A stretch of 64,000 bases of DNA, taken from contig OZ253443.1 of assembly GCA_965261135.1 (NCBI GenBank), forward strand, positions 2,300,391 through 2,364,390. Reading direction: 5' to 3'. Origin of the DNA: Acidimicrobiia bacterium (GTDB lineage Bacteria > Actinomycetota > Acidimicrobiia > Spongiisociales > ZC4RG35). Shown here piece after piece: positions 1 through 64,000 of this stretch. The notes under the pieces were generated by a model that was not told the origin of the DNA, made no database searches, and saw nothing but the letters and a program-made list of their open reading frames with translations. The first letter of the stretch is position 1. Each line of letters starts with the position of its first letter. Made by a program: the position numbers and the translations under genes.

Positions 1-799
1 GCACCATCTCCGGCCCGTGGCGCCCCAGACAGAAGGCCTGCACATCCCGGGGTGACACCCCGGCCTCGCGGGCCAAGAAGTAGCGGAACCGACTGGAATC
101 GAGCGTCCCGGCCATCCCCAGCACCTGCTTACGCCCGAATCCCGAAGCAGAGAGCGCCTCGTGGGTCATCTCATCCAGCGGATTGGTCACCACCACAATC
201 ACTGCGTCGGGGGCATGAGCCGCCACCTCCTCGGCCACCGAGCGGACCACCCTCCCGTTGATGGCTATCAACCCAGCCCGGTCCATCCCCGGGGAGCGGG
301 GACGGCCGGCGGTGATCACCACCACCTCGGCGTCGGTGAGCAATCCTGCTTCCGATCCGCCCCGCACCGCGGTCGTGGAGCCGGTTATCCCCGAGGCATG
401 CTCCACATCGAGGGCCACCGAGGCTGCCAGTCCGGAAACCACGTCCACCATGGTGATCTCGGTGGCCATGTCGGCGGACGCCGCCAGGTGCGCCACCGTG
501 GTTCCGACGTTTCCTGCTCCCACCACCGCCAGACGGCCGAACCGGCGGGGATGCGTCCCCATCGGAGGATCGGGGGCCATCCAACGCGGGGCGCTGCGGT
601 ACAGCACCCGCCGGACGGCGGTGGCCGGGTCGGCGGCCCGAGGCTCGGGGACGGGAAGCGGACCCTCCACCAGTTCCAGGCCGAGCGCACCGATCACCTC
701 CCTGGCCTGGGGGGTTAGGATGTCTCCGGGGAGATAAACGATTTGACGGCGGCCCTTCGCCTTTTCCTCCCGGACCAGGGACTCGCCAATGACTCTCAT
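1..799 (-). CDS. Malate/lactate dehydrogenase family protein with an extra N-terminal domain of about 85 aa; partial, runs off the left edge; absent from the ORF track
   Basis: Manual translation from ATG at 799: MRVIGESLVREEKAKGRRQIVYLPGDILTPQAREVIGALGLELVE...LAVVGAGNVG...VITAGRPRSPGMDR...VVTNPLD...GMAGTLDSSRFR...LGRHG. These are the MDH/LDH Rossmann and catalytic motifs; the frame is open to position 2. Confidence 0.9.
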   Translation of the reverse strand, partial: MRVIGESLVREEKAKGRRQIVYLPGDILTPQAREVIGALGLELVEGPLPVPEPRAADPATAVRRVLYRSAPRWMAPDPPMGTHPRRFGRLAVVGAGNVGTTVAHLAASADMATEITMVDVVSGLAASVALDVEHASGITGSTTAVRGGSEAGLLTDAEVVVITAGRPRSPGMDRAGLIAINGRVVRSVAEEVAAHAPDAVIVVVTNPLDEMTHEALSASGFGRKQVLGMAGTLDSSRFRYFLAREAGVSPRDVQAFCLGRHGPEMV

Positions 800-807
800 G
801 GTTGCGG

Positions 808-1431
808 CTAGCGGCCCTCCACCGCCTCGACCGCCTCCACCGCCGCCTCCAAAGCGGTGGCCACGTTCTCCTCTGATCCGCTGATGAACAGCCTCCCATA
901 GCGCCCTACCGCTTGCACCTGGACCATGCTGATCAGGGCAGCCTTCTCCGCGGAATTGGCCCCAATGGCAATGTAGGCGGCCGGGGCGCATTCCACGATG
1001 CCCAGAGTCTCCCCCGGAACCACCAGGCTGCCCCGCCGCCATTTGTTGAGAAGCTGCGCCTGGTAGGGCTCCACCGAATTGATGCGCTGGATGCTCTCGA
1101 TTCTGGGCTTGATGCGGTCATAGAGGGACCTGCCCAGATGCTCCAGGATGGCCTCCCGGGCGACGGTTACTTCCGAGGGGATAGGCGAGCGGAGAATAAA
1201 GAACCCGAACTCCCGCTCCACGATCTGGGTGGTGGCCTCCACGGTGGCGGCCTTGAGGCCGATGTCCACCAGCCGGAACACCTCGTTTCCCGGCGCCAGC
1301 TCGGCCACCAGCACCGAGTCCCCGGCGAGGGGGATCGAACCCTGCACGGTGGCCCCGTTGTAGGCGGCGAACTTGGGCTGCAGGCCGTCCAGTTGGAAGA
1401 ACGCCCGGATGGTCAGGGAGTTTTCGGTCAT
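808..1431 (-). CDS. BMC tandem-domain shell protein (BMC-T, double-stacking CcmP/CsoS1D-like)
   Basis: LDGLQPKFAAY...ELAPGNEVFRLVDIGLKA...QIVEREFG and PGETLGIVECAPAAY...ANSAEKAA...GRYGRLFISG match the BMC-Tdp pattern; ATGA overlap with the aldehyde dehydrogenase stop. Confidence 0.9.
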   Translation of the reverse strand: MTENSLTIRAFFQLDGLQPKFAAYNGATVQGSIPLAGDSVLVAELAPGNEVFRLVDIGLKAATVEATTQIVEREFGFFILRSPIPSEVTVAREAILEHLGRSLYDRIKPRIESIQRINSVEPYQAQLLNKWRRGSLVVPGETLGIVECAPAAYIAIGANSAEKAALISMVQVQAVGRYGRLFISGSEENVATALEAAVEAVEAVEGR

Positions 1432-2813
1432 CCGGATCTGCCCAATTCATCCCACAGGTCGCGCCAGGGACGGTTCTGATAGGCGATCCGCTTGATGTTG
1501 ATCAGATGCAGGGCGGTGATGTTGTCCGAGGATATCGAGCCCGACCAGGTGCCGGTGCCCAGCATGAAGCTCGGCTCCAGGTCCACCGAATACCCCATTC
1601 CCCCATAGAGGCAGGGAGTGTTCACCAGTATGCGCCCGGCGGGCAGCTTTCCGAACTCCGCCACATCGTCGGGATCGTGGGAATGAACCGCCAGAGTGTG
1701 ACCGAGCCCGCCGAAGTTGAGCACCTCTTCGCAACGCCGGTAGCCGGCCGCCCGATCGGCCGCCTCATAGAAGGCCAGCACCGGATTGAGCTTCTCGTGG
1801 GATAGGGGATGCTCTCGGCCGACCGCCTCCAGTTCGGCCAGGAGCACCCGGGTTCGGGGCGGAGTGTCGAAGCCGGCCAACTCGGCCAGTCGGACGGCCG
1901 ACTGGCCCACGGTAGAGGGGATGATGCTTCCGCGCTGTCCGAAGATCACTTTGCCCAGCCGCTCCGCCTCCCTCGGGGTGCAGAAATAGCCACCGGCCAG
2001 ACGCAGTTCGTTGCGCAGGGCCCGGGATATGTCCCGATGAGCGACTATCGCCTGCTCGGCAACGCAGGCGGTGCCGTAGTCGAAAGACTTGGAGTTAATG
2101 ATCTGCTCGGCCACCTCGTCCAACTCGTTGACCATGGAGGGGCCCACATAGACAGGGACGTTGCCCGGCCCCACCGCCAGGGTGGGCTTTCCCGAGGAGT
2201 AGGCGGCTCTCACCATGGCGGTGCCCCCTGTGGCCATCACCACCGAGGTCTGCCTATGGCGCATCAACTCCCCGCTTCCCTCCAGGGTCACCTCGGAGAG
2301 ACAACCGATCAAACCCTTGGGCGCCCCGGCCGCCTCGGCCGCCTCGGCCATGATGCGAGCAGTCTCCGCGCAGCACCGCACGGCGCGGGGATGGGGGGAG
2401 CACACCACCGCATTGCCGGATTTGACCGCCGAGAGCACCTTGAAAATCACCGTCGAAGTGGGGTTGGTGACCGGAATCAGAGCGGCCACCACTCCCATCG
2501 GCTCGCCCACCGCCATTACCTTGGTGGTTTGGTCATGCCACAGCACCCCCACACACCGGACATTGCGCAGCCATTCCCACACCCCCAGGGCATTGAAAAG
2601 GTTCTTGTACATCTTGTCCTCGGCGTTTCCGTACTGGGTCTCGATGGCGGCCATCTCCCCCAGACGGCCGCATTCGGGCTCGATGGCCACCACCATCGCC
2701 TCCACTATCCGGTCGATGGTCTCCTGGGAGGCGCCCCGGAATTTCTCGAAGGCGGCCCGGGCGGCGGTCACCGCCTGACGAGCCTGGGAGATGCTGCGAA
2801 GATCCGCGTCCAT
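1428..2813 (-). CDS. CoA-acylating aldehyde dehydrogenase (EutE/PduP/AdhE N-domain family)
   Basis: IPVTNPTST, SPHPRA, ATGGTAMVRAAYSSGKP, GPGNVP, SKSFDYGTACVAEQ (catalytic Cys), EKLNPVL, GTGTWSGSISSDN. Confidence 0.93.
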   Translation of the reverse strand: MDADLRSISQARQAVTAARAAFEKFRGASQETIDRIVEAMVVAIEPECGRLGEMAAIETQYGNAEDKMYKNLFNALGVWEWLRNVRCVGVLWHDQTTKVMAVGEPMGVVAALIPVTNPTSTVIFKVLSAVKSGNAVVCSPHPRAVRCCAETARIMAEAAEAAGAPKGLIGCLSEVTLEGSGELMRHRQTSVVMATGGTAMVRAAYSSGKPTLAVGPGNVPVYVGPSMVNELDEVAEQIINSKSFDYGTACVAEQAIVAHRDISRALRNELRLAGGYFCTPREAERLGKVIFGQRGSIIPSTVGQSAVRLAELAGFDTPPRTRVLLAELEAVGREHPLSHEKLNPVLAFYEAADRAAGYRRCEEVLNFGGLGHTLAVHSHDPDDVAEFGKLPAGRILVNTPCLYGGMGYSVDLEPSFMLGTGTWSGSISSDNITALHLINIKRIAYQNRPWRDLWDELGRSG

Positions 2814-2816
2814 GAC

Positions 2817-3947
2817 CTATCCTGCCCTTCCCACCGCCCGACGCACCGCGTCGAGATCGGCGTCTGCCCATCCCAGAGCCTCCAGGCGACGGCCCTCCGC
2901 CCACAGGTCGCGCCCGCACATGGCCGACACCACCGTCACCACCGATGAGGTAACCGGGACCGCAACCGAGGCCAAGGCCGCGGCCGAGCAGAGAGCCACC
3001 AGCGAGCCGGCCGTCCCATCCAACACCGAACAGGAGAGCCCTTCCCCATCGGACCTCGACGCCAAATCATCGACGGGAGCAAGGGGGGCGCGCACACCCC
3101 AGCGGGCGGCCACCGCCGCTCTTTCTTCCCCAAGCGCCTCCAAGAGGGATTCCATCTGCGGAGAGGGAACCGCCGGGTGGGGAAGGGGAGTGGCGCCGGG
3201 CAGTAGTTCTCTGGGCGTTTGGCGGGTGATGGGACCGTCCAGTATCCCCGCGGGGACCACCGACCAGGAACTCTCCGTGAGACTGGTGTGCAGCACGGTC
3301 GGCAACAGTTTCATGGCCGGGAAGTAGGCGGCCAAAGACTCCCTTACGCTTTGACCCCGATCGGCCGGGTAGGCGGCCAGGGCTGCGTCGGGAGTGGATT
3401 CTGCCCATTGCAACCGTCCGGTTCCCGCGGCCGCCACCGAAAAGGGGCAAGCCTGTAACTCGATCAGGGTTATCCCCTCAGATGTCCCGCCCGCCCGGAG
3501 CCACCAGGCCATCTCCAAGGCGCCGAAAGTTCGACCCGGTGAGATCGCCACCGTCTGTCCCTCGTCCAGCAACCCCGCCAAACGCATTCCCACCGCCCGT
3601 TGGTCGGTGAGTGATCCCACCACTACTACCAGATCCGCGCCCGCCACGGCTTGGTCGATCCAGGGAACGGGGCGGATGGCGTGCTCGGCGTCGGGGTCCA
3701 CCCGGTAGTTTCCCACCGGACCCCCACCGCGTACCGAAATGCCGGAGGCGGCCACCCGGGCGGCCTCTTCCCCTCTGGCCACCCACCAGCGAACCTGGGC
3801 GCCCCCGGCCAAGAATCCGGCTGCAAAAGCCCACGCCTGAGGACCTGATCCCAACACCGTCACCTCGCCCCAATGGGGGGCGGGAACCTGATGTTGGGAA
3901 GTAGCTTCGCTCAGGGCGGCGACGACTGCCTCGAAGTCAGACAACAC
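2817..3947 (-). CDS. NAD/NADP octopine/nopaline (opine) dehydrogenase-like protein, divergent
   Basis: N-terminal Rossmann VLGSGPQA, ISPGRTFGALE, and C-terminal PVTSSVVTVVSAMCGRDLWAEGRRLEALG typical of the family; located inside the BMC operon. Confidence 0.7.
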   Translation of the reverse strand: MLSDFEAVVAALSEATSQHQVPAPHWGEVTVLGSGPQAWAFAAGFLAGGAQVRWWVARGEEAARVAASGISVRGGGPVGNYRVDPDAEHAIRPVPWIDQAVAGADLVVVVGSLTDQRAVGMRLAGLLDEGQTVAISPGRTFGALEMAWWLRAGGTSEGITLIELQACPFSVAAAGTGRLQWAESTPDAALAAYPADRGQSVRESLAAYFPAMKLLPTVLHTSLTESSWSVVPAGILDGPITRQTPRELLPGATPLPHPAVPSPQMESLLEALGEERAAVAARWGVRAPLAPVDDLASRSDGEGLSCSVLDGTAGSLVALCSAAALASVAVPVTSSVVTVVSAMCGRDLWAEGRRLEALGWADADLDAVRRAVGRAG

Positions 3948-3964
3948 TCAATGCCGATTGCGGT

Positions 3965-4249
3965 CTAGGACCTTCCGCCGAGTTGTGGGAGCATTTCGAG
4001 CCCGGCATCGGGGCGGGCGATGACATGCACCGAGACCACCTCGCCTACCTTGTTGGCGGCGACGGCGCCTGCGTCGGTGGCGGCTTTGACGGCGCCCACT
4101 TCTCCTCGAACGAAGACCGATACCAGGCCTCCTCCGATTTTTTCCATCGCCACCAAATCAACGTTGGCGGACTTCAACATGGCGTCAGCCGCTTCCATCG
4201 AGGCAACCATACCCCGTGTCTCGACCATGCCTAAAGCAATTTTGTCCAA
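3965..4249 (-). CDS. BMC hexamer shell protein (BMC-H, EutM/PduA-like)
   Basis: ALGMVETRG...[12 protein letters not shown]...[14 protein letters not shown]...VHVIARP. Confidence 0.97.
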
Positions 4250-4313
4250 GTCTCTCTCCTTAGTGTTCGGCTGTTGGCAGGACCACTGCGGATCCCGGTT
4301 TCGGTCTTTTCAT

Positions 4314-4574
4314 TTACTTGGGAATCTGTACCTCGTCAACGATCAACACTGCCGCCGCATCGGTGGGAAGGCCCCGGAGGGAGACGGCCTGTCGGGCCGC
4401 CGAGCCCTCGACCACGAGGACCAGTTCTCCGACCCCCGCTCCCACCGCGTCGGACACCACCGTCTGCGTCCCGCTTTCGTCACCGACCTGGGTAACCACC
4501 AGCAGGGTCACTCCCTGCAGCCCGGGATCCTTGATGGTCCCGGTTACCTTGCCCTTGACCCTGCAAAGGCGCAT
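4314..4574 (-). CDS. BMC pentamer vertex protein (BMC-P, EutN/CcmL family)
   Basis: MRLCRVKGKVTGTIKD...DAVGAGVGELVLVVEGSAAR...PTDAAAVLIVD. Confidence 0.95.
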   Translation of the reverse strand: MRLCRVKGKVTGTIKDPGLQGVTLLVVTQVGDESGTQTVVSDAVGAGVGELVLVVEGSAARQAVSLRGLPTDAAAVLIVDEVQIPK

Positions 4575-4577
4575 ATC

Positions 4578-5888
4578 TCAGATAGCTTCCAGGTAACGGT
4601 CCCGCTCAAGCTGGGTTACCGTGTCGCGCCAACCCTCGGGGTCGGATTCCACCATGAAGTTGTGCTCCCGCTCGGCCTGCTGGGCCAAGGTGATGCGCAG
4701 CGGCTCGGAAAGAACCTCTGCGATCAACTCGGATTTACCGAACAGCTCCAAGGCGGTGGGGATATCGGTGGGAAGCGGCTGGTGGCGGGCAGCCGAATAA
4801 CCGTCGCTGAGCTCTTTTTCGGTGGGTTGGGCGCCGGTGGTTATCCCCTTCAGGCCGGCGGCGAGTTGCACGGCGGTCAGCAGATAGGGGTTGGCGTCCG
4901 AGGACCCGTCCCGCTGCTCAATGCGCACCGCATTCTCGCTCCCCTCGATCACCCTCAGCCCCACCGTCCGGTTGTCCCCACCCCAGGCGTTGCTGGTGGG
5001 ACAGAAGGTGTATCCCTGGCGACGTTTCATGGAGTTGGGGGTGGGCGCGGAAATCAGCGCGGTCTCCGCCATGTGCTGCTGCAGACCTCCCAGATAGGAG
5101 AGCCCCAGCGCCGAGAGTCGACCCCCGTCGGAAAAGGCATTCCTTCCGTCCCTCCACAACGACTGGTGGAGATGAAAACTGTTGCCGGACTCCTCGAAAA
5201 ACGGCTTGGCCATGAAGGAAGCCAGCATCCCGTGGTTGTAGGCGATCTCTTTGACGGCGTTGCGGAACAGCATGGCGTTGTCGGCCGAGACAAGGGCCTC
5301 TCTGTAGCGGAGATTGATCTCGATCTGCCCGGGAGCATATTCGGGGTTGGACATCTCCACCTGGATGCCCATTTCGCTGCAGAGATTGCGGATCGGCCCC
5401 ACCACATGCTCGAACATCGACCCCCGCGCCAGCCCGTAGACCGAGATTCCCGAATCCACCAACTCCTTGGTCTCCAGGTCGAGCAGGTAGAACTCGAACT
5501 CCACCCCGGTCATGACCTCGTAGCCCAACTCGGCGGCCTCGGCGAGCTGCTCCACCAACACGTTGCGGGGATCACAGCACACCGGACTGCCGTCCATCTC
5601 CTCGGCCCGCCCCAACACCAGCACCACCCCTTCTTCCCAGGGGACCGGCCTCATGGTCTCGAGCATGGGGATGACGTGGAAATCGGCGTAGCCGTTGGCG
5701 AAATTGGCATAGGGGGTGTCCCAGATGTCGTTGGTCATGTCCATCTGGAAGATGGCATTACACATGCCCACCCCGTGCAGAAACTCATCCCACACCCCAG
5801 CCTGAACCCGCTTGCCTCGGGCGATGCCATTCAGGTCTCCCAGAGCCAAAACCACCGTGTGAGTGCCTTCCGGCAACGATCGCGACAC
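4578..5888 (-). CDS. Glutamine-synthetase-like protein (probable gamma-glutamyl-amine ligase)
   Basis: DLNGIARGK, GVEFEFYL, EYAPGQIEINL, FMAKPF...SGNSFHLHQSLW, WGGDNRT, RIEQRDGSSDANPYL. Confidence 0.88.
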   Translation of the reverse strand: MSRSLPEGTHTVVLALGDLNGIARGKRVQAGVWDEFLHGVGMCNAIFQMDMTNDIWDTPYANFANGYADFHVIPMLETMRPVPWEEGVVLVLGRAEEMDGSPVCCDPRNVLVEQLAEAAELGYEVMTGVEFEFYLLDLETKELVDSGISVYGLARGSMFEHVVGPIRNLCSEMGIQVEMSNPEYAPGQIEINLRYREALVSADNAMLFRNAVKEIAYNHGMLASFMAKPFFEESGNSFHLHQSLWRDGRNAFSDGGRLSALGLSYLGGLQQHMAETALISAPTPNSMKRRQGYTFCPTSNAWGGDNRTVGLRVIEGSENAVRIEQRDGSSDANPYLLTAVQLAAGLKGITTGAQPTEKELSDGYSAARHQPLPTDIPTALELFGKSELIAEVLSEPLRITLAQQAEREHNFMVESDPEGWRDTVTQLERDRYLEAI

Positions 5889-6019
5889 GCAATGCTCCTC
5901 TCTCTACCGTCTTTGGTCTTTCAGTCTGTTTTAGTGCTTTCTACCTGTTATCCCAAGCAGGACGGCCGGTATACCATCATAGTGGAAGATACCTCAACCA
6001 GAGGCTGGAGAAACGGCTT

Positions 6020-7162
6020 TTGAGCAGACCCCTCGAAGCGGTAGTGGTGGGCGCCGGGATCGCCGGCGCCATGACCGCCCTGTACCTGCGCCGGGCCGGG
6101 CTCTCGGTGAAGTTGGTCGACGCCTGGGACCCGGGTCACGCCCGAGCCGCCTCCGCCGGCACCCATCGCCTGATCCGCTCCACGCACGGAACCGATGAGC
6201 TCTATACCTTGTGGAGCCGGGAGGCCCGCTTGCGGTGGATGGAGATGTCCCGGGAGATGGGGCAACGTTTCTACTACGAGTCGGGCGTGGTGATCCTGGC
6301 CGCGGAGGGCCACTCCGAATGGGAGGACGCCACCCAGATCACTCTTTCCCGGCTGGGGATACCCTTTTTTGTCGTTCCCCCCGGCGAACTCCCCATTCGG
6401 CTGCCGGTGGTGAACCCCCAGGGGATCGCCTACGGACTGTGGGAGCCCGAGGCCGGCTTCATATTATCCAAGGATGCGCTGGTGGCGACGGTGGCGCTGT
6501 TCCGCTCCGAGGGAGGAGAGGTGATCAGGGCCAGGGTGGAGACCGACGAGAACGAACGTCCGCTTCTCGGTGGAAAGCCCATCCGGTCCGATCTGGTGGT
6601 AATGGCCTGCGGGGCGTGGATGGGCGGACTCTTTCCCCGCACCCTGGGCAGGCTCTTGGACATTGTCCGCCAGGATGTGATCCTGGTCTCCCCGTCCGCC
6701 GGGGATACCCGCTATGACTGGGAGCACATGCCGGGTTGGATCGATCACGGCTATCCCGCCTATGGCGTTCCTGCCGTCGGTGGCCACGGGTTCAAGGCTG
6801 CTTTTGCCTGGCATCACGGTGCGATGGACATCGACCGATCCGACCGGGTGACCGACCCCTCGACAGTGGCGCGCTGTCGACGCTATCTGGCCACCCGCTT
6901 TCCGGATCTGGCCGACTCGGTGATCACCGATCAGAAGGTGTGCCAAATCGTCAATACCCCCGACCGCCACTTCATCATCGACCGTCACCCCAACCACGAG
7001 AACATAGTGCTGGTGACGGGAGGATCGGGACATCTCTACAAGCACGGGCCGGTGGTGGGCGAATATGTGACGGGCTTCGCCCTGGGCCGGCACGGAACGG
7101 ACCGACGCTTCCGACTGGACCATCCCCGCAACACCGCCTCCCCCGCCGATGACCCTCAGTAG
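6020..7162 (+). CDS. FAD-dependent oxidoreductase, monomeric sarcosine oxidase / N-methyltryptophan oxidase family
   Basis: VVVGAGIAG Rossmann motif, ASAGTHRLIR, TPDRHFIIDRHP, TGGSGHLYKHGPVVG. Confidence 0.85.
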   Translation: MSRPLEAVVVGAGIAGAMTALYLRRAGLSVKLVDAWDPGHARAASAGTHRLIRSTHGTDELYTLWSREARLRWMEMSREMGQRFYYESGVVILAAEGHSEWEDATQITLSRLGIPFFVVPPGELPIRLPVVNPQGIAYGLWEPEAGFILSKDALVATVALFRSEGGEVIRARVETDENERPLLGGKPIRSDLVVMACGAWMGGLFPRTLGRLLDIVRQDVILVSPSAGDTRYDWEHMPGWIDHGYPAYGVPAVGGHGFKAAFAWHHGAMDIDRSDRVTDPSTVARCRRYLATRFPDLADSVITDQKVCQIVNTPDRHFIIDRHPNHENIVLVTGGSGHLYKHGPVVGEYVTGFALGRHGTDRRFRLDHPRNTASPADDPQ

Positions 7163-7425
7163 CCGCTCCCGTTAGAAGGACCGGTCAAGGCTTGTGAGCC
7201 ACATAATTGTCACACCCCTGCTTTAGGCTGGAGTGTGTGAAAAGACTTTCTGGCTCGCGAAAAATACCAACCGGTAACCCCGAGACGGACAAAGGGAGAC
7301 AACTCCCTGTCTATCAGGAACAACAGAAGGGCTGAACCCACTTGTGACCCCGAGGCCCCGACTATTTAGCGTAGAGGACAACGGCTTTCACCAGACGTGC
7401 CCCCCAACCAGAAGGCCCCTCCCAT

Positions 7426-8847
7426 ATGGCGTATGACCGCTATGAGGAAGACGAATATCTAGACCAGCCTCCCTCGGGACCACGTAGAGGTCGAGTGGGG
7501 CGGGTGCCCCCTCATTCCCGGGAAGCGGAAGAATCGGTGCTGGGCGCCATCCTCTTGAGCAGGGACGCCACCAACAGGGTGATGGAGATGCTGGAGGTGG
7601 AGGACTTCTACGAGCCGGTCCACGGGTTGATGTTCGAGGCGGCCCGCCGGCTTTTCAACGAGAGCCGGGCCATCGACGTTCTCACCCTGGCCGAGGAGCT
7701 GCGACGCAGCGACTCCCTAGAGCGGATCGGTGGACATGAGCGGCTGGCGGACCTGAGCCAGAGCGTCCCCAACATCTCCCACGCCGACCGCTATGCCGCC
7801 ATCGTGGCAGAGCACTCCCAGCGGAGACGACTGATCGCGGTGAGCCAGCGGGTCACCGATCTGGCCATGAATCTCGACACAACAACAGAAGTGGTGGTCG
7901 ATCAGGCCGAGCGGATGATGCTGGAAGTCAACGACGATTCGGTCGAGGAAGGGCTTCAGCCCGTCAAAGACCTGATGAGAAGCGTCTTCGAGGGCATCGA
8001 GCTCCAGGGCGACCGGCTCCCGGGCCTCCCCACCGGGCTCACTGATCTCGACGAAAAGCTGATGGGTCTCAAGCCGGGAACCTTTGTGGTGGTGGCGGGA
8101 CGACCGTCCATGGGCAAATCGGCGTTCGCCCAGACCCTCGCCTCGCACACGGCCCAGGACGGCGGGGTGGTCGCCCTGTTCTCTTTGGAAATGTCGAAGG
8201 AGGAAGTGCTGACCCGCCTGCTTTCCATGGTGGGCGAGGTGAACTCGGCTCGCATTCGCGCAGGAGTGGCCAACAACCAGCAACTGTGGGACAGACTGTT
8301 GGAGGCGGGTGGCAAGATCCACGACTGGAAGCTATATCTGGATGACTCCCCGGAGCCGACCGTAACGGAGATCCGGGCAAAATGCCGCAGACTGCGTTAT
8401 GAGGAGGGACTCGACTTGGTGATCGTCGACTATCTGCAGTTGATGCCCTCCACGGGAGGCTCCTCGTCACGCAACCTCGATAACCGCCAACAGGAGATAG
8501 CCGAGGTATCACGCTCCCTGAAAGGCCTGGCCAGGGAGTTGGGAATCCCCGTGATCGGGATTTCCCAGCTCAACCGGGCGGTGGAACTTCGCAAGGACAA
8601 GCGTCCCATGCTTTCGGATCTGCGGGAATCCGGCGCCATCGAACAAGACGCCGACATCGTGCTGTTTCTCTACCGGGCCGAGTACTACAACGAGGACAAC
8701 AAGGCAGCCCACAATCTCGCCGAGGTTCTCATCGCCAAAAACCGCTCCGGGCCAACCGGAAAAGTGTTCACCACCTTCGCTAAGGAGTACACGCTCTTTC
8801 GCAACCACGCCGGTCCCGCCCCATCCGACGTTTACCAAGACTATTGA
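7426..8847 (+). CDS. dnaB: Replicative DNA helicase DnaB
   Basis: PPHSREAEESVLG, AGRPSMGKS (Walker A), FSLEMS, VIVDYLQLM, SQLNRAVE, PMLSDLRESGAIEQDAD, AKNRSGPTG. Confidence 0.98.
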   Translation: MAYDRYEEDEYLDQPPSGPRRGRVGRVPPHSREAEESVLGAILLSRDATNRVMEMLEVEDFYEPVHGLMFEAARRLFNESRAIDVLTLAEELRRSDSLERIGGHERLADLSQSVPNISHADRYAAIVAEHSQRRRLIAVSQRVTDLAMNLDTTTEVVVDQAERMMLEVNDDSVEEGLQPVKDLMRSVFEGIELQGDRLPGLPTGLTDLDEKLMGLKPGTFVVVAGRPSMGKSAFAQTLASHTAQDGGVVALFSLEMSKEEVLTRLLSMVGEVNSARIRAGVANNQQLWDRLLEAGGKIHDWKLYLDDSPEPTVTEIRAKCRRLRYEEGLDLVIVDYLQLMPSTGGSSSRNLDNRQQEIAEVSRSLKGLARELGIPVIGISQLNRAVELRKDKRPMLSDLRESGAIEQDADIVLFLYRAEYYNEDNKAAHNLAEVLIAKNRSGPTGKVFTTFAKEYTLFRNHAGPAPSDVYQDY

Positions 8848-8992
8848 CCCTCTCGGAGACCTTCCATCCCCTTGAGATCCTGAACCCATGGAACCCGTCG
8901 TGACGAAAGACCCTGCCGAGACCAGACTCCGGGGGCCGTCCGAGATAACGAAACCGCTGCCCGGATAACCGCTCGGTTACCCGGCGCTTTCG

Positions 8993-11203
8993 TCAACCTG
9001 CCGTGGTTGTCGTGGTGTCGTCGGGCGTCTCTGTCTCTTCCGGATCGGTGGTCTCTGTTCCCTCCGGAGCGGTGGTCTCGGTTGTCGTGGTGATCTCGGG
9101 GCCTTCGGAGACCACCACCACCACCTGGCTGCCCTCCTCCACTTCCTCACCCGCCCCCGGCTCGGTCCTGATCACTCCACCCACCACGACCGTATCGGAA
9201 GCCTCGACCACCTCCACCCAATCCAAGCCCAGATCCGCCAAGACCGAGAGCGCCTCACTGCTGGGCAACCCCACCACATCCGGCACCACCGGCAACGCGA
9301 CGCCACTCGAGATCACCACCACCACCTGCTCGACAGCGGCAATACCCCCACCTGCGCCCGGCTCGGTCCTGATCACATGGCCCACCGCGACCGTATCGGA
9401 AGCCTCGGTCGTCTCGGCCCACCTCAGACCCGACTGCGCCAGAACCGAGAGCGCCTCACTACTTGACAGCCCCACCACGTCAGGAATCACCAGCAGTTCC
9501 GGGCCCTCGGAGATCACCACCACCACCTGCTCGATAGCGGTAATACCCCCTCCTGCGCCCGGCTCGGTCCTGATCACATGGCCCGCCGCGACCGTATCGG
9601 AAATCTCGGTCGTCTCGGCCCACCTGAGACCCGACTGCGCCAGAACCGAGAGCGCCTCGCTGCCGGGCAGCCCCGCCAAATCGGGGACCACCAGCAATCC
9701 GGGGCCGGTCGCCACCATCAGATCGATCGGGGTTCCTGCTGGCAAAAGCGGCCCCGGCAGGGGATCCTGGTCGATGACCGTCCCCACCTGGAAACCGCTG
9801 TCCTCGACGAATTCGATCTGACCCACCGTGAATGCCTGGGCCAGGATGAGGTTCTCAGCCGTGCCCTGGGTTTGGCCGATCACCAAGGGAACGCCAAACT
9901 TCTCCAGCCCGCTGGAGACCACCACTTCCACCTCGGTGCGAGACTCCACCCGCTCCCCCGCCGCGGGATTGGTGGCGATCACCCTTCCTTCGGGCATCTC
10001 CTGGCTGTTCCGGCGGACGACCCGAACGATCAGCCCCGATTCCTGTATGGAGGAAAAGGCGTCGGTCTCCCATCTTCCCACCACATCGGGGATGGCGACC
10101 ACCACCGCGTCCGGTGTCGGCTCGGGCGCCTGGAGCAGGGACCAGACCACCCAACTCAAACCGGCCAAGGCGGCCAGAAGCACCAATACCCCCACTACGA
10201 AGGGCAGGGGCACCGAACGGCGCTCCTGCATGTGCGGGTAGTAGCTCTGGGGAATTACCCTCCCTCCCCTCCGAGCCCCGCTCCCGCCCACTCGAGACAC
10301 GGCAATGGGCTGGCGCACCATCACCTGCTCCTGTTTCGGAGTCACCGATGGTTGAGAAGGCGCGCCGGTGGGAATCCTCTCTCCCCTCAGCCATGCCTCC
10401 AAATCCCGGAGGAGCGACTCCGTATCCTGGTAGCGGCTATCGGGGTCCTTGGCAAGGGCCCGCAGCACGATGGTGTCCAGTTCGGGAGGGATCTCGCGGT
10501 TCTGGGAGGAAGGAGGAGGGACTTCTGTGGAGACATGCTGATAGGCGACGGCCATGGGAGTCTCGCCCTGAAAAGGAGGTCGGCCCACCAACATCTCGTA
10601 AAGAACCACCCCCAACGAGTAGATGTCGGAGCGTCGATCGGCAGAGCGACCTTGAGCCTGTTCAGGACTGAAGTAGGTGGCGGTCCCGATGATCGAGCCG
10701 GTCTGAGTCAAGTCGGTAGAGTGAATCCATGCCCGGGCGATCCCGAAGTCGGCCACCTTCACCGTCCCGTCGGTGGTGAGCATGATGTTTCCCGGTTTCA
10801 CATCCCGGTGGATCACCCCCAAACGGTGCGCGGTGGCCAGGGCCAGGACCACTTGGCGGGCTATCTCCACCGCCCGCCGGGGAGAAAGAGGTCTTCCCTC
10901 GCGGATGAGATCGCTCAGACAGTCCCCCTCCACCAGTTCCATCACCATGTAATACGACCCTTCCGCCTCTCCCCAGTCGTAAATGCCCACGATGTTGGGA
11001 TGGTTCAGATTGGCGGCGGATTGAGCTTCGCGGCGAAATCGTCGCACGAAGGATGCGTCTTCGCTGTGCGATTTGGGAAGAATTTTGACAGCCACCCGTC
11101 TGCCCAGGGCAACATCCACCGCCAGGTAGACGTCCGACATGCCCCCTTTGGCCAGATGGCTCACTAATCGGTAACGATCAGCCAGGGTGTAGGGGAGTTC
11201 CAT
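8993..11203 (-). CDS. pknB: Ser/Thr protein kinase PknB with a TM segment and five PASTA domains
   Basis: LAKGGMSDVY, VAVKIL, HRDVKPGNIM, VKVADFGIAR, GTATYFSPEQ, SDIYSLG; TM segment; five [IV]P[DL][VL][VIA]G PASTA starts. Confidence 0.95.
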   Translation of the reverse strand: MELPYTLADRYRLVSHLAKGGMSDVYLAVDVALGRRVAVKILPKSHSEDASFVRRFRREAQSAANLNHPNIVGIYDWGEAEGSYYMVMELVEGDCLSDLIREGRPLSPRRAVEIARQVVLALATAHRLGVIHRDVKPGNIMLTTDGTVKVADFGIARAWIHSTDLTQTGSIIGTATYFSPEQAQGRSADRRSDIYSLGVVLYEMLVGRPPFQGETPMAVAYQHVSTEVPPPSSQNREIPPELDTIVLRALAKDPDSRYQDTESLLRDLEAWLRGERIPTGAPSQPSVTPKQEQVMVRQPIAVSRVGGSGARRGGRVIPQSYYPHMQERRSVPLPFVVGVLVLLAALAGLSWVVWSLLQAPEPTPDAVVVAIPDVVGRWETDAFSSIQESGLIVRVVRRNSQEMPEGRVIATNPAAGERVESRTEVEVVVSSGLEKFGVPLVIGQTQGTAENLILAQAFTVGQIEFVEDSGFQVGTVIDQDPLPGPLLPAGTPIDLMVATGPGLLVVPDLAGLPGSEALSVLAQSGLRWAETTEISDTVAAGHVIRTEPGAGGGITAIEQVVVVISEGPELLVIPDVVGLSSSEALSVLAQSGLRWAETTEASDTVAVGHVIRTEPGAGGGIAAVEQVVVVISSGVALPVVPDVVGLPSSEALSVLADLGLDWVEVVEASDTVVVGGVIRTEPGAGEEVEEGSQVVVVVSEGPEITTTTETTAPEGTETTDPEETETPDDTTTTTAG
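9110..9710. repeat. Three near-identical 201-bp tandem units encoding PASTA domains 3-5
   Basis: CTCGGTCCTGATCAC recurs at 9161, 9362 and 9563, an exact 201-bp period. Confidence 0.9.
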
Positions 11204-11271
11204 CTCCTAGGCGATAATAGAAACCAGTCAGGCCTAACAGGCGTCGTTTCGCCCGTTCCGATGCCTCTGGG

Positions 11272-12642
11272 CTAGCTCCGCTGCAGCCAATAGGAGAGCA
11301 ACTCCGAGGCAACCGGCGCCGCGGCGGTGCCTCCGGTCACCGACTCTCCGAACTCCCCGCCCGGCTCGATCATCACCGCCAAGGCGATGGTGGGGGAATC
11401 CACCGGGGCGAATCCCACGAACCAAGCGTGATTTCGCCCATCCGCATCCCGTCCGGTGCCGGTCTTGCCGGCCACCCGGTACCCCGCCACCGTGGCTTCC
11501 TGACCCGTGCCTTCGGTGATCACCCGTTCCATCATGCGGGCCAGCTCGGCCGCGGTCTCCGCGGCGACCAGCCGCCTCTCTGGAGGGGTAGCCACCCTCT
11601 CGATGACGTCACCGTCTGCGTCTGTCCAACTCGCCACCAGATGCGGTACGGCCATACGCCCGCCGTTGGCTACCACCGCAGCCAGCGAAGCCATGTGGAG
11701 GGGGGAAGAATAGGCCAGTCGGCCTGTTCCGGCAGAAGCCAGCAGATCGGGATCGGAGGATCTCTCCGCTCCAAAAACCGGGATCGGTGTCTGCAGGGGA
11801 AACTCCATCGCCGCCCCGAATCCGAAAGCAGCAGCATAGGCCTCGAGGACCTCCGAACCCATTTCCAAAGCCAGTTCGGCGAAGGGCAAGTCACAAGACA
11901 GCACGAATGAGGTGAGCAAGCTGACCTGCGACGAATCCCCGCAGGGAACATTCCCGGGGTTGGCGATGGTCAAAGAGGCCCCCGGGATCTGCCATGCGGC
12001 GCGGTCCTCGAACAAGCTCTCGATGCCGACGGTCTCCGTATCGATCCCGGCTGCGGCGCTGACGATCTTGAACACCGACCCCAATGGATAGAGGGCGTCG
12101 GCAGCCCTTTCCGTCACCGGAGACCCCGGTGAGGAAACCAGCGCCAGCACCTCGCCGGTGTCGGGACGAACAGCCGCCACCGCACCACGACGGCGGGCCA
12201 GGATCTCATAGGCCCGCTGCTGTAGGTCGGCGTCTATGGTTATCTGCAGTCCGCGCGGACGAAGATCCTCACCGAACAGGGCCGCCATCAGGTCCGAGAC
12301 ACTGAGATCGCGACGGGAACGCAACTGGTCGGCAAAGATCTCCTCCAATCCACCCGGCGAGGATTCCGTTCCCACCACCGAGCTAAAGGCCTCCCCCGCC
12401 GGATACTTCCTGTTATAGGAACGGAAGCTATCGGGGTCCTGGGAGGAAAAAGCCAAAACCGTGCCCCCCACAGTGCTGATCATCCCCCGTTCTTTTCCAG
12501 CCTGGAGAAGGGCAATCCGTCGGTTGTCGGGATGGTCCCGGTAGCGATCGGCGGCCACCATTTGGTGCCAGGTCGCCCCCACCACCAACACGACCATCCC
12601 CACCATCAGAAACAGGGCAACCCGGCGGATAGGGCGATTCAC
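11272..12642 (-). CDS. pbpA: Class B penicillin-binding protein (PbpA-like)
   Basis: N-terminal anchor, YPLGSVFK (SxxK), SCD, AGKTGT, HAWFVGFAP; overlaps rodA. Confidence 0.88.
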   Translation of the reverse strand: MNRPIRRVALFLMVGMVVLVVGATWHQMVAADRYRDHPDNRRIALLQAGKERGMISTVGGTVLAFSSQDPDSFRSYNRKYPAGEAFSSVVGTESSPGGLEEIFADQLRSRRDLSVSDLMAALFGEDLRPRGLQITIDADLQQRAYEILARRRGAVAAVRPDTGEVLALVSSPGSPVTERAADALYPLGSVFKIVSAAAGIDTETVGIESLFEDRAAWQIPGASLTIANPGNVPCGDSSQVSLLTSFVLSCDLPFAELALEMGSEVLEAYAAAFGFGAAMEFPLQTPIPVFGAERSSDPDLLASAGTGRLAYSSPLHMASLAAVVANGGRMAVPHLVASWTDADGDVIERVATPPERRLVAAETAAELARMMERVITEGTGQEATVAGYRVAGKTGTGRDADGRNHAWFVGFAPVDSPTIALAVMIEPGGEFGESVTGGTAAAPVASELLSYWLQRS

Positions 12643-13907
12643 AGCAACCCATGCTCCTCATGGCTGATCCTCAGCAACAGCGCCATCGCCAACCAGCCCG
12701 CCACCAGGGGGATCCCCCCGTAGGCCAGGAACGGCAAACCAAGCCCGGTGGGCGGCAGCAGACGCTCCAGTCCCCCGGCGCCGGCCAAAAACATCAGGCC
12801 CAACAGAACCGAGAGCGCTGCGGCGGCCACTTTGCAGAAGAGATCACGGGAACCGATCGCCACTCCTATCCCCGCCGCAGCCACCAGTGCGTAGAGCACT
12901 ATCACCGCCACCGTTCCCGCCAATCCCAGTTCTTCACCCAAGGCGGCCAGAATCCAGTCGCTGGTGGCGTGAGGGACCAACTCGGGATCACCCATCCCCA
13001 ATCCGGAACCCGACAAATGTCCGCTTCCCACCGCCAGGAGACTTTCTTTCAACCCGGCGCCTGCTTCACCGGCGGCAAACGGATCCAGCCAAATCCCCAG
13101 GGTCTCCCGGACCCGGGAAGAAGTCAACCCCAAAACGACTCCGATTCCCAAGAGCGCCATACCCGTCCAGATAACCCGACCCTCGCCGGTCGCCATGTAG
13201 GCGATGCTCGCCGAGAGGACCACCAGCATCGCCCAGGCGGTGAGGTCGCCGGTCGCCCAGAGCAGCGGCAACGTAGCCGCCCACACCGCCGCCATCAAAA
13301 TAAGATCCCTCATGGAGGCCAACCGGGTGTCGGCCCCCGCAGAGGGCGGATCCAAAGCCCACCGTGAGTGGATGCCGGCCAGACCAACCGCCAACATCAC
13401 TGCACCCAATCCAAAAGGCTGGGCCAAAAAAGAGACGCGCCCCCAGCCGATGGTTAACCAGAGCCCTGCGCCGGCATCAGAACCACCGCCCAACAGGCGA
13501 GGCAGGAAAGGCAGGACGATCAGACACAGTCCGGCGACGGCAAGCCAATAGCCAACCGACATCAGCCTTCCCATCCCCGTGCGGAACGCCAGGACGCCGA
13601 TGGCGGCCACGACGCCCGCCACCACCCACCACATTTGGATAGGCGCTTGGGTGGGATCAATGCGATAGATCTCCACCAGTCCCAGGGCAACGAGCAACGC
13701 GGCGGGCGAGACCAGAAACGGTGTGGCGCCCGGCGCCCAACGGCGCACCGCCACCACCAGCCCGGCCAGACAACATCCGAAAGCCAGGAAAACCACCGCG
13801 GCCGCCCAACTGATTCGCCCGGTCTTTCCGAAGTCCACCAATGCCGCACCCAAGCCGGCGACCGCTGCCGAACCGGCCAACGAGGCCGCTTCGGTGATCC
13901 GTCTCAT
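12639..13907 (-). CDS. rodA: SEDS family protein RodA/FtsW
   Basis: Polytopic; WLDPF, G.GLGMGDPELVPHATSDWILAALGEELG, GLGLPFLAYGG. Confidence 0.88.
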   Translation of the reverse strand: MRRITEAASLAGSAAVAGLGAALVDFGKTGRISWAAAVVFLAFGCCLAGLVVAVRRWAPGATPFLVSPAALLVALGLVEIYRIDPTQAPIQMWWVVAGVVAAIGVLAFRTGMGRLMSVGYWLAVAGLCLIVLPFLPRLLGGGSDAGAGLWLTIGWGRVSFLAQPFGLGAVMLAVGLAGIHSRWALDPPSAGADTRLASMRDLILMAAVWAATLPLLWATGDLTAWAMLVVLSASIAYMATGEGRVIWTGMALLGIGVVLGLTSSRVRETLGIWLDPFAAGEAGAGLKESLLAVGSGHLSGSGLGMGDPELVPHATSDWILAALGEELGLAGTVAVIVLYALVAAAGIGVAIGSRDLFCKVAAAALSVLLGLMFLAGAGGLERLLPPTGLGLPFLAYGGIPLVAGWLAMALLLRISHEEHGLL

Positions 13908-14605
13908 GACGAGATGTCAGCCAGCACTACCGTGACGTTGTCCGAGGCGCCTCTGCCCAGTGCGATCTCCACCAAACCCCATACACACTCCTCGGCGTCA
14001 CCGCTCTCCAGCACTCTCCTCAAATCTTGGTCCGACAGCATCCTGTACAGCCCGTCGGAACAGACCAGCCACCGGTCGCCGTCCTTGAGAGACATCTTCG
14101 TCTCTTCCACCTCCAGCCCGGTGTCAAAACCGAGTACCCTCACCAGGCTCCCCGAGCTGGGAAGATTCTGGGCCTTGATCGGATCCATTCCCCTCTGTAC
14201 CCACTGCCAGGCAACGGTGTGGTCGTTGGTCAACTCCATGATCCGACCCTGCCGGTATAAATAGGCCCGGGTATCCCCAACATGCGCCACCCGGGCCATC
14301 CCGCCGGTGAACTCCACCAAGGTGAGCGTGGTGTATGTGCCTTCCCAACGGGGCTCGCGCCTCACCAATTCCAAAATGGCCTCATTTGCGGCCCTTACCC
14401 GGTCAGCGGGCAATCCGGTCGCGGCCCGGGCGGTGGTAACCGCCAACTCCGCGGAGACATGCCCGAATTTTTCTCCCCCCAATCCGTCCGCCACCATTAT
14501 CACCACCGGCTCCGCAGATCTGCCCGATCCGGCGGGATGCATGCGATCCTGATTGATTTCGGGGCCGAATCCCAAATGGGTGGCGGCTGCCCATGTGCAA
14601 ATCAT
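13904..14605 (-). CDS. pstP: PP2C/PPM family Ser/Thr phosphatase (PstP-like, cytoplasmic domain only)
   Basis: VADGLGG, AHVGDTRAY, LVCSDGL, ASDNVTVV. Confidence 0.88.
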   Translation of the reverse strand: MICTWAAATHLGFGPEINQDRMHPAGSGRSAEPVVIMVADGLGGEKFGHVSAELAVTTARAATGLPADRVRAANEAILELVRREPRWEGTYTTLTLVEFTGGMARVAHVGDTRAYLYRQGRIMELTNDHTVAWQWVQRGMDPIKAQNLPSSGSLVRVLGFDTGLEVEETKMSLKDGDRWLVCSDGLYRMLSDQDLRRVLESGDAEECVWGLVEIALGRGASDNVTVVLADISS

Positions 14606-15015
14606 CGAACCTCCAGGACCGTTCGACCCACCTGCAAGGCATCTCCGCGAGCCAGGTCGACCGGGTTCCGCAGCCTACGGCCATTGAGATAGGTACCGTT
14701 GTCGCTTCCCAGGTCGCTGGCTGACAGCTTTCCCTGGCGACGGCTTATACGAAGATGAAACTCCGACGCATACGGATCGTCTATCGGGACATCGGCATCG
14801 GGGCTCTTCCCCAACACCACCGAATCGGCTACGGTGAAATGCATACCGGCTTGAGAATCCGAGCGGATGAACACCAGCCTGAACCCGCGCCGAGAAGCAC
14901 GGAGGGAAAACCCCAGCCCCAAGTGATCGGTGAGACCCTTGGCGACATACCATACGAACAGGTAGATCAACGCCAGAAAAATCAACCGAAGCGCCGTAAA
15001 CACAAAATCGGTCAC
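14602..15015 (-). CDS. fhaB: FHA domain protein (FhaB/FipA-like) with an N-terminal TM segment
   Basis: LRLIFLALIYLFVW anchor; LGKSPDAD, DPYASEFH, DLGSDNGTYLNG. Confidence 0.85.
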   Translation of the reverse strand: MTDFVFTALRLIFLALIYLFVWYVAKGLTDHLGLGFSLRASRRGFRLVFIRSDSQAGMHFTVADSVVLGKSPDADVPIDDPYASEFHLRISRRQGKLSASDLGSDNGTYLNGRRLRNPVDLARGDALQVGRTVLEVR

Positions 15016-15151
15016 GGATGGAACCTCCCCGACGGGTCTCCACCATACATGGTGTTTAGTGTATGTCAGCCCCGGCCTTTCGCGCCGACACTATTTCCCA
15101 TTATTCTTTTTCCAGCCCCGTTTGGGATTGGGTACAATGGGCACTCCCCGG

Positions 15152-15240
15152 GGGCGAGTGGCGAAATTGGCAGACGCGCAGGATTCAGGATCCTGTGGGC
15201 TTTAACACCCGTGGGGGTTCAAGTCCCCCCTCGCCCACCA
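15152..15240 (+). tRNA. tRNA-Leu(CAG), CCA encoded
   Basis: Acceptor GGGCGAG/CTCGCCC, anticodon loop TTCAGGA, long variable arm, GTTCAAGTC T-loop, ends ACCA at 15240. Confidence 0.96.
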
Positions 15241-15440
15241 CGGTCCGTTAGGGAGTAATGGCCTGCGCGTTAGGGACTTAACCGCTGACGCGCTGATTTT
15301 GCCGTATTTTGGTGGTTTCGGGGGTTCTTTCCCCGTTTCAGAAGGTGGTCTTTGCTGGATCGCGTGGCCTTTAGGGTGCCCCGCTGTCAGGGTTGGGCTT
15401 TTCGGGCGCGGCGAAGCCGACAGTAGGGGTTACTGTCGGC
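15241..15440. repeat. Conserved left end, copy 1
   Basis: TTAGGGAGTAA (15248) and TTAGGGACTTA (15270); GACGCGCTGA; hairpin GCCGACAGTA-GGGGT-TACTGTCGGC (15416-15440); homologous to 37803-37995 and 39759-39947. Confidence 0.85.
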
Positions 15441-15461
15441 GAGAAGGCGGCATCGGTTGGG

Positions 15462-17249
15462 TTAGGGAGGTCCCCGGGGTGACTTGGCCGGAGTGGAGGG
15501 TGCCTCGCTGGGGGGCGTGTCCGTCGGTTCGGTTTCGGGGATGGTCTTTTCGTGTTGTGGTTGGTTTCTGCTGAAGCGGATGGCTTCTGCGATGTTGTGG
15601 GCTATGACTTTGGCGAGGGCGCCGAGGGTGATCGCCATCTGGTTGAAGACGCGGCACCATCCGACTGCGAAGGCGCCTTTGTCGCCGATCATCGAGTTTT
15701 TGGTTTCGCTGTTGTTGCGGCGGCCCTTGTAGCTTTTTGTCCACGCGGGCGTGCCCGAAGGGATTCGTTGGTAGCTGTCGAGTTTTTCGACCGGGACGGT
15801 TACCAGACCTTCACAACAGTATTCGTATTCGTCGTCGATGGCAAGATACGGAACCGGGCTTTTGGTGGGGGTTGCGTTGGAGTTGCGGGTCTTGGCGGAG
15901 GTTTTGACTCTTCCTGCGCATTGGGGGCAGATGAGTTGCACAGCACCGTCCTTGAGGTACCGGTGGACTGTCCACCGCCAGGGAGACCGGTCGACGCACC
16001 AATCTTCGAATGCCTCGCCGGTAAGGTCCGGGGACGGCACCAGGAGTTTTTCGGGTAGCCATGGTGAGAAGAACGACCCCAGATGGCGCATGAGCTGTTG
16101 TTTGTCGTTCCTTCCGACGTATACAGGGACAGGCCTTTCGACTTCGCCGGGGTTGTAGTCCATGACCACGTCCATGCCCTGCTTGTGGAGTTCTCGACAG
16201 AAGGTCTTTCGTTTGTTGGTGTAGGCGCGGTCGGCGATTATATCCTCGATCCCGGGAGCGATTTCTAATGCCCTGTCAACGAGGTCCAGTCCGACCAATC
16301 CGGGATTGGTGGCTCCGGGGACCAGGGCCATGGCGAGGATGAACTTCGGCGGAGCCTTTTTGAAGGCGAGCTTGCGGGGGTCGCCCGCCCACTTGACACC
16401 AGGAACCCCTGTAAGGAGATGGAGGTCATATCCGAGCACAATGCGGGCTTTTTCCCTGTTTGTGGCGGTTTTGTATGTGAGGCGGGCAAAGAAATCGTGG
16501 CTACGGATCATCCTCTTGTCGGAACCGAAAGTGCCGATCTCATAGGTGAAGGGACCAGTCACGGTCGGGAGTTCCGGTTCGGGAAGGTCAGCCTTGTCGC
16601 GTGCTGCAAGCTCGTGCTCGGCCAGAGCGTCCTTTTCCTTCACAAAGGTCTTGGACACCCCCCAAGATTCGAGGACCTTGGCATCTATAGAACCGGCAGT
16701 GATCAATCTCCGATATCTCTTGGGAACGGTTGCCTTCACAAAGGTGTGGCACATCCAGTCCAGATCGAAGATGGCTTCTATCTCTTCGGCCCATTTGGGA
16801 CCGAGAGCCTCTTCGAGACGTTGCATCTGGTCGCATACAGAGTGGTAACTGACCGGAGGCGGGTTGTCTAGGTCCCAGAGTCCCAGTTGGTAGGCAATCT
16901 GGGAAGGGAGACCGTTCAGCACGGCGCACAAATCGGTGCGGCGATAAGACCCCAAGATATTGGCAGCCACGATCGCGGCTAGGAATAGGGCTTCCAGGCT
17001 GATCCGAGACTTGTACCCCGGGTGGTCGCGGAGGCGCCTGTCCAACGACCGGACCCTGCGGTTCTTTCTGATTAGCGCAAGGATTGGCCGGACTTGTTCA
17101 TCGACGGTCCAGATGGGAAATGCGTTGTCGTCGAAAGTCGCAGGGAAGTCTGGCAGGCGCCGCATCTTGTCAAGGAACCGGGCATCGTCGGCGCAGAGCC
17201 GACCCTTCCTAGCGGCCCGTTGGCGGCGGCGGCGAAGCGCACGGGTCAT
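15462..17249 (-). CDS. DDE transposase-like protein (IS4/IS5/IS1182 clan), 595 aa
   Basis: Putative triad GSIDAK (D), IIADRAY (D), YKGRRNNSE (YREK-like E); CPQC...CC putative Zn motif; lies next to the element left end. Confidence 0.75.
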   Translation of the reverse strand: MTRALRRRRQRAARKGRLCADDARFLDKMRRLPDFPATFDDNAFPIWTVDEQVRPILALIRKNRRVRSLDRRLRDHPGYKSRISLEALFLAAIVAANILGSYRRTDLCAVLNGLPSQIAYQLGLWDLDNPPPVSYHSVCDQMQRLEEALGPKWAEEIEAIFDLDWMCHTFVKATVPKRYRRLITAGSIDAKVLESWGVSKTFVKEKDALAEHELAARDKADLPEPELPTVTGPFTYEIGTFGSDKRMIRSHDFFARLTYKTATNREKARIVLGYDLHLLTGVPGVKWAGDPRKLAFKKAPPKFILAMALVPGATNPGLVGLDLVDRALEIAPGIEDIIADRAYTNKRKTFCRELHKQGMDVVMDYNPGEVERPVPVYVGRNDKQQLMRHLGSFFSPWLPEKLLVPSPDLTGEAFEDWCVDRSPWRWTVHRYLKDGAVQLICPQCAGRVKTSAKTRNSNATPTKSPVPYLAIDDEYEYCCEGLVTVPVEKLDSYQRIPSGTPAWTKSYKGRRNNSETKNSMIGDKGAFAVGWCRVFNQMAITLGALAKVIAHNIAEAIRFSRNQPQHEKTIPETEPTDTPPSEAPSTPAKSPRGPP

Positions 17250-18175
17250 GCCCGCAGTGCCTCTCTGACAGCTTCGGTTTCATCGAAGGCGGTCTTGATG
17301 TGACCGAGCAACCCGTCCAAGGTGTTGGCCGACAGCGGACCCGCTACCTGCCTCAGAGCGGCAAGGGGCGTACCCGCCGCCAAGTGAGCAAGAATCCAGG
17401 TGGACCGCGCTCGGCGAAGCACAAGTCCCTCGCCGCTGCCGGGGTCGAGCCTCGCGCAGATGTTGTAAACCAGGTTGCGTCCCCCGGCCTGGATGAACCG
17501 ACCACTCCCGGTTCCCTGAAGGGCTTGACGGACCAGTTCTGTGTGCGGGGGGCGGAAGGGCGTCAAGCGGGAGTGCTTTCCCCTCACCCGCACCGCCAGT
17601 CGCCCGTTGCCCACCTCCTCAATATCCTCGACCTGAGCAACAGCGACCTCTTTGCCGTTCAGTCCCGCTCCCAGGGCGCTGGCCACTATCCACAGCCGCT
17701 CCGTTCGGTTTAGGCGGCCAGGCAGTTTGGCTACCCGCAGGTAGCACTTCTCTTCGGCACCGCCGTAGGGCGAAGCGATTGCGCTTTTGCCTACCTGCGG
17801 CGAAGGGGACGGCCACGCTCCCGGGTTGGCGGCCCGCCCCACAGCTCGCAGGACCCAACGGGCGTTCTCCCGCCAGGTCGTGGCCCGATGAGCGTTCACG
17901 GTCATTGTCCAGTATTCGACATTGTTCGGATTGAGGACGGTGCGGACATCGCTGGTCCCCAAAGAGCGGCTGGCCCAAACCGCCAAACCGGCCGTGCAAC
18001 GAAGAAACCACCGCGCCTTTTCCGGGTTCTTCGGACCCGCAGCCGCTACCCAACTCCGCACCGTGCCCATCAACGGCTCCAACACACGCAGGTCATCGTC
18101 GGTCCACCCGACGGGTTGCCACCGTTCCAACACCCTTGCCATGTCCGGCGCCAACACTGGGACTCGTTTCGCCAT
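17246..18175 (-). CDS. Tyrosine-recombinase-fold protein lacking the catalytic Arg and Tyr
   Basis: GAGLNGKEV...EDI (box A, R to N), VRGKHSR, LRRARSTW (box B), AAGTPL..LRQVAGPLSANTLDGL (box C, no His/Tyr). Its TGA overlaps the transposase ATG (ATGA). Probable start ATG 18175; the ORF track starts at 18190. Confidence 0.7.
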   Translation of the reverse strand: MAKRVPVLAPDMARVLERWQPVGWTDDDLRVLEPLMGTVRSWVAAAGPKNPEKARWFLRCTAGLAVWASRSLGTSDVRTVLNPNNVEYWTMTVNAHRATTWRENARWVLRAVGRAANPGAWPSPSPQVGKSAIASPYGGAEEKCYLRVAKLPGRLNRTERLWIVASALGAGLNGKEVAVAQVEDIEEVGNGRLAVRVRGKHSRLTPFRPPHTELVRQALQGTGSGRFIQAGGRNLVYNICARLDPGSGEGLVLRRARSTWILAHLAAGTPLAALRQVAGPLSANTLDGLLGHIKTAFDETEAVREALRA

Positions 18176-18538
18176 TACACGCCCTCCCACTGCTGATCCT
18201 CAACGGTGATCTCTGACGTTCCGCAACACCCCTCTGACCGGTTCCCACGAACAAACCCGCACCCGGGTAGCACCATCCCAACAGTCACCAAAAACGCGGT
18301 CTGAACACTCAAACCCGTCATGAACCAACGCAGTCGCAACACAACCAGTTGCAATCTCGGGTCGGGACTTGACGCGGTGCGGGAATCCATATAACCCAAG
18401 TGAAGTACAGGGTTCCCCGAATATGCAAACACGGTCGAAACTTCCCTTAAGGACCTGGTCAAAGCAATAGTGTGTTCATTACGATCGACACTACTTTGAG
18501 GGTGGGACACTCCAGAATGCTCGACTACGCTTCACCGC

Positions 18539-18871
18539 ATGCCCCAACCCCGCCAACACCCGATCACATACCTCGCAAAAAACGGTTCCTTCCCGGACGG
18601 CCCTTTCAGACCAAAAACCCCACCGGAGGTCTATCTCGCCGCTGCTTTGGCCAGGCGATTGAAGACGGGCATCCGGTATAACTCCATCCGATCCGTCGCC
18701 AAAAAAGCCGACCTCAGTCCCCAAACCATCATCAACATCCTCAACGGCAAATCCTGGCCAGACCTCCGCACCATCGCCAAACTAGAAAACGCTTTTAATA
18801 GCTGGCTATGGGGTACCGAACACCGCAGAGACTCGTGGACACACCGCAATAACCGCACTGATCGGTCTTAA
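18539..18871 (+). CDS. XRE-family helix-turn-helix regulator
   Basis: SIRSVAKKADLSPQTIINILNGKSWPDLRTIAKLE; divergent from the recombinase-like/transposase operon. Confidence 0.8.
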   Translation: MPQPRQHPITYLAKNGSFPDGPFRPKTPPEVYLAAALARRLKTGIRYNSIRSVAKKADLSPQTIINILNGKSWPDLRTIAKLENAFNSWLWGTEHRRDSWTHRNNRTDRS

Positions 18872-19225
18872 CTATCCGACAACCCCTGAACGCGGAGTCT
18901 CTCCAACGACAGGCGGGCAAAACCCGGATGTTCGACCAACCCTCACACATCTGCTGACCGCGACATCCCCTCCAAACACCAGACTTCCGAACACCACGGT
19001 CGGCATTCCATCTCAAATCTTGTCCGCCCCCACAAGACCTCGTGCGCTCGATGGTGTGACGCTTTCTCAGAGTAGGAATCGTCTTTCGGCTCGTGAGGTG
19101 TGGGGGCTTCTTTGGGGCTTGCGATGAACCTGTGCCCACTTCGAAGACCGGACAGGGTTGTCTATGGTCTTCTGACGCCAGCCCTCCGCGCATCGGGCAC
19201 CACAGCATAAGACCAGAGGCTGGCT

Positions 19226-22200
19226 CTAGCGGAACCCCATTGCGCAGATAATTGTCGGTTCGGCATGTGTGGTTGTTTGTGGGGGGATGCAGAGCATGCC
19301 GTCTCGCCAAAGGCTTACCACAAGGGCAGCGAGGTCTTTTGGAGAGCGGTCCTTGACGGCTTTAGCCAGTGTCTGTGTGGCGGACTCGCGTAGTGGTCGT
19401 TCATTTATGGCGTCGTGGGCGTTTCGGAGATCGGCCAGGGTGAACAGGAGATTGTCCTCGAAGGTGTCCATGTGGGCATGCAACTCTTGCCATACCCTGC
19501 CACGGACGCCTTGTAATGCGCCGGTGGCTTGGCCTCGTGGAGTACGAAGCGGCCCTTCGAAGGCTGCTGCTGTCAGTTCGTAGTGATCCTTGAGCCGTGG
19601 TAGGGGTGGGGTGGACGGGTCGCACGCCGCGAGAGTTAGTGCTTCTTGGGCTGTCATGCGTCTCTGTTCACCGTCGGGACTCACGAACGCGAACGCGTCG
19701 GAGCCGGTCACTGTTTGGGAATGTACAAGCACACCGCTCCAGTCGCTTCGATCCGGGCTTTGCCGTGTTGAGTGAACAACGTTGGGAAGGGTGCTCGCCC
19801 GTTTTGCAAGTTCAGGGTGCCGCTCTTGGGCTTGGCGCCAGATTTCATATGCCATGGAAACGGGATCGACATCGTCAACGCCGTCTTTGAGCATGTAGTT
19901 AGACGATTCGTCGTAGAGCCCGCAGATGATCTCTCCCTCGCGTTCGTCACCAAAGAACTTCTCGTCGGAACCGAGAAGTTCGGCGTTTTCGACCAAACGT
20001 TCGCGTATGCGCTTCCGGAGGGTGATTACGCCTTCGAGGGTGTTGGACGGCATTAGAGAGTAGAGCAACACTTCGGACGAGGTTTGACCGATGCGGTCCA
20101 CCCGTCCAGCGCGTTGGATGAGTTTCACCAGAGCCCAAGGAAGGTCATAGTTGACGACAATGTGAGCGTCTTGGAGGTTCTGGCCTTCAGAAAGCACATC
20201 GGTGGATACCAGCACTCTCAGTTCGCCGCCGAGGTCCTCCGGCCGTGACCGGTTGGAGACAGGCGAGAAGCGGTGGGCTGTTCTTGTTGGGTTTTCGGAG
20301 TTTCCGGTGACCAACGCCACACCTTCGACACCGCGGCGGCGCAGTTCCTCGGTCACGTATCTGGCGGTGTCTGCGGCTTCGGTGAACACCAGCACCTTTT
20401 CATTGGCGTGCTGCTGGGCGACGAGTTCCTCCAGAGCGTTCAATTTGCCGTCCGTTTCGGGTGTCCAAGTTCCGAAGTTGTCTAGCATCTGGTCGATCAG
20501 ATCCGTGTCGTGCAGCAGGCGTTGTCGGAATTTACTTACGAAAGCGCCGACGGGGGCCCAACGGACGTTCTTGGGTTTGGTGGCTTCGAGACGAGCGTAG
20601 GCTTGTTCTGGGCTGATACCTTCCCGCTTTACTAGTGTCCCTTCGTCGTCCGTGTCGTCTCCGTCGATGTCGGTTTCCACCGGCCACAGTGCGTTGCTGA
20701 CCGAGCCGACCGGTACTGGCAGGTTGTTATCGAGAGCGTGGGACGCAACCAGGTTGCGCAGTCGGTGACGGCGAAGCGTCGCCAGGAACGCAGGCCCGGA
20801 CGACGAGAGCCGTTTGAACATCATGATCCGGTTGAATCCAGAGAGATCCCCGTGGGCTGCTTCCCGAAGGTCTGCCAAGAGTTTTGCCTCGTCGGGTGTG
20901 GCCGGCTGATAGCGGGAGTTCAGGTAGGTTCCCACCTTTGATCGAGGCAGTTTCAGATCTTTAATGGCGTCGAGGGTTGTGCCAGAAGTCATGGGCTTGG
21001 CGGGGTCGCTCTCTGCCATTTCCCGTTCGACCGGCACTGGGATCCGCTTAGGGAAGTAGAACACTGTACCGTCGCCGAAACGCAGGTACTTGCGGCTCTC
21101 GCTGTCGGTGTCTGCGTAGTTGTCTTCCACGAAACGCCGGGTCCGTCTGATCAGGTAGTGAGACATCAGCCTTTGCCAGTCTTCCAAGTGCGCGGACCGT
21201 TTGAACGCGGCCAAGGTCGATGTGCGGCCACGGCAGGCCCGTTCGAAGTCGAGGTCTCCTGCTTCTGCGATGGCCTGCTCGGGCCGGATCCCCAAATCGG
21301 TGTCATTGTCGAGGAACAGCGACAACTGCGCCGCCAGATCGGAGAGGTCCTTGTTGTAGGGGGTGGCTGTCAGTAGTAGAACTTTCGAGTCGTTGTCGGA
21401 AATATATGCTTTCAGCGCCCGATGATCGCGGCGTTTCTCGTTGCGGAGGTTGTGAGCCTCGTCTATGATGACCAGGCGGTGCCGCCGCTCCTCGGGTAGC
21501 AACTTGTGGACCATCGACAGCGACATCACCTCGCCTCGCACCTCGTAGTCATGGAGGTAGCCATCCCACATGTTCTTAAGGTTCTTGGGGCACACCACCA
21601 GCGTTTCATAGCCGTTTTCTTCTTGGAGCAGCCGCGCTACTGCTGTTCCGATCAGTGTCTTCCCCAGCCCTACCACGTCGCCGATCATGGCCCCGTTCTT
21701 CTGAGTGACGATCCTCGCTGCTATCTTCACCGCGGCTGCTTGGAACTCCAACAGTTCCTGCTGCATCGACGCTGGCAATCCGTAACTGATCAGGCCCTCC
21801 CGCGCCTCTTTTGACAGGTGGTAGGCCATTTTCAAATACACGAGATAGGGATCGAGAAGATGCCCTGAGGCCCAGGACTCGTCCAGCACCTCAACAAGGT
21901 GCGGCATCACCTCAAGAGACAGCCGATCATCCCAGCGATCGTTGAACCAGCGAGCGAGCTTCCTGGTTGCGTCAACATCCAGCATGTCCACATTCAACTC
22001 GCCCTGGGTTCGCAACCCAGAATGGGTGAGGTTCGACGAGCCAACATAGGCAACCCGCGGAGCAGCGGTGTCGTCGCGGTGACACAGATACAACTTGGCA
22101 TGCAACCGATGGGCGGTATGCAACTTCACAGCCACATCGCCATCGCTGATCTGGCGGCGCAGAGTCTGCAGGCCCGCTTCGTCGCCGACCACCGGCAAAC

Positions 22201-22519
22201 CAGCCTCTAATTGCTTTCCGAACTCTTTCACGATCTCCGCTCTGTGCTGGACAGCGGTCTTTTGGTCCACCTGGTCGAGTTGCCTTCCCCAAGCCAGTCG
22301 GCGCATCTCGTCCTGAGGTGTCTCCGCCATCCCGACCAGCACCCGCACTTTCGGTTCGCCGTCAGGCGTGTCGGGCAAAAGGTCCACCGCATCGGCTATG
22401 AGATTCCATCCCCTCAGATTGAAATACCCAACAGCCACATCAAGCGTCCGTGACGATGCCAGAGTGGTCAGGAGCGCGTCCTCAACCCTCTCATCGATGT
22501 TGTCCAAAACCAGAGGCAT
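19226..22519 (-). CDS. PLD-nuclease-domain / SNF2-like helicase fusion
   Basis: LHAKLY...YVGSSNLT (HKD-like), DVVGLGKT, IIDEAHN, LLTATP, STDVLSEGQNLQ, VNYDLPW, QRAGRVDRIGQ. Confidence 0.88.
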   Translation of the reverse strand: MPLVLDNIDERVEDALLTTLASSRTLDVAVGYFNLRGWNLIADAVDLLPDTPDGEPKVRVLVGMAETPQDEMRRLAWGRQLDQVDQKTAVQHRAEIVKEFGKQLEAGLPVVGDEAGLQTLRRQISDGDVAVKLHTAHRLHAKLYLCHRDDTAAPRVAYVGSSNLTHSGLRTQGELNVDMLDVDATRKLARWFNDRWDDRLSLEVMPHLVEVLDESWASGHLLDPYLVYLKMAYHLSKEAREGLISYGLPASMQQELLEFQAAAVKIAARIVTQKNGAMIGDVVGLGKTLIGTAVARLLQEENGYETLVVCPKNLKNMWDGYLHDYEVRGEVMSLSMVHKLLPEERRHRLVIIDEAHNLRNEKRRDHRALKAYISDNDSKVLLLTATPYNKDLSDLAAQLSLFLDNDTDLGIRPEQAIAEAGDLDFERACRGRTSTLAAFKRSAHLEDWQRLMSHYLIRRTRRFVEDNYADTDSESRKYLRFGDGTVFYFPKRIPVPVEREMAESDPAKPMTSGTTLDAIKDLKLPRSKVGTYLNSRYQPATPDEAKLLADLREAAHGDLSGFNRIMMFKRLSSSGPAFLATLRRHRLRNLVASHALDNNLPVPVGSVSNALWPVETDIDGDDTDDEGTLVKREGISPEQAYARLEATKPKNVRWAPVGAFVSKFRQRLLHDTDLIDQMLDNFGTWTPETDGKLNALEELVAQQHANEKVLVFTEAADTARYVTEELRRRGVEGVALVTGNSENPTRTAHRFSPVSNRSRPEDLGGELRVLVSTDVLSEGQNLQDAHIVVNYDLPWALVKLIQRAGRVDRIGQTSSEVLLYSLMPSNTLEGVITLRKRIRERLVENAELLGSDEKFFGDEREGEIICGLYDESSNYMLKDGVDDVDPVSMAYEIWRQAQERHPELAKRASTLPNVVHSTRQSPDRSDWSGVLVHSQTVTGSDAFAFVSPDGEQRRMTAQEALTLAACDPSTPPLPRLKDHYELTAAAFEGPLRTPRGQATGALQGVRGRVWQELHAHMDTFEDNLLFTLADLRNAHDAINERPLRESATQTLAKAVKDRSPKDLAALVVSLWRDGMLCIPPQTTTHAEPTIICAMGFR

Positions 22520-22524
22520 GACCG

Positions 22525-25500
22525 CTAGCCCTCGTTCCCGAAGACCATACGATCACGCAGATTCCCCGCCGCCTCGTAGGCATCCTCAACACCCCACAAC
22601 TCCGCCAGCAACAAATCAGCTTCGTTGGTAATGTCACGACACTTGGACAAGTCATAATTCCCCACTATGAGCTTGTTATAAAGCGTCTCTGTGGGATGAT
22701 TCGGAAGTTCTTCTCTAAGTTTGATGGCGAGGCTGGCGAGGCTTCTCCGTCTTATCTGGAATCCCATGTTATCCAACGAGGTATAGGCCAAGCGTTCGAT
22801 GTCGCCTGGAAAGGAGGCCAGTGTACCTCGGTTGACATGGAAAGAATCCCCTAACATCAACCACCAAACACTTCCCCACCTTCCAGCCAACACCAAGAAC
22901 GCCAGATCCCGATGTCGCTCATCCTCAAAACTAAACCAATGCGTCTTAGAGCGAGATGCGACAACCTCCATGGTGGAGGAATCTATCGTGATGGGCTCCT
23001 CCACAAAGAGGCTAGGGGAGTAACTGCAAACCGATTTGAATCCCAACTTGTAACACCCCTTGGCATCTAGCAGGCTCGTGATCGGTTGCTGGCGTTTCAG
23101 CATGTCAACAAAAGCATTTGATAGCTTCCGAGATTTGAGGAAGGGCCATTGATGAAAACGGTCAGCGATTTCGGTTTCGAGGTGGATATATCTTATTTCT
23201 GAGAATAAGGTAGGTCGCTTCTCCGTTCTCCACCGATGACACAAGGTCGTATGCAATCCTCGATGCTGTTGGCCTCCTGAAACCAGAATTGAGTTTCGCA
23301 CATCCGCGGCAAAAAGGCTACTGGGTCGGCTGGCATACGAAGATATCCAAAGCGTCGGGAAGCGGCTGGATAGGTGCCGTCGCAATGGTTGAAAGTCGCG
23401 GCTGAAACACAGGTTGTGCATGACGATCATCGCCATCCGCCCTTGGTCGTTCAACAGCCTCGAGGCTCTCTCGACGCATGCCGCATACAGATCCGGGCAA
23501 TTCTGGGTCTTGTAACCCCGCCATTGGTAACCGAGTTTCTTCCATTGCCTTTTGGAGATGTAGGGAGGATTGCCGATGATCACATCGAAGCCTCCAGTCC
23601 CGTCTTGCCACACCTCGGGGAACTCCGCGAACCAGTGAAACGGGCTATGCGTTTCTTTCCAATCCTCAAAAGACAGAGAAGTGCTGTGCAGTTCATGAAG
23701 GGCTGGGTCTACAACTCTGCGGGCTTCCTCGAACCTGGCAACCAGCAGTTGGCGGGCATCCTCGTCCTGCCAGGCGCGGCCAGCGGTCGCCTGGGCGGAA
23801 GTGAACTCCCGGTATGCCTCTCCGGCACGTTTGGCCGCTTCGGTTGCTTTGGCGATTGCTGGGAAAGGAAGACCGCCGCCGGTGATACGGTCAGCGTCGG
23901 CGGTGTTTGCCAGACCGACCAGGAGGTTTCCTGCTTTGATGTTGAAATCCAAGTCGGGCAGCGGTTCCACCTCGGAAATATCGCTGATCTGAGCAACCAG
24001 TTTCAAGAACAGTCGCAGTTTGGCGATCTCAACAGCTTCCGGCATCAGGTCAACACCGAACAGGTTGTGCAGGCAGATGGTTTTGAGTAGCCAATAGCGT
24101 TCACCTCTATGCTGCCGGGCCTCGCTTAGAAACGATGCGGTGCCGCCCCCTCTGGCTTCGATCTCCGTAGCCCGGTACACAAGCGTCGTATACATCGGTT
24201 CGAGAACATCGATCGCAGCGAACAAAAATGCTCCGGAACCGACTGTGGGATCGCACACTGTCAGGGACCGCAACACTCCGAACGCCGTCTCGCATTCCTG
24301 CAGGGAAACCAACTGGGTCAGGTAGTCATGGATCAGCGTTTCCATGTCAAGGTTCTCGGTTACCGCGTCGTCAATGCTCCAAACCCGGGTCGGGTCGGCC
24401 AATTTCTTCCGCAAGGCGGCAACCCTTTCTCGGCGGTGAGTGATATCGCACCAGCGTTCGCCTGCCAAACCGACATCCAGAGTCGGGTCGGGTGTCTCTG
24501 ACGAGGGCCGTTCCTCTGGGGGCGGTAGGTCCTTGTCGGTTCCGTAAGTCTGGCTGTCATGTATGTATTCATCGTCAGAGTTGGACAGGAGAATGCAGGG
24601 GTCGTCCAACCCCGCGGCTACGAGTCGGTCCACCACCGCTGGAATGATCGCGGTCGCCGCCATGTAGCCGGTCACATCCGGTTTGGTGTAGTAGGCGCCT
24701 TGTTGCTTCTGGTTGACATACTGCTCGAAAATGAACCCGAGGATGTCAGGGTTGATGTCCTTGCCATCGTCATCGTCGAGATCGGGGCGCTCGTCCAGAT
24801 GCCACCGCCACTTGTCGAAGAACACAAAGATATCCTCAAAAGCCTCGTCCTTGATGTTGATGAGGTGGTTGGTTTCGAGTTGGTGCGGCAGGAATATCCC
24901 ACCGTTCACATAGGGAACCGTGCCGATGATCCGTCCAATGTCTGGGTCGCCGTATGCGACTGGAGGGGGCTGCCCCAAACCCTGGTGGAACAAGGGCAAC
25001 AGGAACTCGCGGAAGAACGCGTAGAACTGGTCGTGCCCGAAGTGCTCCCGAACCATGTTGAGCCTGTTGCTCAAATAATGGCCGTCGCCGTCGAGGAAGC
25101 CCTTCTGTTGGATGAAGTAGATGAACATGAGCCGGTTGAGTAACACCGATGCGTACCAGCTCCGTTTCTCGTCGTCTAAGGTCCCCTCGATGTGGTTGAC
25201 GAACACTTTCCGGTGACGATTGAAGGCTGTGTAGAAGGCCTTGGTGACCTTCGCGGCGTTGAACGAGCGCCGTACCCGCTCCAGTACCACCGAGGCGGTT
25301 AGATGTTCCTCTTCGTCGACGCTGAAAGAAGCCTTCCGCAGGCGCTGCATCAGGGCATGGCCGGGTTCACCCCTTCGGTGCTCGTGGTCCACCGGTCGAT
25401 ACCTGACAGCACCTAGCGGTTGCTCAGGCCACAGCCATCTCTGCGCCCCTTCGTTATCGACGAAGATCGTCAACTGGTCTCGGCAACGGCGGCGCAGTTC

Positions 25501-25737
25501 ACGCACCACCCTGTGCTGTTCCGGCCTGTCGGGGAGACCGGTAGGGCATCTCACCTCCCAGGCCGTCACGCCCCGCTTGTCGGCCACCGCCCGGGCGGTC
25601 ATGGAGGTGTCTGGCACCTGAACCTCACGCGACTGGTAGTACGGAGGTGGATTGTCCCACCCCATACTGCGGAACAAACCACTCAGATCGGCACCGTCCA
25701 ACAGGCGTTTGAGCTGCTTGTCAACTCCAACGGCCAT
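22525..25737 (-). CDS. Large N6-adenine DNA methyltransferase (Eco57I / type IIG-like)
   Basis: GAYYTKPDV, VCDPTVGSGAFL (motif I), FGVDL, IKAGNLL, FDVIIGNPPY (motif IV). Confidence 0.9.
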   Translation of the reverse strand: MAVGVDKQLKRLLDGADLSGLFRSMGWDNPPPYYQSREVQVPDTSMTARAVADKRGVTAWEVRCPTGLPDRPEQHRVVRELRRRCRDQLTIFVDNEGAQRWLWPEQPLGAVRYRPVDHEHRRGEPGHALMQRLRKASFSVDEEEHLTASVVLERVRRSFNAAKVTKAFYTAFNRHRKVFVNHIEGTLDDEKRSWYASVLLNRLMFIYFIQQKGFLDGDGHYLSNRLNMVREHFGHDQFYAFFREFLLPLFHQGLGQPPPVAYGDPDIGRIIGTVPYVNGGIFLPHQLETNHLINIKDEAFEDIFVFFDKWRWHLDERPDLDDDDGKDINPDILGFIFEQYVNQKQQGAYYTKPDVTGYMAATAIIPAVVDRLVAAGLDDPCILLSNSDDEYIHDSQTYGTDKDLPPPEERPSSETPDPTLDVGLAGERWCDITHRRERVAALRKKLADPTRVWSIDDAVTENLDMETLIHDYLTQLVSLQECETAFGVLRSLTVCDPTVGSGAFLFAAIDVLEPMYTTLVYRATEIEARGGGTASFLSEARQHRGERYWLLKTICLHNLFGVDLMPEAVEIAKLRLFLKLVAQISDISEVEPLPDLDFNIKAGNLLVGLANTADADRITGGGLPFPAIAKATEAAKRAGEAYREFTSAQATAGRAWQDEDARQLLVARFEEARRVVDPALHELHSTSLSFEDWKETHSPFHWFAEFPEVWQDGTGGFDVIIGNPPYISKRQWKKLGYQWRGYKTQNCPDLYAACVERASRLLNDQGRMAMIVMHNLCFSRDFQPLRRHLSSRFPTLWISSYASRPSSLFAADVRNSILVSGGQQHRGLHTTLCHRWRTEKRPTLFSEIRYIHLETEIADRFHQWPFLKSRKLSNAFVDMLKRQQPITSLLDAKGCYKLGFKSVCSYSPSLFVEEPITIDSSTMEVVASRSKTHWFSFEDERHRDLAFLVLAGRWGSVWWLMLGDSFHVNRGTLASFPGDIERLAYTSLDNMGFQIRRRSLASLAIKLREELPNHPTETLYNKLIVGNYDLSKCRDITNEADLLLAELWGVEDAYEAAGNLRDRMVFGNEG

Positions 25738-26249
25738 CTGTTACCCCACCCTCAAGACAGTGAGTAGCGGCAACAAGGTCGCCGGCCCGAAACGCTCTCG
25801 GCAGCGCTGCCCAAACCCCCTGCGCGTTGGGAATGGCGGAGACGCTTTCGAACCGCCGGATCGGCCACGGTAACGGCTCAGCAGTTTCGCCATCCGGTAA
25901 CGCTCAATCCGCACCCGGAGAGCCTTTACCAACGCCCACGCCTCTCTATGAACTCGCAACGCGGTCAACATCCGCTCTCTTGCCGATAGCTCATCCACCA
26001 CCGCAGAATACATTACACCCAGGCGCGGCAAACTCTCACTTAATGGATCGCAGAACCCTGAAGGAGCAGATCAGCAACCGAATCGACTCCATACAGTCGT
26101 CGTAACCGCCTTGCCACAGCATTGCGAGATTCGGCTATACGCAGGAGGATCCCGTTGGTGATCCCCCTGGCGAACATAATGAGACGGATAAGAGGGACTG
26201 CCCTGCCCTCCGACAATGCCCTCCATGTCGCTCTGCAAGCGGCACGGGC

Positions 26250-27107
26250 TTAGGTCTTTTTGGTAGGCAGAAGGCGTGCTATTGAATCCAGCGTCTGTCT
26301 AGGGTGCTGGGGAGGCTTATCTTCTGGTCGTTTACCTGGTATGAAGGGCAATTGGTGGTCCTGAAGGTATAGAAACCTGCCGAAGAGTCCGGTCGCGAAC
26401 CCTGCATCCTCCTGCAGGGGACCCAATGTCCATATCCGGCAAAGGGCGCGGGCTGCCCCCTGTAGGCAGGCTACCTGGATTCTGGCAAGGCGCGGGTACC
26501 ACTCCCCACCGAACAACCCGGGTTCCTTTTGCATGAGCCGGTTCAAAAACGCGGTGTCTTCTTTGTGTTGATAAATCCACATCTCCAATTCCGACCACCG
26601 ATCTAGAGGACCTCTACTCTGGTTGCCACTCCCGTCTAGCAGAACATCTAGGTTGTGATAGCGACCTCCTTGCCCAAAATCGCCTAAGATGCCGATGATC
26701 ATCCTCCAGTGCTCATCGTCTCGCAAAACCCGTACGTCGTCCGCTATTGCGGGTCTTGACAGAAACACGGTGTCTTTGGTTACTTCTTCCAGAACCAGGT
26801 CCACCAATTTTGGAAGCCTGTGACCGTACTTCTTCCTGATGTGAGCGGAAGTGGGTAGGGCACCATCTCTCTGAAAGAGCAACAGCGCACCGGTGAGTTT
26901 TAGCAATCGTTCATAGCCCTGCGATAGCAGCAGCATGCCGGTAATCCGGTCGTCTACACCGCCATGCCAATCGTCAATGAAATCGATCCCTTTGACTAGC
27001 CATGACATGGCGACCTCGGTCTCCTCGATAAAGGCGATACGCCTTTGGACATCAATCGTCCCGAGTTTCGGGGTATTTTCTCTGTTCACCACAAGGAAGT
27101 TAGTCAA
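26250..27107 (-). CDS. Hypothetical protein, possible HEPN-fold
   Basis: LSQGYERLLK...GHRLPKL...GRYHNLD resembles the HEPN E..LK / H.L..L / RY pattern; start uncertain. Confidence 0.45.
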   Translation of the reverse strand: MTNFLVVNRENTPKLGTIDVQRRIAFIEETEVAMSWLVKGIDFIDDWHGGVDDRITGMLLLSQGYERLLKLTGALLLFQRDGALPTSAHIRKKYGHRLPKLVDLVLEEVTKDTVFLSRPAIADDVRVLRDDEHWRMIIGILGDFGQGGRYHNLDVLLDGSGNQSRGPLDRWSELEMWIYQHKEDTAFLNRLMQKEPGLFGGEWYPRLARIQVACLQGAARALCRIWTLGPLQEDAGFATGLFGRFLYLQDHQLPFIPGKRPEDKPPQHPRQTLDSIARLLPTKKT

Positions 27108-27161
27108 AAGGCATTGGACGGCCTGCCGAGACCAGCGGTTCCACAGGGAAGGATTCTGAGG

Positions 27162-28082
27162 TCATCCCACCCCACTCGCTAAACGTCTGAGTTCTGGCGT
27201 GTCGGGCACGAGCAGCGTCTCTTGGTTCGGCTTGCCGATAATGCTCACCGTGAAGCGGTACTAGCGCTGATGCGCGTAGCCAAGGCCCTTGACAAACGGG
27301 ACTGCGGCACTTCGTTGTAGCAACGGGACGGATTCGATCAGGGGTTCGGCATCGTCGGTGTATACGACCGGTCCATGGGTCACCCACACCAACTGCTTGA
27401 ACGGTGTCTCGACGAGCATCATTTGGCGCTGTTTCTTATGGAACCACTCCTCAAGCGAGACTTTAGGAGGTGGCGTCATCTGAGCGACCGCGCTACCCAA
27501 TTCACGAGCAAACACCGCGGGTTCTCCGAGCGCCGTCACGCAATCGGCCTGGAACTCTCGCTCCAGTGCCATGCGTTCACGCCGTGACTTCGGAGGAAAC
27601 GATGTGCAAAACAGCCAGTCGCTGTCCGGCTTGTAGGTCACCGATCCTGAAGTCACTGCGCCCCACCAGAAGCTGTCCAAGGCTTCAGGATTCCACTTCC
27701 CTAAATGGCTTTGAAGCGACTCTTCATAGACCCCCTCGTCTGTGTCCCTGATGCCCACCCCGTCGCCTTCATACTTGCGGTAGTGCGCCGCGGTTGCCAG
27801 TTTCAACGCATCAGACCGAGTGAGTGCGTGACCCCGTTTGGAAAACTTGACAACCGACCGAGCCTCCTCCAATGCACCTATGGGATCGAGATTGACGGTG
27901 CGGACCAACACTTGATAGGGATACGGCTTGGCTTCAACGAACCCGGACTCCAAGCCAAGTTGCTCACAATCCAAATGCTCCCGCATTTCGTCACTGATCG
28001 AGGTCTCGGCCCGCAAGCCTTCTGCTTTCAGAATTGCCAGGGCATCGCTCGCCTCAAGCGGGACTGGCATTACGGCATTCAT
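27162..28082 (-). pseudogene. Paralog of the N-terminal domain of 28302-30374, interrupted by an in-frame TAG at 27261-27263
   Basis: The ORF ends FVKGLGYAHQR*; the same frame continues YRFTVSIIGKPNQETLLVPDTPELRRLASGVG to TGA at 27162, matching YADQREYRF...TPEL in the neighbour. Confidence 0.7.
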
Positions 28083-28301
28083 GGAATGAACTCAAAGTGG
28101 CTCATAGGACATTAGTTGGGGAGTGACGGTGGATTCAACGACCCAATGAACCCCGCCCTTCCCGAAAGCATGGCACCACCAGTCCTCAGGCCGCCCTTTG
28201 TTCCGTAACATCCAGTTCAAGTTCTCAATGTGGCTGCGGACCCTCGTCACAGGCGACAACCAGCCACTCCGAAGCCAGGGAGACAGACACGGAGATCAGC
28301 G

Positions 28302-30374
28302 TTAGGCAGTTTCCTCGTCACCTTCCGCCGTTCTCAATGCGATGTACTTGACCTGCGACTGGGATGTGCCATCCGGTGAGGTAGCCGTGACCGTGATCAC
28401 TGTGTCTTCGCCGTCAGGCACGGCGACGGTATGGCCTTCGCGGCCAAGACCGTTGCCCGAGGGGTCGATCACGACCGTCGCGTGGGGGTTCATGGTCTCG
28501 ACAAGGAGTGTCACATGGTCGTACCGCACTCGCTGTCGATATGTGCCGGTGAGCCCTTTTCGGACACCGTGCATCTTTGCTACTCCGCCGGGGCCGAGAT
28601 CAACGACGAGCTTCGTTATGCGTGCGTCGTCGGGTCGTGGTTCCACTTCGGCGTTGGCGGCGTCGATCTCGGCCTCGCTCAATTCCCGCGCATTCTTAGT
28701 AGTCACACGGTGGATTTGAGCTGAGCGGGTTGAGCGCCTGTCCACCCGCTCTGTTTCCTCCAGTGCGATTGACGGCTGAGGGGGCACATGGCCTTCGGCG
28801 ACCATGTGGGCGCATGTGAGGAGACCGAGACGGGCCAGGTCGTCGATGAGCGTGTCGGCGATCATGAAACCGTCCTCACAAGACACCTCCTCGCTTCCGT
28901 CATCGGTGGTGAGCCTGTATTGGGCTGTGCCATTTGGCCCGACTGACATCTGCCCTGTCGCGTTCGATCCACTCGGCATCTTGAATGTGACGACGAGCAC
29001 GCTATCGGTCCAGGTGAAGCTCTCAATCGGGTCGACGAAGGTCAGCAGAAGCCGCATCACGATCCATTCGAGGTGGAATGCGGCAGCGCACAGGTCTGCT
29101 GGGATGCCTTCTTCGAGCGCGGTCTGACGAAGAGCCTCGATCGCTGCCGCGAAACGGGCGGTAACTGCGCTCTGCAAAGCATCGCCAGGAGATAAGACGA
29201 TTTGAACCGGCTGAGACAGGCTGTCTTGATCCGAGGCCTCAGATAGTCCGCCAGCCACGTTCTCCATTGTCTCTCCGTTGGAGGCAGACGGAATCTGGTC
29301 TGCGCCTTGGGCCTGCGCCGCCGGTCGGCTGTGCTCGGTCGGCTGCACGGCCTGTACATTCGCGGAAGCGGCATCGCCGCTGTCGATCAGCGTGGTGCGC
29401 ACCCGAGAGAGCAACTCAGGCGTTGATTGCAGGTCGACCACGACATCCTCGGGTTCTGTCTCGGACCACACGACAAACCGATACTCGCGCTGGTCGGCGT
29501 ACCTGGCGTGCTTGAAGAACACAGCCCGCAGCATCCGTTCGAAGTCGTTGGCTGCGCCTGACACATAGATGTGTGGATCGTCCACATAAGCAACCGCACC
29601 GTGGAAGACGCTTACGGTCGGGTGCTCGGTCTGATGCTTGGTGAACGGATGCGTATAGGTAGCTAGTGACCCTAGTGATCCGATCTGCTGTGCGACCATC
29701 ATGGCCAGATGGCGAGCGAATGTCCTCGGGCTTTTGATCGTGGTCACACAGTCGTAGTCGTCGCCTAAGGACTGGAGCCACGCATCCCATTGGTGGTCGT
29801 TCTCCGGTTCGACCGCGGCACACCAAATCCAGCCGTTCTTACCATAGGTGTGCTTGGTCTTGGTGCTCTCCCTGTTCGTAGTCTTGGTGCTCTTTACGGA
29901 ACGGCGTCGTGTCGAACCGATGGCCGCAGCACCGCGGTTCATCTCGTCATTGACTTCCGCAGCACGGCTCAGATCTGCTCTGTCGTCAACGCGAACGGAT
30001 TCGCTCGACTCCTCGCGTCTTGTCACGCCCTCATCGAGATCGCTGATCAAGGTCTCGCCCTGGCTGCGGAATGCCTCGGGCTTGCTAAGACGAATCGTGC
30101 GACAGTGCGCAATCGCGAAACGCCGGGGAGAACCCTTGACCACCACAGGCATCTCCTTCGGCCACCGATAGTCGGCTGCCTGCCCGAGATGAACTGCGAA
30201 GGTCTTGAATAGCGTGCCATCATCGTCAACCAGCATGCCCTCAGCAAAAACCAGGTCTCGCTGGTCACGACCGTCGCAGGATCCGTCGCCGACAACTGAT
30301 GGGGTTATCACGAACGGCATTGTAGGCGTAGCCGAGTCGCCCTGGGTTATGAGTTCCTGCGATAGCCCAGTCAA
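28302..30374 (-). CDS. Multidomain hypothetical protein: uncharacterised N-terminal domain plus C-terminal cadherin-like beta-sandwich
   Basis: N-terminal WIWCAAVEP, PRTFARHL, FHGAVAYVDD, FFKHARYADQREYRF; C-terminal YRQRV.YDHVTL...HATVVI...GEDTVITVTATSPDGT. Confidence 0.7.
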   Translation of the reverse strand: MTGLSQELITQGDSATPTMPFVITPSVVGDGSCDGRDQRDLVFAEGMLVDDDGTLFKTFAVHLGQAADYRWPKEMPVVVKGSPRRFAIAHCRTIRLSKPEAFRSQGETLISDLDEGVTRREESSESVRVDDRADLSRAAEVNDEMNRGAAAIGSTRRRSVKSTKTTNRESTKTKHTYGKNGWIWCAAVEPENDHQWDAWLQSLGDDYDCVTTIKSPRTFARHLAMMVAQQIGSLGSLATYTHPFTKHQTEHPTVSVFHGAVAYVDDPHIYVSGAANDFERMLRAVFFKHARYADQREYRFVVWSETEPEDVVVDLQSTPELLSRVRTTLIDSGDAASANVQAVQPTEHSRPAAQAQGADQIPSASNGETMENVAGGLSEASDQDSLSQPVQIVLSPGDALQSAVTARFAAAIEALRQTALEEGIPADLCAAAFHLEWIVMRLLLTFVDPIESFTWTDSVLVVTFKMPSGSNATGQMSVGPNGTAQYRLTTDDGSEEVSCEDGFMIADTLIDDLARLGLLTCAHMVAEGHVPPQPSIALEETERVDRRSTRSAQIHRVTTKNARELSEAEIDAANAEVEPRPDDARITKLVVDLGPGGVAKMHGVRKGLTGTYRQRVRYDHVTLLVETMNPHATVVIDPSGNGLGREGHTVAVPDGEDTVITVTATSPDGTSQSQVKYIALRTAEGDEETA

Positions 30375-30570
30375 TGGTCACTAATTGTCCTGGCCCCACA
30401 CCCTGTCCCACGGGTGCCACTGGTTGCCGAGTTCCCGGTCGCGATCAGCACCGGGCTCCACTGAGAATGCACCCGTCCCGGGGGATGCAGAAAAAGGATG
30501 GTAGTCGGGATTGAGGATCCACCCGATGCGGGGGTTACAGGCAACGCCGCCTAACCCAAAAGACACCCGC

Positions 30571-31215
30571 TTAACGGGCGGCTTGGCAGTCAGTCAGAGA
30601 ATCCCGCGCCTCGCCCGCGACTGTGTTGAGTGTCGATTTCCATTCTTCGGTTTCCGTGGCGCCGCTCAGACGAATCGTCTTCTCCAGTACCCGCAGAGCT
30701 GGAACAAAAGTATCCACCCGACTACCGTGTCGTCGTTCCAATTCCCCAAGAGCCTCGTTGAGTGATTGGGTTTGGAGCAGCGCCGCGAAATCTTGGCGCA
30801 CCATGAATCGATAGCAGGGGTCGAGGGTCACTGGATACAGGATGCCTTTAGCGATCCGGTCAATACACACGGGGTCACTGCATTTGATTTGGTCGTTGTC
30901 CACCGCAAAGTCAACATCCATCTTTAGTTTGCGGGCTCTCTGGTCCAGGCCCTGCCGAAGGGCCGTGATTTGCTGTTCCCGTTTCTGCTGGTCAAAATCG
31001 CGGGCTTTCTGTCGTTTCACCCACGGGCGAATGTCCTGGTGGTAATGAACAATCACCCAAGCTATCCATCCCACATAGAGAACTGCGCCGGTGGTCGTAG
31101 CGGTTTGGAATCCAGTGGTTCCAGGTCCGCTGAGAAGATGCACAGCGAACAACAGGGCCGTGAATAATGTGGCGAGAGAAATTGTCAGATTGGTGCGATC
31201 AGTGGTGCTACTCAT
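30571..31215 (-). CDS. Hypothetical membrane protein (two N-terminal TM segments)
   Basis: LTISLATLFTALLFAVHLL and GAVLYVGWIAWVIVHY hydrophobic helices; co-oriented with the cargo genes. Confidence 0.6.
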   Translation of the reverse strand: MSSTTDRTNLTISLATLFTALLFAVHLLSGPGTTGFQTATTTGAVLYVGWIAWVIVHYHQDIRPWVKRQKARDFDQQKREQQITALRQGLDQRARKLKMDVDFAVDNDQIKCSDPVCIDRIAKGILYPVTLDPCYRFMVRQDFAALLQTQSLNEALGELERRHGSRVDTFVPALRVLEKTIRLSGATETEEWKSTLNTVAGEARDSLTDCQAAR

Positions 31216-31436
31216 GCATTGCCAGGGTAGATGTTTGGGTCACCGCAAGTCGAACGGGTTCTGTGTTCTCCTTCGGTAATCGAGACTGGGGAAATCGACC
31301 ATCGCCAACCAGGTAAACCTCAACCATCAGACAACGACCTCTCCAACCGGGGTTGAAACGCGCTGAAGGTACCGTCGCTCGGGGGATGGCGATCTCGCTG
31401 TCCAATTGGGTGTTAACGAGCCAGCTTGGCGGCATT

Positions 31437-34400
31437 TCAGTCGAACTCGACTCGGATCTGGATGCTGATCACCGTCCCATCTTTGGCCTTCGCGGTCGGA
31501 GTTGCTAAGAGCTGAAAACCAGCGTCAATCAAGAAAGCGAGGTGTCGGTGCTCGGATGCTCGGATGCGACCTACGGTCACACCGACATCGTTGGTTACGA
31601 CAAGGGGTCGGGGGTTCTCGTCACCGGTGGCTATGGACACTGGGAGGTCCCCGGCCCCCCAAGCGACACCGCTGGCATCAACCTTCATGGTGCAGACATT
31701 GCCACCGACGAGGGATGCACCGATTTCGGTTTCCGGGACATGGACGAAGTAGAGCAGGTCAGCGACTTCCGTGGGTACTGCGTCGAAGTTAGTTCGCCAT
31801 CGGGCTGGCCCCATGTTCGCCAGCCACGGGCGCAAACGGTGGGGGGAAATTCCGTCGAAAGCGGCTCGCTTCCCGACTTCTACTGCGATACGCCGCGAGC
31901 GCACACCGCCCATAAGAAGTCTCAAGGCTTCAGCGTCCGGGACACCGTAGTGAAGGTGGGCAGGAAGGGAAGGGCTCACTTCGTCGTTGCGATCAGCGTT
32001 GATCCACTCGACGACCGTTCCAAGGGTAAATGGGAGGTGGTGCTCACAGATGCGGGTGAGGAAAGTGCTTAGCTGCTCAAACCGGAAGGATTCCTCGTCT
32101 CCGCCTTGAACTTCCGAGAGATGAGTTTCGGCGAGGTTCTTGAGCGGCATACCTCGCACCCAGTCCAGCACGAGGGCCAGCAGGTCAACATTTATGGTTT
32201 CGATGGGACCGTAGCGGCGACGCTTGAACCGGAAATCCCTTGGGTTGGCCAGGCCCAGCAGGAGGTGCAGTCTGCCATCTCTGAGGATGGCGTCGATGAG
32301 AGCAACGGGATCATCAAACGCGGAAGGCTCCAGGGCGTCGATGGCCGCCGCCGCGCCACCGGCGACCTCTTCCAACACGATGTTGGCGGAGAGGGGAGTG
32401 CCGCTTCTAGCCCACCGACGGCGTTGAACCGGCGGGGTTTGCTCATAGAAATCAGCAACGAGTGAAGCGATGGCTCCCCATCTACTCTGGATGCCGGGGG
32501 GCAACTGGTGCCAGGCAAGGGTCTCCTGTATCCCGGCGATGACCCGGTCGCGGCGGTCATCGGGATTCAGCATGTCAGCGATGTCAGCGAGGAACCAACA
32601 GTAGGCGAGGAAGCCGTCGACCGTGGCCGGTACATTCTGTAGGGCGAGGGCAGCGGTTGCATGCACCAGGGTCTCGTACTCGGCCAGTTGCTCCAAAGCA
32701 CCCTCCACGCTCAGCGTGCTACGGATCTCGGGTTGCCGGTCAAGTCCTTGCAGTGCTTGACGTGGGTTGGGAGCGCCGTACTCATAGTTGACCACCACCC
32801 ACCCCTCGGTCTCTCGCCCAGCGCGTCCCGCGCGTCCCGCGGCATTCATCAATCCGACCGAGTCGATGAAGGCGTTGAACTTGGTGCCGTCGTAGTAGCC
32901 CCGCTCGGAGATGATGACAGTCCGGACCGGGAGGTTGACTCCTTCCGTTAACGTGCTGGTGGCGCAGAGGATTTTGATTGTCCCCTGTCTTACAGCGTCT
33001 TCAATTTCGGCTTGGATGTCCGCGGGTAGTGCTGCATGGTGGTAAGCGACGCCGCGGCGAAGCACCGTGACCAGGTTGTGGGCGGCACCCATTCGCTGCT
33101 CAGCCAGTTGGGCGATCTTGACCGTAGCTTGAGTCTCGTCACGGGTCTTTGCGATCTCTTCAGCTAGCCTCTCGGCGGATGGCCTGGTCGCATGCACGAT
33201 AAGCACCGGGCCTGATCTGGCAGCGAGGTCGACAATCGGCAGGAGTTTCTCGGCTCGGCTCGGTTTCTCCTGCGTGCCGCTGGGCGTGGTGCTGATCTGG
33301 CCGATCTTGGCTCGGCGGCTCGCAATCGCCGCACCTTCGTCGGCATACAGGTTGATAACCCCATAGAGGTCCGTGACAGTGCGTGGGACGCTTTGCCGCC
33401 CCGTTGGCGCACGCACGACTTTTGATGCTCGATCTTCCCAGTATGTGTAGGTGGCGTGAAGGCGGCGAGGGCCGCGCCAGGTGCTGGTTGTGGACGTTCC
33501 GGCTCCTTCTATTCCGAGCCATGTCTGGATGGCGGCCGTTCCTCCTAGGGCCGCCGACAGCAGGAGAATCCGATGGTCTGTGTCGGATGTCAGCGAGTGG
33601 AGCCTCGAAATGGTGGTTTCAAAGGACCAGCCTCGGGTGTCGTCGCCCACCAAATGCGCTTCGTCGAATACGAACAACCCGAACTTGTCAATGAGAGCCT
33701 GCTCGTCAGAACGAAGGCGAGACGCGAGTTGCTCCGGGGTCATGACGACTACATCAGCATGGGCGCCATGCGAGTCACCGAGTGGTCCGTCTTCGACGGT
33801 CCTGCGGCGCAATACCCACAGTCGGCGATCCAAACCTTCCCGTGTTTCGCGGCAGAGGCTGTGGCTGGGTGCGACGAAGCACACACCGGTGTCAGCCACT
33901 GCGAGGTGCTGGATGACAAGCAGCTGGGACAGCAGGGTCTTGCCGGCATTGGTGGGGAATGTGATCACTGCGCGTTTCATGTTGATCTGGAGAGGGCTAT
34001 TGGCAGCATCTGTGAGCAGTTTGACCTGCGGTGGCCAGAGCGTCATGACCGGAGGATCGCCGAGGGTCATGGCCTGCCCGACATCGTGTGGCGAATTGTC
34101 TGGGAGGATGGCCCAAATTGAAGACCGTCCGAAGTCGTCGCAGAGGTCTACGAGATGGGCGGCAACCCATCGAGAGTCGAGGTCTCGATGAGATGCCGGG
34201 TTGTTCGCTGCCCGGGTAAGGATGCGCCGCGCTTCGTCGAGGGAGCCGGGGCGGCCGAAAGTGAGATACTCCTGCAGTAGGCGGACACCCTCGGTGACTC
34301 CAGTAGCACTGGCCAACCCGGTGTTGAATAGATCCGCGTTTGGTGCGGCAAGTGAAATGGCTTGCGCCTGAGTCGACAGTGACCGCAGCAGTTTCAAGGT

Positions 34401-34865
34401 GGCGCTCCGGTCAAGTTTGAGTAGCGCACATCCGAGTTCTAGTGATGCTCGGCCCGGTTCGGTCACTAGAGCGGCCGAGGGGGAAGGTAGTCGACGACCC
34501 ATGGCTGTCGCATTAGGCGTTCTATCACCTCGGATGGCGCTGACCTGGCCGGCGAATGTAAGCACGAGTTGTTGGCCCGGGTCGAGATCGTCGTTCTGGA
34601 GCGCGAGGTCAAAGATGTGTGCGGCGACAGCGTTTGCCTGGACTTGCCGGGTGGTCTCGTAGATGGCGAGTTGGGGCCGGACCGTTCCGACATGGTGGAG
34701 ATTCCATGCCGTCTCGAGGAGTCGGTCGCTGACCTCCTGGTCGGATCGGAAGAACGCCGCCACTTCCGCTTCGGCCAGCATCCTTCGCAGTTGTTCAGGG
34801 CTCGGTAAGTTAGCGGTTTGATCGAGGGCACCGGCAACCAGCCTGCGGTCCAGGGCTTGATCCAT
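31437..34865 (-). CDS. Ski2-like DEAD/DEAH helicase (Hachiman HamB-like)
   Basis: FPTNAGKT, VMTPEQL, FVFDEAHLV, LLSAAL, RGVAYHHAAL, ATSTLTEGVNLP, NAAGRAGRAG. Confidence 0.85.
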   Translation of the reverse strand: MDQALDRRLVAGALDQTANLPSPEQLRRMLAEAEVAAFFRSDQEVSDRLLETAWNLHHVGTVRPQLAIYETTRQVQANAVAAHIFDLALQNDDLDPGQQLVLTFAGQVSAIRGDRTPNATAMGRRLPSPSAALVTEPGRASLELGCALLKLDRSATLKLLRSLSTQAQAISLAAPNADLFNTGLASATGVTEGVRLLQEYLTFGRPGSLDEARRILTRAANNPASHRDLDSRWVAAHLVDLCDDFGRSSIWAILPDNSPHDVGQAMTLGDPPVMTLWPPQVKLLTDAANSPLQINMKRAVITFPTNAGKTLLSQLLVIQHLAVADTGVCFVAPSHSLCRETREGLDRRLWVLRRRTVEDGPLGDSHGAHADVVVMTPEQLASRLRSDEQALIDKFGLFVFDEAHLVGDDTRGWSFETTISRLHSLTSDTDHRILLLSAALGGTAAIQTWLGIEGAGTSTTSTWRGPRRLHATYTYWEDRASKVVRAPTGRQSVPRTVTDLYGVINLYADEGAAIASRRAKIGQISTTPSGTQEKPSRAEKLLPIVDLAARSGPVLIVHATRPSAERLAEEIAKTRDETQATVKIAQLAEQRMGAAHNLVTVLRRGVAYHHAALPADIQAEIEDAVRQGTIKILCATSTLTEGVNLPVRTVIISERGYYDGTKFNAFIDSVGLMNAAGRAGRAGRETEGWVVVNYEYGAPNPRQALQGLDRQPEIRSTLSVEGALEQLAEYETLVHATAALALQNVPATVDGFLAYCWFLADIADMLNPDDRRDRVIAGIQETLAWHQLPPGIQSRWGAIASLVADFYEQTPPVQRRRWARSGTPLSANIVLEEVAGGAAAAIDALEPSAFDDPVALIDAILRDGRLHLLLGLANPRDFRFKRRRYGPIETINVDLLALVLDWVRGMPLKNLAETHLSEVQGGDEESFRFEQLSTFLTRICEHHLPFTLGTVVEWINADRNDEVSPSLPAHLHYGVPDAEALRLLMGGVRSRRIAVEVGKRAAFDGISPHRLRPWLANMGPARWRTNFDAVPTEVADLLYFVHVPETEIGASLVGGNVCTMKVDASGVAWGAGDLPVSIATGDENPRPLVVTNDVGVTVGRIRASEHRHLAFLIDAGFQLLATPTAKAKDGTVISIQIRVEFD

Positions 34866-35900
34866 CTACTCGATGCCCTTCAGGATTTCTGAGCGGACAT
34901 CTGCTGCGAACGCCGCCAAATCGGGGACCTCGATGACAATGCCTTCGCGATGTTGAGGGGTCTCAAGGTACGGGAACACCCTGCGAAGTCCCCGAAATGG
35001 GCGATCTGGCAATGCTTGGGTGGAGGTGGTTCCTACCGATACTCCGACACCGCCAGATGCATCCCGAATCGTCCAGAGCTTAACGATCTTGCCTGCGAGC
35101 TGCTGTATCCGCGGGTCGGCGTTGAGTTGAAGAGGCTTGGACATCCGCGCTAGATACATGGCACCCCGTGTCTTGAGTTGAGCGGACGCACCACTAACGA
35201 CCTCAGTGACAGACTTCGTGATCGAGTCATGCCGCTTCGATTCCCACAGCCGGAACCGAAGGTCGGGAGAGTCAGAGTCGTAGAGCGACAAACCGTCGCC
35301 TCCAGGGTCGATGACCGAGAAGTGATCGCGAGGCACACATATGGGCACCCCCCAACCACCGTTGATATCCTCCGCCAGACAAGCCCATAGATGCTCGACT
35401 ACGGCACCCTGTAGCCGCGGCTCGTTACTGTCGTCATCGAAGTCGCTGAGCAGGTACGCCTCGAGTACATCCTTGGTCGGCTCGTCGTGGGCGGGCCCAC
35501 CTCCGTGTCGCTCCATCCAGTTGGCTAGGGCCGCGGGGCTCGGATCAAGCAATCGGCAGACGATGTGAATGGTGACCAACCGCACGACTTCGCGGCGATG
35601 CCCGCTAATGATCTGAGCGTGAAACCACCAAGCGTCGCTATGCCGCGTCAGAGTTAAAGCGAAGTGATCGGAAAAAGTCACGACAGATGTTTCCAGGTTC
35701 GATCCTCCCTGCCGTGCTTTATTGGACGATGGGGACGGACGGGAATTGGGATCACTGGCAATCTCCGTTAAGGATATGTTCCCTAGGTTTGCTGTTTGTA
35801 CGGATGGTGGTTTCGCCTTCGCCGGTAGGAGTCCGGACCAGTCACACAGGTATCGGAGTGGCCGCCACCAAAAGAACCGGGGGCTGTGGCGGTGCCACAT
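34866..35900 (-). CDS. PD-(D/E)xK-like nuclease (Hachiman HamA-like); true start probably near GTG 35681
   Basis: GAVVEHLW, DPGGDGL, RFRLWESKRH; stop directly abuts the helicase start (TAG-ATG). Confidence 0.6.
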   Translation of the reverse strand: MWHRHSPRFFWWRPLRYLCDWSGLLPAKAKPPSVQTANLGNISLTEIASDPNSRPSPSSNKARQGGSNLETSVVTFSDHFALTLTRHSDAWWFHAQIISGHRREVVRLVTIHIVCRLLDPSPAALANWMERHGGGPAHDEPTKDVLEAYLLSDFDDDSNEPRLQGAVVEHLWACLAEDINGGWGVPICVPRDHFSVIDPGGDGLSLYDSDSPDLRFRLWESKRHDSITKSVTEVVSGASAQLKTRGAMYLARMSKPLQLNADPRIQQLAGKIVKLWTIRDASGGVGVSVGTTSTQALPDRPFRGLRRVFPYLETPQHREGIVIEVPDLAAFAADVRSEILKGIE

Positions 35901-36110
35901 AATGCTGGCCAGAACAGGTAACTCATCCCAAGCACTTCTCTAACTGGTTCCTACAAAAGACCTCGAGCGTACTGGTCAAGCGCCTTACGGAATGGATGGA
36001 TCCGCAAGGGCCTAAGTGCCGTCCGGAGACCACGACAGAGCACCGATAGTGCCGAACCGGGTAGCACAGTAGACCGGCCGGAGGTGTCAGTCACGGCTTT
36101 ACAGGCAGAT

Positions 36111-37154
36111 CTAGTCGAAAGTCTCGTATGGGATCTCAACGCCCAAATCCATGTCCGCCACCGCCTCGGCAAGCACATGAGAAGGTATGGCCGCATAGTG
36201 CGGCGAGAAAGCTACTTGGTCTTCGTATTCGCCATGGGTCAAATTCGTAGCCATCCCTACAACATAGCCATCCTCTGAGATGATCGCCCCGCCGCTGTCC
36301 CCAGGACGTGTTATGGCCGAATAAAGAAACAGTTCCGTCCTATCAGCCGCTACGACATGTTCGTTCGTCACTTCTCCGCTTTGCATGATGAGATAAGCAT
36401 CTGTCTCGCTCGGCCTCCTTGGTCTGACATTGGGTACCTTGGGGTACCCGAAGGTGTAGACCCTCTGTGCGATCATCGGAGCCAGAAAGACAAGACCCCG
36501 TGCTGGCGTCAGTGTTTCATCCACGCGGATTACGGCTACGTCGTAGTCGTTGTGTTTGAAGATCGAGTTTGACCTTATGACTATCTCCTGCTCTTGGAAC
36601 CTCTGGGTACATCTGACTGTCATCATCTCCACAACATGGCGACAGGTGAGCACGTGATAAGGATCGAAGACGATGCCACTTCCCGATCTCTCGTCACCCT
36701 TTTGGTTTTTTCCGACAATCTGCACAATTGCAGGAGAAACCTCATGATGGACGAATCTGCCACCTAACGAGCGGGCCAGCCACAGACTTCCCCTGCTTTG
36801 GGCTTCCGTCTGTTCGCCGAGGGCGTAGTAGGACTTGGGGATCATGACGAATCGGCCGCGGCTGCCCATCTCCACGAGAATGTTGTTTGATGCGAGTCGA
36901 TCAAGCAGATGTCGTATCTGGTGTATGTACTTGTTCGCTTCGTCTCCCAAGGTCTTCTCCAAGAACTCCACAAAGTCCCTACCGTCAAACGGAACGATCC
37001 GCCCTTGTTCTGGGGTTTTTCCTATGGCCTGGCAGAATTGTGGGTAGTTAGTGGGAGAAAAGAACGCTACAGCTAGCGTCGCTATTGTCTTCTCCATCTC
37101 GACAGGCAAGGGAGCAAGTCTGGAGTATCTTTCCCGTGCCATTCTGTTAGCCAC
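36111..37154 (-). CDS. Trypsin-like serine protease domain protein with an N-terminal helical domain
   Basis: GSGIVF, LTCRHVV (His), DYDVAVIRV (Asp), PGDSGGAII (Ser). Confidence 0.85.
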   Translation of the reverse strand: MANRMARERYSRLAPLPVEMEKTIATLAVAFFSPTNYPQFCQAIGKTPEQGRIVPFDGRDFVEFLEKTLGDEANKYIHQIRHLLDRLASNNILVEMGSRGRFVMIPKSYYALGEQTEAQSRGSLWLARSLGGRFVHHEVSPAIVQIVGKNQKGDERSGSGIVFDPYHVLTCRHVVEMMTVRCTQRFQEQEIVIRSNSIFKHNDYDVAVIRVDETLTPARGLVFLAPMIAQRVYTFGYPKVPNVRPRRPSETDAYLIMQSGEVTNEHVVAADRTELFLYSAITRPGDSGGAIISEDGYVVGMATNLTHGEYEDQVAFSPHYAAIPSHVLAEAVADMDLGVEIPYETFD

Positions 37155-37689
37155 CCTTCTCGGTCATAGTGCCCAACGTGATTTGAATAGACAAACTAAT
37201 ACTGGCAGCGGTGGCGTTGCGGCTTCCAATCTACGGGAAGAGAATCTCCTGAAGGACGCAATGCCGCCCTACCCCCGATCCCTATTTGTGCGCAGACTCT
37301 AACTGGCGTTCGGTCATCCGGTGCGGCTATGGGTCGCGGAATACCTGCCTAAAGCTCTTGGCTAACGCTCGGGAGGGGTAGGAAGTTCCCTCTTTCGATC
37401 CTTTCTATCTCTTGAACAGCATCAACGGATAAAAACCCGGGAACCTGATCAGGCCATCTGGTCTCACTCTATCTTGGGAGAACCGCCTCTGTGCTGATGA
37501 CTCCACCTTCTCTCCACTCAGGGCTCTCGGGAGTCCGCAACGCGACCTCGGTCTGAAAGCAGGGGGAAAAGATAGGTTCAAGCTGGCTCCTGCTAAAGCA
37601 ACTTGCCTCCGGCGATTTCCGTGGCTCAGGGGTGTCACCAATCACCCCAACAAAGAACACGAGGTACCCCGAAGCCGGTGTTTTGGGGT

Positions 37690-37783
37690 CCGCAAATGTG
37701 GAACAACCCCCCTTTCAAATGTGGAGCACTCCTGGCAACCCCCGCTAGGGTGCTGGTCAGGGGTGGTCACTAACGGACCACCA
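37690..37783. repeat. Conserved right end, copy 1 (end of element 1)
   Basis: CAAATGTGGA at 37693 and 37716 (23-bp period), GGTCAGGGGTGG, TIR, then CCA repeats; homologous to 39668-39758. Confidence 0.85.
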
Positions 37784-39755
37784 CCACCAAGACCAAGGGG
37801 TCTTAGCGATTTATGGCCCCGACTGTTAGCCACTTAGCGGCAGACGCGCCGATTCTCCTTGGATTTCCCTGGTTTTAGGGGTTCGCTACCGTTTTGGAGG
37901 GTGTTTTAGGCTGGTCAGCAGCCGTGATCCGGCGGCTTGGGGGAAGGGCCTGCTTTCTCGGACGCGGCGTGGCCGACAGTAGGGGTTACGGTCGGTTCAG
38001 GGGAGCGGTGGGGATGGTACAGGCTAGGGGATCATCGCCGGTTGAGAACGTCGTCTGGGTGGCGCAGTCGGCCGGGGCCGGACCAATGACCCGGGGGTGG
38101 CGAGTTCCGAACCAACCTTCATGGGGACCTGCTATCGGGAGGAGGAACATGCCCTTGGGGAACTCCTGGAGGGAATGACTCTGGCCAGCAACAGGTTCGC
38201 CGTGACAATCCCCACGGCACCTATCAGCACATAGTCGATGTTCGCCACTTGTATGTCCGAGAACACCCACAACCACAGCAGGCCGAAAAGGGGAGTGGCA
38301 TAGGAGAGGGCGCTGATGGACAGCGATCTGGTGCGGAGCATCGCAGTGCGGTGACATACGGCGGTGCCACATTGCACTATCAGCCCGTAAGCAAATGCGG
38401 CGGCAAGAGGCAGAATGCCCATGCGCTCTCCCGTGCCGAGAGCGATCACGAGTGTGGGCACCGACGCGCCGAGGCTGCCCACCCCAATCGCCAACAGCAC
38501 GCACGCCGACTCGGTTCGCTGCCGGTCAGCGGCTGATGCATGGCCCATGGTGCACAGATCGGAGGCCATCTCGGATCCCCATCGGAATGCCCTGGCACTG
38601 AACGATATCAACACGGGGGCCAGCAACGCCAGGAGCAATCCGATAACCAAACCTCCGAGACGTGCAGGCCGAGTAGAGGAGGCCAGGTCGGTCGTTCCCA
38701 GCACGACCAACGTCAGACCCGCGAAAGCAAGCAACAGCACTCCAAAGGTACCCGCGGTCAGTTTGCGGTATCTGCCCACGGTACGATCCTGTCTTGACAA
38801 CAGCACCACAAAGAGAATCGGCGCAGCGGCATTCAGTATGGCGGTGACGGCAGTATCCACATAGTTGGTGGACAACACATAAGGGATCATGCTGATCTGA
38901 GCGCAGATACACACCAAGCTCAAGCGGGACAGCAACATCTGGCGTTCCCGGTCGGCCGTGCCCTCGCCCCGTCCGATCCGCCAAGGGGCGGCCCTGCGGA
39001 GCAGCAACCGCAGAACGGTCCTGTCGGCCACCAGGTTCTTGTGGAAAAGGGCCAGATTCAACGCGACACCCGCGGAGTTGCCCACGAAAATCATTCCCGA
39101 CAACAGAAAAGCGTCCTCATGGGGCATGACCTCCACGAATATGGGGAACAGGGAGGCCAACAACACCGCGCCTAGTTGCCACCTCACCGGCGCGTACCGC
39201 CCCGGTTGGCGCGCAACGGATACGGAAGAGCCCTGACTGGTCATTAGGGCATCTAGCCTATGCTGGGAGCCCGGCCATCTACGAACCGCCGAACAACCGG
39301 CTCGGCGCGTCAGGCGTTCAGTCAGGGGTACCAGCGGAGGACTTCGTTCGTAGCGTGAAGAATCCGCCAGATACCAGCACCTACGCCCGATATGGGGATC
39401 CATTTTGACATACTCCTTGGAATGGCTCGCCGAACTCGCCGATGCCGCCCCGACAGTGCCCCAGGTTCCGCCCCCCACGCGTCTACTATTCCCAACGCCG
39501 CATGGCAACGCAGGCCACTCTTGAAGAATCACTACAAGAGATAGTCTGTCGCACCCGCCTCTTAGTGCTAGAACTCCAGGAGGAAGGTTTCTTTGTCGAG
39601 ACCTTCGGATTTTCCTGCATCGACGACTTCACCCCCCGTCGGGAAACCCAACCACACCTACTCTGCTGAAATGTGGAGCCCCACCCCCTTCAAATGTGGA
39701 ACCCTCTGCGAGCCCTTTTCTAAGGCGCAGGTCAGAGGTGGTAGCTAACAGCCCA
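37784..39755. mobile_element. Element 2: about 2-kb non-autonomous element (left end, EamA cargo, right end)
   Basis: Left-end motifs at 37803/37826 and hairpin 37973-37995; right-end motifs at 39669/39692; no mobility gene. Confidence 0.65.
38132..39244 (-). CDS. EamA/DMT family transporter (probable start ATG 39244)
   Basis: About ten hydrophobic segments; VDTAVTAILNAAAPILFVVLL and ISALSYATPLFGLLWLW are DMT-like repeats. Confidence 0.75.
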   Translation of the reverse strand: MTSQGSSVSVARQPGRYAPVRWQLGAVLLASLFPIFVEVMPHEDAFLLSGMIFVGNSAGVALNLALFHKNLVADRTVLRLLLRRAAPWRIGRGEGTADRERQMLLSRLSLVCICAQISMIPYVLSTNYVDTAVTAILNAAAPILFVVLLSRQDRTVGRYRKLTAGTFGVLLLAFAGLTLVVLGTTDLASSTRPARLGGLVIGLLLALLAPVLISFSARAFRWGSEMASDLCTMGHASAADRQRTESACVLLAIGVGSLGASVPTLVIALGTGERMGILPLAAAFAYGLIVQCGTAVCHRTAMLRTRSLSISALSYATPLFGLLWLWVFSDIQVANIDYVLIGAVGIVTANLLLARVIPSRSSPRACSSSR

Positions 39756-39758
39756 CCA
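39668..39758. repeat. Conserved right end, copy 2 (end of element 2), plus GCCCACCA junction
   Basis: AAATGTGGA at 39669 and 39692, GCAGGTCAGAGGTGG, TAGCTAACAGCCCACCA; same 52-bp spacing from the second repeat to CCACCA as copy 1. Confidence 0.85.
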
Positions 39759-39969
39759 CGATGCATTAGCGATTTAGGGTCCTGTGCGTTAGCGATTTAG
39801 CGACGGACGCGCCGAATTTCCCTGATTTTGGGGGTTTGTGACCGTTTCGGAGAGTGTTTTGGCTGGTCAGCGGCGGTGTTGTGACAGCCTGGTGGTTGGG
39901 TTAGGTTTTTCGGACGCGGTGAAACCGACAGTAGGGGTTACTGTCGGCGAAGAAGATCGAGAGGGTTGC

Positions 39970-40465
39970 TCAGGGCGGCGCTCGGGGTGACTCGTCCGGC
40001 GTATGGTGCGTTACGCCCGTGAATGTATCCGATGGTCCGGTCTCGTTGATGGGGGTGGGGTGTTGGGCTCTGCGGAAGCGGATGGCTTCTGCGAGGTTGT
40101 GTGCTATGACCTTGGCGAGGACACCGAGGGTCATGGCCACCCGGTTGAAGACGCGGTACCATCCGACTGCGAAGTTGCCCTTGTCGCCGATCATCGAGTT
40201 TTTGGTTTCGCTGGTGTTGCGACGGCCCTTGTAGCCCTTCCTCCACGCAGGCGTGCCCGGGGGGATGCGTTGGTAGCTGTCGAGTTTTTCGACCGGGACG
40301 GTTACCAGGCCTTCACAGCAGTATTCGTCGTCGATGGCAAGGGACGGAACCGGGTTCTTGGTGGGGATTACGTTGGGGTTGCGGGTCTTGGCGGAGGTCT
40401 TGCCTCTTCCTGCGCATTGGGGGCAGATGAGTTGCACAGCACCGTCCTTGAGGTACCTGTGGACC
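39970..40465 (-). pseudogene. 3' fragment of a transposase paralogous to 15462-17249
   Basis: VHRYLKDGAVQLICPQCAGR...YKGRRNTSETKNSMIGDKG...VIAHNLAEAIRF, roughly 85% identical by eye over about 130 aa; homology stops near 40465. Confidence 0.9.
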
Positions 40466-40641
40466 TGTAGAAGATCGGAGTTCCCAGAGCCGCTTCTTCT
40501 CATGCTGCGGCGTGTAGTCCCGCACAATCCCGCCATCGGCACCAGCCCAGAGCGACGACCCCTCTGGGCATGGCAATCGGATCCTATTTAACAATGCAAG
40601 TGGGAAGTGCCTACTGGCAATCCACCTCAGAATCCCCGTCC

Positions 40642-41046
40642 TTACTCCAAGGGCACTCTTCGGAGTCCGCCTGCCTCGGTTACTGCGAACATCCATGGAC
40701 CATCAGGCTCGTTTTGTATCTGCTCGAGGATCGACATCCAGTGCTTCTTGAGGGTTAGGAGACTTTCGGTGCTTGTTTGGTTCTTTCTCCCGGTCAACAC
40801 GAAGCCCCGCGTCTTGTAAGAGATCCACTTTGCTTTTTGTACGGGCCGCGTTCGTATACGTTTGTCACGAGTGATCACAACAAGTCGACGACGGCTTACG
40901 AGTTCTAACCATGTTTCGTCCGGGCACCCTCGAGGAATCTCTGGAAGGTCAGGATGACCGGGATAAACAACCTCTCCCGGCAGGAAGTCGTCCAGTCGCT
41001 TACCGAGTCCTAAGTCTGTCTCGTCTGCGAAGTACCGGTGTGGCAT
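40642..41046 (-). CDS. PIN-like toxin (VapC45-like)
   Basis: YFADETDLGLG, DETWLELV, VVITRDKRIR, GFVL. Confidence 0.82.
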   Translation of the reverse strand: MPHRYFADETDLGLGKRLDDFLPGEVVYPGHPDLPEIPRGCPDETWLELVSRRRLVVITRDKRIRTRPVQKAKWISYKTRGFVLTGRKNQTSTESLLTLKKHWMSILEQIQNEPDGPWMFAVTEAGGLRRVPLE

Positions 41047-41055
41047 AGGCGCTGG

Positions 41056-41760
41056 CTACGCCGCTAAGACCCTTTGCATCTCCTCGAAGGCAACTCCTGC
41101 CCTCACCAGGTGCTCATGCATTTCATAGTCTGCTGCGATCTCGCTCACCTTTTCTCCGGCTGCTCGTAGTTCCCAAAGTCGCTCAGTGGCCACGCCTCCG
41201 ATGGCCGGGCGGCCAAAGCACACCAGTGGGTCGATGCTCACATACGCATCCACGCCTCCCGGGTACATGCGGCAGGCCTCGCCTAAGGCATCGCCATTGG
41301 GATCAAACTCAATTTTGTTGAAGAAACTGTTGGCCTCGTCAGCCAGCATCATCATTTGTCCCGACCGCACCACCATGGCGAGAACGGAAGGCAGATTGTT
41401 TTCGACTTGCAGCTTCCAAACTATCTCGTGGCCATTGAGGTACAGGTTCTTTGTCGCCAGCGGATAGGGGAGTTCAAACACGTTACGCAACTCGTCTATG
41501 ACCGGACGCAGGTATTGGAGCGACACTCCTTTGCGACGGTACTCGCGGAGATAACCGAGTTCGACGAACTCTCCCCAAGTCACCGTGTCTTCGCCTGTGG
41601 CCTGTGGGCGAATTACCGGCGGATATGCCTTGCCCCGCCGTATGTAGCCATCAAGCCAAGCGCGAACACGGTCACGGCGGATGCCCAAGTGCTTGGCGGC
41701 TTCTGAAATCCCGTAGGTTGGGCGTTCAAGGATTGAGATATTCGTAGCTGTGACCACCAT
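41056..41760 (-). CDS. HTH plus DUF433 antitoxin (VapB45-like)
   Basis: PTYGISEAAKHLG, TWGEFVEL, SIDPLVCFGRPAIGGVATE, GEKVSEIAADY. Confidence 0.85.
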   Translation of the reverse strand: MVVTATNISILERPTYGISEAAKHLGIRRDRVRAWLDGYIRRGKAYPPVIRPQATGEDTVTWGEFVELGYLREYRRKGVSLQYLRPVIDELRNVFELPYPLATKNLYLNGHEIVWKLQVENNLPSVLAMVVRSGQMMMLADEANSFFNKIEFDPNGDALGEACRMYPGGVDAYVSIDPLVCFGRPAIGGVATERLWELRAAGEKVSEIAADYEMHEHLVRAGVAFEEMQRVLAA

Positions 41761-41838
41761 TCCCCGTGCTTAGGGCGGATAGTAACAGTAGCAGAAACAC
41801 AGGGATGTCATTCTGGTTCACGAGCGCATCGGAGAGCG

Positions 41839-42159
41839 TTGCGGTCGGTCGCGCCAGCGCCACGCGGCAACCGTTCGCACTCCCACAAGGCAAGAGCGTT
41901 TCCCCTCGCTGATCGCTCTCCAAGCGTTGACCCGACCCTCCCTTCTTCTGGAGAAGGATCCAAGAAGGTCTTTGTCGTTTACGGACATGATGATGTCGCA
42001 TGTGAACAACTAGAACTGCTGCTCCACCGTTTGGACCTGGATCCCTTCGTGCTTGGAAATACCAGCGGAGGCGGGCTAACGATCATCGAGGCACTGGAAC
42101 GCGAAATCGTATCTCCATCAAAGGGGATGCGATTCGGGATCGTGTTGCTCACCCCTGAT
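41839..42159 (+). pseudogene. Truncated TIR-like nucleotide-binding domain (CAP12/Pycsar-effector type)
   Basis: KKVFVVYGHD...LELLLHRLDLDPFVL...TIIEALE...FGIVLLTPD, then similarity is lost abruptly. Confidence 0.7.
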
Positions 42160-42315
42160 TTGCGGTTTAGGGCCCTGTTATGTAGCGAAGCCCCATGTCC
42201 ACTTGGCGCCCCGGTGCTGGAGATCTCTGCCTGAGTGGGCAGTCAGGGGGATCGAGACTTTTAACACCTGACTGTATTGTCACTTTGACTATCCCGCCAT
42301 AGGTGACAGGAGGCG

Positions 42316-42633
42316 ATGATGGAGACAGGCAATACCGGCAAACACTCCACGTGGGGCTCCGTGACGGTAACCCGCGGGTCCGCGATAGGTATCGCCGCGG
42401 CAGGCGGTTTGAACGCTTTCGGCATAGCTGCGTTGAGTTTTCTGAACGCAATAGGACTCGTCTCATTTGGCGTCGTCAACTCGATCGGTCTGGTAGCGGT
42501 GGGCGGCGTCAACGCCATAGGTGTGGTTGCGATAGGGGGTTTCAACTCAGTAGGCATTGTTGCAATAGGGGAAAACGCCACCGGTGTGATCGCCATGGGC
42601 GGGAACACCACCGGTCTTCTAACCGCTCCGTAA
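42316..42633 (+). CDS. Small Gly-rich hydrophobic protein with G-x-x-A-x-G repeats
   Basis: GIAAAGGLNAFGIAA...GLVAVGGVNAIGVVAIGGFNSVGIVAIGENATGVIAMG; GGAG-containing RBS upstream. Confidence 0.65.
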   Translation: MMETGNTGKHSTWGSVTVTRGSAIGIAAAGGLNAFGIAALSFLNAIGLVSFGVVNSIGLVAVGGVNAIGVVAIGGFNSVGIVAIGENATGVIAMGGNTTGLLTAP

Positions 42634-42790
42634 CCGATAAGCCAAAGTCGCCCCAACCACTGCGGGCTGGCTACCCACGAGGGGTAGATGGGATTCAAAC
42701 CCCAGGTGAATAACGGGATTTCAGAGGCCGGACAGCCCCGCCTTGCCGTGCCTCGTGTCCGAGGACCGAGAGTTTCCGTTCGGGGGTTCT

Positions 42791-43477
42791 CTAAAAGGGC
42801 AGGCCCACCGCAGTGGTCAGAAACCTCACATAAGGCACTGCTTGGTGGCAGATATCAGCGAAGTCGTCCAGGAAACCCGGCGAGACCGCGTCGTCCTCGT
42901 CCAATTCGAACCATGCGATGTGGTGCTTGCGCTTGAGGTCTTCGAGATGGGGGTGATCCGCATTGAAACCCTTGGGCGGGCGTTTCAGTGAGTCCCCACC
43001 GATCGAGAATTCGCCCAGAAAACCGGGGTCCTTTGCGGCTTTCTCCCATCCGCCGGGGTCCGAAACGATGGCGTTGCGAATCTTGGTCAATGCAGGCGTG
43101 TTGGGCCGCCAGATTCCCACCCCCGCCCCAACTTCTCCGGGCGCCAGATGAAGGTAGAAACCCGGAGCATGGGCTGTTTTGCCGGCCTCATGGCGAAAAT
43201 GGACCGCAGCCTGGGTCTTGTAGGGACTCTTGTCCTTGCTGAACCGGACGTCCCGGTAAATGCGGAACATCGACCCTCCGTGGGGCCGCGCGTCGGCGAC
43301 GAAGTGTGCGCTGATGGAGCCCAGCCACGGCCCGAAGTCTTCTATGAACCGGAGCAATGGCTCCTTGACGTGCTGTTCGTATCGATCTTTGTTGATCTGA
43401 AACCATTCACGGTTGTTATTGGCCGCCAAGTCGAGGAGAAATTCAAAGAGGTGCGGAGTTAAGTGCGGTTCCGTCAT
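42791..43477 (-). CDS. DUF2461 family protein
   Basis: LAANNNREWF, MFRIYRDVRFSKDKSPYKT, PGFYLHL, LKRPPKGF. Confidence 0.92.
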   Translation of the reverse strand: MTEPHLTPHLFEFLLDLAANNNREWFQINKDRYEQHVKEPLLRFIEDFGPWLGSISAHFVADARPHGGSMFRIYRDVRFSKDKSPYKTQAAVHFRHEAGKTAHAPGFYLHLAPGEVGAGVGIWRPNTPALTKIRNAIVSDPGGWEKAAKDPGFLGEFSIGGDSLKRPPKGFNADHPHLEDLKRKHHIAWFELDEDDAVSPGFLDDFADICHQAVPYVRFLTTAVGLPF

Positions 43478-43639
43478 ATTCGCCCCAGGATGCTAACGCT
43501 CCGAGCGTGCCCGCAGCCGGTCCCGGCCCGATGCCTGGAAGATCAAAGTTTGCAGGCGCCGAACAAAGTTGTGAGCCGATAAGGACCGACCGAGAATGTC
43601 AATAAACATCCGTGACACCTTAACCTACGAACAGAGCGC

Positions 43640-44626
43640 ATGGCTTCCTATCACTCCCGACCCCGCCCGTCCCGCGGAAAGTGGTGGCTGCTGGCGCTCG
43701 CCTTGGCGCTGGGTCTGGGGTGGGCATTCAATACGCTCGTCAACACCTCGCGCACCGAGACCACCCTCGGCGAGGAACTCCGCAGCCACACCATCACCTT
43801 GGATCGGGCGGCCCGCTCCTTCGTCAGGCTGATCGAACAGATCGACAGCGTGGACCGATCAGAGTTGGCATCGATCATCACCCAATCCCGAGAGTCGATC
43901 GGCGCAGTCTCTGCAGCTCTGGACGAGTCGGCCGAGCCCGACAACAGCCTGACCATTCTGTTGGATACCTCCCTGGACCTGTGGGACGAGGGGCTGGAGC
44001 GCTTCGAGGACGCCTTCCTGTCCGCGGTGGACGACCCGTTCAACTACGTAGTGGAGGAACAGCTAACCACGGCGTTGGTCAGCATCCGGAGCGGTGACCG
44101 TATATATCAGGTCTTTTTGGAGAAAACCGCCACCGATCCCGAAGTCCAGTCCTTCTCCGACTTCCGAACAGTGGTCTTCCTGCCTCCCGAGTACCCGGTG
44201 GTGGACACCGCCCAGTTCCTGGCCACTTTTGCCCGGCTGTCCCGGCCGACGCTGGAACTCACCGCCAACCTGGGGATAGAACAGGTTACCTCCTATCCCG
44301 AGTGGGTCTCCGACCTGGATGGGCATCCGGTGATAATCCCCACCGACACCTTCGATCTCTTGGTGGTGGTGGCCAACCGGGGCAACGTGGATGTGGTGGA
44401 AGAAACTTCCCTGCAGTTGAACATCTGGCCACCCGGAGACGTCATTCAATCCCGGGTGCTGGCCGTGCCGCCCCTGGCGCCGGGAGAAAAGACCACCGTT
44501 GCCTTCTATGAGTTGGCGGTGACCCCCGACACCTCCTACCAGGTGGAGGTACGCCTGGGTTTTGCCAAAGAGGAGCAATACCTGGATGACAACAGCTACA
44601 GCTTCACCTTGCGGGTCGGTGAATAG
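43640..44626 (+). CDS. Membrane-anchored hypothetical protein with a C-terminal Ig/CARDB-like domain
   Basis: N-terminal TM; VVVANRGNV...VPPLAPGEKTTVAF...EEQYLDDNSYSFTL. Confidence 0.7.
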   Translation: MASYHSRPRPSRGKWWLLALALALGLGWAFNTLVNTSRTETTLGEELRSHTITLDRAARSFVRLIEQIDSVDRSELASIITQSRESIGAVSAALDESAEPDNSLTILLDTSLDLWDEGLERFEDAFLSAVDDPFNYVVEEQLTTALVSIRSGDRIYQVFLEKTATDPEVQSFSDFRTVVFLPPEYPVVDTAQFLATFARLSRPTLELTANLGIEQVTSYPEWVSDLDGHPVIIPTDTFDLLVVVANRGNVDVVEETSLQLNIWPPGDVIQSRVLAVPPLAPGEKTTVAFYELAVTPDTSYQVEVRLGFAKEEQYLDDNSYSFTLRVGE

Positions 44627-44691
44627 GGATTTCTTCTCCCCAGAAGTTGATCGCTTCCCCACCCGTAGCTTTGTTTTAGCATAGGAGCCCA

Positions 44692-45951
44692 ATGCTCGAC
44701 CTCGCCATACTCCGCTCCTCCCCGGAGACGATCCGCCGATCCCTGGCTCGACGAGGCCTGGATATCGCGATCGAAGGCCTGGTGGAGACCGAGGCCCGGA
44801 TCCGGAGACTGCGCCACGAGGCCGATCAAATGCGAGCCGCCCAACGATCCCTGGGAAGGGAGATAGCCGGGTTGGAAGGAGAAGAAAAGCGGCAAGCCAT
44901 CGAGCGGGCGGCTTCGCTGGCCGGCCGGATCAAGGAGTTGAACTCCCAGGCCGAAGCCTCTTCCGACCGGTTCTACGAGGAGTGGAACACACTGCCCAAC
45001 CTGGTCGATCCCACCGCCGCCGACGGGCTCACCGAGGATGACGCACAGGAGGTCAGGAGGGTGGGGGAGATCCCCCGCTTCGGCTTCAAACCCGCCGATC
45101 ACGAAACCCTGGGAGACCGGCTGGATGTCATTGACACCAAGCGGGCGGCCAAGGTCGCGGGCTCGCGCTTTGGATACCTGAAGGGCAAGGCGGCCCTGCT
45201 GGAGTTTGGTCTGATCAACTGGTCCATGGATCACCTCGTGAAGGCCGGTCTGGTCCCCATGGTCACCCCGGTGCTGGTCCGGGAGATGGCGCTGTTCGGC
45301 ACCGGATTCTTCCCCGGGGACCGCCAGCAGGTCTACGAAATCCCCGCCGACGAGCTGTTCCTCGCCGCCACCTCCGAGATCAGCCTGGCCGCCTACCACG
45401 CCGACGAGATCCTGGAACCCGACCAGCTTCCCATCCGCTATGCCGGCTTTTCCAGTTGCTTTCGTCGCGAAGCCGGAACCCACGGCAAGGACACCGGAGG
45501 GATTTTCAGGGTTCACCAGTTCGACAAGGTGGAGATGTTCTCTTTCACCCGTCCCGAAGACTCATCCGAGGAGCACGAGCGGATTCTGGAGCTGGAGGAG
45601 AAGCTGACCAGGGAGTTGGAAATTCCCTACCGGGTGGTCAACGTGGCCGCCGGCGACCTGGGCGCCTCCGCCGCCAAGAAGTACGACATCGAGGCTTGGT
45701 TTCCCTCTTGGAACACCTACCGGGAGATAACTTCCTGCTCCAACACCACCGACTACCAGGCCCGACGACTCAAGATCCGCATGAAGGAACCGGGGGGCAA
45801 CCGATTGGTACACACACTGAACGGAACGGCGGTGGCGGTGGGCAGAGTGATCATCGCCCTGTTGGAGAACCATCAGCAAAGCGACGGTTCGGTGGTGATG
45901 CCCGAAGCGCTCCGGCCCTATCTGGGCTTCGATCGTATCGACCCACCGTAG
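44692..45951 (+). CDS. serS: Seryl-tRNA synthetase
   Basis: LAATSEI, CFRREAG, FRVHQFDKVEMF, KKYDIEAW, EITSCSN, HTLNGTAVA. Confidence 0.98.
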   Translation: MLDLAILRSSPETIRRSLARRGLDIAIEGLVETEARIRRLRHEADQMRAAQRSLGREIAGLEGEEKRQAIERAASLAGRIKELNSQAEASSDRFYEEWNTLPNLVDPTAADGLTEDDAQEVRRVGEIPRFGFKPADHETLGDRLDVIDTKRAAKVAGSRFGYLKGKAALLEFGLINWSMDHLVKAGLVPMVTPVLVREMALFGTGFFPGDRQQVYEIPADELFLAATSEISLAAYHADEILEPDQLPIRYAGFSSCFRREAGTHGKDTGGIFRVHQFDKVEMFSFTRPEDSSEEHERILELEEKLTRELEIPYRVVNVAAGDLGASAAKKYDIEAWFPSWNTYREITSCSNTTDYQARRLKIRMKEPGGNRLVHTLNGTAVAVGRVIIALLENHQQSDGSVVMPEALRPYLGFDRIDPP

Positions 45952-45956
45952 GGACA

Positions 45957-46595
45957 GTGACCGCACCTTCCCCCGAACACATTTTCTCGCGGATACACCG
46001 GCGGTATGACCGGCTCAACCGGGTCCTCTCCCTGGGCCAGGACCAGGCTTGGAGAAGACAGGGTATCTCCTGTCTTCCCGACGGTCTCATCCTGGATCTG
46101 GGAGCGGGGACCGGCGTGGCCATGCCGCTCTTCACCGAACGCCGGCAGGTGGTGGCGCTCGATCCGGTCTGGCCGATGCTCTCCGTCAATCCCGCTCCCC
46201 AACGGGTGGTGGGGAAAGGCGAGCGTCTCCCTTTTTCTGATGACACTTTTGACGGAATATGGTCCGCTTTCGTGTTTCGCAATCTCCAGTCGGTGGAAGA
46301 AACCCTGGTCGAGGCGGCCAGGGTGCTCCGCCCGGGAGGGGTGATGGTGGTAGTGGACGCGGGACGACCTCTCAGCCGCCTGGCCGCGCCGATTCACCGG
46401 ATGGGAACCGCGATGGTGACCCCGCTGGTGGGAATGCTTGCCGGTGCGGTGCGGGAATACTGGTATTTCCATCGTTCGATGGACAAGCTCCCTCATCCCG
46501 AAGAGATGTTTCGAGACGGCCCGCTCAAAGTCGACAAGCTGTGGCGAATGGGGATATGGGGAAGCGTCTACGGGGTGGCGCTGGTCAAGCCCTAG
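45957..46595 (+). CDS. UbiE/MenG-like SAM-dependent methyltransferase
   Basis: GTG start 5 nt after the serS stop; RYDRLNRVLSLGQDQAWRR, LDLGAGTG, LPFSDDTFD, RVLRPGG. Confidence 0.85.
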   Translation: MTAPSPEHIFSRIHRRYDRLNRVLSLGQDQAWRRQGISCLPDGLILDLGAGTGVAMPLFTERRQVVALDPVWPMLSVNPAPQRVVGKGERLPFSDDTFDGIWSAFVFRNLQSVEETLVEAARVLRPGGVMVVVDAGRPLSRLAAPIHRMGTAMVTPLVGMLAGAVREYWYFHRSMDKLPHPEEMFRDGPLKVDKLWRMGIWGSVYGVALVKP

Positions 46596-46626
46596 CGGCG
46601 GTGGGGGCCATGCCGCCTTGCGCCCA

Positions 46627-46897
46627 AGCGTGCACCCCGCCTTCGGACCCGACACCTCCGGTCGGCTGACAAGTCGCTTGCTCAGACCAGGCGCCCCCGT
46701 GGCACCGGGACACCCGCTTAGGGCTGCTTCCTTCCGGACCTGACCCGGTTCACGACCACCCCGACTCACGGGACCCGGCCATCAACGCTGCGCTCTTGCC
46801 GCCTGCCCGGGGCTCGGCATCCTGAGGCGGGGAATTCGGCCCCGCATAGAGAGGATTTCGGGTTCAGGGAACCCCTAGTGCCCCGCTTAGCACGCAT
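46627..46897 (-). ncRNA. ffs: Signal recognition particle RNA, large (Alu-domain) bacterial type
   Basis: Minus strand reads GCGTGCTAAGCGGGG...CCCTGAACCCGAAATCC...GGGCCGAAT (Alu), GTCAGGTCCGGAAGGAAGCAGC (helix 8), and closing GTGCACGC; downstream of tadA. Confidence 0.93.
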
Positions 46898-46936
46898 CCC
46901 GACCTTAGCACGATCCGAGATGACGAAACGGCGGGA

Positions 46937-47413
46937 TCACCCGTTGTCTCCACCCCTCTTGCTGCTGAAAAACGACCTGAGCAGTTCGGCGCTCTGGGCG
47001 GCGCCCACCCCTGCCACTATCTCGCACTGATGGTTGAGACGCCGATCGCCGGGAATGTTGTAGAGACTCAACACCGCTCCGGCTTTGGGGTCGGCCGCGC
47101 CGTACACGATCCGGGCGATTCGGCCGGAGACCGCGGCCCCGGCGCACATCGAGCATGGTTCCAGAGTCACATACAGAGTGTGCCCCAGCAAACGCCAGGA
47201 CCCCGCCCGGCGGGCGGCCTCGGCCAGCACCAGCACCTCGGCATGTGCGGTGGGATCCCCCCGTTCCTCCCGGCGGTTGTGGTCGGCGGCCACCAGTCTC
47301 CCGGTGGAGTCGACGATCACCGCCCCCACCGGCACATCCCCATGAGCCGGCGCCTTGGCGGCCTCGCGCAGAGCCAGTTCCATGAATCGGTGGTGATCCG
47401 TTGAGTCGGGCAT
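46937..47413 (-). CDS. tadA: tRNA adenosine deaminase TadA
   Basis: DVPVGAVIV, TAHAEV, TLEPCSMCAGA, DPKAGA, LNH. Confidence 0.95.
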   Translation of the reverse strand: MPDSTDHHRFMELALREAAKAPAHGDVPVGAVIVDSTGRLVAADHNRREERGDPTAHAEVLVLAEAARRAGSWRLLGHTLYVTLEPCSMCAGAAVSGRIARIVYGAADPKAGAVLSLYNIPGDRRLNHQCEIVAGVGAAQSAELLRSFFSSKRGGDNG

Positions 47414-47498
47414 ATTCCTTGTTTATCTCCGTTGAGCGGTTTGCTAATGTTTTAGTCGAACTGAGCGCTTTCTTAAACCTATACCAGTTATGGGTAAT

Positions 47499-47592
47499 GG
47501 AGGGATCGCATAGTCTGGTCTAGTGCGCGGCACTGGAAATGCCGTTGGGGGTGACCACCCCCTCGTGGGTTCAAATCCCACTCCCTCCGCCA
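47499..47592 (+). tRNA. tRNA-Ser(GGA)
   Basis: GGAGGGA/TCCCTCC acceptor, CGGCA-CTGGAAA-TGCCG anticodon arm, long variable arm, ends GCCA. Confidence 0.95.
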
Positions 47593-47629
47593 GCGTCAAA
47601 GAGGTTTGCTCTGAGGCGCCAAACCAAAA

Positions 47630-47720
<91 letters not shown>

Positions 47721-47772
47721 TGATAAGTGTGGGACAAATCTGTGAATTCCCCTAATTAACCAGGGCAATGAC

Positions 47773-47819
47773 ACGGGCTCATAATCCGTTGGTTGCAGGT
47801 TCGAGTCCTGCCGGGCCCA
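47773..47819 (+). pseudogene. 3' half of a tRNA(CAT) (Ile2/Met type); possible att-site remnant
   Basis: ACGGG-CTCATAA-TCCGT anticodon arm, GCAGG-TTCGAGT-CCTGC T arm and CGGGCCCA acceptor strand are present; no D arm or 5' acceptor strand upstream. Confidence 0.75.
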
Positions 47820-48254
47820 CACTGTTTCATACGGTTACCTCAGGTATCAGGAGACTGGGGCAGGGTATCCGATCAGTTGACTTGGACGAAGACTGGCGGG
47901 GGTTGGACGCCATCGACCGCGGCCTCGAACCGGGTGGGCGGTTGCCTCTGTTCGGTCTGGGATTGCTGTCCGTTTGCTATGGCGCCGCAAAGTACCCTGG
48001 GTAGAGTTAGATGAGTAACGACGCGGGTAGTCCTTCGGGATTGCTCCCCGAATGCAGCGGTTGGGAGCATCTAGCCCACCGGGGTGAGTAGGGTGAAGTC
48101 GCCTGACGCTTCTCGTGTTGGTTGCACAGCAGTTCGAGGCGTGAGAAGATAGGTTCGTGGTTGCTTTGCCGAGACAAAGAGCATGTCGAGTTCGTCATGG
48201 ATGCGGTGCAACCGTTGGCGATTGCACTGGTTTCTCCAGCCGGTTAGGTTCGCC

Positions 48255-49124
48255 ATGATCCTCAAAGGCAACCCAGTCATACCCGGACTGGAGGGGAACG
48301 TTGCACTGGTGACAGGCGCTGGCAGAGGTCTCGGCAGCGGAATTGCCAAGGCCTTTTTACGAGCCGGTGTGAAGGTGTGCGCTACCGATGTGGATGAAGC
48401 GGAGATGGAAGCTTCTTTCAAGGGGATGAAGGTGAGTGGAAACCAACTGCTCAATTTGCCTTTGGATGTAACCGACCCTGAAATGTTCGACAATGTCGTC
48501 CACAAAGTGGTTGATGAATGGGGCAGGTTAGATGTGTTGGTTCATGCTGCTGTGATAATGCCGGTGATCAGTTTTGAGAAAACATCTCATGCGGCTTGGT
48601 GGCATGAGGTCTTCATTAATCTGGGTGGTCTGTTTAATGGCACAAAAGCGGTGTGGGAGGTAATGAAGGCGCAAGGTGGTGGACATATCATGTCTGTGGC
48701 CAGCCTCTCCAGCTTTCATGGTTTTGCCAATGAGGTTGCATATTGTGTCGGAAAACACGGCCAAGAAGGGTTTGCCAAATCCCTGTCCATAGAGGCAGTG
48801 CCTCACAACATAGCTATCAACGCTGTGGGGCCTGGAAAGCGAATCAAGCCATCGGGGGTAACTGTTGCAGAGGCAGAGCTGGTGCCCGAAGACGTGAAAT
48901 CAACCTGGACGGATCCTACCGAACTGGGTCAGGCCTATGTCTGGCTGGCAAGCCAGCCTCCAAACAGATTCACTGGACTCTGCTTTAATGCGGGAAAGAT
49001 AGTAGATACCATGGCAACCGAAGGATGGGAGTTCGACTTCGCTCCTGAAAAGGTCACGTCGGATCCAGAAGGCATGAAGTCGCGATGGGAGTGGTATACA
49101 CAACAATCAGGCCGCGGATACTGA
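48255..49124 (+). CDS. Short-chain dehydrogenase/reductase
   Basis: ALVTGAGRGLG, GRLDVLVHAA, YCVGK (YxxxK); AT-richer than the flanking genes. Confidence 0.9.
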   Translation: MILKGNPVIPGLEGNVALVTGAGRGLGSGIAKAFLRAGVKVCATDVDEAEMEASFKGMKVSGNQLLNLPLDVTDPEMFDNVVHKVVDEWGRLDVLVHAAVIMPVISFEKTSHAAWWHEVFINLGGLFNGTKAVWEVMKAQGGGHIMSVASLSSFHGFANEVAYCVGKHGQEGFAKSLSIEAVPHNIAINAVGPGKRIKPSGVTVAEAELVPEDVKSTWTDPTELGQAYVWLASQPPNRFTGLCFNAGKIVDTMATEGWEFDFAPEKVTSDPEGMKSRWEWYTQQSGRGY

Positions 49125-49229
49125 GGGTCTTTCGTCATCTCTTGAGTCTGGTCACCGGGGAGTCGAGAGTTCTCTTTTTGACTGCGAACGATGTCTGCTT
49201 GCTATTGCAGGACGTCCAACGCGCCGTTC

Positions 49230-49360
49230 GCTGGCCCGGGAAGGTCCACGCCACCACGTCCATCCCGATGGCGTTGGCCAATCTAGCCAACTCCGAGCCG
49301 ATGTTTCCGGTCCCGACCACGCCTAGGGTTTTGCCCTGCAGGTAGACGTTTTCTCTGCGC
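49230..49360 (-). pseudogene. Fragment of a D-2-hydroxyacid dehydrogenase
   Basis: LQGKTLGVVGTGNIGSELARLANAIGMDVVAWT (Rossmann region) with no flanking domains. Confidence 0.7.
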
Positions 49361-49509
49361 CGGTAGAGTCAGATATTTGAAAGCGACCATCAGGCCTCTG
49401 TCCCCTGGCCATAGCGACCGGCGTCGGCGTATGCTCCTCTCGAGTAACGGGACAAGGGAAGTCCGGTTTGAGCTACCCACCTGGGTGTCTGGAGAGAAAT
49501 GAGGCGACG

Positions 49510-50454
49510 ATGCGCACTGCTCTGATAGGAAGCCTTCGGGTTTCGCAGGTCGGTTTGGGCTGCAACAACTTCGGTACCCGACTCGATAAATCCCAGACCG
49601 AGACAGTTGTCTTGACCGCGCTCGAACAAGGAATTACCTATTTCGACACGGCCGACATCTACGGGGGCAAAGGACTGTCCGAGGAGTACCTGGGCGCAGC
49701 GCTACGAGGCAGACGCCACCAAGCGGTTGTGGGCACCAAGTTCGGGATGAAGATGCTGAACGACGCCCAGACGGGCGGCAGCGCCCGATGGGTCGCCTTG
49801 GCCGTCGAGGACAGTCTCCGGCGTCTCGGGACCGATTACATCGATCTATACCAAATGCATACACCAGATCCCTCGGTTCCGATCGAGGAGACGCTGGATG
49901 CGTTGCATTTCCTGGTCGAACAGGGCAAAATTCGCGAGATCGGATGCTCGAACTTCACCGGCGCCCAAATCGACCAAGCAACCGCGGCGAGCATGCACCG
50001 CGGAATCCCTCGCTTCGTCAGCGCCCAGAATCACTACAGTCTCTTGGCCCGTACGGTAGAACGAGACGTTGTTCCCGCCTGTACACGCAACGGTCTTTCC
50101 GTGATGCCGTACTGCCCACTCGCCAACGGCGTGCTGACTGGAAAGTACCGACGAGGGAAGGAACCCCCCAAGGGTTCGCGGATGGAATGGGTCCGGAACG
50201 ATCCGGCGACAACCGACCGGGGCTTCTTGAGCGATCGGAACCTCGACATCGTGGAGAAACTCCAAGAGTACGCGGCCGACCACGGCCGGACCCTACTCGA
50301 ACTGGCTATTAGCTGGCTGGCTGCACAACCAGATGTCTCGACAGTTATCCCCGGCGCAAGCTCACCCGAGCAGGTTCTCACTAACTCGAAGGGAGCCGAC
50401 TGGCACCTGACCGACCGCGAACTGGTCGAGATCGGGATCATCACCGGTGGATGA
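49510..50454 (+). CDS. Aldo/keto reductase
   Basis: SQVGLGCNNFG, FDTADIYG, GTKFG, SLRRLGTDYIDLYQMH, IGCSNF, AQNHYSLL, VIPGAS. Confidence 0.95.
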   Translation: MRTALIGSLRVSQVGLGCNNFGTRLDKSQTETVVLTALEQGITYFDTADIYGGKGLSEEYLGAALRGRRHQAVVGTKFGMKMLNDAQTGGSARWVALAVEDSLRRLGTDYIDLYQMHTPDPSVPIEETLDALHFLVEQGKIREIGCSNFTGAQIDQATAASMHRGIPRFVSAQNHYSLLARTVERDVVPACTRNGLSVMPYCPLANGVLTGKYRRGKEPPKGSRMEWVRNDPATTDRGFLSDRNLDIVEKLQEYAADHGRTLLELAISWLAAQPDVSTVIPGASSPEQVLTNSKGADWHLTDRELVEIGIITGG

Positions 50455-50588
50455 GGTTCTGCGTCGTTAGTTCTGGCGTGAACCGTCCAGAGCCTCTTTG
50501 ATGCTTCTGTTCAAAGCTCTGAGCATTCAGTCTGTCTCCATCTCTTGATTCCCGTATCCACAGAGCCGCCCCGACCGGGAGCCACCGG

Positions 50589-51455
50589 CTACAACCGGGG
50601 ATTGATCCGTTCCTCGAGCGAGAAGGCGATGAGGGCGAATCCGAGGGATGCCAGCATGATCAAGAGGCCGGGCGGCAGCACCCACCACTTCCATGCCGGG
50701 GTCAGGAAGGCCCCCCGAGTCTGGGCCCAGTACAGCGTCGAGCCCCAACTCTTCTGGATCGGGTCGCCCAGACCCAGGAAGCTGAGCGCAGCCTCCAGCA
50801 AAATCGCCCCGGACACCGCCCGGACGAACGAGCCCGTAGCGAGCAGGGCTGTGCGGGGAACGATGTGACGCAGGATCGTCCAACGGTCAGGAGCGCCCAT
50901 CGAACGGGCTGCCAGCACGTATTCTCGCGAGCGGAGGGATAGGACCTGTGATCGGATGATCCGGGCCGGCTCCGCCCAGATGAGCACCCCGATGACCAGG
51001 ATCGTGTTCAGAAGGCTCCTGCCCAAGTAGGCAGCCAGCACTATGAGCAGCGGGAGGAACGGCAGGATCAAGATCACGTCAACCCCTCGCATCAAAGTAG
51101 AACCCAGCCGTTTGGGGTAATAACCGGCCACCACCCCCACAGTCGTACCGATCAGCAAGGCCACCGTTGCCGCCACAAGCCCCACCAACAAAGACACCCG
51201 CGATCCGAAGATGATCTCCGAGAGGAGATCATGGCCGACATCATTGGTACCCAGCAGATGTTGGGCGCTGGGCGGCAGAAAGGGTCTGGATACCCGCTCG
51301 GTGGGGTCGTACGGCGCCAACCACGGGGCGAACACAGCCGTGAACACCAGAGCCCCGACGATCGCCACCCCTGCCAGCCCGAGGATGGTGGGGAGCCGGG
51401 AGCGTCGCCGTAAGGCCCGTCTCACCTTCCTGTCTTCGCCGCTGGTCCCCGTCAC
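50589..51455 (-). CDS. Peptide/nickel ABC transporter permease (DppC-like)
   Basis: LLGTNDVGHDLLS, EYVLAARSMGA, LEAALSFLGLG. Confidence 0.93.
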   Translation of the reverse strand: MTGTSGEDRKVRRALRRRSRLPTILGLAGVAIVGALVFTAVFAPWLAPYDPTERVSRPFLPPSAQHLLGTNDVGHDLLSEIIFGSRVSLLVGLVAATVALLIGTTVGVVAGYYPKRLGSTLMRGVDVILILPFLPLLIVLAAYLGRSLLNTILVIGVLIWAEPARIIRSQVLSLRSREYVLAARSMGAPDRWTILRHIVPRTALLATGSFVRAVSGAILLEAALSFLGLGDPIQKSWGSTLYWAQTRGAFLTPAWKWWVLPPGLLIMLASLGFALIAFSLEERINPRL

Positions 51456-52426
51456 GATGCTCTGGTCCTGGGGTCTATCAGCGGATACAAGAGATCGGCC
51501 GCCAGGTTCGCCACCAACACCGCCCCCGTGAAGACCAGGAAAGCCGCCTGCATCACGGGATAGTCACGCCCTGAGACGGCTTCGAAGACCAGGCGACCGA
51601 GTCCCGGATAGGAGAACACCGTCTCGATGATCACCGTGCCCCCGAACGCGAACCCCAGACGTAGGGCTAGCACTGTTATCACCGGAGCGATGGCGTTGCG
51701 GGCAACATGTCCGAACAGCACCCTGTGCTCACCGGCGCCTTTCGCTCTGGCCGTTCGGATGTAGTCCTCTCCCAGCGTTTCGAGCATCGAATAGCGCATG
51801 GTCATGTAAACGCCCGGCGTCCCGATGATCGACAGGGTGGCCACGGGCATTATGGTGTGGCGGATGATGTCCCAGGTGTGAGCCCAACCCTCCAGATCGG
51901 ACGCGGGGGTCACCGCGCCGAACGAAGGCAGCAGACCCCACTGGACGGCGAAGACCGATATGAAAACCATACCCAACCAGAATGAGGGCAACGACTCGAT
52001 CGAGATCATCCCCGAAAGCAGGCTCAAGTCGCCCTTCGTGCCTCTTCGCCAAGCCGAGAGGGCGCCCAGCACCACACCTGTGATCGCCGATACCACCAGC
52101 GACAGGCCTGTGATCAAGAGAGTCCAAGGGAGCCGGTCCCAGATCATCTCGACGATGGGACGGCTAGCCCGGAACGAGTACCCGAAATCGCCGGTGAGGA
52201 TACCGCCCCAATACCGCAGATACTGCTTCCATAAAGGCGCGTCCAGACCGACCCGGGCGACGATCTCAGCCCGTTGCGCCGGGTCCAGGAGGCCGACATC
52301 CACTCCGGCGATCAGCGCCAGCGGATTTCCCGGCATCAGCCGGGGCAGCAGGAAGTTGAGCGTCACCGCCACCACTACTACTACCCCGTACTGGGCCACC
52401 CGACGGAGGTCGATGCGCCTTGTCAA
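51452..52426 (-). CDS. Peptide/nickel ABC transporter permease (DppB-like); probable TTG start at 52426
   Basis: LPRLMPGNP, GDFGYS, EDYIRTARAKG, IETVFSYPGLG, RDYPVMQ. Confidence 0.92.
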   Translation of the reverse strand: MTRRIDLRRVAQYGVVVVVAVTLNFLLPRLMPGNPLALIAGVDVGLLDPAQRAEIVARVGLDAPLWKQYLRYWGGILTGDFGYSFRASRPIVEMIWDRLPWTLLITGLSLVVSAITGVVLGALSAWRRGTKGDLSLLSGMISIESLPSFWLGMVFISVFAVQWGLLPSFGAVTPASDLEGWAHTWDIIRHTIMPVATLSIIGTPGVYMTMRYSMLETLGEDYIRTARAKGAGEHRVLFGHVARNAIAPVITVLALRLGFAFGGTVIIETVFSYPGLGRLVFEAVSGRDYPVMQAAFLVFTGAVLVANLAADLLYPLIDPRTRAS

Positions 52427-52563
52427 GCCATCAACTCGACCTGACCGGCAGCCTGCCGCGATCCTCGGAGCGTGCTGAGCTGTCCCTACCGGGCAGCAAC
52501 TCAAACACGCTATGCCCGAGCGAGCGGCAGGCCGCCACTAGCCGTCATTATTCAGTTTTTCTC

Positions 52564-54324
52564 CTACGGGCGGGCGGAAGGCGGGAGCAGCGACAGCTTG
52601 CTGACGATGCCCTGGCCGGCGATGAACTCCCAGTCCGAGTAGACGCTCGAGTCGTACACATATGCGCCATCCGGATACAAGAGCAGCACGAACGGCAGAT
52701 CCTCGGCGATTATCTCCTGCATTCGACCCAGGATCGCGTTGCGCTCCGCCGCATCGGGCTCGACAGACAGCGCCTCGGAAAGGGCGTCTATCTCGGCGTT
52801 GGCGTAGCCGGTCAGGTTTAGGAACCCGGAGTCCAATGAGCTGTGGACCAACCAAGGAAGTCGCAGTGTGTCGGCCTGCACGGGCGCCGACCATCCCCAC
52901 ATGGCGATTTCGTAGTTGCGACCGTTGTTTACGTCGAAACCCGGCCACACGGCCTGCTCCCAGACTCCGGTGTCGACCGGTACGACCTCGGTTTCGATGC
53001 CGATCGCAGCCAGCATCTCCGTAGTCAACTCGGCGATCCGCAGACGTAGCGAGTCGGGGGAGTTGGTGATGATCTCGAACGACATCGGCTGCCCGTCGAA
53101 CTCTCGGACGCCATCGCCGTCGGTGTCGGCGTAACCGGCGCCGTCCAAAAGCGCGTTGGCGGCGGCCACGTCGTACACGGGGACGATGGCGGGGTTATAA
53201 GACGAATGCCCGGGATGTATCCAGCCGGGACTCCCCACTGTGGCTGCCCCCAGGTACACGGTGTCGACGATGTCCTGGCGGTCCATAGCCAGGTTGATGG
53301 CTTGGCGGACCGCAACGTCGTCGAACGGGCGCTTCGAGGCGTCGTAGTTGATCATCTGGGTGCTGAACTCGGGTCCGAGGGCTATGTCCAGCGGGTCCTG
53401 GGCGTCCAGCAGATCGATCTGCTCGGGGGGTATCCGTTCGAATATCACGTCGACTTCCCCGGTACGGATGGCGGCTTGGGCGCCGGCGTCGTCGGCAAAG
53501 ACGATGACTACCAGTTCGTCAACCGCCGGGGCGCCCCGGAAGAAGTCGGGGTTGGCCTCGAATCGGTAACTCTGGCTTTCGACGTATTCGACCAACTTGT
53601 ACGGACCCGACCCGATGTTGGTACCGCCCTCGAACTGGTGCTCCGACGGGAGTGCCACCGACTCCCAGATGTGGCGCGGGATAATGGGTGCATCGGCCAG
53701 CGCTCCCACGTCGAATCCGGCGCTGGGACCGTTGAGAACGAAGGTGACATTGTAGTCATCGTGTACCACTACGTCCGCCACGCCGCTGAAGTCGCGTGCG
53801 AAACGGCTCGCCTCGGGGTTGGTCACGTAGTAGTCGACACTGAAGGACACGTCATCGGAGGTCAAGGGCTCCCCGTCATGGAAAGTTACGCCCTCGACCA
53901 GAGTTACCGACCACTCGGTGAGGTCGTCGCTGACGGTGACGCTCGAGGCCAGCCAGGGCTGGGGAACTCCGGCCGAGTCAAGCTGCATCAGAGAGTCGTA
54001 CTGGAGCATCATGATATTCCACCCGGGGAAGCCGCTGATGTACGTGTAGGGGGTAAGGGTTCCTTCATCCCCTGTGACCGCAGCCCGAACGGTGACTGGT
54101 TCCGGTGGGGGGGCCGGCGCCGCAGTGGTGGTTGTGGTCTCGGGCGCGGGTTCGGGCTCCTCATCCGTGTCGGACGGCGTCGGCGCTTCCGTGGTAGTCG
54201 GTGCCGGTGCGGCCGCAGTGGTCGCGGGTTCGTCTGGTGCGGAATCGTCGTCGCCACAGCCCACGACTGCCAGCGCGATAACGACCAGAAGGAGAGTTAT
54301 CTTGAACTTCATCAAGCGTTGCAT
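52564..54324 (-). CDS. ABC transporter substrate-binding lipoprotein, family 5
   Basis: Lipobox AVVGC, Thr/Pro-rich linker, YDSL...PWLASS, FHDGEPLTSDDV, GSGPYKL, VRQAINLAMDRQ. Confidence 0.95.
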   Translation of the reverse strand: MQRLMKFKITLLLVVIALAVVGCGDDDSAPDEPATTAAAPAPTTTEAPTPSDTDEEPEPAPETTTTTAAPAPPPEPVTVRAAVTGDEGTLTPYTYISGFPGWNIMMLQYDSLMQLDSAGVPQPWLASSVTVSDDLTEWSVTLVEGVTFHDGEPLTSDDVSFSVDYYVTNPEASRFARDFSGVADVVVHDDYNVTFVLNGPSAGFDVGALADAPIIPRHIWESVALPSEHQFEGGTNIGSGPYKLVEYVESQSYRFEANPDFFRGAPAVDELVVIVFADDAGAQAAIRTGEVDVIFERIPPEQIDLLDAQDPLDIALGPEFSTQMINYDASKRPFDDVAVRQAINLAMDRQDIVDTVYLGAATVGSPGWIHPGHSSYNPAIVPVYDVAAANALLDGAGYADTDGDGVREFDGQPMSFEIITNSPDSLRLRIAELTTEMLAAIGIETEVVPVDTGVWEQAVWPGFDVNNGRNYEIAMWGWSAPVQADTLRLPWLVHSSLDSGFLNLTGYANAEIDALSEALSVEPDAAERNAILGRMQEIIAEDLPFVLLLYPDGAYVYDSSVYSDWEFIAGQGIVSKLSLLPPSARP

Positions 54325-54558
54325 TGTTTGTTCCTCTTTCTCTTCCCCGCCAACAGATAGCGGAAAATTACGATTTGCGAGGGACTGGATCCCTCAACTG
54401 ACATCAGCCTAACAAACACCTGATGGTGTTGGTCAGAGGCCGCGACATTCTGGGCGTCCGGGGTTCGAAAGCGCTCGACTGTGGTTGTCCTTGGCGAGAG
54501 AACCACTGGCGCCGAGAGTCCAGGCGTTTGCTCCTAGGCCCCGCGTGACTTGCCGAGC

Positions 54559-56652
54559 CTAGGCGGGTGGGCTGACGAGGTGGCACGAGACCCATCGTCC
54601 CGGCGCCACCTTTTCCAGCAACGGCTTGACCGTCGAGCACAGCCCTTCGACAGCTACCGGGCACCGGGTGTGGAAACGGCAGCCGGACGGGGGATCGGCC
54701 GGGCTCGGCACGTCCCCTACCAGGCTGGTCCGCCGGGCTGTGTCGTTGTCGGGCTCGGGCACCGGCACCGCCTCCAAAAGCGCCTTGGTGTAGGGGTGAA
54801 GGGGAGCCTGGTACAGCTGGTCGCGCGGCGCCCTCTCCACGATCTCTCCCAAATACATCACGGCCACTTCGTGTGAGACGTGGCGCACCACCGCCAGGTC
54901 ATGCGCTATGAAAACCATCGCCATGCCGGTTCGTGTCTGCAGATCGGCCAGCAGGTTCACTACCTGGGCCTGCACCGATACATCCAGGGACGATACGGGT
55001 TCGTCGCACACCACGACCTCGGGGTCGGCCGCCAGGGCGCGGGCGACGGCGATCCGCTGCCTCTGCCCTCCACTGAACTCGTGCGGATAGCGCTCACCCG
55101 AGTCGGGAGGCAGACCCACCTGGGTCAGGAGTTGGGCCACGCGGTCGCGGACGGCCGCCTCGTCTGCGAGTCGGTGGATCCGGAGGGGCTCGGCGACGAC
55201 ATCCTCTACCCGCATCCCGGGGTTCATGGCCGAGAAGGGATCCTGGAAGATTATTTGCACCACCCGCCGATGCCTTCCGCTGCGGTGGTTGATCGGCGCT
55301 CCGTTGATCTCGATCGTTCCTCCGGTGGGCCGCACCAGCGCTACCAGAGCCCGACCCAGGGTGGTCTTCCCACACCCACTCTCGCCGACAATCCCCAAGG
55401 TCTGTCCCCGGGCCACGTCGAAGGAGACGCCGTCCACGGCCCGAATAGCCCCCTTGCGCGACTGGCTTAGGCCGCGGATGACCGGGAAATGGACCTGCAG
55501 GTCCCGGACCGAGATGACTACATCGCCGGTTTGATCGGCGGGCGTGTGGAAACCGGATGCTGCACCTTCCGGCCAGAGCGCGGAGGCGGGTCCCATCTGG
55601 TCGTGGTGAATACACGCCGACTGGTGCCCGCCAGGCCCAACCGTGTCCAACTCCGGGAGAGCATCCTGGCAGCCCTCTCCAGCCAGCGGACATCGGTCGT
55701 CGAAGGGGCACGCCTCCAACTCCCTGACGACCCGGAAGGGTGCACCCGGTATCTCTGCCAGGCTGGTGGTGACAGGGCGGTCCAGTCGGGGTATGGAGCG
55801 GAGCAATCCGGATGTATAGGGGTGGCGGGTCGCCCGGTAGAGGTCGGATGCCTGGCCGGTCTCGAGTATTCGCCCTGCGTACATGACCGCCACCCGATCG
55901 GCTATCTCGGCCACCACCCCTAGGTCGTGGGTAATCCAGACCACCGCCAAGCGGTATTCGGCTTGCAGTTCACGGACCAGATCCACGATCTGGGCCTGGA
56001 CGGTCACGTCGAGGGCCGTGGTCGGTTCGTCGGCGATCAGCAGTTTCGGCTCGCACGCCAACGCCATGGCGATCATGGCGCGCTGGCGCATACCTCCCGA
56101 GAACTCGTGCGGGTAGTCGTCAACCCTGGTCTTCGCCGACGGTATCCCAACCCGGTCCAGGAGGCGGATGGCGTGGCGCCGTGCCGCGGCCCGGGTAACA
56201 CCGCGATGTATGCGGAGGCTCTCGCCGATCTGCCGACCGACGCGGTGGACAGGATTCAAGGACGACATGGGCTCTTGGAAGACCATGGCCACGTCCCGAC
56301 CACGGAACCTTTTCAGTCGGCGTCCGGACATGCCCAGGACTTCCCGGCCCTCCAGCCGGATGGACCCCGATACCACCGCGGGCGGTGAAGGAAGGAGACC
56401 CATGACGGACAGCATTGACACGCTTTTGCCGGATCCGGACTCACCCACCAGGGCGAACGTCTCGCTCGGAGCCACGGTGAGGCTCACACCGCTGACCGCA
56501 CGGACCGTCTCGGTGGGCAACTCGAAGCGCACCGCCAGGTTCTCGATGTCGAGCAGGTTCGGACGGACGGCCGCGGCGTCCCGTGGGGGTCCGTGCCCGG
56601 CCACCGCGGTTCCGGCGGTCATCTCACCGCCCGCCCGCCCACGGTCCGTCAT
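54559..56652 (-). CDS. Fused double ABC ATPase (DppD/DppF-like)
   Basis: GESGSGKS and GESGCGKT; two FSGG signature motifs; two oligopeptide HPY-type C-terminal motifs (HPYT). Confidence 0.95.
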   Translation of the reverse strand: MTDRGRAGGEMTAGTAVAGHGPPRDAAAVRPNLLDIENLAVRFELPTETVRAVSGVSLTVAPSETFALVGESGSGKSVSMLSVMGLLPSPPAVVSGSIRLEGREVLGMSGRRLKRFRGRDVAMVFQEPMSSLNPVHRVGRQIGESLRIHRGVTRAAARRHAIRLLDRVGIPSAKTRVDDYPHEFSGGMRQRAMIAMALACEPKLLIADEPTTALDVTVQAQIVDLVRELQAEYRLAVVWITHDLGVVAEIADRVAVMYAGRILETGQASDLYRATRHPYTSGLLRSIPRLDRPVTTSLAEIPGAPFRVVRELEACPFDDRCPLAGEGCQDALPELDTVGPGGHQSACIHHDQMGPASALWPEGAASGFHTPADQTGDVVISVRDLQVHFPVIRGLSQSRKGAIRAVDGVSFDVARGQTLGIVGESGCGKTTLGRALVALVRPTGGTIEINGAPINHRSGRHRRVVQIIFQDPFSAMNPGMRVEDVVAEPLRIHRLADEAAVRDRVAQLLTQVGLPPDSGERYPHEFSGGQRQRIAVARALAADPEVVVCDEPVSSLDVSVQAQVVNLLADLQTRTGMAMVFIAHDLAVVRHVSHEVAVMYLGEIVERAPRDQLYQAPLHPYTKALLEAVPVPEPDNDTARRTSLVGDVPSPADPPSGCRFHTRCPVAVEGLCSTVKPLLEKVAPGRWVSCHLVSPPA

Positions 56653-56987
56653 CGATCAGCTGCAACGCCAGGGGCCATGCACCGGCCTCCCCGCCAGGCG
56701 CACGATCAGCCCGAGGCCGCCGCAGAAGAACCCTCTCATGCCTATTCATATGCATGAAGATACACCAGCCGACGCAGCTACCGCCACCCAGTCCCGATAC
56801 CCGTTACCCGATAGACCATGGCCACCAATAGCAAGATCAGGAAGGCGATCTGCCAGATTACGAGGTAATTTACCGGCCGCCACTACCAAGGCTTGTGACC
56901 GAACCGGTTGTGTGAATCCCTCCCCGCTTCAACCCGAGGGCTGTCCCATCCGGATTCCGGTTAGGCTTATCCTTGCCACAAAGCCCT

Positions 56988-57062
56988 GCGCCCGTAGCTC
57001 AATTTGGACAGAGCGTCTGACTACGGATCAGAAGGTTGGGGGTTCGAGTCCCTCCGGGCGTG
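56988..57062 (+). tRNA. tRNA-Arg(ACG), CCA not encoded
   Basis: GCGCCCG/CGGGCGT acceptor, TCTGA-CTACGGA-TCAGA anticodon arm, GTTCGAGTC T-loop. Confidence 0.95.
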
Positions 57063-57267
57063 CCGAGTCTCACTGCTGCTATCAGGTGCTATCTTCATCC
57101 ACCCGCCAAAAGCCCGCGTTCGGCGAGGCGGATCGGCCACGGAAAGGGCCGACCACGTTTACGCAAAATGTGAAGCTGTGAGCGAAGCAATGTCAGATAA
57201 GGTAAGCACCGAGCCTAAAGTGAAACCGGCTATCCCGGCCACGATCACAACTCCAAAGGAGAAACAC

Positions 57268-58038
57268 ATGCAGCACCCCCATGGCACTTTCTGTTGGATG
57301 GACATCTACCTCCCCGACCCCGGGCGGGGCAAGGCTTTCTACAGCGCCATGTTCGGTTGGGACTGGACCGATGTCCCCATGGGCGACTCCGGGATGGCAT
57401 ACACCATGTTCAACCTGGACGGCAAGAGCGTGGGAGCTCTCGGACCGCAGATGCCGGGGATGTTCCCCGAAGGCGTGCCGCCCTGCTGGTTTTCCTACAT
57501 CGCCACTGACGACCTGAACGCCTCCGCCGAACGGGCAAGAGCTTTGGGAGCAACCTTCCTCATGGGACCCGCCGACGTAGGCAACGGGCGGGTGGCTTTG
57601 TTGCAGGACCCCGGCGGCGCCACGTTCTTTCTCTGGCAGGCGCTCCAATTCGGTGGAGCGGAGATCATCCGCGCTCCCGACGCCATGGCCTGGAACGAAC
57701 TCTACACCCGGGATCTAGAAACCACTCAGAGCTTTTACAGTGATCTGTTCGGCTGGGAGTGGACCAGCTTGCCCATTCCCCAGGGCGGCGACTACCACCT
57801 GGCCAACCTGGGAGACTTCCAAGTGGCCGGCGTGCTGGTCATGGACGAGAACTGGGGCGAGATGCCGTCACACTGGATGGTCTACGTCCAAGTTGAGGAC
57901 GCCGATGCCGCGGCCGCCAAGGTCACCAACCTGGGAGGCGATGTCTGTGTACCGGTGACCGATATCTCGGTAGGCCGGTTCGCAGTGGTCAACGACGACC
58001 AAAAAGGAACGTTCACCATCTTCGAGCCCCACGGGTAG
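57268..58038 (+). CDS. VOC/glyoxalase family protein (two modules)
   Basis: AAGGAG RBS before ATG 57268; FCWMDI...FYSAMFGW, DPGGATF, WNELYT...FYSDLFGW, HWMVYVQV. Confidence 0.92.
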   Translation: MQHPHGTFCWMDIYLPDPGRGKAFYSAMFGWDWTDVPMGDSGMAYTMFNLDGKSVGALGPQMPGMFPEGVPPCWFSYIATDDLNASAERARALGATFLMGPADVGNGRVALLQDPGGATFFLWQALQFGGAEIIRAPDAMAWNELYTRDLETTQSFYSDLFGWEWTSLPIPQGGDYHLANLGDFQVAGVLVMDENWGEMPSHWMVYVQVEDADAAAAKVTNLGGDVCVPVTDISVGRFAVVNDDQKGTFTIFEPHG

Positions 58039-58413
58039 GACTCTTCGCGGAGAAAAGGCAGCCACCTCAACTGCCTCGAGAGTCAGTGAGACTGGGAAAA
58101 ATCAACTGGTTTTAGGGTTGCCTCTGTCCCACCCCCACTACATACTTGCATAGCTGCACAAAAACCTCCGGCCGGGCCAGAGCTCTCCCAGCCGAGACAA
58201 TCCAGAGGTCACACTGCGAACCCCCAGCCCTCGCCGGACCGCGGGTTTTCGCGACCTGCAAACGGTTTGGTGGTGGTGGGGGAGGGCCCGAAGGGGAAAA
58301 CCCCGGTTTTGCGGAATTCGCGAATTAGTTATTGATTTTCGCGACAAGTGCCCGTTTGCTGCGTCGTTCATGGTCCAACCAGCCCAACCCGGCGCCATGG
58401 ACCTGCTGAAAGC

Positions 58414-59832
58414 TCAACCAGATTTGATCCGGCGCAACGCGACTTGGGCGGCGTGGTAGCCGCACATACCGTGGACGCCTCCCCCCGGAGGAGTGGAGGA
58501 AGAGCACAAATAGACCCCGTCGACTCCCGTCGCATAGGGCGACCACCCTCCGAGAGGACCCCACAGCGCTCGTCTCACTCCAAACACCCCGCCGCCGATA
58601 TCGCCCCCCACGTAGTTGGGGTTGTAGCTCTCCAACTGGGAGGCGGACACGGTATGGCAGGCCAGGATGGTGTCTCGAAAGCCCGGAGCGTGCCGCTCGA
58701 TCTCGGTCTCCACCGCCGCCCGCATGTCGACCGTGCTGCCGGGGGGGACATGAGCGTAGGCCCACAGCGTGTGCTTTCCCTCCGGAGCGCGGGACGGGTC
58801 GAACCGGGAGGGCTGAGCGGCCACCACAAAAGGTCGATCGGGGGTTTCGCCCCGCCACACCATCCGTTCCGTCAAGGCGATCTGTCGATAGTCACCGCCC
58901 AGATGGAGAACCCCGGCCGTCGCCATCCGGGTATCTCTCCAGGGAACCGGTCGGGACAAAGCCCAATCCAGCTTGAACACCCCCGGCCCGTGCCGGAAGC
59001 TTCGCCTCACCCGAGCAGCCCGACCCGGCCCCTCCTCTCCGAGCATCCCGACCAGCGCCGAGGGCGCCACGTCGGCCAGCACCACCCGGGAACGAGGAAG
59101 CTCCGCCAAGGCCGCTACCCGCCGTCCGGTCTCGATTTCGCCGCCCATCGCCCGAAAGCAGGAAGCCAGGGCATCCACCAACGCCTGGGAGCCTCCGGCC
59201 ACGAAGGGCCAACCGTACCGATGGCCTCCCACCAACAGGAGCCATCCCACCCCGGCAGTGAACAGCTTTTCGGGCGGCATCACCACATGCGCGGCGCAGC
59301 CGGCCAGAAGGGAGCGGGCCGCCGGACTCTTGAACTTCCCGATATCCCAGGAGGCCGGCCAGGACAGGGGCGCCAGCCTTAGCCCCGCCCAGGGGTCAGG
59401 CGTCAACTTGACCGCCGGCCCCATGAGCCGCCCCTCTATCCGAGGCCACATCCGGTCGATGCCCTCGACCTTCCTTCGATAGCGCCCGGCGTCGACTCCC
59501 AGTCCCTCGGCGGTCTCCTCGATCGAACGCTTCAGCACCACCACCTCTCCGTCGTCGAGCGGATGGGCGAGGGCGACGGGCGGATGAATCCAGCGCAACC
59601 CGTGCTCGGCCAGGGGAAGCCGGCGAAAGAGGGGAGAGCCCCGCCCGAGAGGGTGGGCAGTCGCACAGACGTCATGACGAAACCCCCGAAGGGTCAACTC
59701 CGAAGTCCGGCATCCGCCACCGATGGTCTCGGCAGCTTCCACGACCAGCGTCGAACACCCCGCCTCTGCCAGGACGACCGCGGCCGCCAAGCCGTTCGGG
59801 CCCGCTCCGATTACTACCGCGTCATAAGACAT
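58414..59832 (-). CDS. Phytoene-desaturase-like NAD(P)/FAD-dependent oxidoreductase
   Basis: VIGAGPNGL, GFRHDVC, NPNYVGGDI, YLCSSSTPPGGGVHGMCG. Confidence 0.92.
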   Translation of the reverse strand: MSYDAVVIGAGPNGLAAAVVLAEAGCSTLVVEAAETIGGGCRTSELTLRGFRHDVCATAHPLGRGSPLFRRLPLAEHGLRWIHPPVALAHPLDDGEVVVLKRSIEETAEGLGVDAGRYRRKVEGIDRMWPRIEGRLMGPAVKLTPDPWAGLRLAPLSWPASWDIGKFKSPAARSLLAGCAAHVVMPPEKLFTAGVGWLLLVGGHRYGWPFVAGGSQALVDALASCFRAMGGEIETGRRVAALAELPRSRVVLADVAPSALVGMLGEEGPGRAARVRRSFRHGPGVFKLDWALSRPVPWRDTRMATAGVLHLGGDYRQIALTERMVWRGETPDRPFVVAAQPSRFDPSRAPEGKHTLWAYAHVPPGSTVDMRAAVETEIERHAPGFRDTILACHTVSASQLESYNPNYVGGDIGGGVFGVRRALWGPLGGWSPYATGVDGVYLCSSSTPPGGGVHGMCGYHAAQVALRRIKSG

Positions 59833-59895
59833 ACCCGCTTTTCACGATAGCCAAGCCCTCCCCACCGCCTGATCCTCTCCCCGGGACAGCCTCCC

Positions 59896-61257
59896 TCAGA
59901 GAGAAGCGTTCCCCCTTTCTGCCAAGGGAACCCGCAGGACAAAAGTGGATCCCTCCCCCAGCAAGCTCTCCACCATCACCGTGCCGCCGTGCCGCTCGGC
60001 CACATGCTTTACGATCGCCAAACCCAGGCCGGTACCGCCCGTCCGCCGGGAGCGGGCCACGTCCACCCGGTAGAACCTCTCGAAAATCCGTCCCAGATCG
60101 CGGCCTGGGATCCCCACTCCGGTGTCGGTGACCGTCAAGGCCGCCTCGCCGTCAAGCTCGTAGAGCGCCACCTCGATCCTCCCGCCCTCCTCGGTGTACC
60201 GGAGAGCATTGTCGCACAGGTTCCGGATGGCCAGACCAAGTTCGGCAGTCGATCCTCTCACCGCCGCCGGCACGGTCCGCACCGTAAACTCGATGCGCTT
60301 TTGGCGGGCGGACTTCACAAACGGCTTCACCTCGGCGATCACCACCTTGTCCAGATCGAAATTATCTGGCGTGGGCTCCTGTGTCTCCAGACGGGAAAGA
60401 TCCAACAGATCGGAGATCAATCGGGACAGGCGCAGCGCCGCGGACGAGATCTGCTCGGCGAACAGCCGGCTTACCTCCGGATCGCGCTCCAAAGCCATCT
60501 CCAAGGCCTCGGCGGAGGCAAGAATGGAAGCCACCGGAGTCTTGAGTTCGTGGGAGGCGTCGGTGACGAAGTCCCGCCGCATGGTCTCCACCCGCCGAGT
60601 TTCGGTGAGGTCCAGAACGATGATCAGCACCCGGTCCTCGGCATCTATCGTGAAGGCTGTGGCGCCCAGGGTGCGTTGGGGATAGCCGCGGGTCAGGGTC
60701 TCCTCATAGGCCTGATCACTTTCCCGGGCCCTTTTCACCAGCCTTCTGATCGGACGCAGCGCCAGACGGCCCGAAGGGTCTCCCACCACCCCCAGCATCT
60801 GGCGACAGGCCGAGTTCGAATAGGCCACCTGGTCGTCGGCCTCCACCAAAAGGACACCCCCGGGCAGAGCCTCCAGCACCACCTCCAGAAGAGCCTGCTC
60901 CCTCCGGAGAGCGTCCTCTGTATTTCGGAAATGCCGCCCCGCTTCGCGTAGGGAGGCAGCCAGGCGGTCCACCTCTTCGATTCCCAGGGGATGCGGAGCA
61001 GGTTCGGAGTCCCCCGTCAACAGATCATCTGCAGCCTCGCCCAACCCCACCAAGGCGTTGCGCAGTCGGAAAAGCACTGCGCCGTAGACGGTGAGACCCA
61101 AACTTCCACAGATCAAGCCGGCCAGCCAGGAAGGCGTTCCGAGCACTGCGCTCATCACCGCCCCCAAGATCGCCGAGATCCCCGCAACCACCAACAGGGT
61201 CAGAACCAGACGTTGGATCAGGCGGTGTCCCCGTCGCCCGCTAGGGCGCATCGACAA
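59896..61257 (-). CDS. senX3: Sensor histidine kinase (SenX3/PhoR-like)
   Basis: Two TM segments, DASHELKTP (H box), NLCDNALRY, DTGVGI, FERFYRVD, GGTGLGL. Confidence 0.88.
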   Translation of the reverse strand: MSMRPSGRRGHRLIQRLVLTLLVVAGISAILGAVMSAVLGTPSWLAGLICGSLGLTVYGAVLFRLRNALVGLGEAADDLLTGDSEPAPHPLGIEEVDRLAASLREAGRHFRNTEDALRREQALLEVVLEALPGGVLLVEADDQVAYSNSACRQMLGVVGDPSGRLALRPIRRLVKRARESDQAYEETLTRGYPQRTLGATAFTIDAEDRVLIIVLDLTETRRVETMRRDFVTDASHELKTPVASILASAEALEMALERDPEVSRLFAEQISSAALRLSRLISDLLDLSRLETQEPTPDNFDLDKVVIAEVKPFVKSARQKRIEFTVRTVPAAVRGSTAELGLAIRNLCDNALRYTEEGGRIEVALYELDGEAALTVTDTGVGIPGRDLGRIFERFYRVDVARSRRTGGTGLGLAIVKHVAERHGGTVMVESLLGEGSTFVLRVPLAERGNASL

Positions 61258-61954
61258 ACTTGTAACCCAGACCCCGAACGGTCACCAGAAAGCGGGGCGC
61301 CGAATGGTCCTCCTCGATCTTGTGACGGAGCCGCTTAACATGGACATCCAGCGTTCTGGTGTCTCCATAGAAGGAGGCGCCCCACACCTCGCTCAGCAGC
61401 ATTTCCCGGGTTACCAGCCGGTCTTTTCTGCGCATGAGCGTCTCCAGAAGATCGAATTCCTTGGGTCGAAGGGGGACCACCTCGCCTTTGATCCTCACCT
61501 CATGGGCGTCCACGTCCAACTCCACCGGCCCGCCCCGCAGCACCTCGTTGGTCTCCGACATCTGTCCCGAGCGGGCCGCCCGGCGAATGTGAGAACGGAC
61601 CCGGGCGATCAACTCCCTCATGGAAAACGGCTTGGTCACATAGTCGTCGGCGCCCAGTTCCAGACCGGCCACCTTGTCGGCCTCCGAGTCGCGGGCGCTC
61701 AGCACGATGATGGGAACGTCGGAGAACGCCCTGATCTCCCGGCAGACATCCAAGCCCGAGCCGCCGGGGAGCATCACATCCAGCAAAACCAGAGAGGGAG
61801 GACGCTTCCTCACCCGGGCAAGCGCCTCCGAGACGGTGTAGGCCGCCTCCACCGACATTCCCTCCGTCTCCAACGCATAGGAGATGGACTCGGAGATGGC
61901 GGGCTCATCCTCCACCACCAGAACCCGGTAGGTCACCTCAGTGGTCCGAGCCAT
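61241..61954 (-). CDS. regX3: OmpR-family response regulator (RegX3-like)
   Basis: VLVVEDE, LLDVMLPG, GADDYVTKPF, RTLDVHVKRLR, TVRGLGYK. Confidence 0.9.
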   Translation of the reverse strand: MARTTEVTYRVLVVEDEPAISESISYALETEGMSVEAAYTVSEALARVRKRPPSLVLLDVMLPGGSGLDVCREIRAFSDVPIIVLSARDSEADKVAGLELGADDYVTKPFSMRELIARVRSHIRRAARSGQMSETNEVLRGGPVELDVDAHEVRIKGEVVPLRPKEFDLLETLMRRKDRLVTREMLLSEVWGASFYGDTRTLDVHVKRLRHKIEEDHSAPRFLVTVRGLGYKFVDAP

Positions 61955-62627
61955 TTTCGGGTATGCGAGCGAATTCCTGGTGATCGCCGGTCATCAGGAA
62001 AGCAACCTGCTCTCCGATGTCGACCGCCTGGTCACCGACTCTCTCCAAGGCCCGCGACACCAGGACCATTCGAGTCGCCCATTCCAGAAGCGGCTGGTCG
62101 TGCCCGCATGCCACCACATGTTTCCACAAGCCGTCGTAGAGGACATCCACCGGAACGTCCATGGCCGGCAGCAGCAGGCACTCATCGGCGTCCCGGCGCG
62201 CGAAGGCGTCGACGGCGGTGCGGATCATCGGCTTCAGCAAATCGCCCATTTCTGCCAGCTTGGCCACGATGGTCTCCTCACGGGGCAGCCCGGCGGTGTC
62301 CCGAACTATGCGAGCGATGTTCTCCGCCTGGTCGCCCATGCGCTCCAAGGTGTTGTTGAGCTCCAGAATGGCGGCCATCATCCGCAGGTCTCTTCCCACG
62401 GGCTGCTGGCGAGCCATGATCTGCATCCATCTGCCCCGGATGTCCATGTAGAGATCGTCGACTATCTCGTCGGAGGCGATCACCTCCGAGACCAGCCCGT
62501 CGTCGGATGTCACCAGCGCCTTGACCGCCATGGCCACCATTCTCTCCACCCGGTCAGCCATGCTAAGAGTGGTCTCCTCGAGGCTGTTCAGCGCGGCGTG
62601 GAAATCAGGGCGCGCGTCGGTCGTCAT
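61938..62627 (-). CDS. phoU: Phosphate transport regulator PhoU
   Basis: [30 protein letters not shown]. Confidence 0.95.
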
Positions 62628-63490
62628 CCAAACCTCCCGGTGATGTAATCCTCGGTCTCCTTCAAAGTGGGGGCGGTGAAGACCTGATCGGTGGAGTCGT
62701 ACTCGACCAGCCGGCCGGTGCGCTGGCCGCTCTCTCCCGCGTTCACCGAGAAAAAAGCGGTGCGGTCGCTCACCCGGGCGGCCTGTTGCATGTTGTGGGT
62801 GACCACCACGATGGTGTACTGCTCTTTCAGTTCACTCATGAGAGTCTCGATCCGGTAGGTGGCGATCGGGTCGAGCGCCGAGCACGGCTCGTCCATCAGC
62901 ACCACATCCGGGCTGGTGGCGATGGCCCGGGCTATGCACAGTCTCTGCTGCTGGCCGCCGCTGAGTTCAAAGGCCGAGTCTCCCAGCTTGTCCTTGACCT
63001 CCTCCCACAGGGCGGCCCGTCGCAGGGACTCTTCCACCAACTCGTCGAAGTCGCCTTTCCATCCGGCCACCTTCGGGCCGAACACGACGTTCTCGTATAT
63101 TGACTTGGGAAAGGGATTGGGCTTTTGGAACACCATCCCTATCCGACGGCGCACCTCGACGGCATCGACCGATGCTCCGTACAGATCGATCCCGTGATAG
63201 AGAACATCGCCGTCCACCCGCGCTCCGTCGATCAGATCGTTCATCCTGTTCAGGCAACGCAGGACCGTGGATTTGCCGCATCCTGAAGGGCCGATCAAAG
63301 CGGTTATCTCGTTCTGATAAATGTTCAGAGAGGTGTCCGCCACCGCATGAAAGTCCCGGTAATAGACATTCAAGTCCTTGATATCGAAGATGACGGGCGT
63401 GGCTTGGGGCGCGGCGGAAGAACGCGGCGTTGGACCGATCGAAACCGCGCGCTCTACCACGACCGGCGCCGTTTCCATGCGCGTTGACAT
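62624..63490 (-). CDS. pstB: Phosphate ABC transporter ATPase PstB
   Basis: [51 protein letters not shown]. Confidence 0.97.
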
Positions 63491-63524
63491 GTTTTCTCCT
63501 TGTCCAGGTTTTGGTTTATGACTT

Positions 63525-64000
63525 TCACATCCTGTTGCGCCGCTCCAGCGCGTCTCGAGCCATTATCGCCCCGGCATTCACCACCAGCAGCACCACCAGC
63601 AACGTCACGATGGCGGCTGCCGTCAAGGCAACATATTCCTGCTGGGGCTGGCGTGACCAGTTGTAGATGATGATAGGCAAAGCCGTGTATTTCTCTCCGA
63701 AGAACAGTCCGGTGATCGGAGTCCCCTCGGGAGCGGCGAAGAAGGTGGAGAGGACCGCGCCCGCCAGTAGCAGCGGCGCCGACTCTCCGAAGGCGCGGGC
63801 CAGGGTCAGCACCGAACCGGTGAAGACGGCCGGGCTGGCCACCGGCAGCACATGGTGGCGAATGGTCTGCCAGCGGGTGGCCCCCACCCCGAAGGAGGCC
63901 TCGCGAATCGCAAGCGGCACGGCGCGCAGCGCCTCCTGGGTGGTGATCACCATGATCGACAGCACCAGCATCGACAGGGTAAGGCCTCCCGCGATCAGAG
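63525..64000 (-). CDS. pstA: Phosphate ABC transporter permease PstA (partial, 5' end beyond the window)
   Basis: TQEALRAVP...[34 protein letters not shown]; directly upstream of pstB. Confidence 0.92.

Follow-up and report, generated by a model that had tools for sequence, protein, structure and literature searches.

The 309-amino-acid (aa) protein encoded at positions 17246 to 18175 (minus strand) of the 64,000-nucleotide window, by which we mean the whole stretch of Acidimicrobiia DNA that was analyzed, is in our judgment, with the balance of probability slightly in its favor, a domesticated, catalytically dead tyrosine recombinase that serves a two-protein transposition machine as its obligatory DNA-binding component and selects tRNA genes as its targets. 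Together with the gene of its partner transposase and a divergent helix-turn-helix (HTH) gene, the recombinase-like gene lies at one end of a 22.5-kb transposon, E1 (15242 to 37779), which abuts a tRNA gene. The roles put forward in the original prediction (target selector, adaptor, or end-synapsis factor) are all compatible with tRNA-specific insertion.

The 309-aa frame begins at an ATG (an alternative GTG start upstream, at 18190, gives 314 aa), comprises a core-binding and a catalytic-like domain, and ends on the start of the transposase gene: plus-strand positions 17246 to 17249 are TCAT, i.e., ATGA on the coding strand, where its stop overlaps the ATG of the 595-aa open reading frame (ORF) at 15462 to 17249 (minus strand). 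The intact frame and the ATGA overlap, both of which had been remarked on beforehand, are read directly in the sequence, and an (A/G)TGA stop/start overlap is kept in 19 of the 21 loci checked. A set of 5.8 billion proteins contains 65 homologues at an E value of ≤1e-16, an exhaustive profile search returned 2,442 cluster representatives at an E value of ≤1e-3, and pairwise dN/dS of the recombinase-like gene ranges from 0.11 to 0.35, below that of the transposase gene. Because of these homologues, cluster representatives, and dN/dS values, the ORF is not a chance frame; it evolves under purifying selection. In comparisons of distant elements, the recombinase-like protein retains 40 to 53% identity, versus 32 to 42% for the transposase. 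Sequence searches of Pfam, NCBIfam, PADLOC, and the PDB with the 309-aa protein gave no significant match, and its relatives are everywhere annotated “hypothetical protein.”

An earlier view that the gene is retained rather than decaying is upheld by the dN/dS values and the conserved overlap. Its opposite, a decaying integrase pseudogene that happens to lie beside an unrelated insertion sequence, can appeal to the missing catalytic residues and to nothing else, and it is refuted by the dN/dS of 0.11 to 0.35, the intact ORFs in dozens of loci, the 2,442 related clusters, and the conservation of both the stop/start overlap and the gene order from Acidimicrobiia to Streptomyces; we give it practically no credence.

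The AlphaFold (AF2) model of the protein, computed from a 55-sequence alignment, has a pLDDT of 88.8, and the top 50 Foldseek matches in the PDB are all tyrosine recombinases, with both domains aligned over ~300 to 350 columns; they include Cre (lowest E value, 2e-7), XerA, XerH, Tn1549 Int, and IntI. The fold originally proposed from the letters alone is thereby corroborated, and the model indicates that the complete two-domain integrase fold has been kept. At the sequence level, the family profile yielded only a weak match to XerA box I in the PDB (E value of 1.2), and hhalign comparisons to single XerD and Cre sequences, with probabilities of 8.9% and 2.6%, were used for register only. Catalytic positions were assigned by hhalign against Escherichia coli XerD together with the HMMER match to XerA box I, and residues were then counted by column.

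In tyrosine recombinase enzymes, Arg-I lies within the box I motif (T/A)GLRxxE, and the Tyr nucleophile follows His/Trp-III by nine residues. The boxes of the 309-aa protein read as first described: box A is GAGLNGKE (residues 169 to 176), box B is RRAR (residues 254 to 257), and box C is AGPLSANTLDGL (residues 278 to 289), and with Y237 as the final Tyr, the last 72 residues contain none. The position of the XerD nucleophile, Y279, corresponds to L289, which is Leu in 54 of 55 relatives (Ile in the other) and in 95 of 118 further representatives, and there is no conserved Tyr column in the C-terminal region of the family. At the position of His/Trp-III (XerD H270) stands P280, a Pro in 49 of 55 relatives. 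The Arg-I position (XerD R148) is variable, with Arg in 21/55 relatives and N, Y, S, L, T, H, Q, C, or K in the others, as is position 201 (N, H, K, R, and others), the counterpart of the catalytic Lys in the beta2-beta3 turn (XerD K172). Catalytic loss is, thus, a trait of the family and no private mutation of this copy. Of the residues that characterize the enzymes, the protein is missing the Tyr nucleophile, Arg-I, the catalytic Lys, and His/Trp-III. Box B, in the context LRRARSTW, can be set in two registers: hhalign (XerD probability of 8.9%) places XerD R247 on R254 (Arg in 46/55), and a shift by 3 would place it on the invariant R257, with Leu or Arg at the His-II position. Both R257 and H264 are invariant in the family, in the motif RxRSTW..H.

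The persistence of R257 and H264 could be taken as a sign that the protein still catalyzes site-specific recombination with an unconventional nucleophile and integrates or excises the island, the DDE protein being a passenger, as could the subset of relatives with a Tyr at column 292, three residues past the expected nucleophile, and the standing of tRNA 3' ends as classic integrase targets. This Tyr, however, is confined to 12/55 relatives and to 11/110 of the further representatives (elsewhere the residue is His, Asp, or Ala) and is unlinked to Arg-I retention, and at the Arg-I, Lys, and His/Trp-III positions the residue is either free to vary or substituted. Moreover, the DDE triad of the transposase is invariant, and the inverted terminal repeats and 5-bp flanking repeat of the island are hallmarks of DDE transposition. 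Mobilization by the 309-aa protein itself is, on this evidence, very improbable.

The partner protein (15462 to 17249, minus strand) is a 595-aa DDE transposase distantly related to IS1182/IS4 transposases, with D189, D340, and E515 invariant across 38 transposase sequences; Y507/R511 and a CxxC...CC zinc motif are also present. Among these 38 sequences, profile matches fall to IS1182 (21/38), DDE_Tnp_1 (15/38), and DDE_Tnp_1_6 (14/38), all far below curated cutoffs, and the top Foldseek match of the partner, the Tn5 transposase, is marginal (E value of 7e-3). Taken together, the invariant triad, the weak DDE_Tnp_1/IS1182 matches, and Tn5 as the best structural match justify the label “transposase” that the protein had been given from its sequence. 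It also carries an N-terminal domain of its own of roughly 180 aa.

The insertion target of E1 is a tRNA-Leu(CAG) gene at 15152 to 15240 (plus strand; detected by ARAGORN, with the Rfam tRNA model matching full length at 15152 to 15237), whose discriminator base is at 15237 and whose CCA occupies 15238 to 15240. These bases and the one that follows make up ACCAC (15237 to 15241, plus strand), a 5-bp direct repeat and putative target-site duplication that recurs at 37780 to 37784 and 39755 to 39759. The left end of E1 (15242 to 15461, plus strand) starts with the terminal inverted repeat GGTCCGTTAGGGAG (15242 to 15255) and bears two direct subterminal repeats, GTTAGGGA(G/C)T(A/T)A, at 15247 to 15259 and 15269 to 15281; the internal copies that begin near 39760 and 37797 preserve left ends of this type. 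In the right end (37693 to 37779, plus strand), two CAAATGTGGA repeats (37693 to 37702 and 37716 to 37725) are followed by a GGTCAGGGGTGG motif and the terminal inverted repeat (37766 to 37779), the reverse complement of which, GGTCCGTTAGTGAC, matches the left end at 12 of 14 positions, the first 10 perfectly. With ACCAC flanking the terminal inverted repeats on both sides, the whole element displays the two features by which a DDE transposon is recognized, terminal inverted repeats and a short putative target-site duplication.

The terminal-repeat boundaries and the flanking repeats suggest that this duplication is 5 bp long. CCC(C), the closing letters of the right end, resembles the acceptor stem and makes the boundary harder to place; a 9-bp flanking repeat (GCCCACCAC) was rejected, since the cross-lineage alignment of terminal repeats leaves 5 bp in common and CCC(C) belongs to the right end. 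A generic repeat search of 15000 to 19300 returned no useful terminal repeats and was uninformative because the other end of E1 is 22 kb away, and Rfam and promoter/terminator scans of the same interval added the tRNA alone.

Beyond the recombinase-like gene and a divergent intergenic control region (18176 to 18538) lies the gene of a 110-aa Cro/CI-type HTH_3 protein (18539 to 18871, plus strand; Pfam HTH_3, E value of 3.9e-9). An HTH gene was found by tblastn upstream of the recombinase-like gene in most loci, and the module has the same layout in Streptomyces; the HTH_3 protein is a conserved third member of the module and presumably its regulator. Within 18176 to 18538, an ORF of 74 to 111 aa that is called as a gene in related contigs is probably noncoding: it occurs in close relatives only, two frames are open, and it is absent from the rest of the family. 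The cargo of E1 (19226 to 37154, minus strand), as delineated by Pfam, NCBIfam, and PADLOC scans, includes an HKD-SNF2 helicase (19226 to 22519) beside a type IIG restriction-methylase (22525 to 25737), a HamB-like DEAD helicase (31437 to 34865) with an adjoining 344-aa gene, and a trypsin-like protease (36111 to 37154), all on the minus strand; several other cargo genes have no family match. These scans detected no integrase among E1 ORFs of 150 aa or more, and Pfam detected no TniQ, TnsC, or TnsA/B among E1 genes.

Two more copies, both degraded, follow E1 in tandem. E2 (37785 to 39754, plus strand) is a remnant in which a left end-like sequence starts at about 37797 and the transposase is missing; it has one membrane-protein ORF, and its right end, which finishes at 39754, has two (C/G)AAATGTGGA repeats (39668 to 39700). 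E3 (39760 to 40542, minus strand) consists of a left end from 39760 and a truncated transposase remnant (39970 to 40542) that is 77% identical to residues 428 to 595 of the intact copy; its far end was sought and not found.

The module abuts the 3' end of a tRNA or transfer-messenger RNA (tmRNA) gene in at least 23 loci, from Acidimicrobiia to Streptomyces (among them the window and loci L001, L002, L006 to L008, L010 to L014, L016, L019, L021, L022, L024, L027, L029, L033, L034, L036, and L038). As many as 13 different targets are represented (among them Leu-CAG, Lys-TTT, Cys-GCA, Ala-TGC, Ala-CGC, Val-TAC, Met-CAT, Arg-CCT, Ser-GCT, Phe-GAA, Thr-CGT, and tmRNA), the target gene lying on the opposite strand, 190 to 370 bp past the transposase stop. 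The gene pair and the HTH gene occupy the end of the transposon nearest the tRNA, and the transposons are bounded by terminal inverted repeats; insertion is in one orientation, the 5-bp direct repeat begins at the discriminator base, and the tRNA is left intact. Near-identical elements occupy a tRNA-Ala gene and a tmRNA gene (L013 and L014), targets whose common 3' sequence is CCAGCTCCAC, and another near-identical set occupies tRNA-Met and tRNA-Arg genes, which have the T-arm GCAGGTTCGAnTCCTGCCG in common. Tandem arrays reach 3 to 4 elements at one tRNA; that of L001 is bounded by ACCAT at both its tRNA side and its chromosome side, and a second lineage has a perfect 12-bp terminal repeat, GGGGTCTTCGCG, with 5-nucleotide (nt) spacers in the tandem junctions. 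In some of the junctions between tandem copies, however, the final 3 nt of the spacer are not the same. The cargo of related elements consists of (anti-phage) defense systems. No clean case of a target switch that tracks a change in the recombinase-like protein was found among these loci, the best candidate (L021, compared with L029) being frameshifted and truncated, and literature searches turned up no published description of the family.

Could the 309-aa protein instead act on the transposase, as an inhibitor, an immunity factor, or an excision/integration switch? Tight translational coupling would fix its ratio to the transposase, and inactive paralogues often become regulators, but the module already has a separate HTH regulator, arrays of 3 to 4 elements at one tRNA speak against target immunity, and retention of the entire two-domain DNA clamp fold, together with the invariant motif RxRSTW..H, suggests DNA binding over transposase titration. 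We consider such a modulating role quite improbable.

If the protein does bind DNA, its sites might be the transposon ends: the dead recombinase would pair or bend the subterminal repeats and set the left/right asymmetry, and the transposase would recognize the tRNA gene. The ends are indeed asymmetric, each with two roughly 12-bp repeats about 22 to 24 bp apart; these repeats are lineage specific, as expected of sites read by an element-encoded protein; synapsis of DNA sites comes naturally to tyrosine recombinases; and the high conservation of the protein across different targets fits a target-independent role. However, the left and right repeats differ, making it unlikely that they are read by a single protein; the first left-end repeat shares bases with the terminal inverted repeat, the expected site of the transposase; and integrases, the probable evolutionary source of the protein, are typically tRNA directed. 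To our knowledge, moreover, transposases of the IS1182/IS5/IS4 type neither need such a factor nor are tRNA specific. On balance, this function at the ends strikes us as rather unlikely.

In the target-selector model that we prefer, descent from tRNA-targeting integrases would have left the 309-aa protein able to recognize, in attB fashion, the 3' half of the tRNA gene, which comprises T-arm and acceptor sequences. It would bind this half, with a dimer on the T-arm dyad as the probable form, and bend the DNA; once bound, it would recruit or activate the complex of transposase and transposon ends, and the transposase would then carry out strand transfer with a 5-bp stagger at about 16 bp from the T-loop center. 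The protein would, thus, take the part of TnsD/TniQ-TnsF in Tn7-like elements, without TnsC, and repeated insertion at the regenerated target would build tandem arrays and, from these, defense islands. Several observations run counter to the selector model: the transposase's own N-terminal domain could read the tRNA gene, the lineage-specific subterminal repeats (two left and two different right) offer alternative binding sites, and the protein is 40 to 50% identical between elements that use different tRNAs.

A broader proposition, to which we assign even chances, is that these genes constitute a minimal two-protein site-specific system with a wide distribution in Actinomycetota (about 2,400 protein clusters). 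The dead tRNA-type integrase would itself steer the IS1182-like transposase to the discriminator/CCA end of the selected tRNA/tmRNA gene, a form of Tn7-style homing without TnsC/TniQ that would have arisen by independent, convergent domestication of a tyrosine recombinase and whose stacked elements would become defense islands. The findings bring to light an unannotated protein family (without a Pfam or NCBIfam model) and an unrecognized class of large cargo transposons, which appear to account for the tRNA-linked defense islands seen here in Acidimicrobiia and whose module has relatives as far as Streptomyces. For annotation, a tRNA-adjacent island without an integrase need not be a degraded integrative element. 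Such a compact two-gene insertion system might have its specificity swapped via one small protein, and if the model is true, the Streptomyces relatives, such as that of S. tateyamensis, would make experimental testing and retargeting possible.

The module was compared with several known systems. With the IS1182/IS5/IS4 group, the transposase shares weak profile matches, Tn5 as the best structural match, and a DDE triad with the Y..R...E signature, but the members of this group known to us are one-gene elements of 1.3 to 2 kb that have no recombinase-like partner, carry no cargo, and show no tRNA specificity. The tRNA-targeting actinobacterial integrases of the pSAM2 and SLP1 type, a class that is the probable evolutionary source of the 309-aa protein, resemble it in fold, in the tRNA/tmRNA 3' target class, and in gene position at the tRNA-proximal end of the island; they keep R-K-H-R-H/W-Y and act by attP-attB recombination across a shared core, whereas the element here, with Leu at the nucleophile position of its recombinase-like protein, is bordered by inverted terminal repeats and a 5-bp flanking repeat and encodes a DDE transposase. 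Tn7 TnsD and the TnsD/TniQ homing of CRISPR-associated transposons (downstream of tRNA genes) likewise combine a dedicated selector, a fixed distance and orientation, and a conserved essential gene left undisrupted with defense-rich cargo and a 5-bp duplication; their selector, however, has an unrelated fold, and they employ an rve/TnsB-type transposase, TnsA, and the AAA+ protein TnsC, all absent here.

The closest analogue, as judged from its published description, appears to be TnsF of Tn6022. In these Tn7-like elements, TnsF, a 498-aa protein with zinc fingers at its N terminus, two core-binding domains in tandem, and a partial catalytic domain, has an inactivated tyrosine-recombinase domain, binds the chromosomal attachment site in comM, and directs, via TniQ, TnsC, and TnsAB, a DDE machine that inserts in one orientation with a 5-bp target duplication; its gene is in an operon with, and overlaps, that of its partner (Faure et al. 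2023, Mol Cell; PMC10293859). The inactivated recombinase domain, the overlap with the partner gene, the single orientation, and the 5-bp repeat are common to both systems. Unlike TnsF, the protein described here has 309 aa, one core-binding domain, a complete catalytic-like domain, and no zinc fingers, and its element has a single IS1182/IS4-like transposase in place of TniQ, TnsC, and TnsA and targets tRNA/tmRNA 3' ends. If our reading is true, the conversion of an integrase into a noncatalytic targeting subunit for a DDE transposase arose at least twice, once in TnsF and once here, with an unrelated and simpler transposase.

The gene at 17246..18175 on the minus strand encodes, from its ATG, a 309-aa protein (314 aa from a GTG lying 15 nt upstream) that the original prediction described as having a tyrosine recombinase fold without catalytic residues, and both parts of this description hold. 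The AlphaFold2 model of this recombinase-like protein, for which a 55-sequence alignment served as input (mean pLDDT, 88.8), comprises an N-terminal helical domain (residues 10 to 116), a linker, and a C-terminal domain in which helices are followed by a three-stranded sheet and more helices. The best 50 Foldseek matches of this model in the PDB are all tyrosine recombinases aligned across both domains (lowest E value, 2e-7), including Cre, XerA, XerH, the Tn1549 integrase, and an integron integrase. When PDB sequences are searched with the family profile, the sole match is to box I of XerA (E value, 1.2; GaGLrGkEi against GAGLRVSEL), and Pfam and NCBIfam recognize no family for either this protein or its 595-aa partner.

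The predicted motifs are present as GAGLNGKE (residues 169 to 176), RRAR (residues 254 to 257), and AGPLSANTLDGL (residues 278 to 289), and, Y237 being the last tyrosine, the final 72 residues contain none. To establish the catalytic register, we aligned the family profile with Escherichia coli XerD by hhalign, a match of low probability given its single-sequence template, and counted residues per column. R148 of XerD (Arg-I) corresponds to position 173, which is Asn in the window copy and Arg in 21 of 55 sequences (otherwise N, Y, S, L, T, H, Q, C, or K); K172 corresponds to the variable position 201, H244 (His-II) to position 251 (Leu or Phe), and R247 (Arg-II), tentatively, to position 254, which is Arg in 46/55 and is neighbored by R255 (Arg in 52/55) and an invariant R257. 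An alternative register, shifted by 3, would set R257 at Arg-II. Position 280, at H270 (His/Trp-III), is Pro in 49/55, and position 289, at the Y279 nucleophile, is Leu in 54/55 and Ile in the remaining one; among 146 further representatives, 95 of 118 aligned sequences likewise have Leu at the nucleophile position. Only 12/55 and 11/110 sequences have a Tyr three residues farther on, at column 292, which elsewhere is His, Asp, or Ala; this Tyr is uncoupled from retention of Arg-I. The loss of catalysis is therefore a property of the family and not a private mutation of the window copy, and residual catalysis is very improbable. The RxRSTW(L)xAH motif and G279 are still invariant, which suggests a conserved noncatalytic function, probably contact with DNA; a purely regulatory function appears improbable.

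The family is large: 65 relatives (34 to 94% identity), none with a Pfam domain and every one named “hypothetical protein,” were retrieved from a set of 5.8 billion proteins, and an exhaustive search with the family profile against 1.84 billion cluster representatives returned 2442 at an E value of ≤1e-3 and 1630 at ≤1e-10. The gene is under purifying selection, with pairwise dN/dS values of 0.11 to 0.35 against 0.36 to 0.53 for the transposase gene, and distant elements are 40 to 53% identical in the recombinase-like protein but 32 to 42% in the transposase. The two genes are translationally coupled, in that plus-strand 17246 to 17249 (TCAT) reads ATGA on the coding strand, its TGA overlapping the ATG of the partner ORF (15462..17249, minus strand); such an overlap (ATGA or GTGA) occurs at 19 of 21 scored loci, with the motif visible in the remaining two as well. 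The gene is, as had been proposed, retained rather than decaying, and there is next to no chance that it is a pseudogene. Directly upstream, 18176 to 18510 is conserved in close relatives with two frames open, and related contigs call a 74-aa gene there; more probably, the stretch is regulatory or 5′ leader sequence common to the recombinase-like gene and the divergent HTH gene.

The partner has 53 relatives. Across an alignment of 38 sequences, D189, D340, and E515 never vary, nor do Y507, R511, and a CxxC...CC motif. Scanned singly, 15/38 family members match DDE_Tnp_1 and 14/38 match DDE_Tnp_1_6, while the NCBIfam IS1182 model gives weak matches in 21/38 (best E value, 7.6e-8). The best PDB match of its AlphaFold2 model (pLDDT, 81.9; pTM, 0.82) is the Tn5 transposase, at a marginal E value of 7e-3, followed by other RNase H-fold transposases and integrases. 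From sequence and model together, we conclude that the partner, already read as a transposase in the original prediction, is a distant IS1182/IS4-like DDE transposase.

The tRNA-Leu(CAG) gene (15152 to 15240) has its 3′ end 221 bp from the transposase stop codon, and the GC content of the window falls from ~0.64 to ~0.57 in the interval from roughly 15 to 45 kb. Positions 15233 to 15968 are repeated directly at 39751 to 40464 (79% identity) and partly at 37694 to 37995, and because these copies and their ends recur in direct orientation, the window contains three elements in tandem: E1 (15242 to 37779; 22.5 kb and intact), E2 (to 39754), a remnant without a transposase, and E3, with a truncated transposase (39970 to 40542), whose far end was searched for and not found. 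Ends were delimited by aligning window copies with those from related contigs. The left end of E1 opens with GGTCCGTTAGGGAG, and the reverse complement of its right end (37766 to 37779), GGTCCGTTAGTGAC, agrees with it at 12/14 positions, the first ten perfectly. The flanking repeat ACCAC adjoins both sides of E1 (15237 to 15241 and 37780 to 37784) and recurs at 39755 to 39759; since 15237 is the last base matched by the Rfam tRNA model, these 5 bp correspond to the discriminator, CCA, and one further base. The counterpart in a related contig (L001), ACCAT, bounds an entire array from the tRNA side to the chromosomal junction, and the terminal repeat of a second lineage, GGGGTCTTCGCG, is perfect over 12 bp, with 5-nt spacers separating abutting elements. 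The left end of E2 is set off from the 5-bp repeat by twelve extra bases (37785 to 37796, CACCAAGACCAA) that are missing from other junctions. At tandem junctions in three related loci (L017, L019, and L023), the 5-nt spacers have AC in common but diverge at the final three positions (AGC, AGA, GCA, GGC, or GGT); these spacers may be remnants of former insertion sites that traveled with neighboring elements as they moved together. No integrase or resolvase was detected among E1 ORFs of 150 aa or more.

The ends are asymmetric, the left one carrying two GTTAGGGAnTnA repeats at a spacing of 22 bp and the right one two CAAATGTGGA repeats at a spacing of 23 bp, after which comes a conserved GGTCAGGGGTGG motif. 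Under the main alternative to target selection, the recombinase-like protein would bind these subterminal repeats and organize the ends, leaving the transposase to read the target, a reading that we consider tenable but doubtful.

A scan of species-representative genomes yielded 24 loci, all in Acidimicrobiia metagenome-assembled genomes, several of which have 2 to 3 copies; by tblastn, the recombinase-like gene precedes the transposase gene in essentially all 24, most of which also have a divergent HTH_3 gene upstream. Among loci that are neither truncated nor internal to an array, ARAGORN almost always places a tRNA or tmRNA gene just past the transposase, on the opposite strand (Leu-CAG, Lys-TTT, tmRNA, Cys-GCA, Ala-TGC, Val-TAC, Met-CAT, Arg-CCT, and Ser-GCT). 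More distant relatives are arranged alike: one adjoins tRNA-Leu-CAG in Streptomyces tateyamensis (L033), likewise with an ATGA-type overlap, and three metagenomic loci adjoin tRNA-Ala-CGC, tRNA-Phe-GAA, and tRNA-Thr-CGT; Streptomyces clavuligerus plasmid pSCL3 (L032) has the three-gene module (regulator, recombinase-like gene, and transposase) with no tRNA near it. In both cultured Streptomyces, all three genes are annotated only as hypothetical proteins, and in one distant relative (L038), an extra 521-aa gene without a Pfam match (6230 to 7795) separates the recombinase-like and DDE transposase genes.

The association with the 3′ ends of tRNA and tmRNA genes is specific in orientation and position, the left end beginning 5 nt past the last acceptor-stem base in about 14/17 junctions (counted manually). 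In two Aldehydirespiratoraceae genomes, elements at tRNA-Ala(TGC) (L013) and tmRNA (L014) show 98% identity in their left ends, and the two targets have the 3′-terminal ...CCAGCTCCAC in common; similarly, the left end at a tRNA-Arg (L022) is 98% identical to a copy within the tRNA-Met array of L019, and the T-arm GCAGGTTCGAnTCCTGCCG is common to both tRNAs. That near-identical left ends occur at different targets with shared 3′ sequence suggests that the 3′ part of the tRNA gene is read in a sequence-specific manner. We lean, with some reserve, toward target selection as the role of the recombinase-like protein. A dead recombinase descended from tRNA-directed integrases would have kept recognition of the T-arm and acceptor region, would bend the tRNA-gene DNA, and would pass the target to the transposase-end complex, which would insert at the discriminator with a 5-bp stagger; the regenerated tRNA end, open to repeat insertion, could then give rise to tandem arrays.

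The tRNA-targeting elements are vehicles for defense islands. E1 carries an HKD(PLD)-SNF2 fusion helicase (PADLOC “HKD+Snf2,” 1.2e-48; DrmD-like) and a 1070-aa type IIG restriction-methylase (PADLOC, 6e-161) at 19226 to 25737, which look like a defense gene pair; a 1142-aa DEAD-box helicase matching Hachiman HamB (2e-58) with an adjacent 344-aa gene (31437 to 35900), which has no family match and could be a HamA-like partner; and, as the cargo gene nearest the right end, a trypsin-like protease (Trypsin_2; 36111 to 37154) with weak resemblance to defense protease modules (RT-Protease and LmuA). Related elements carry a Wadjet-like set (DUF2397, DUF2398, SbcC_Walker_B, and DUF3323; L003) or an AAA_11/AAA_12 helicase with DUF559 (L001 and L002). 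Just inside E3, two adjacent small genes of 134 and 234 aa (40642 to 41760) could be a toxin-antitoxin-like pair, and L034 has a DUF433/MerR-like gene at a comparable place. Elsewhere in the window, a 736-aa ORF (8993 to 11203) contains internal direct repeats of ~200 bp (9096 to 9706), which may be tandem PASTA-domain repeats, since the syntenic gene upstream of the FtsW/PBP cluster in L001 and L002 is called with Pkinase and PASTA domains.

Overall, the original observation is confirmed and its interpretation supported, and the finding extends to a widespread, previously unannotated family of tRNA-targeting cargo transposons. A full-text literature search of incomplete coverage returned no description of such a family, a result that counts only as absence of evidence. 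Among known systems, TnsF of Tn6022 is the nearest analogue; it has an inactivated tyrosine recombinase domain, binds comM, and steers a Tn7-like machine via TniQ (PMC10293859). Unlike TnsF, the recombinase-like protein has neither zinc fingers nor tandem core-binding domains, its catalytic-like domain is complete, and the element lacks TniQ, TnsC, and TnsAB, so the protein is not a TnsF. It would resemble TnsD and TnsF in working logic, has a fold and a class of target like those of tRNA integrases, and is partnered with an IS1182/IS4-like transposase.
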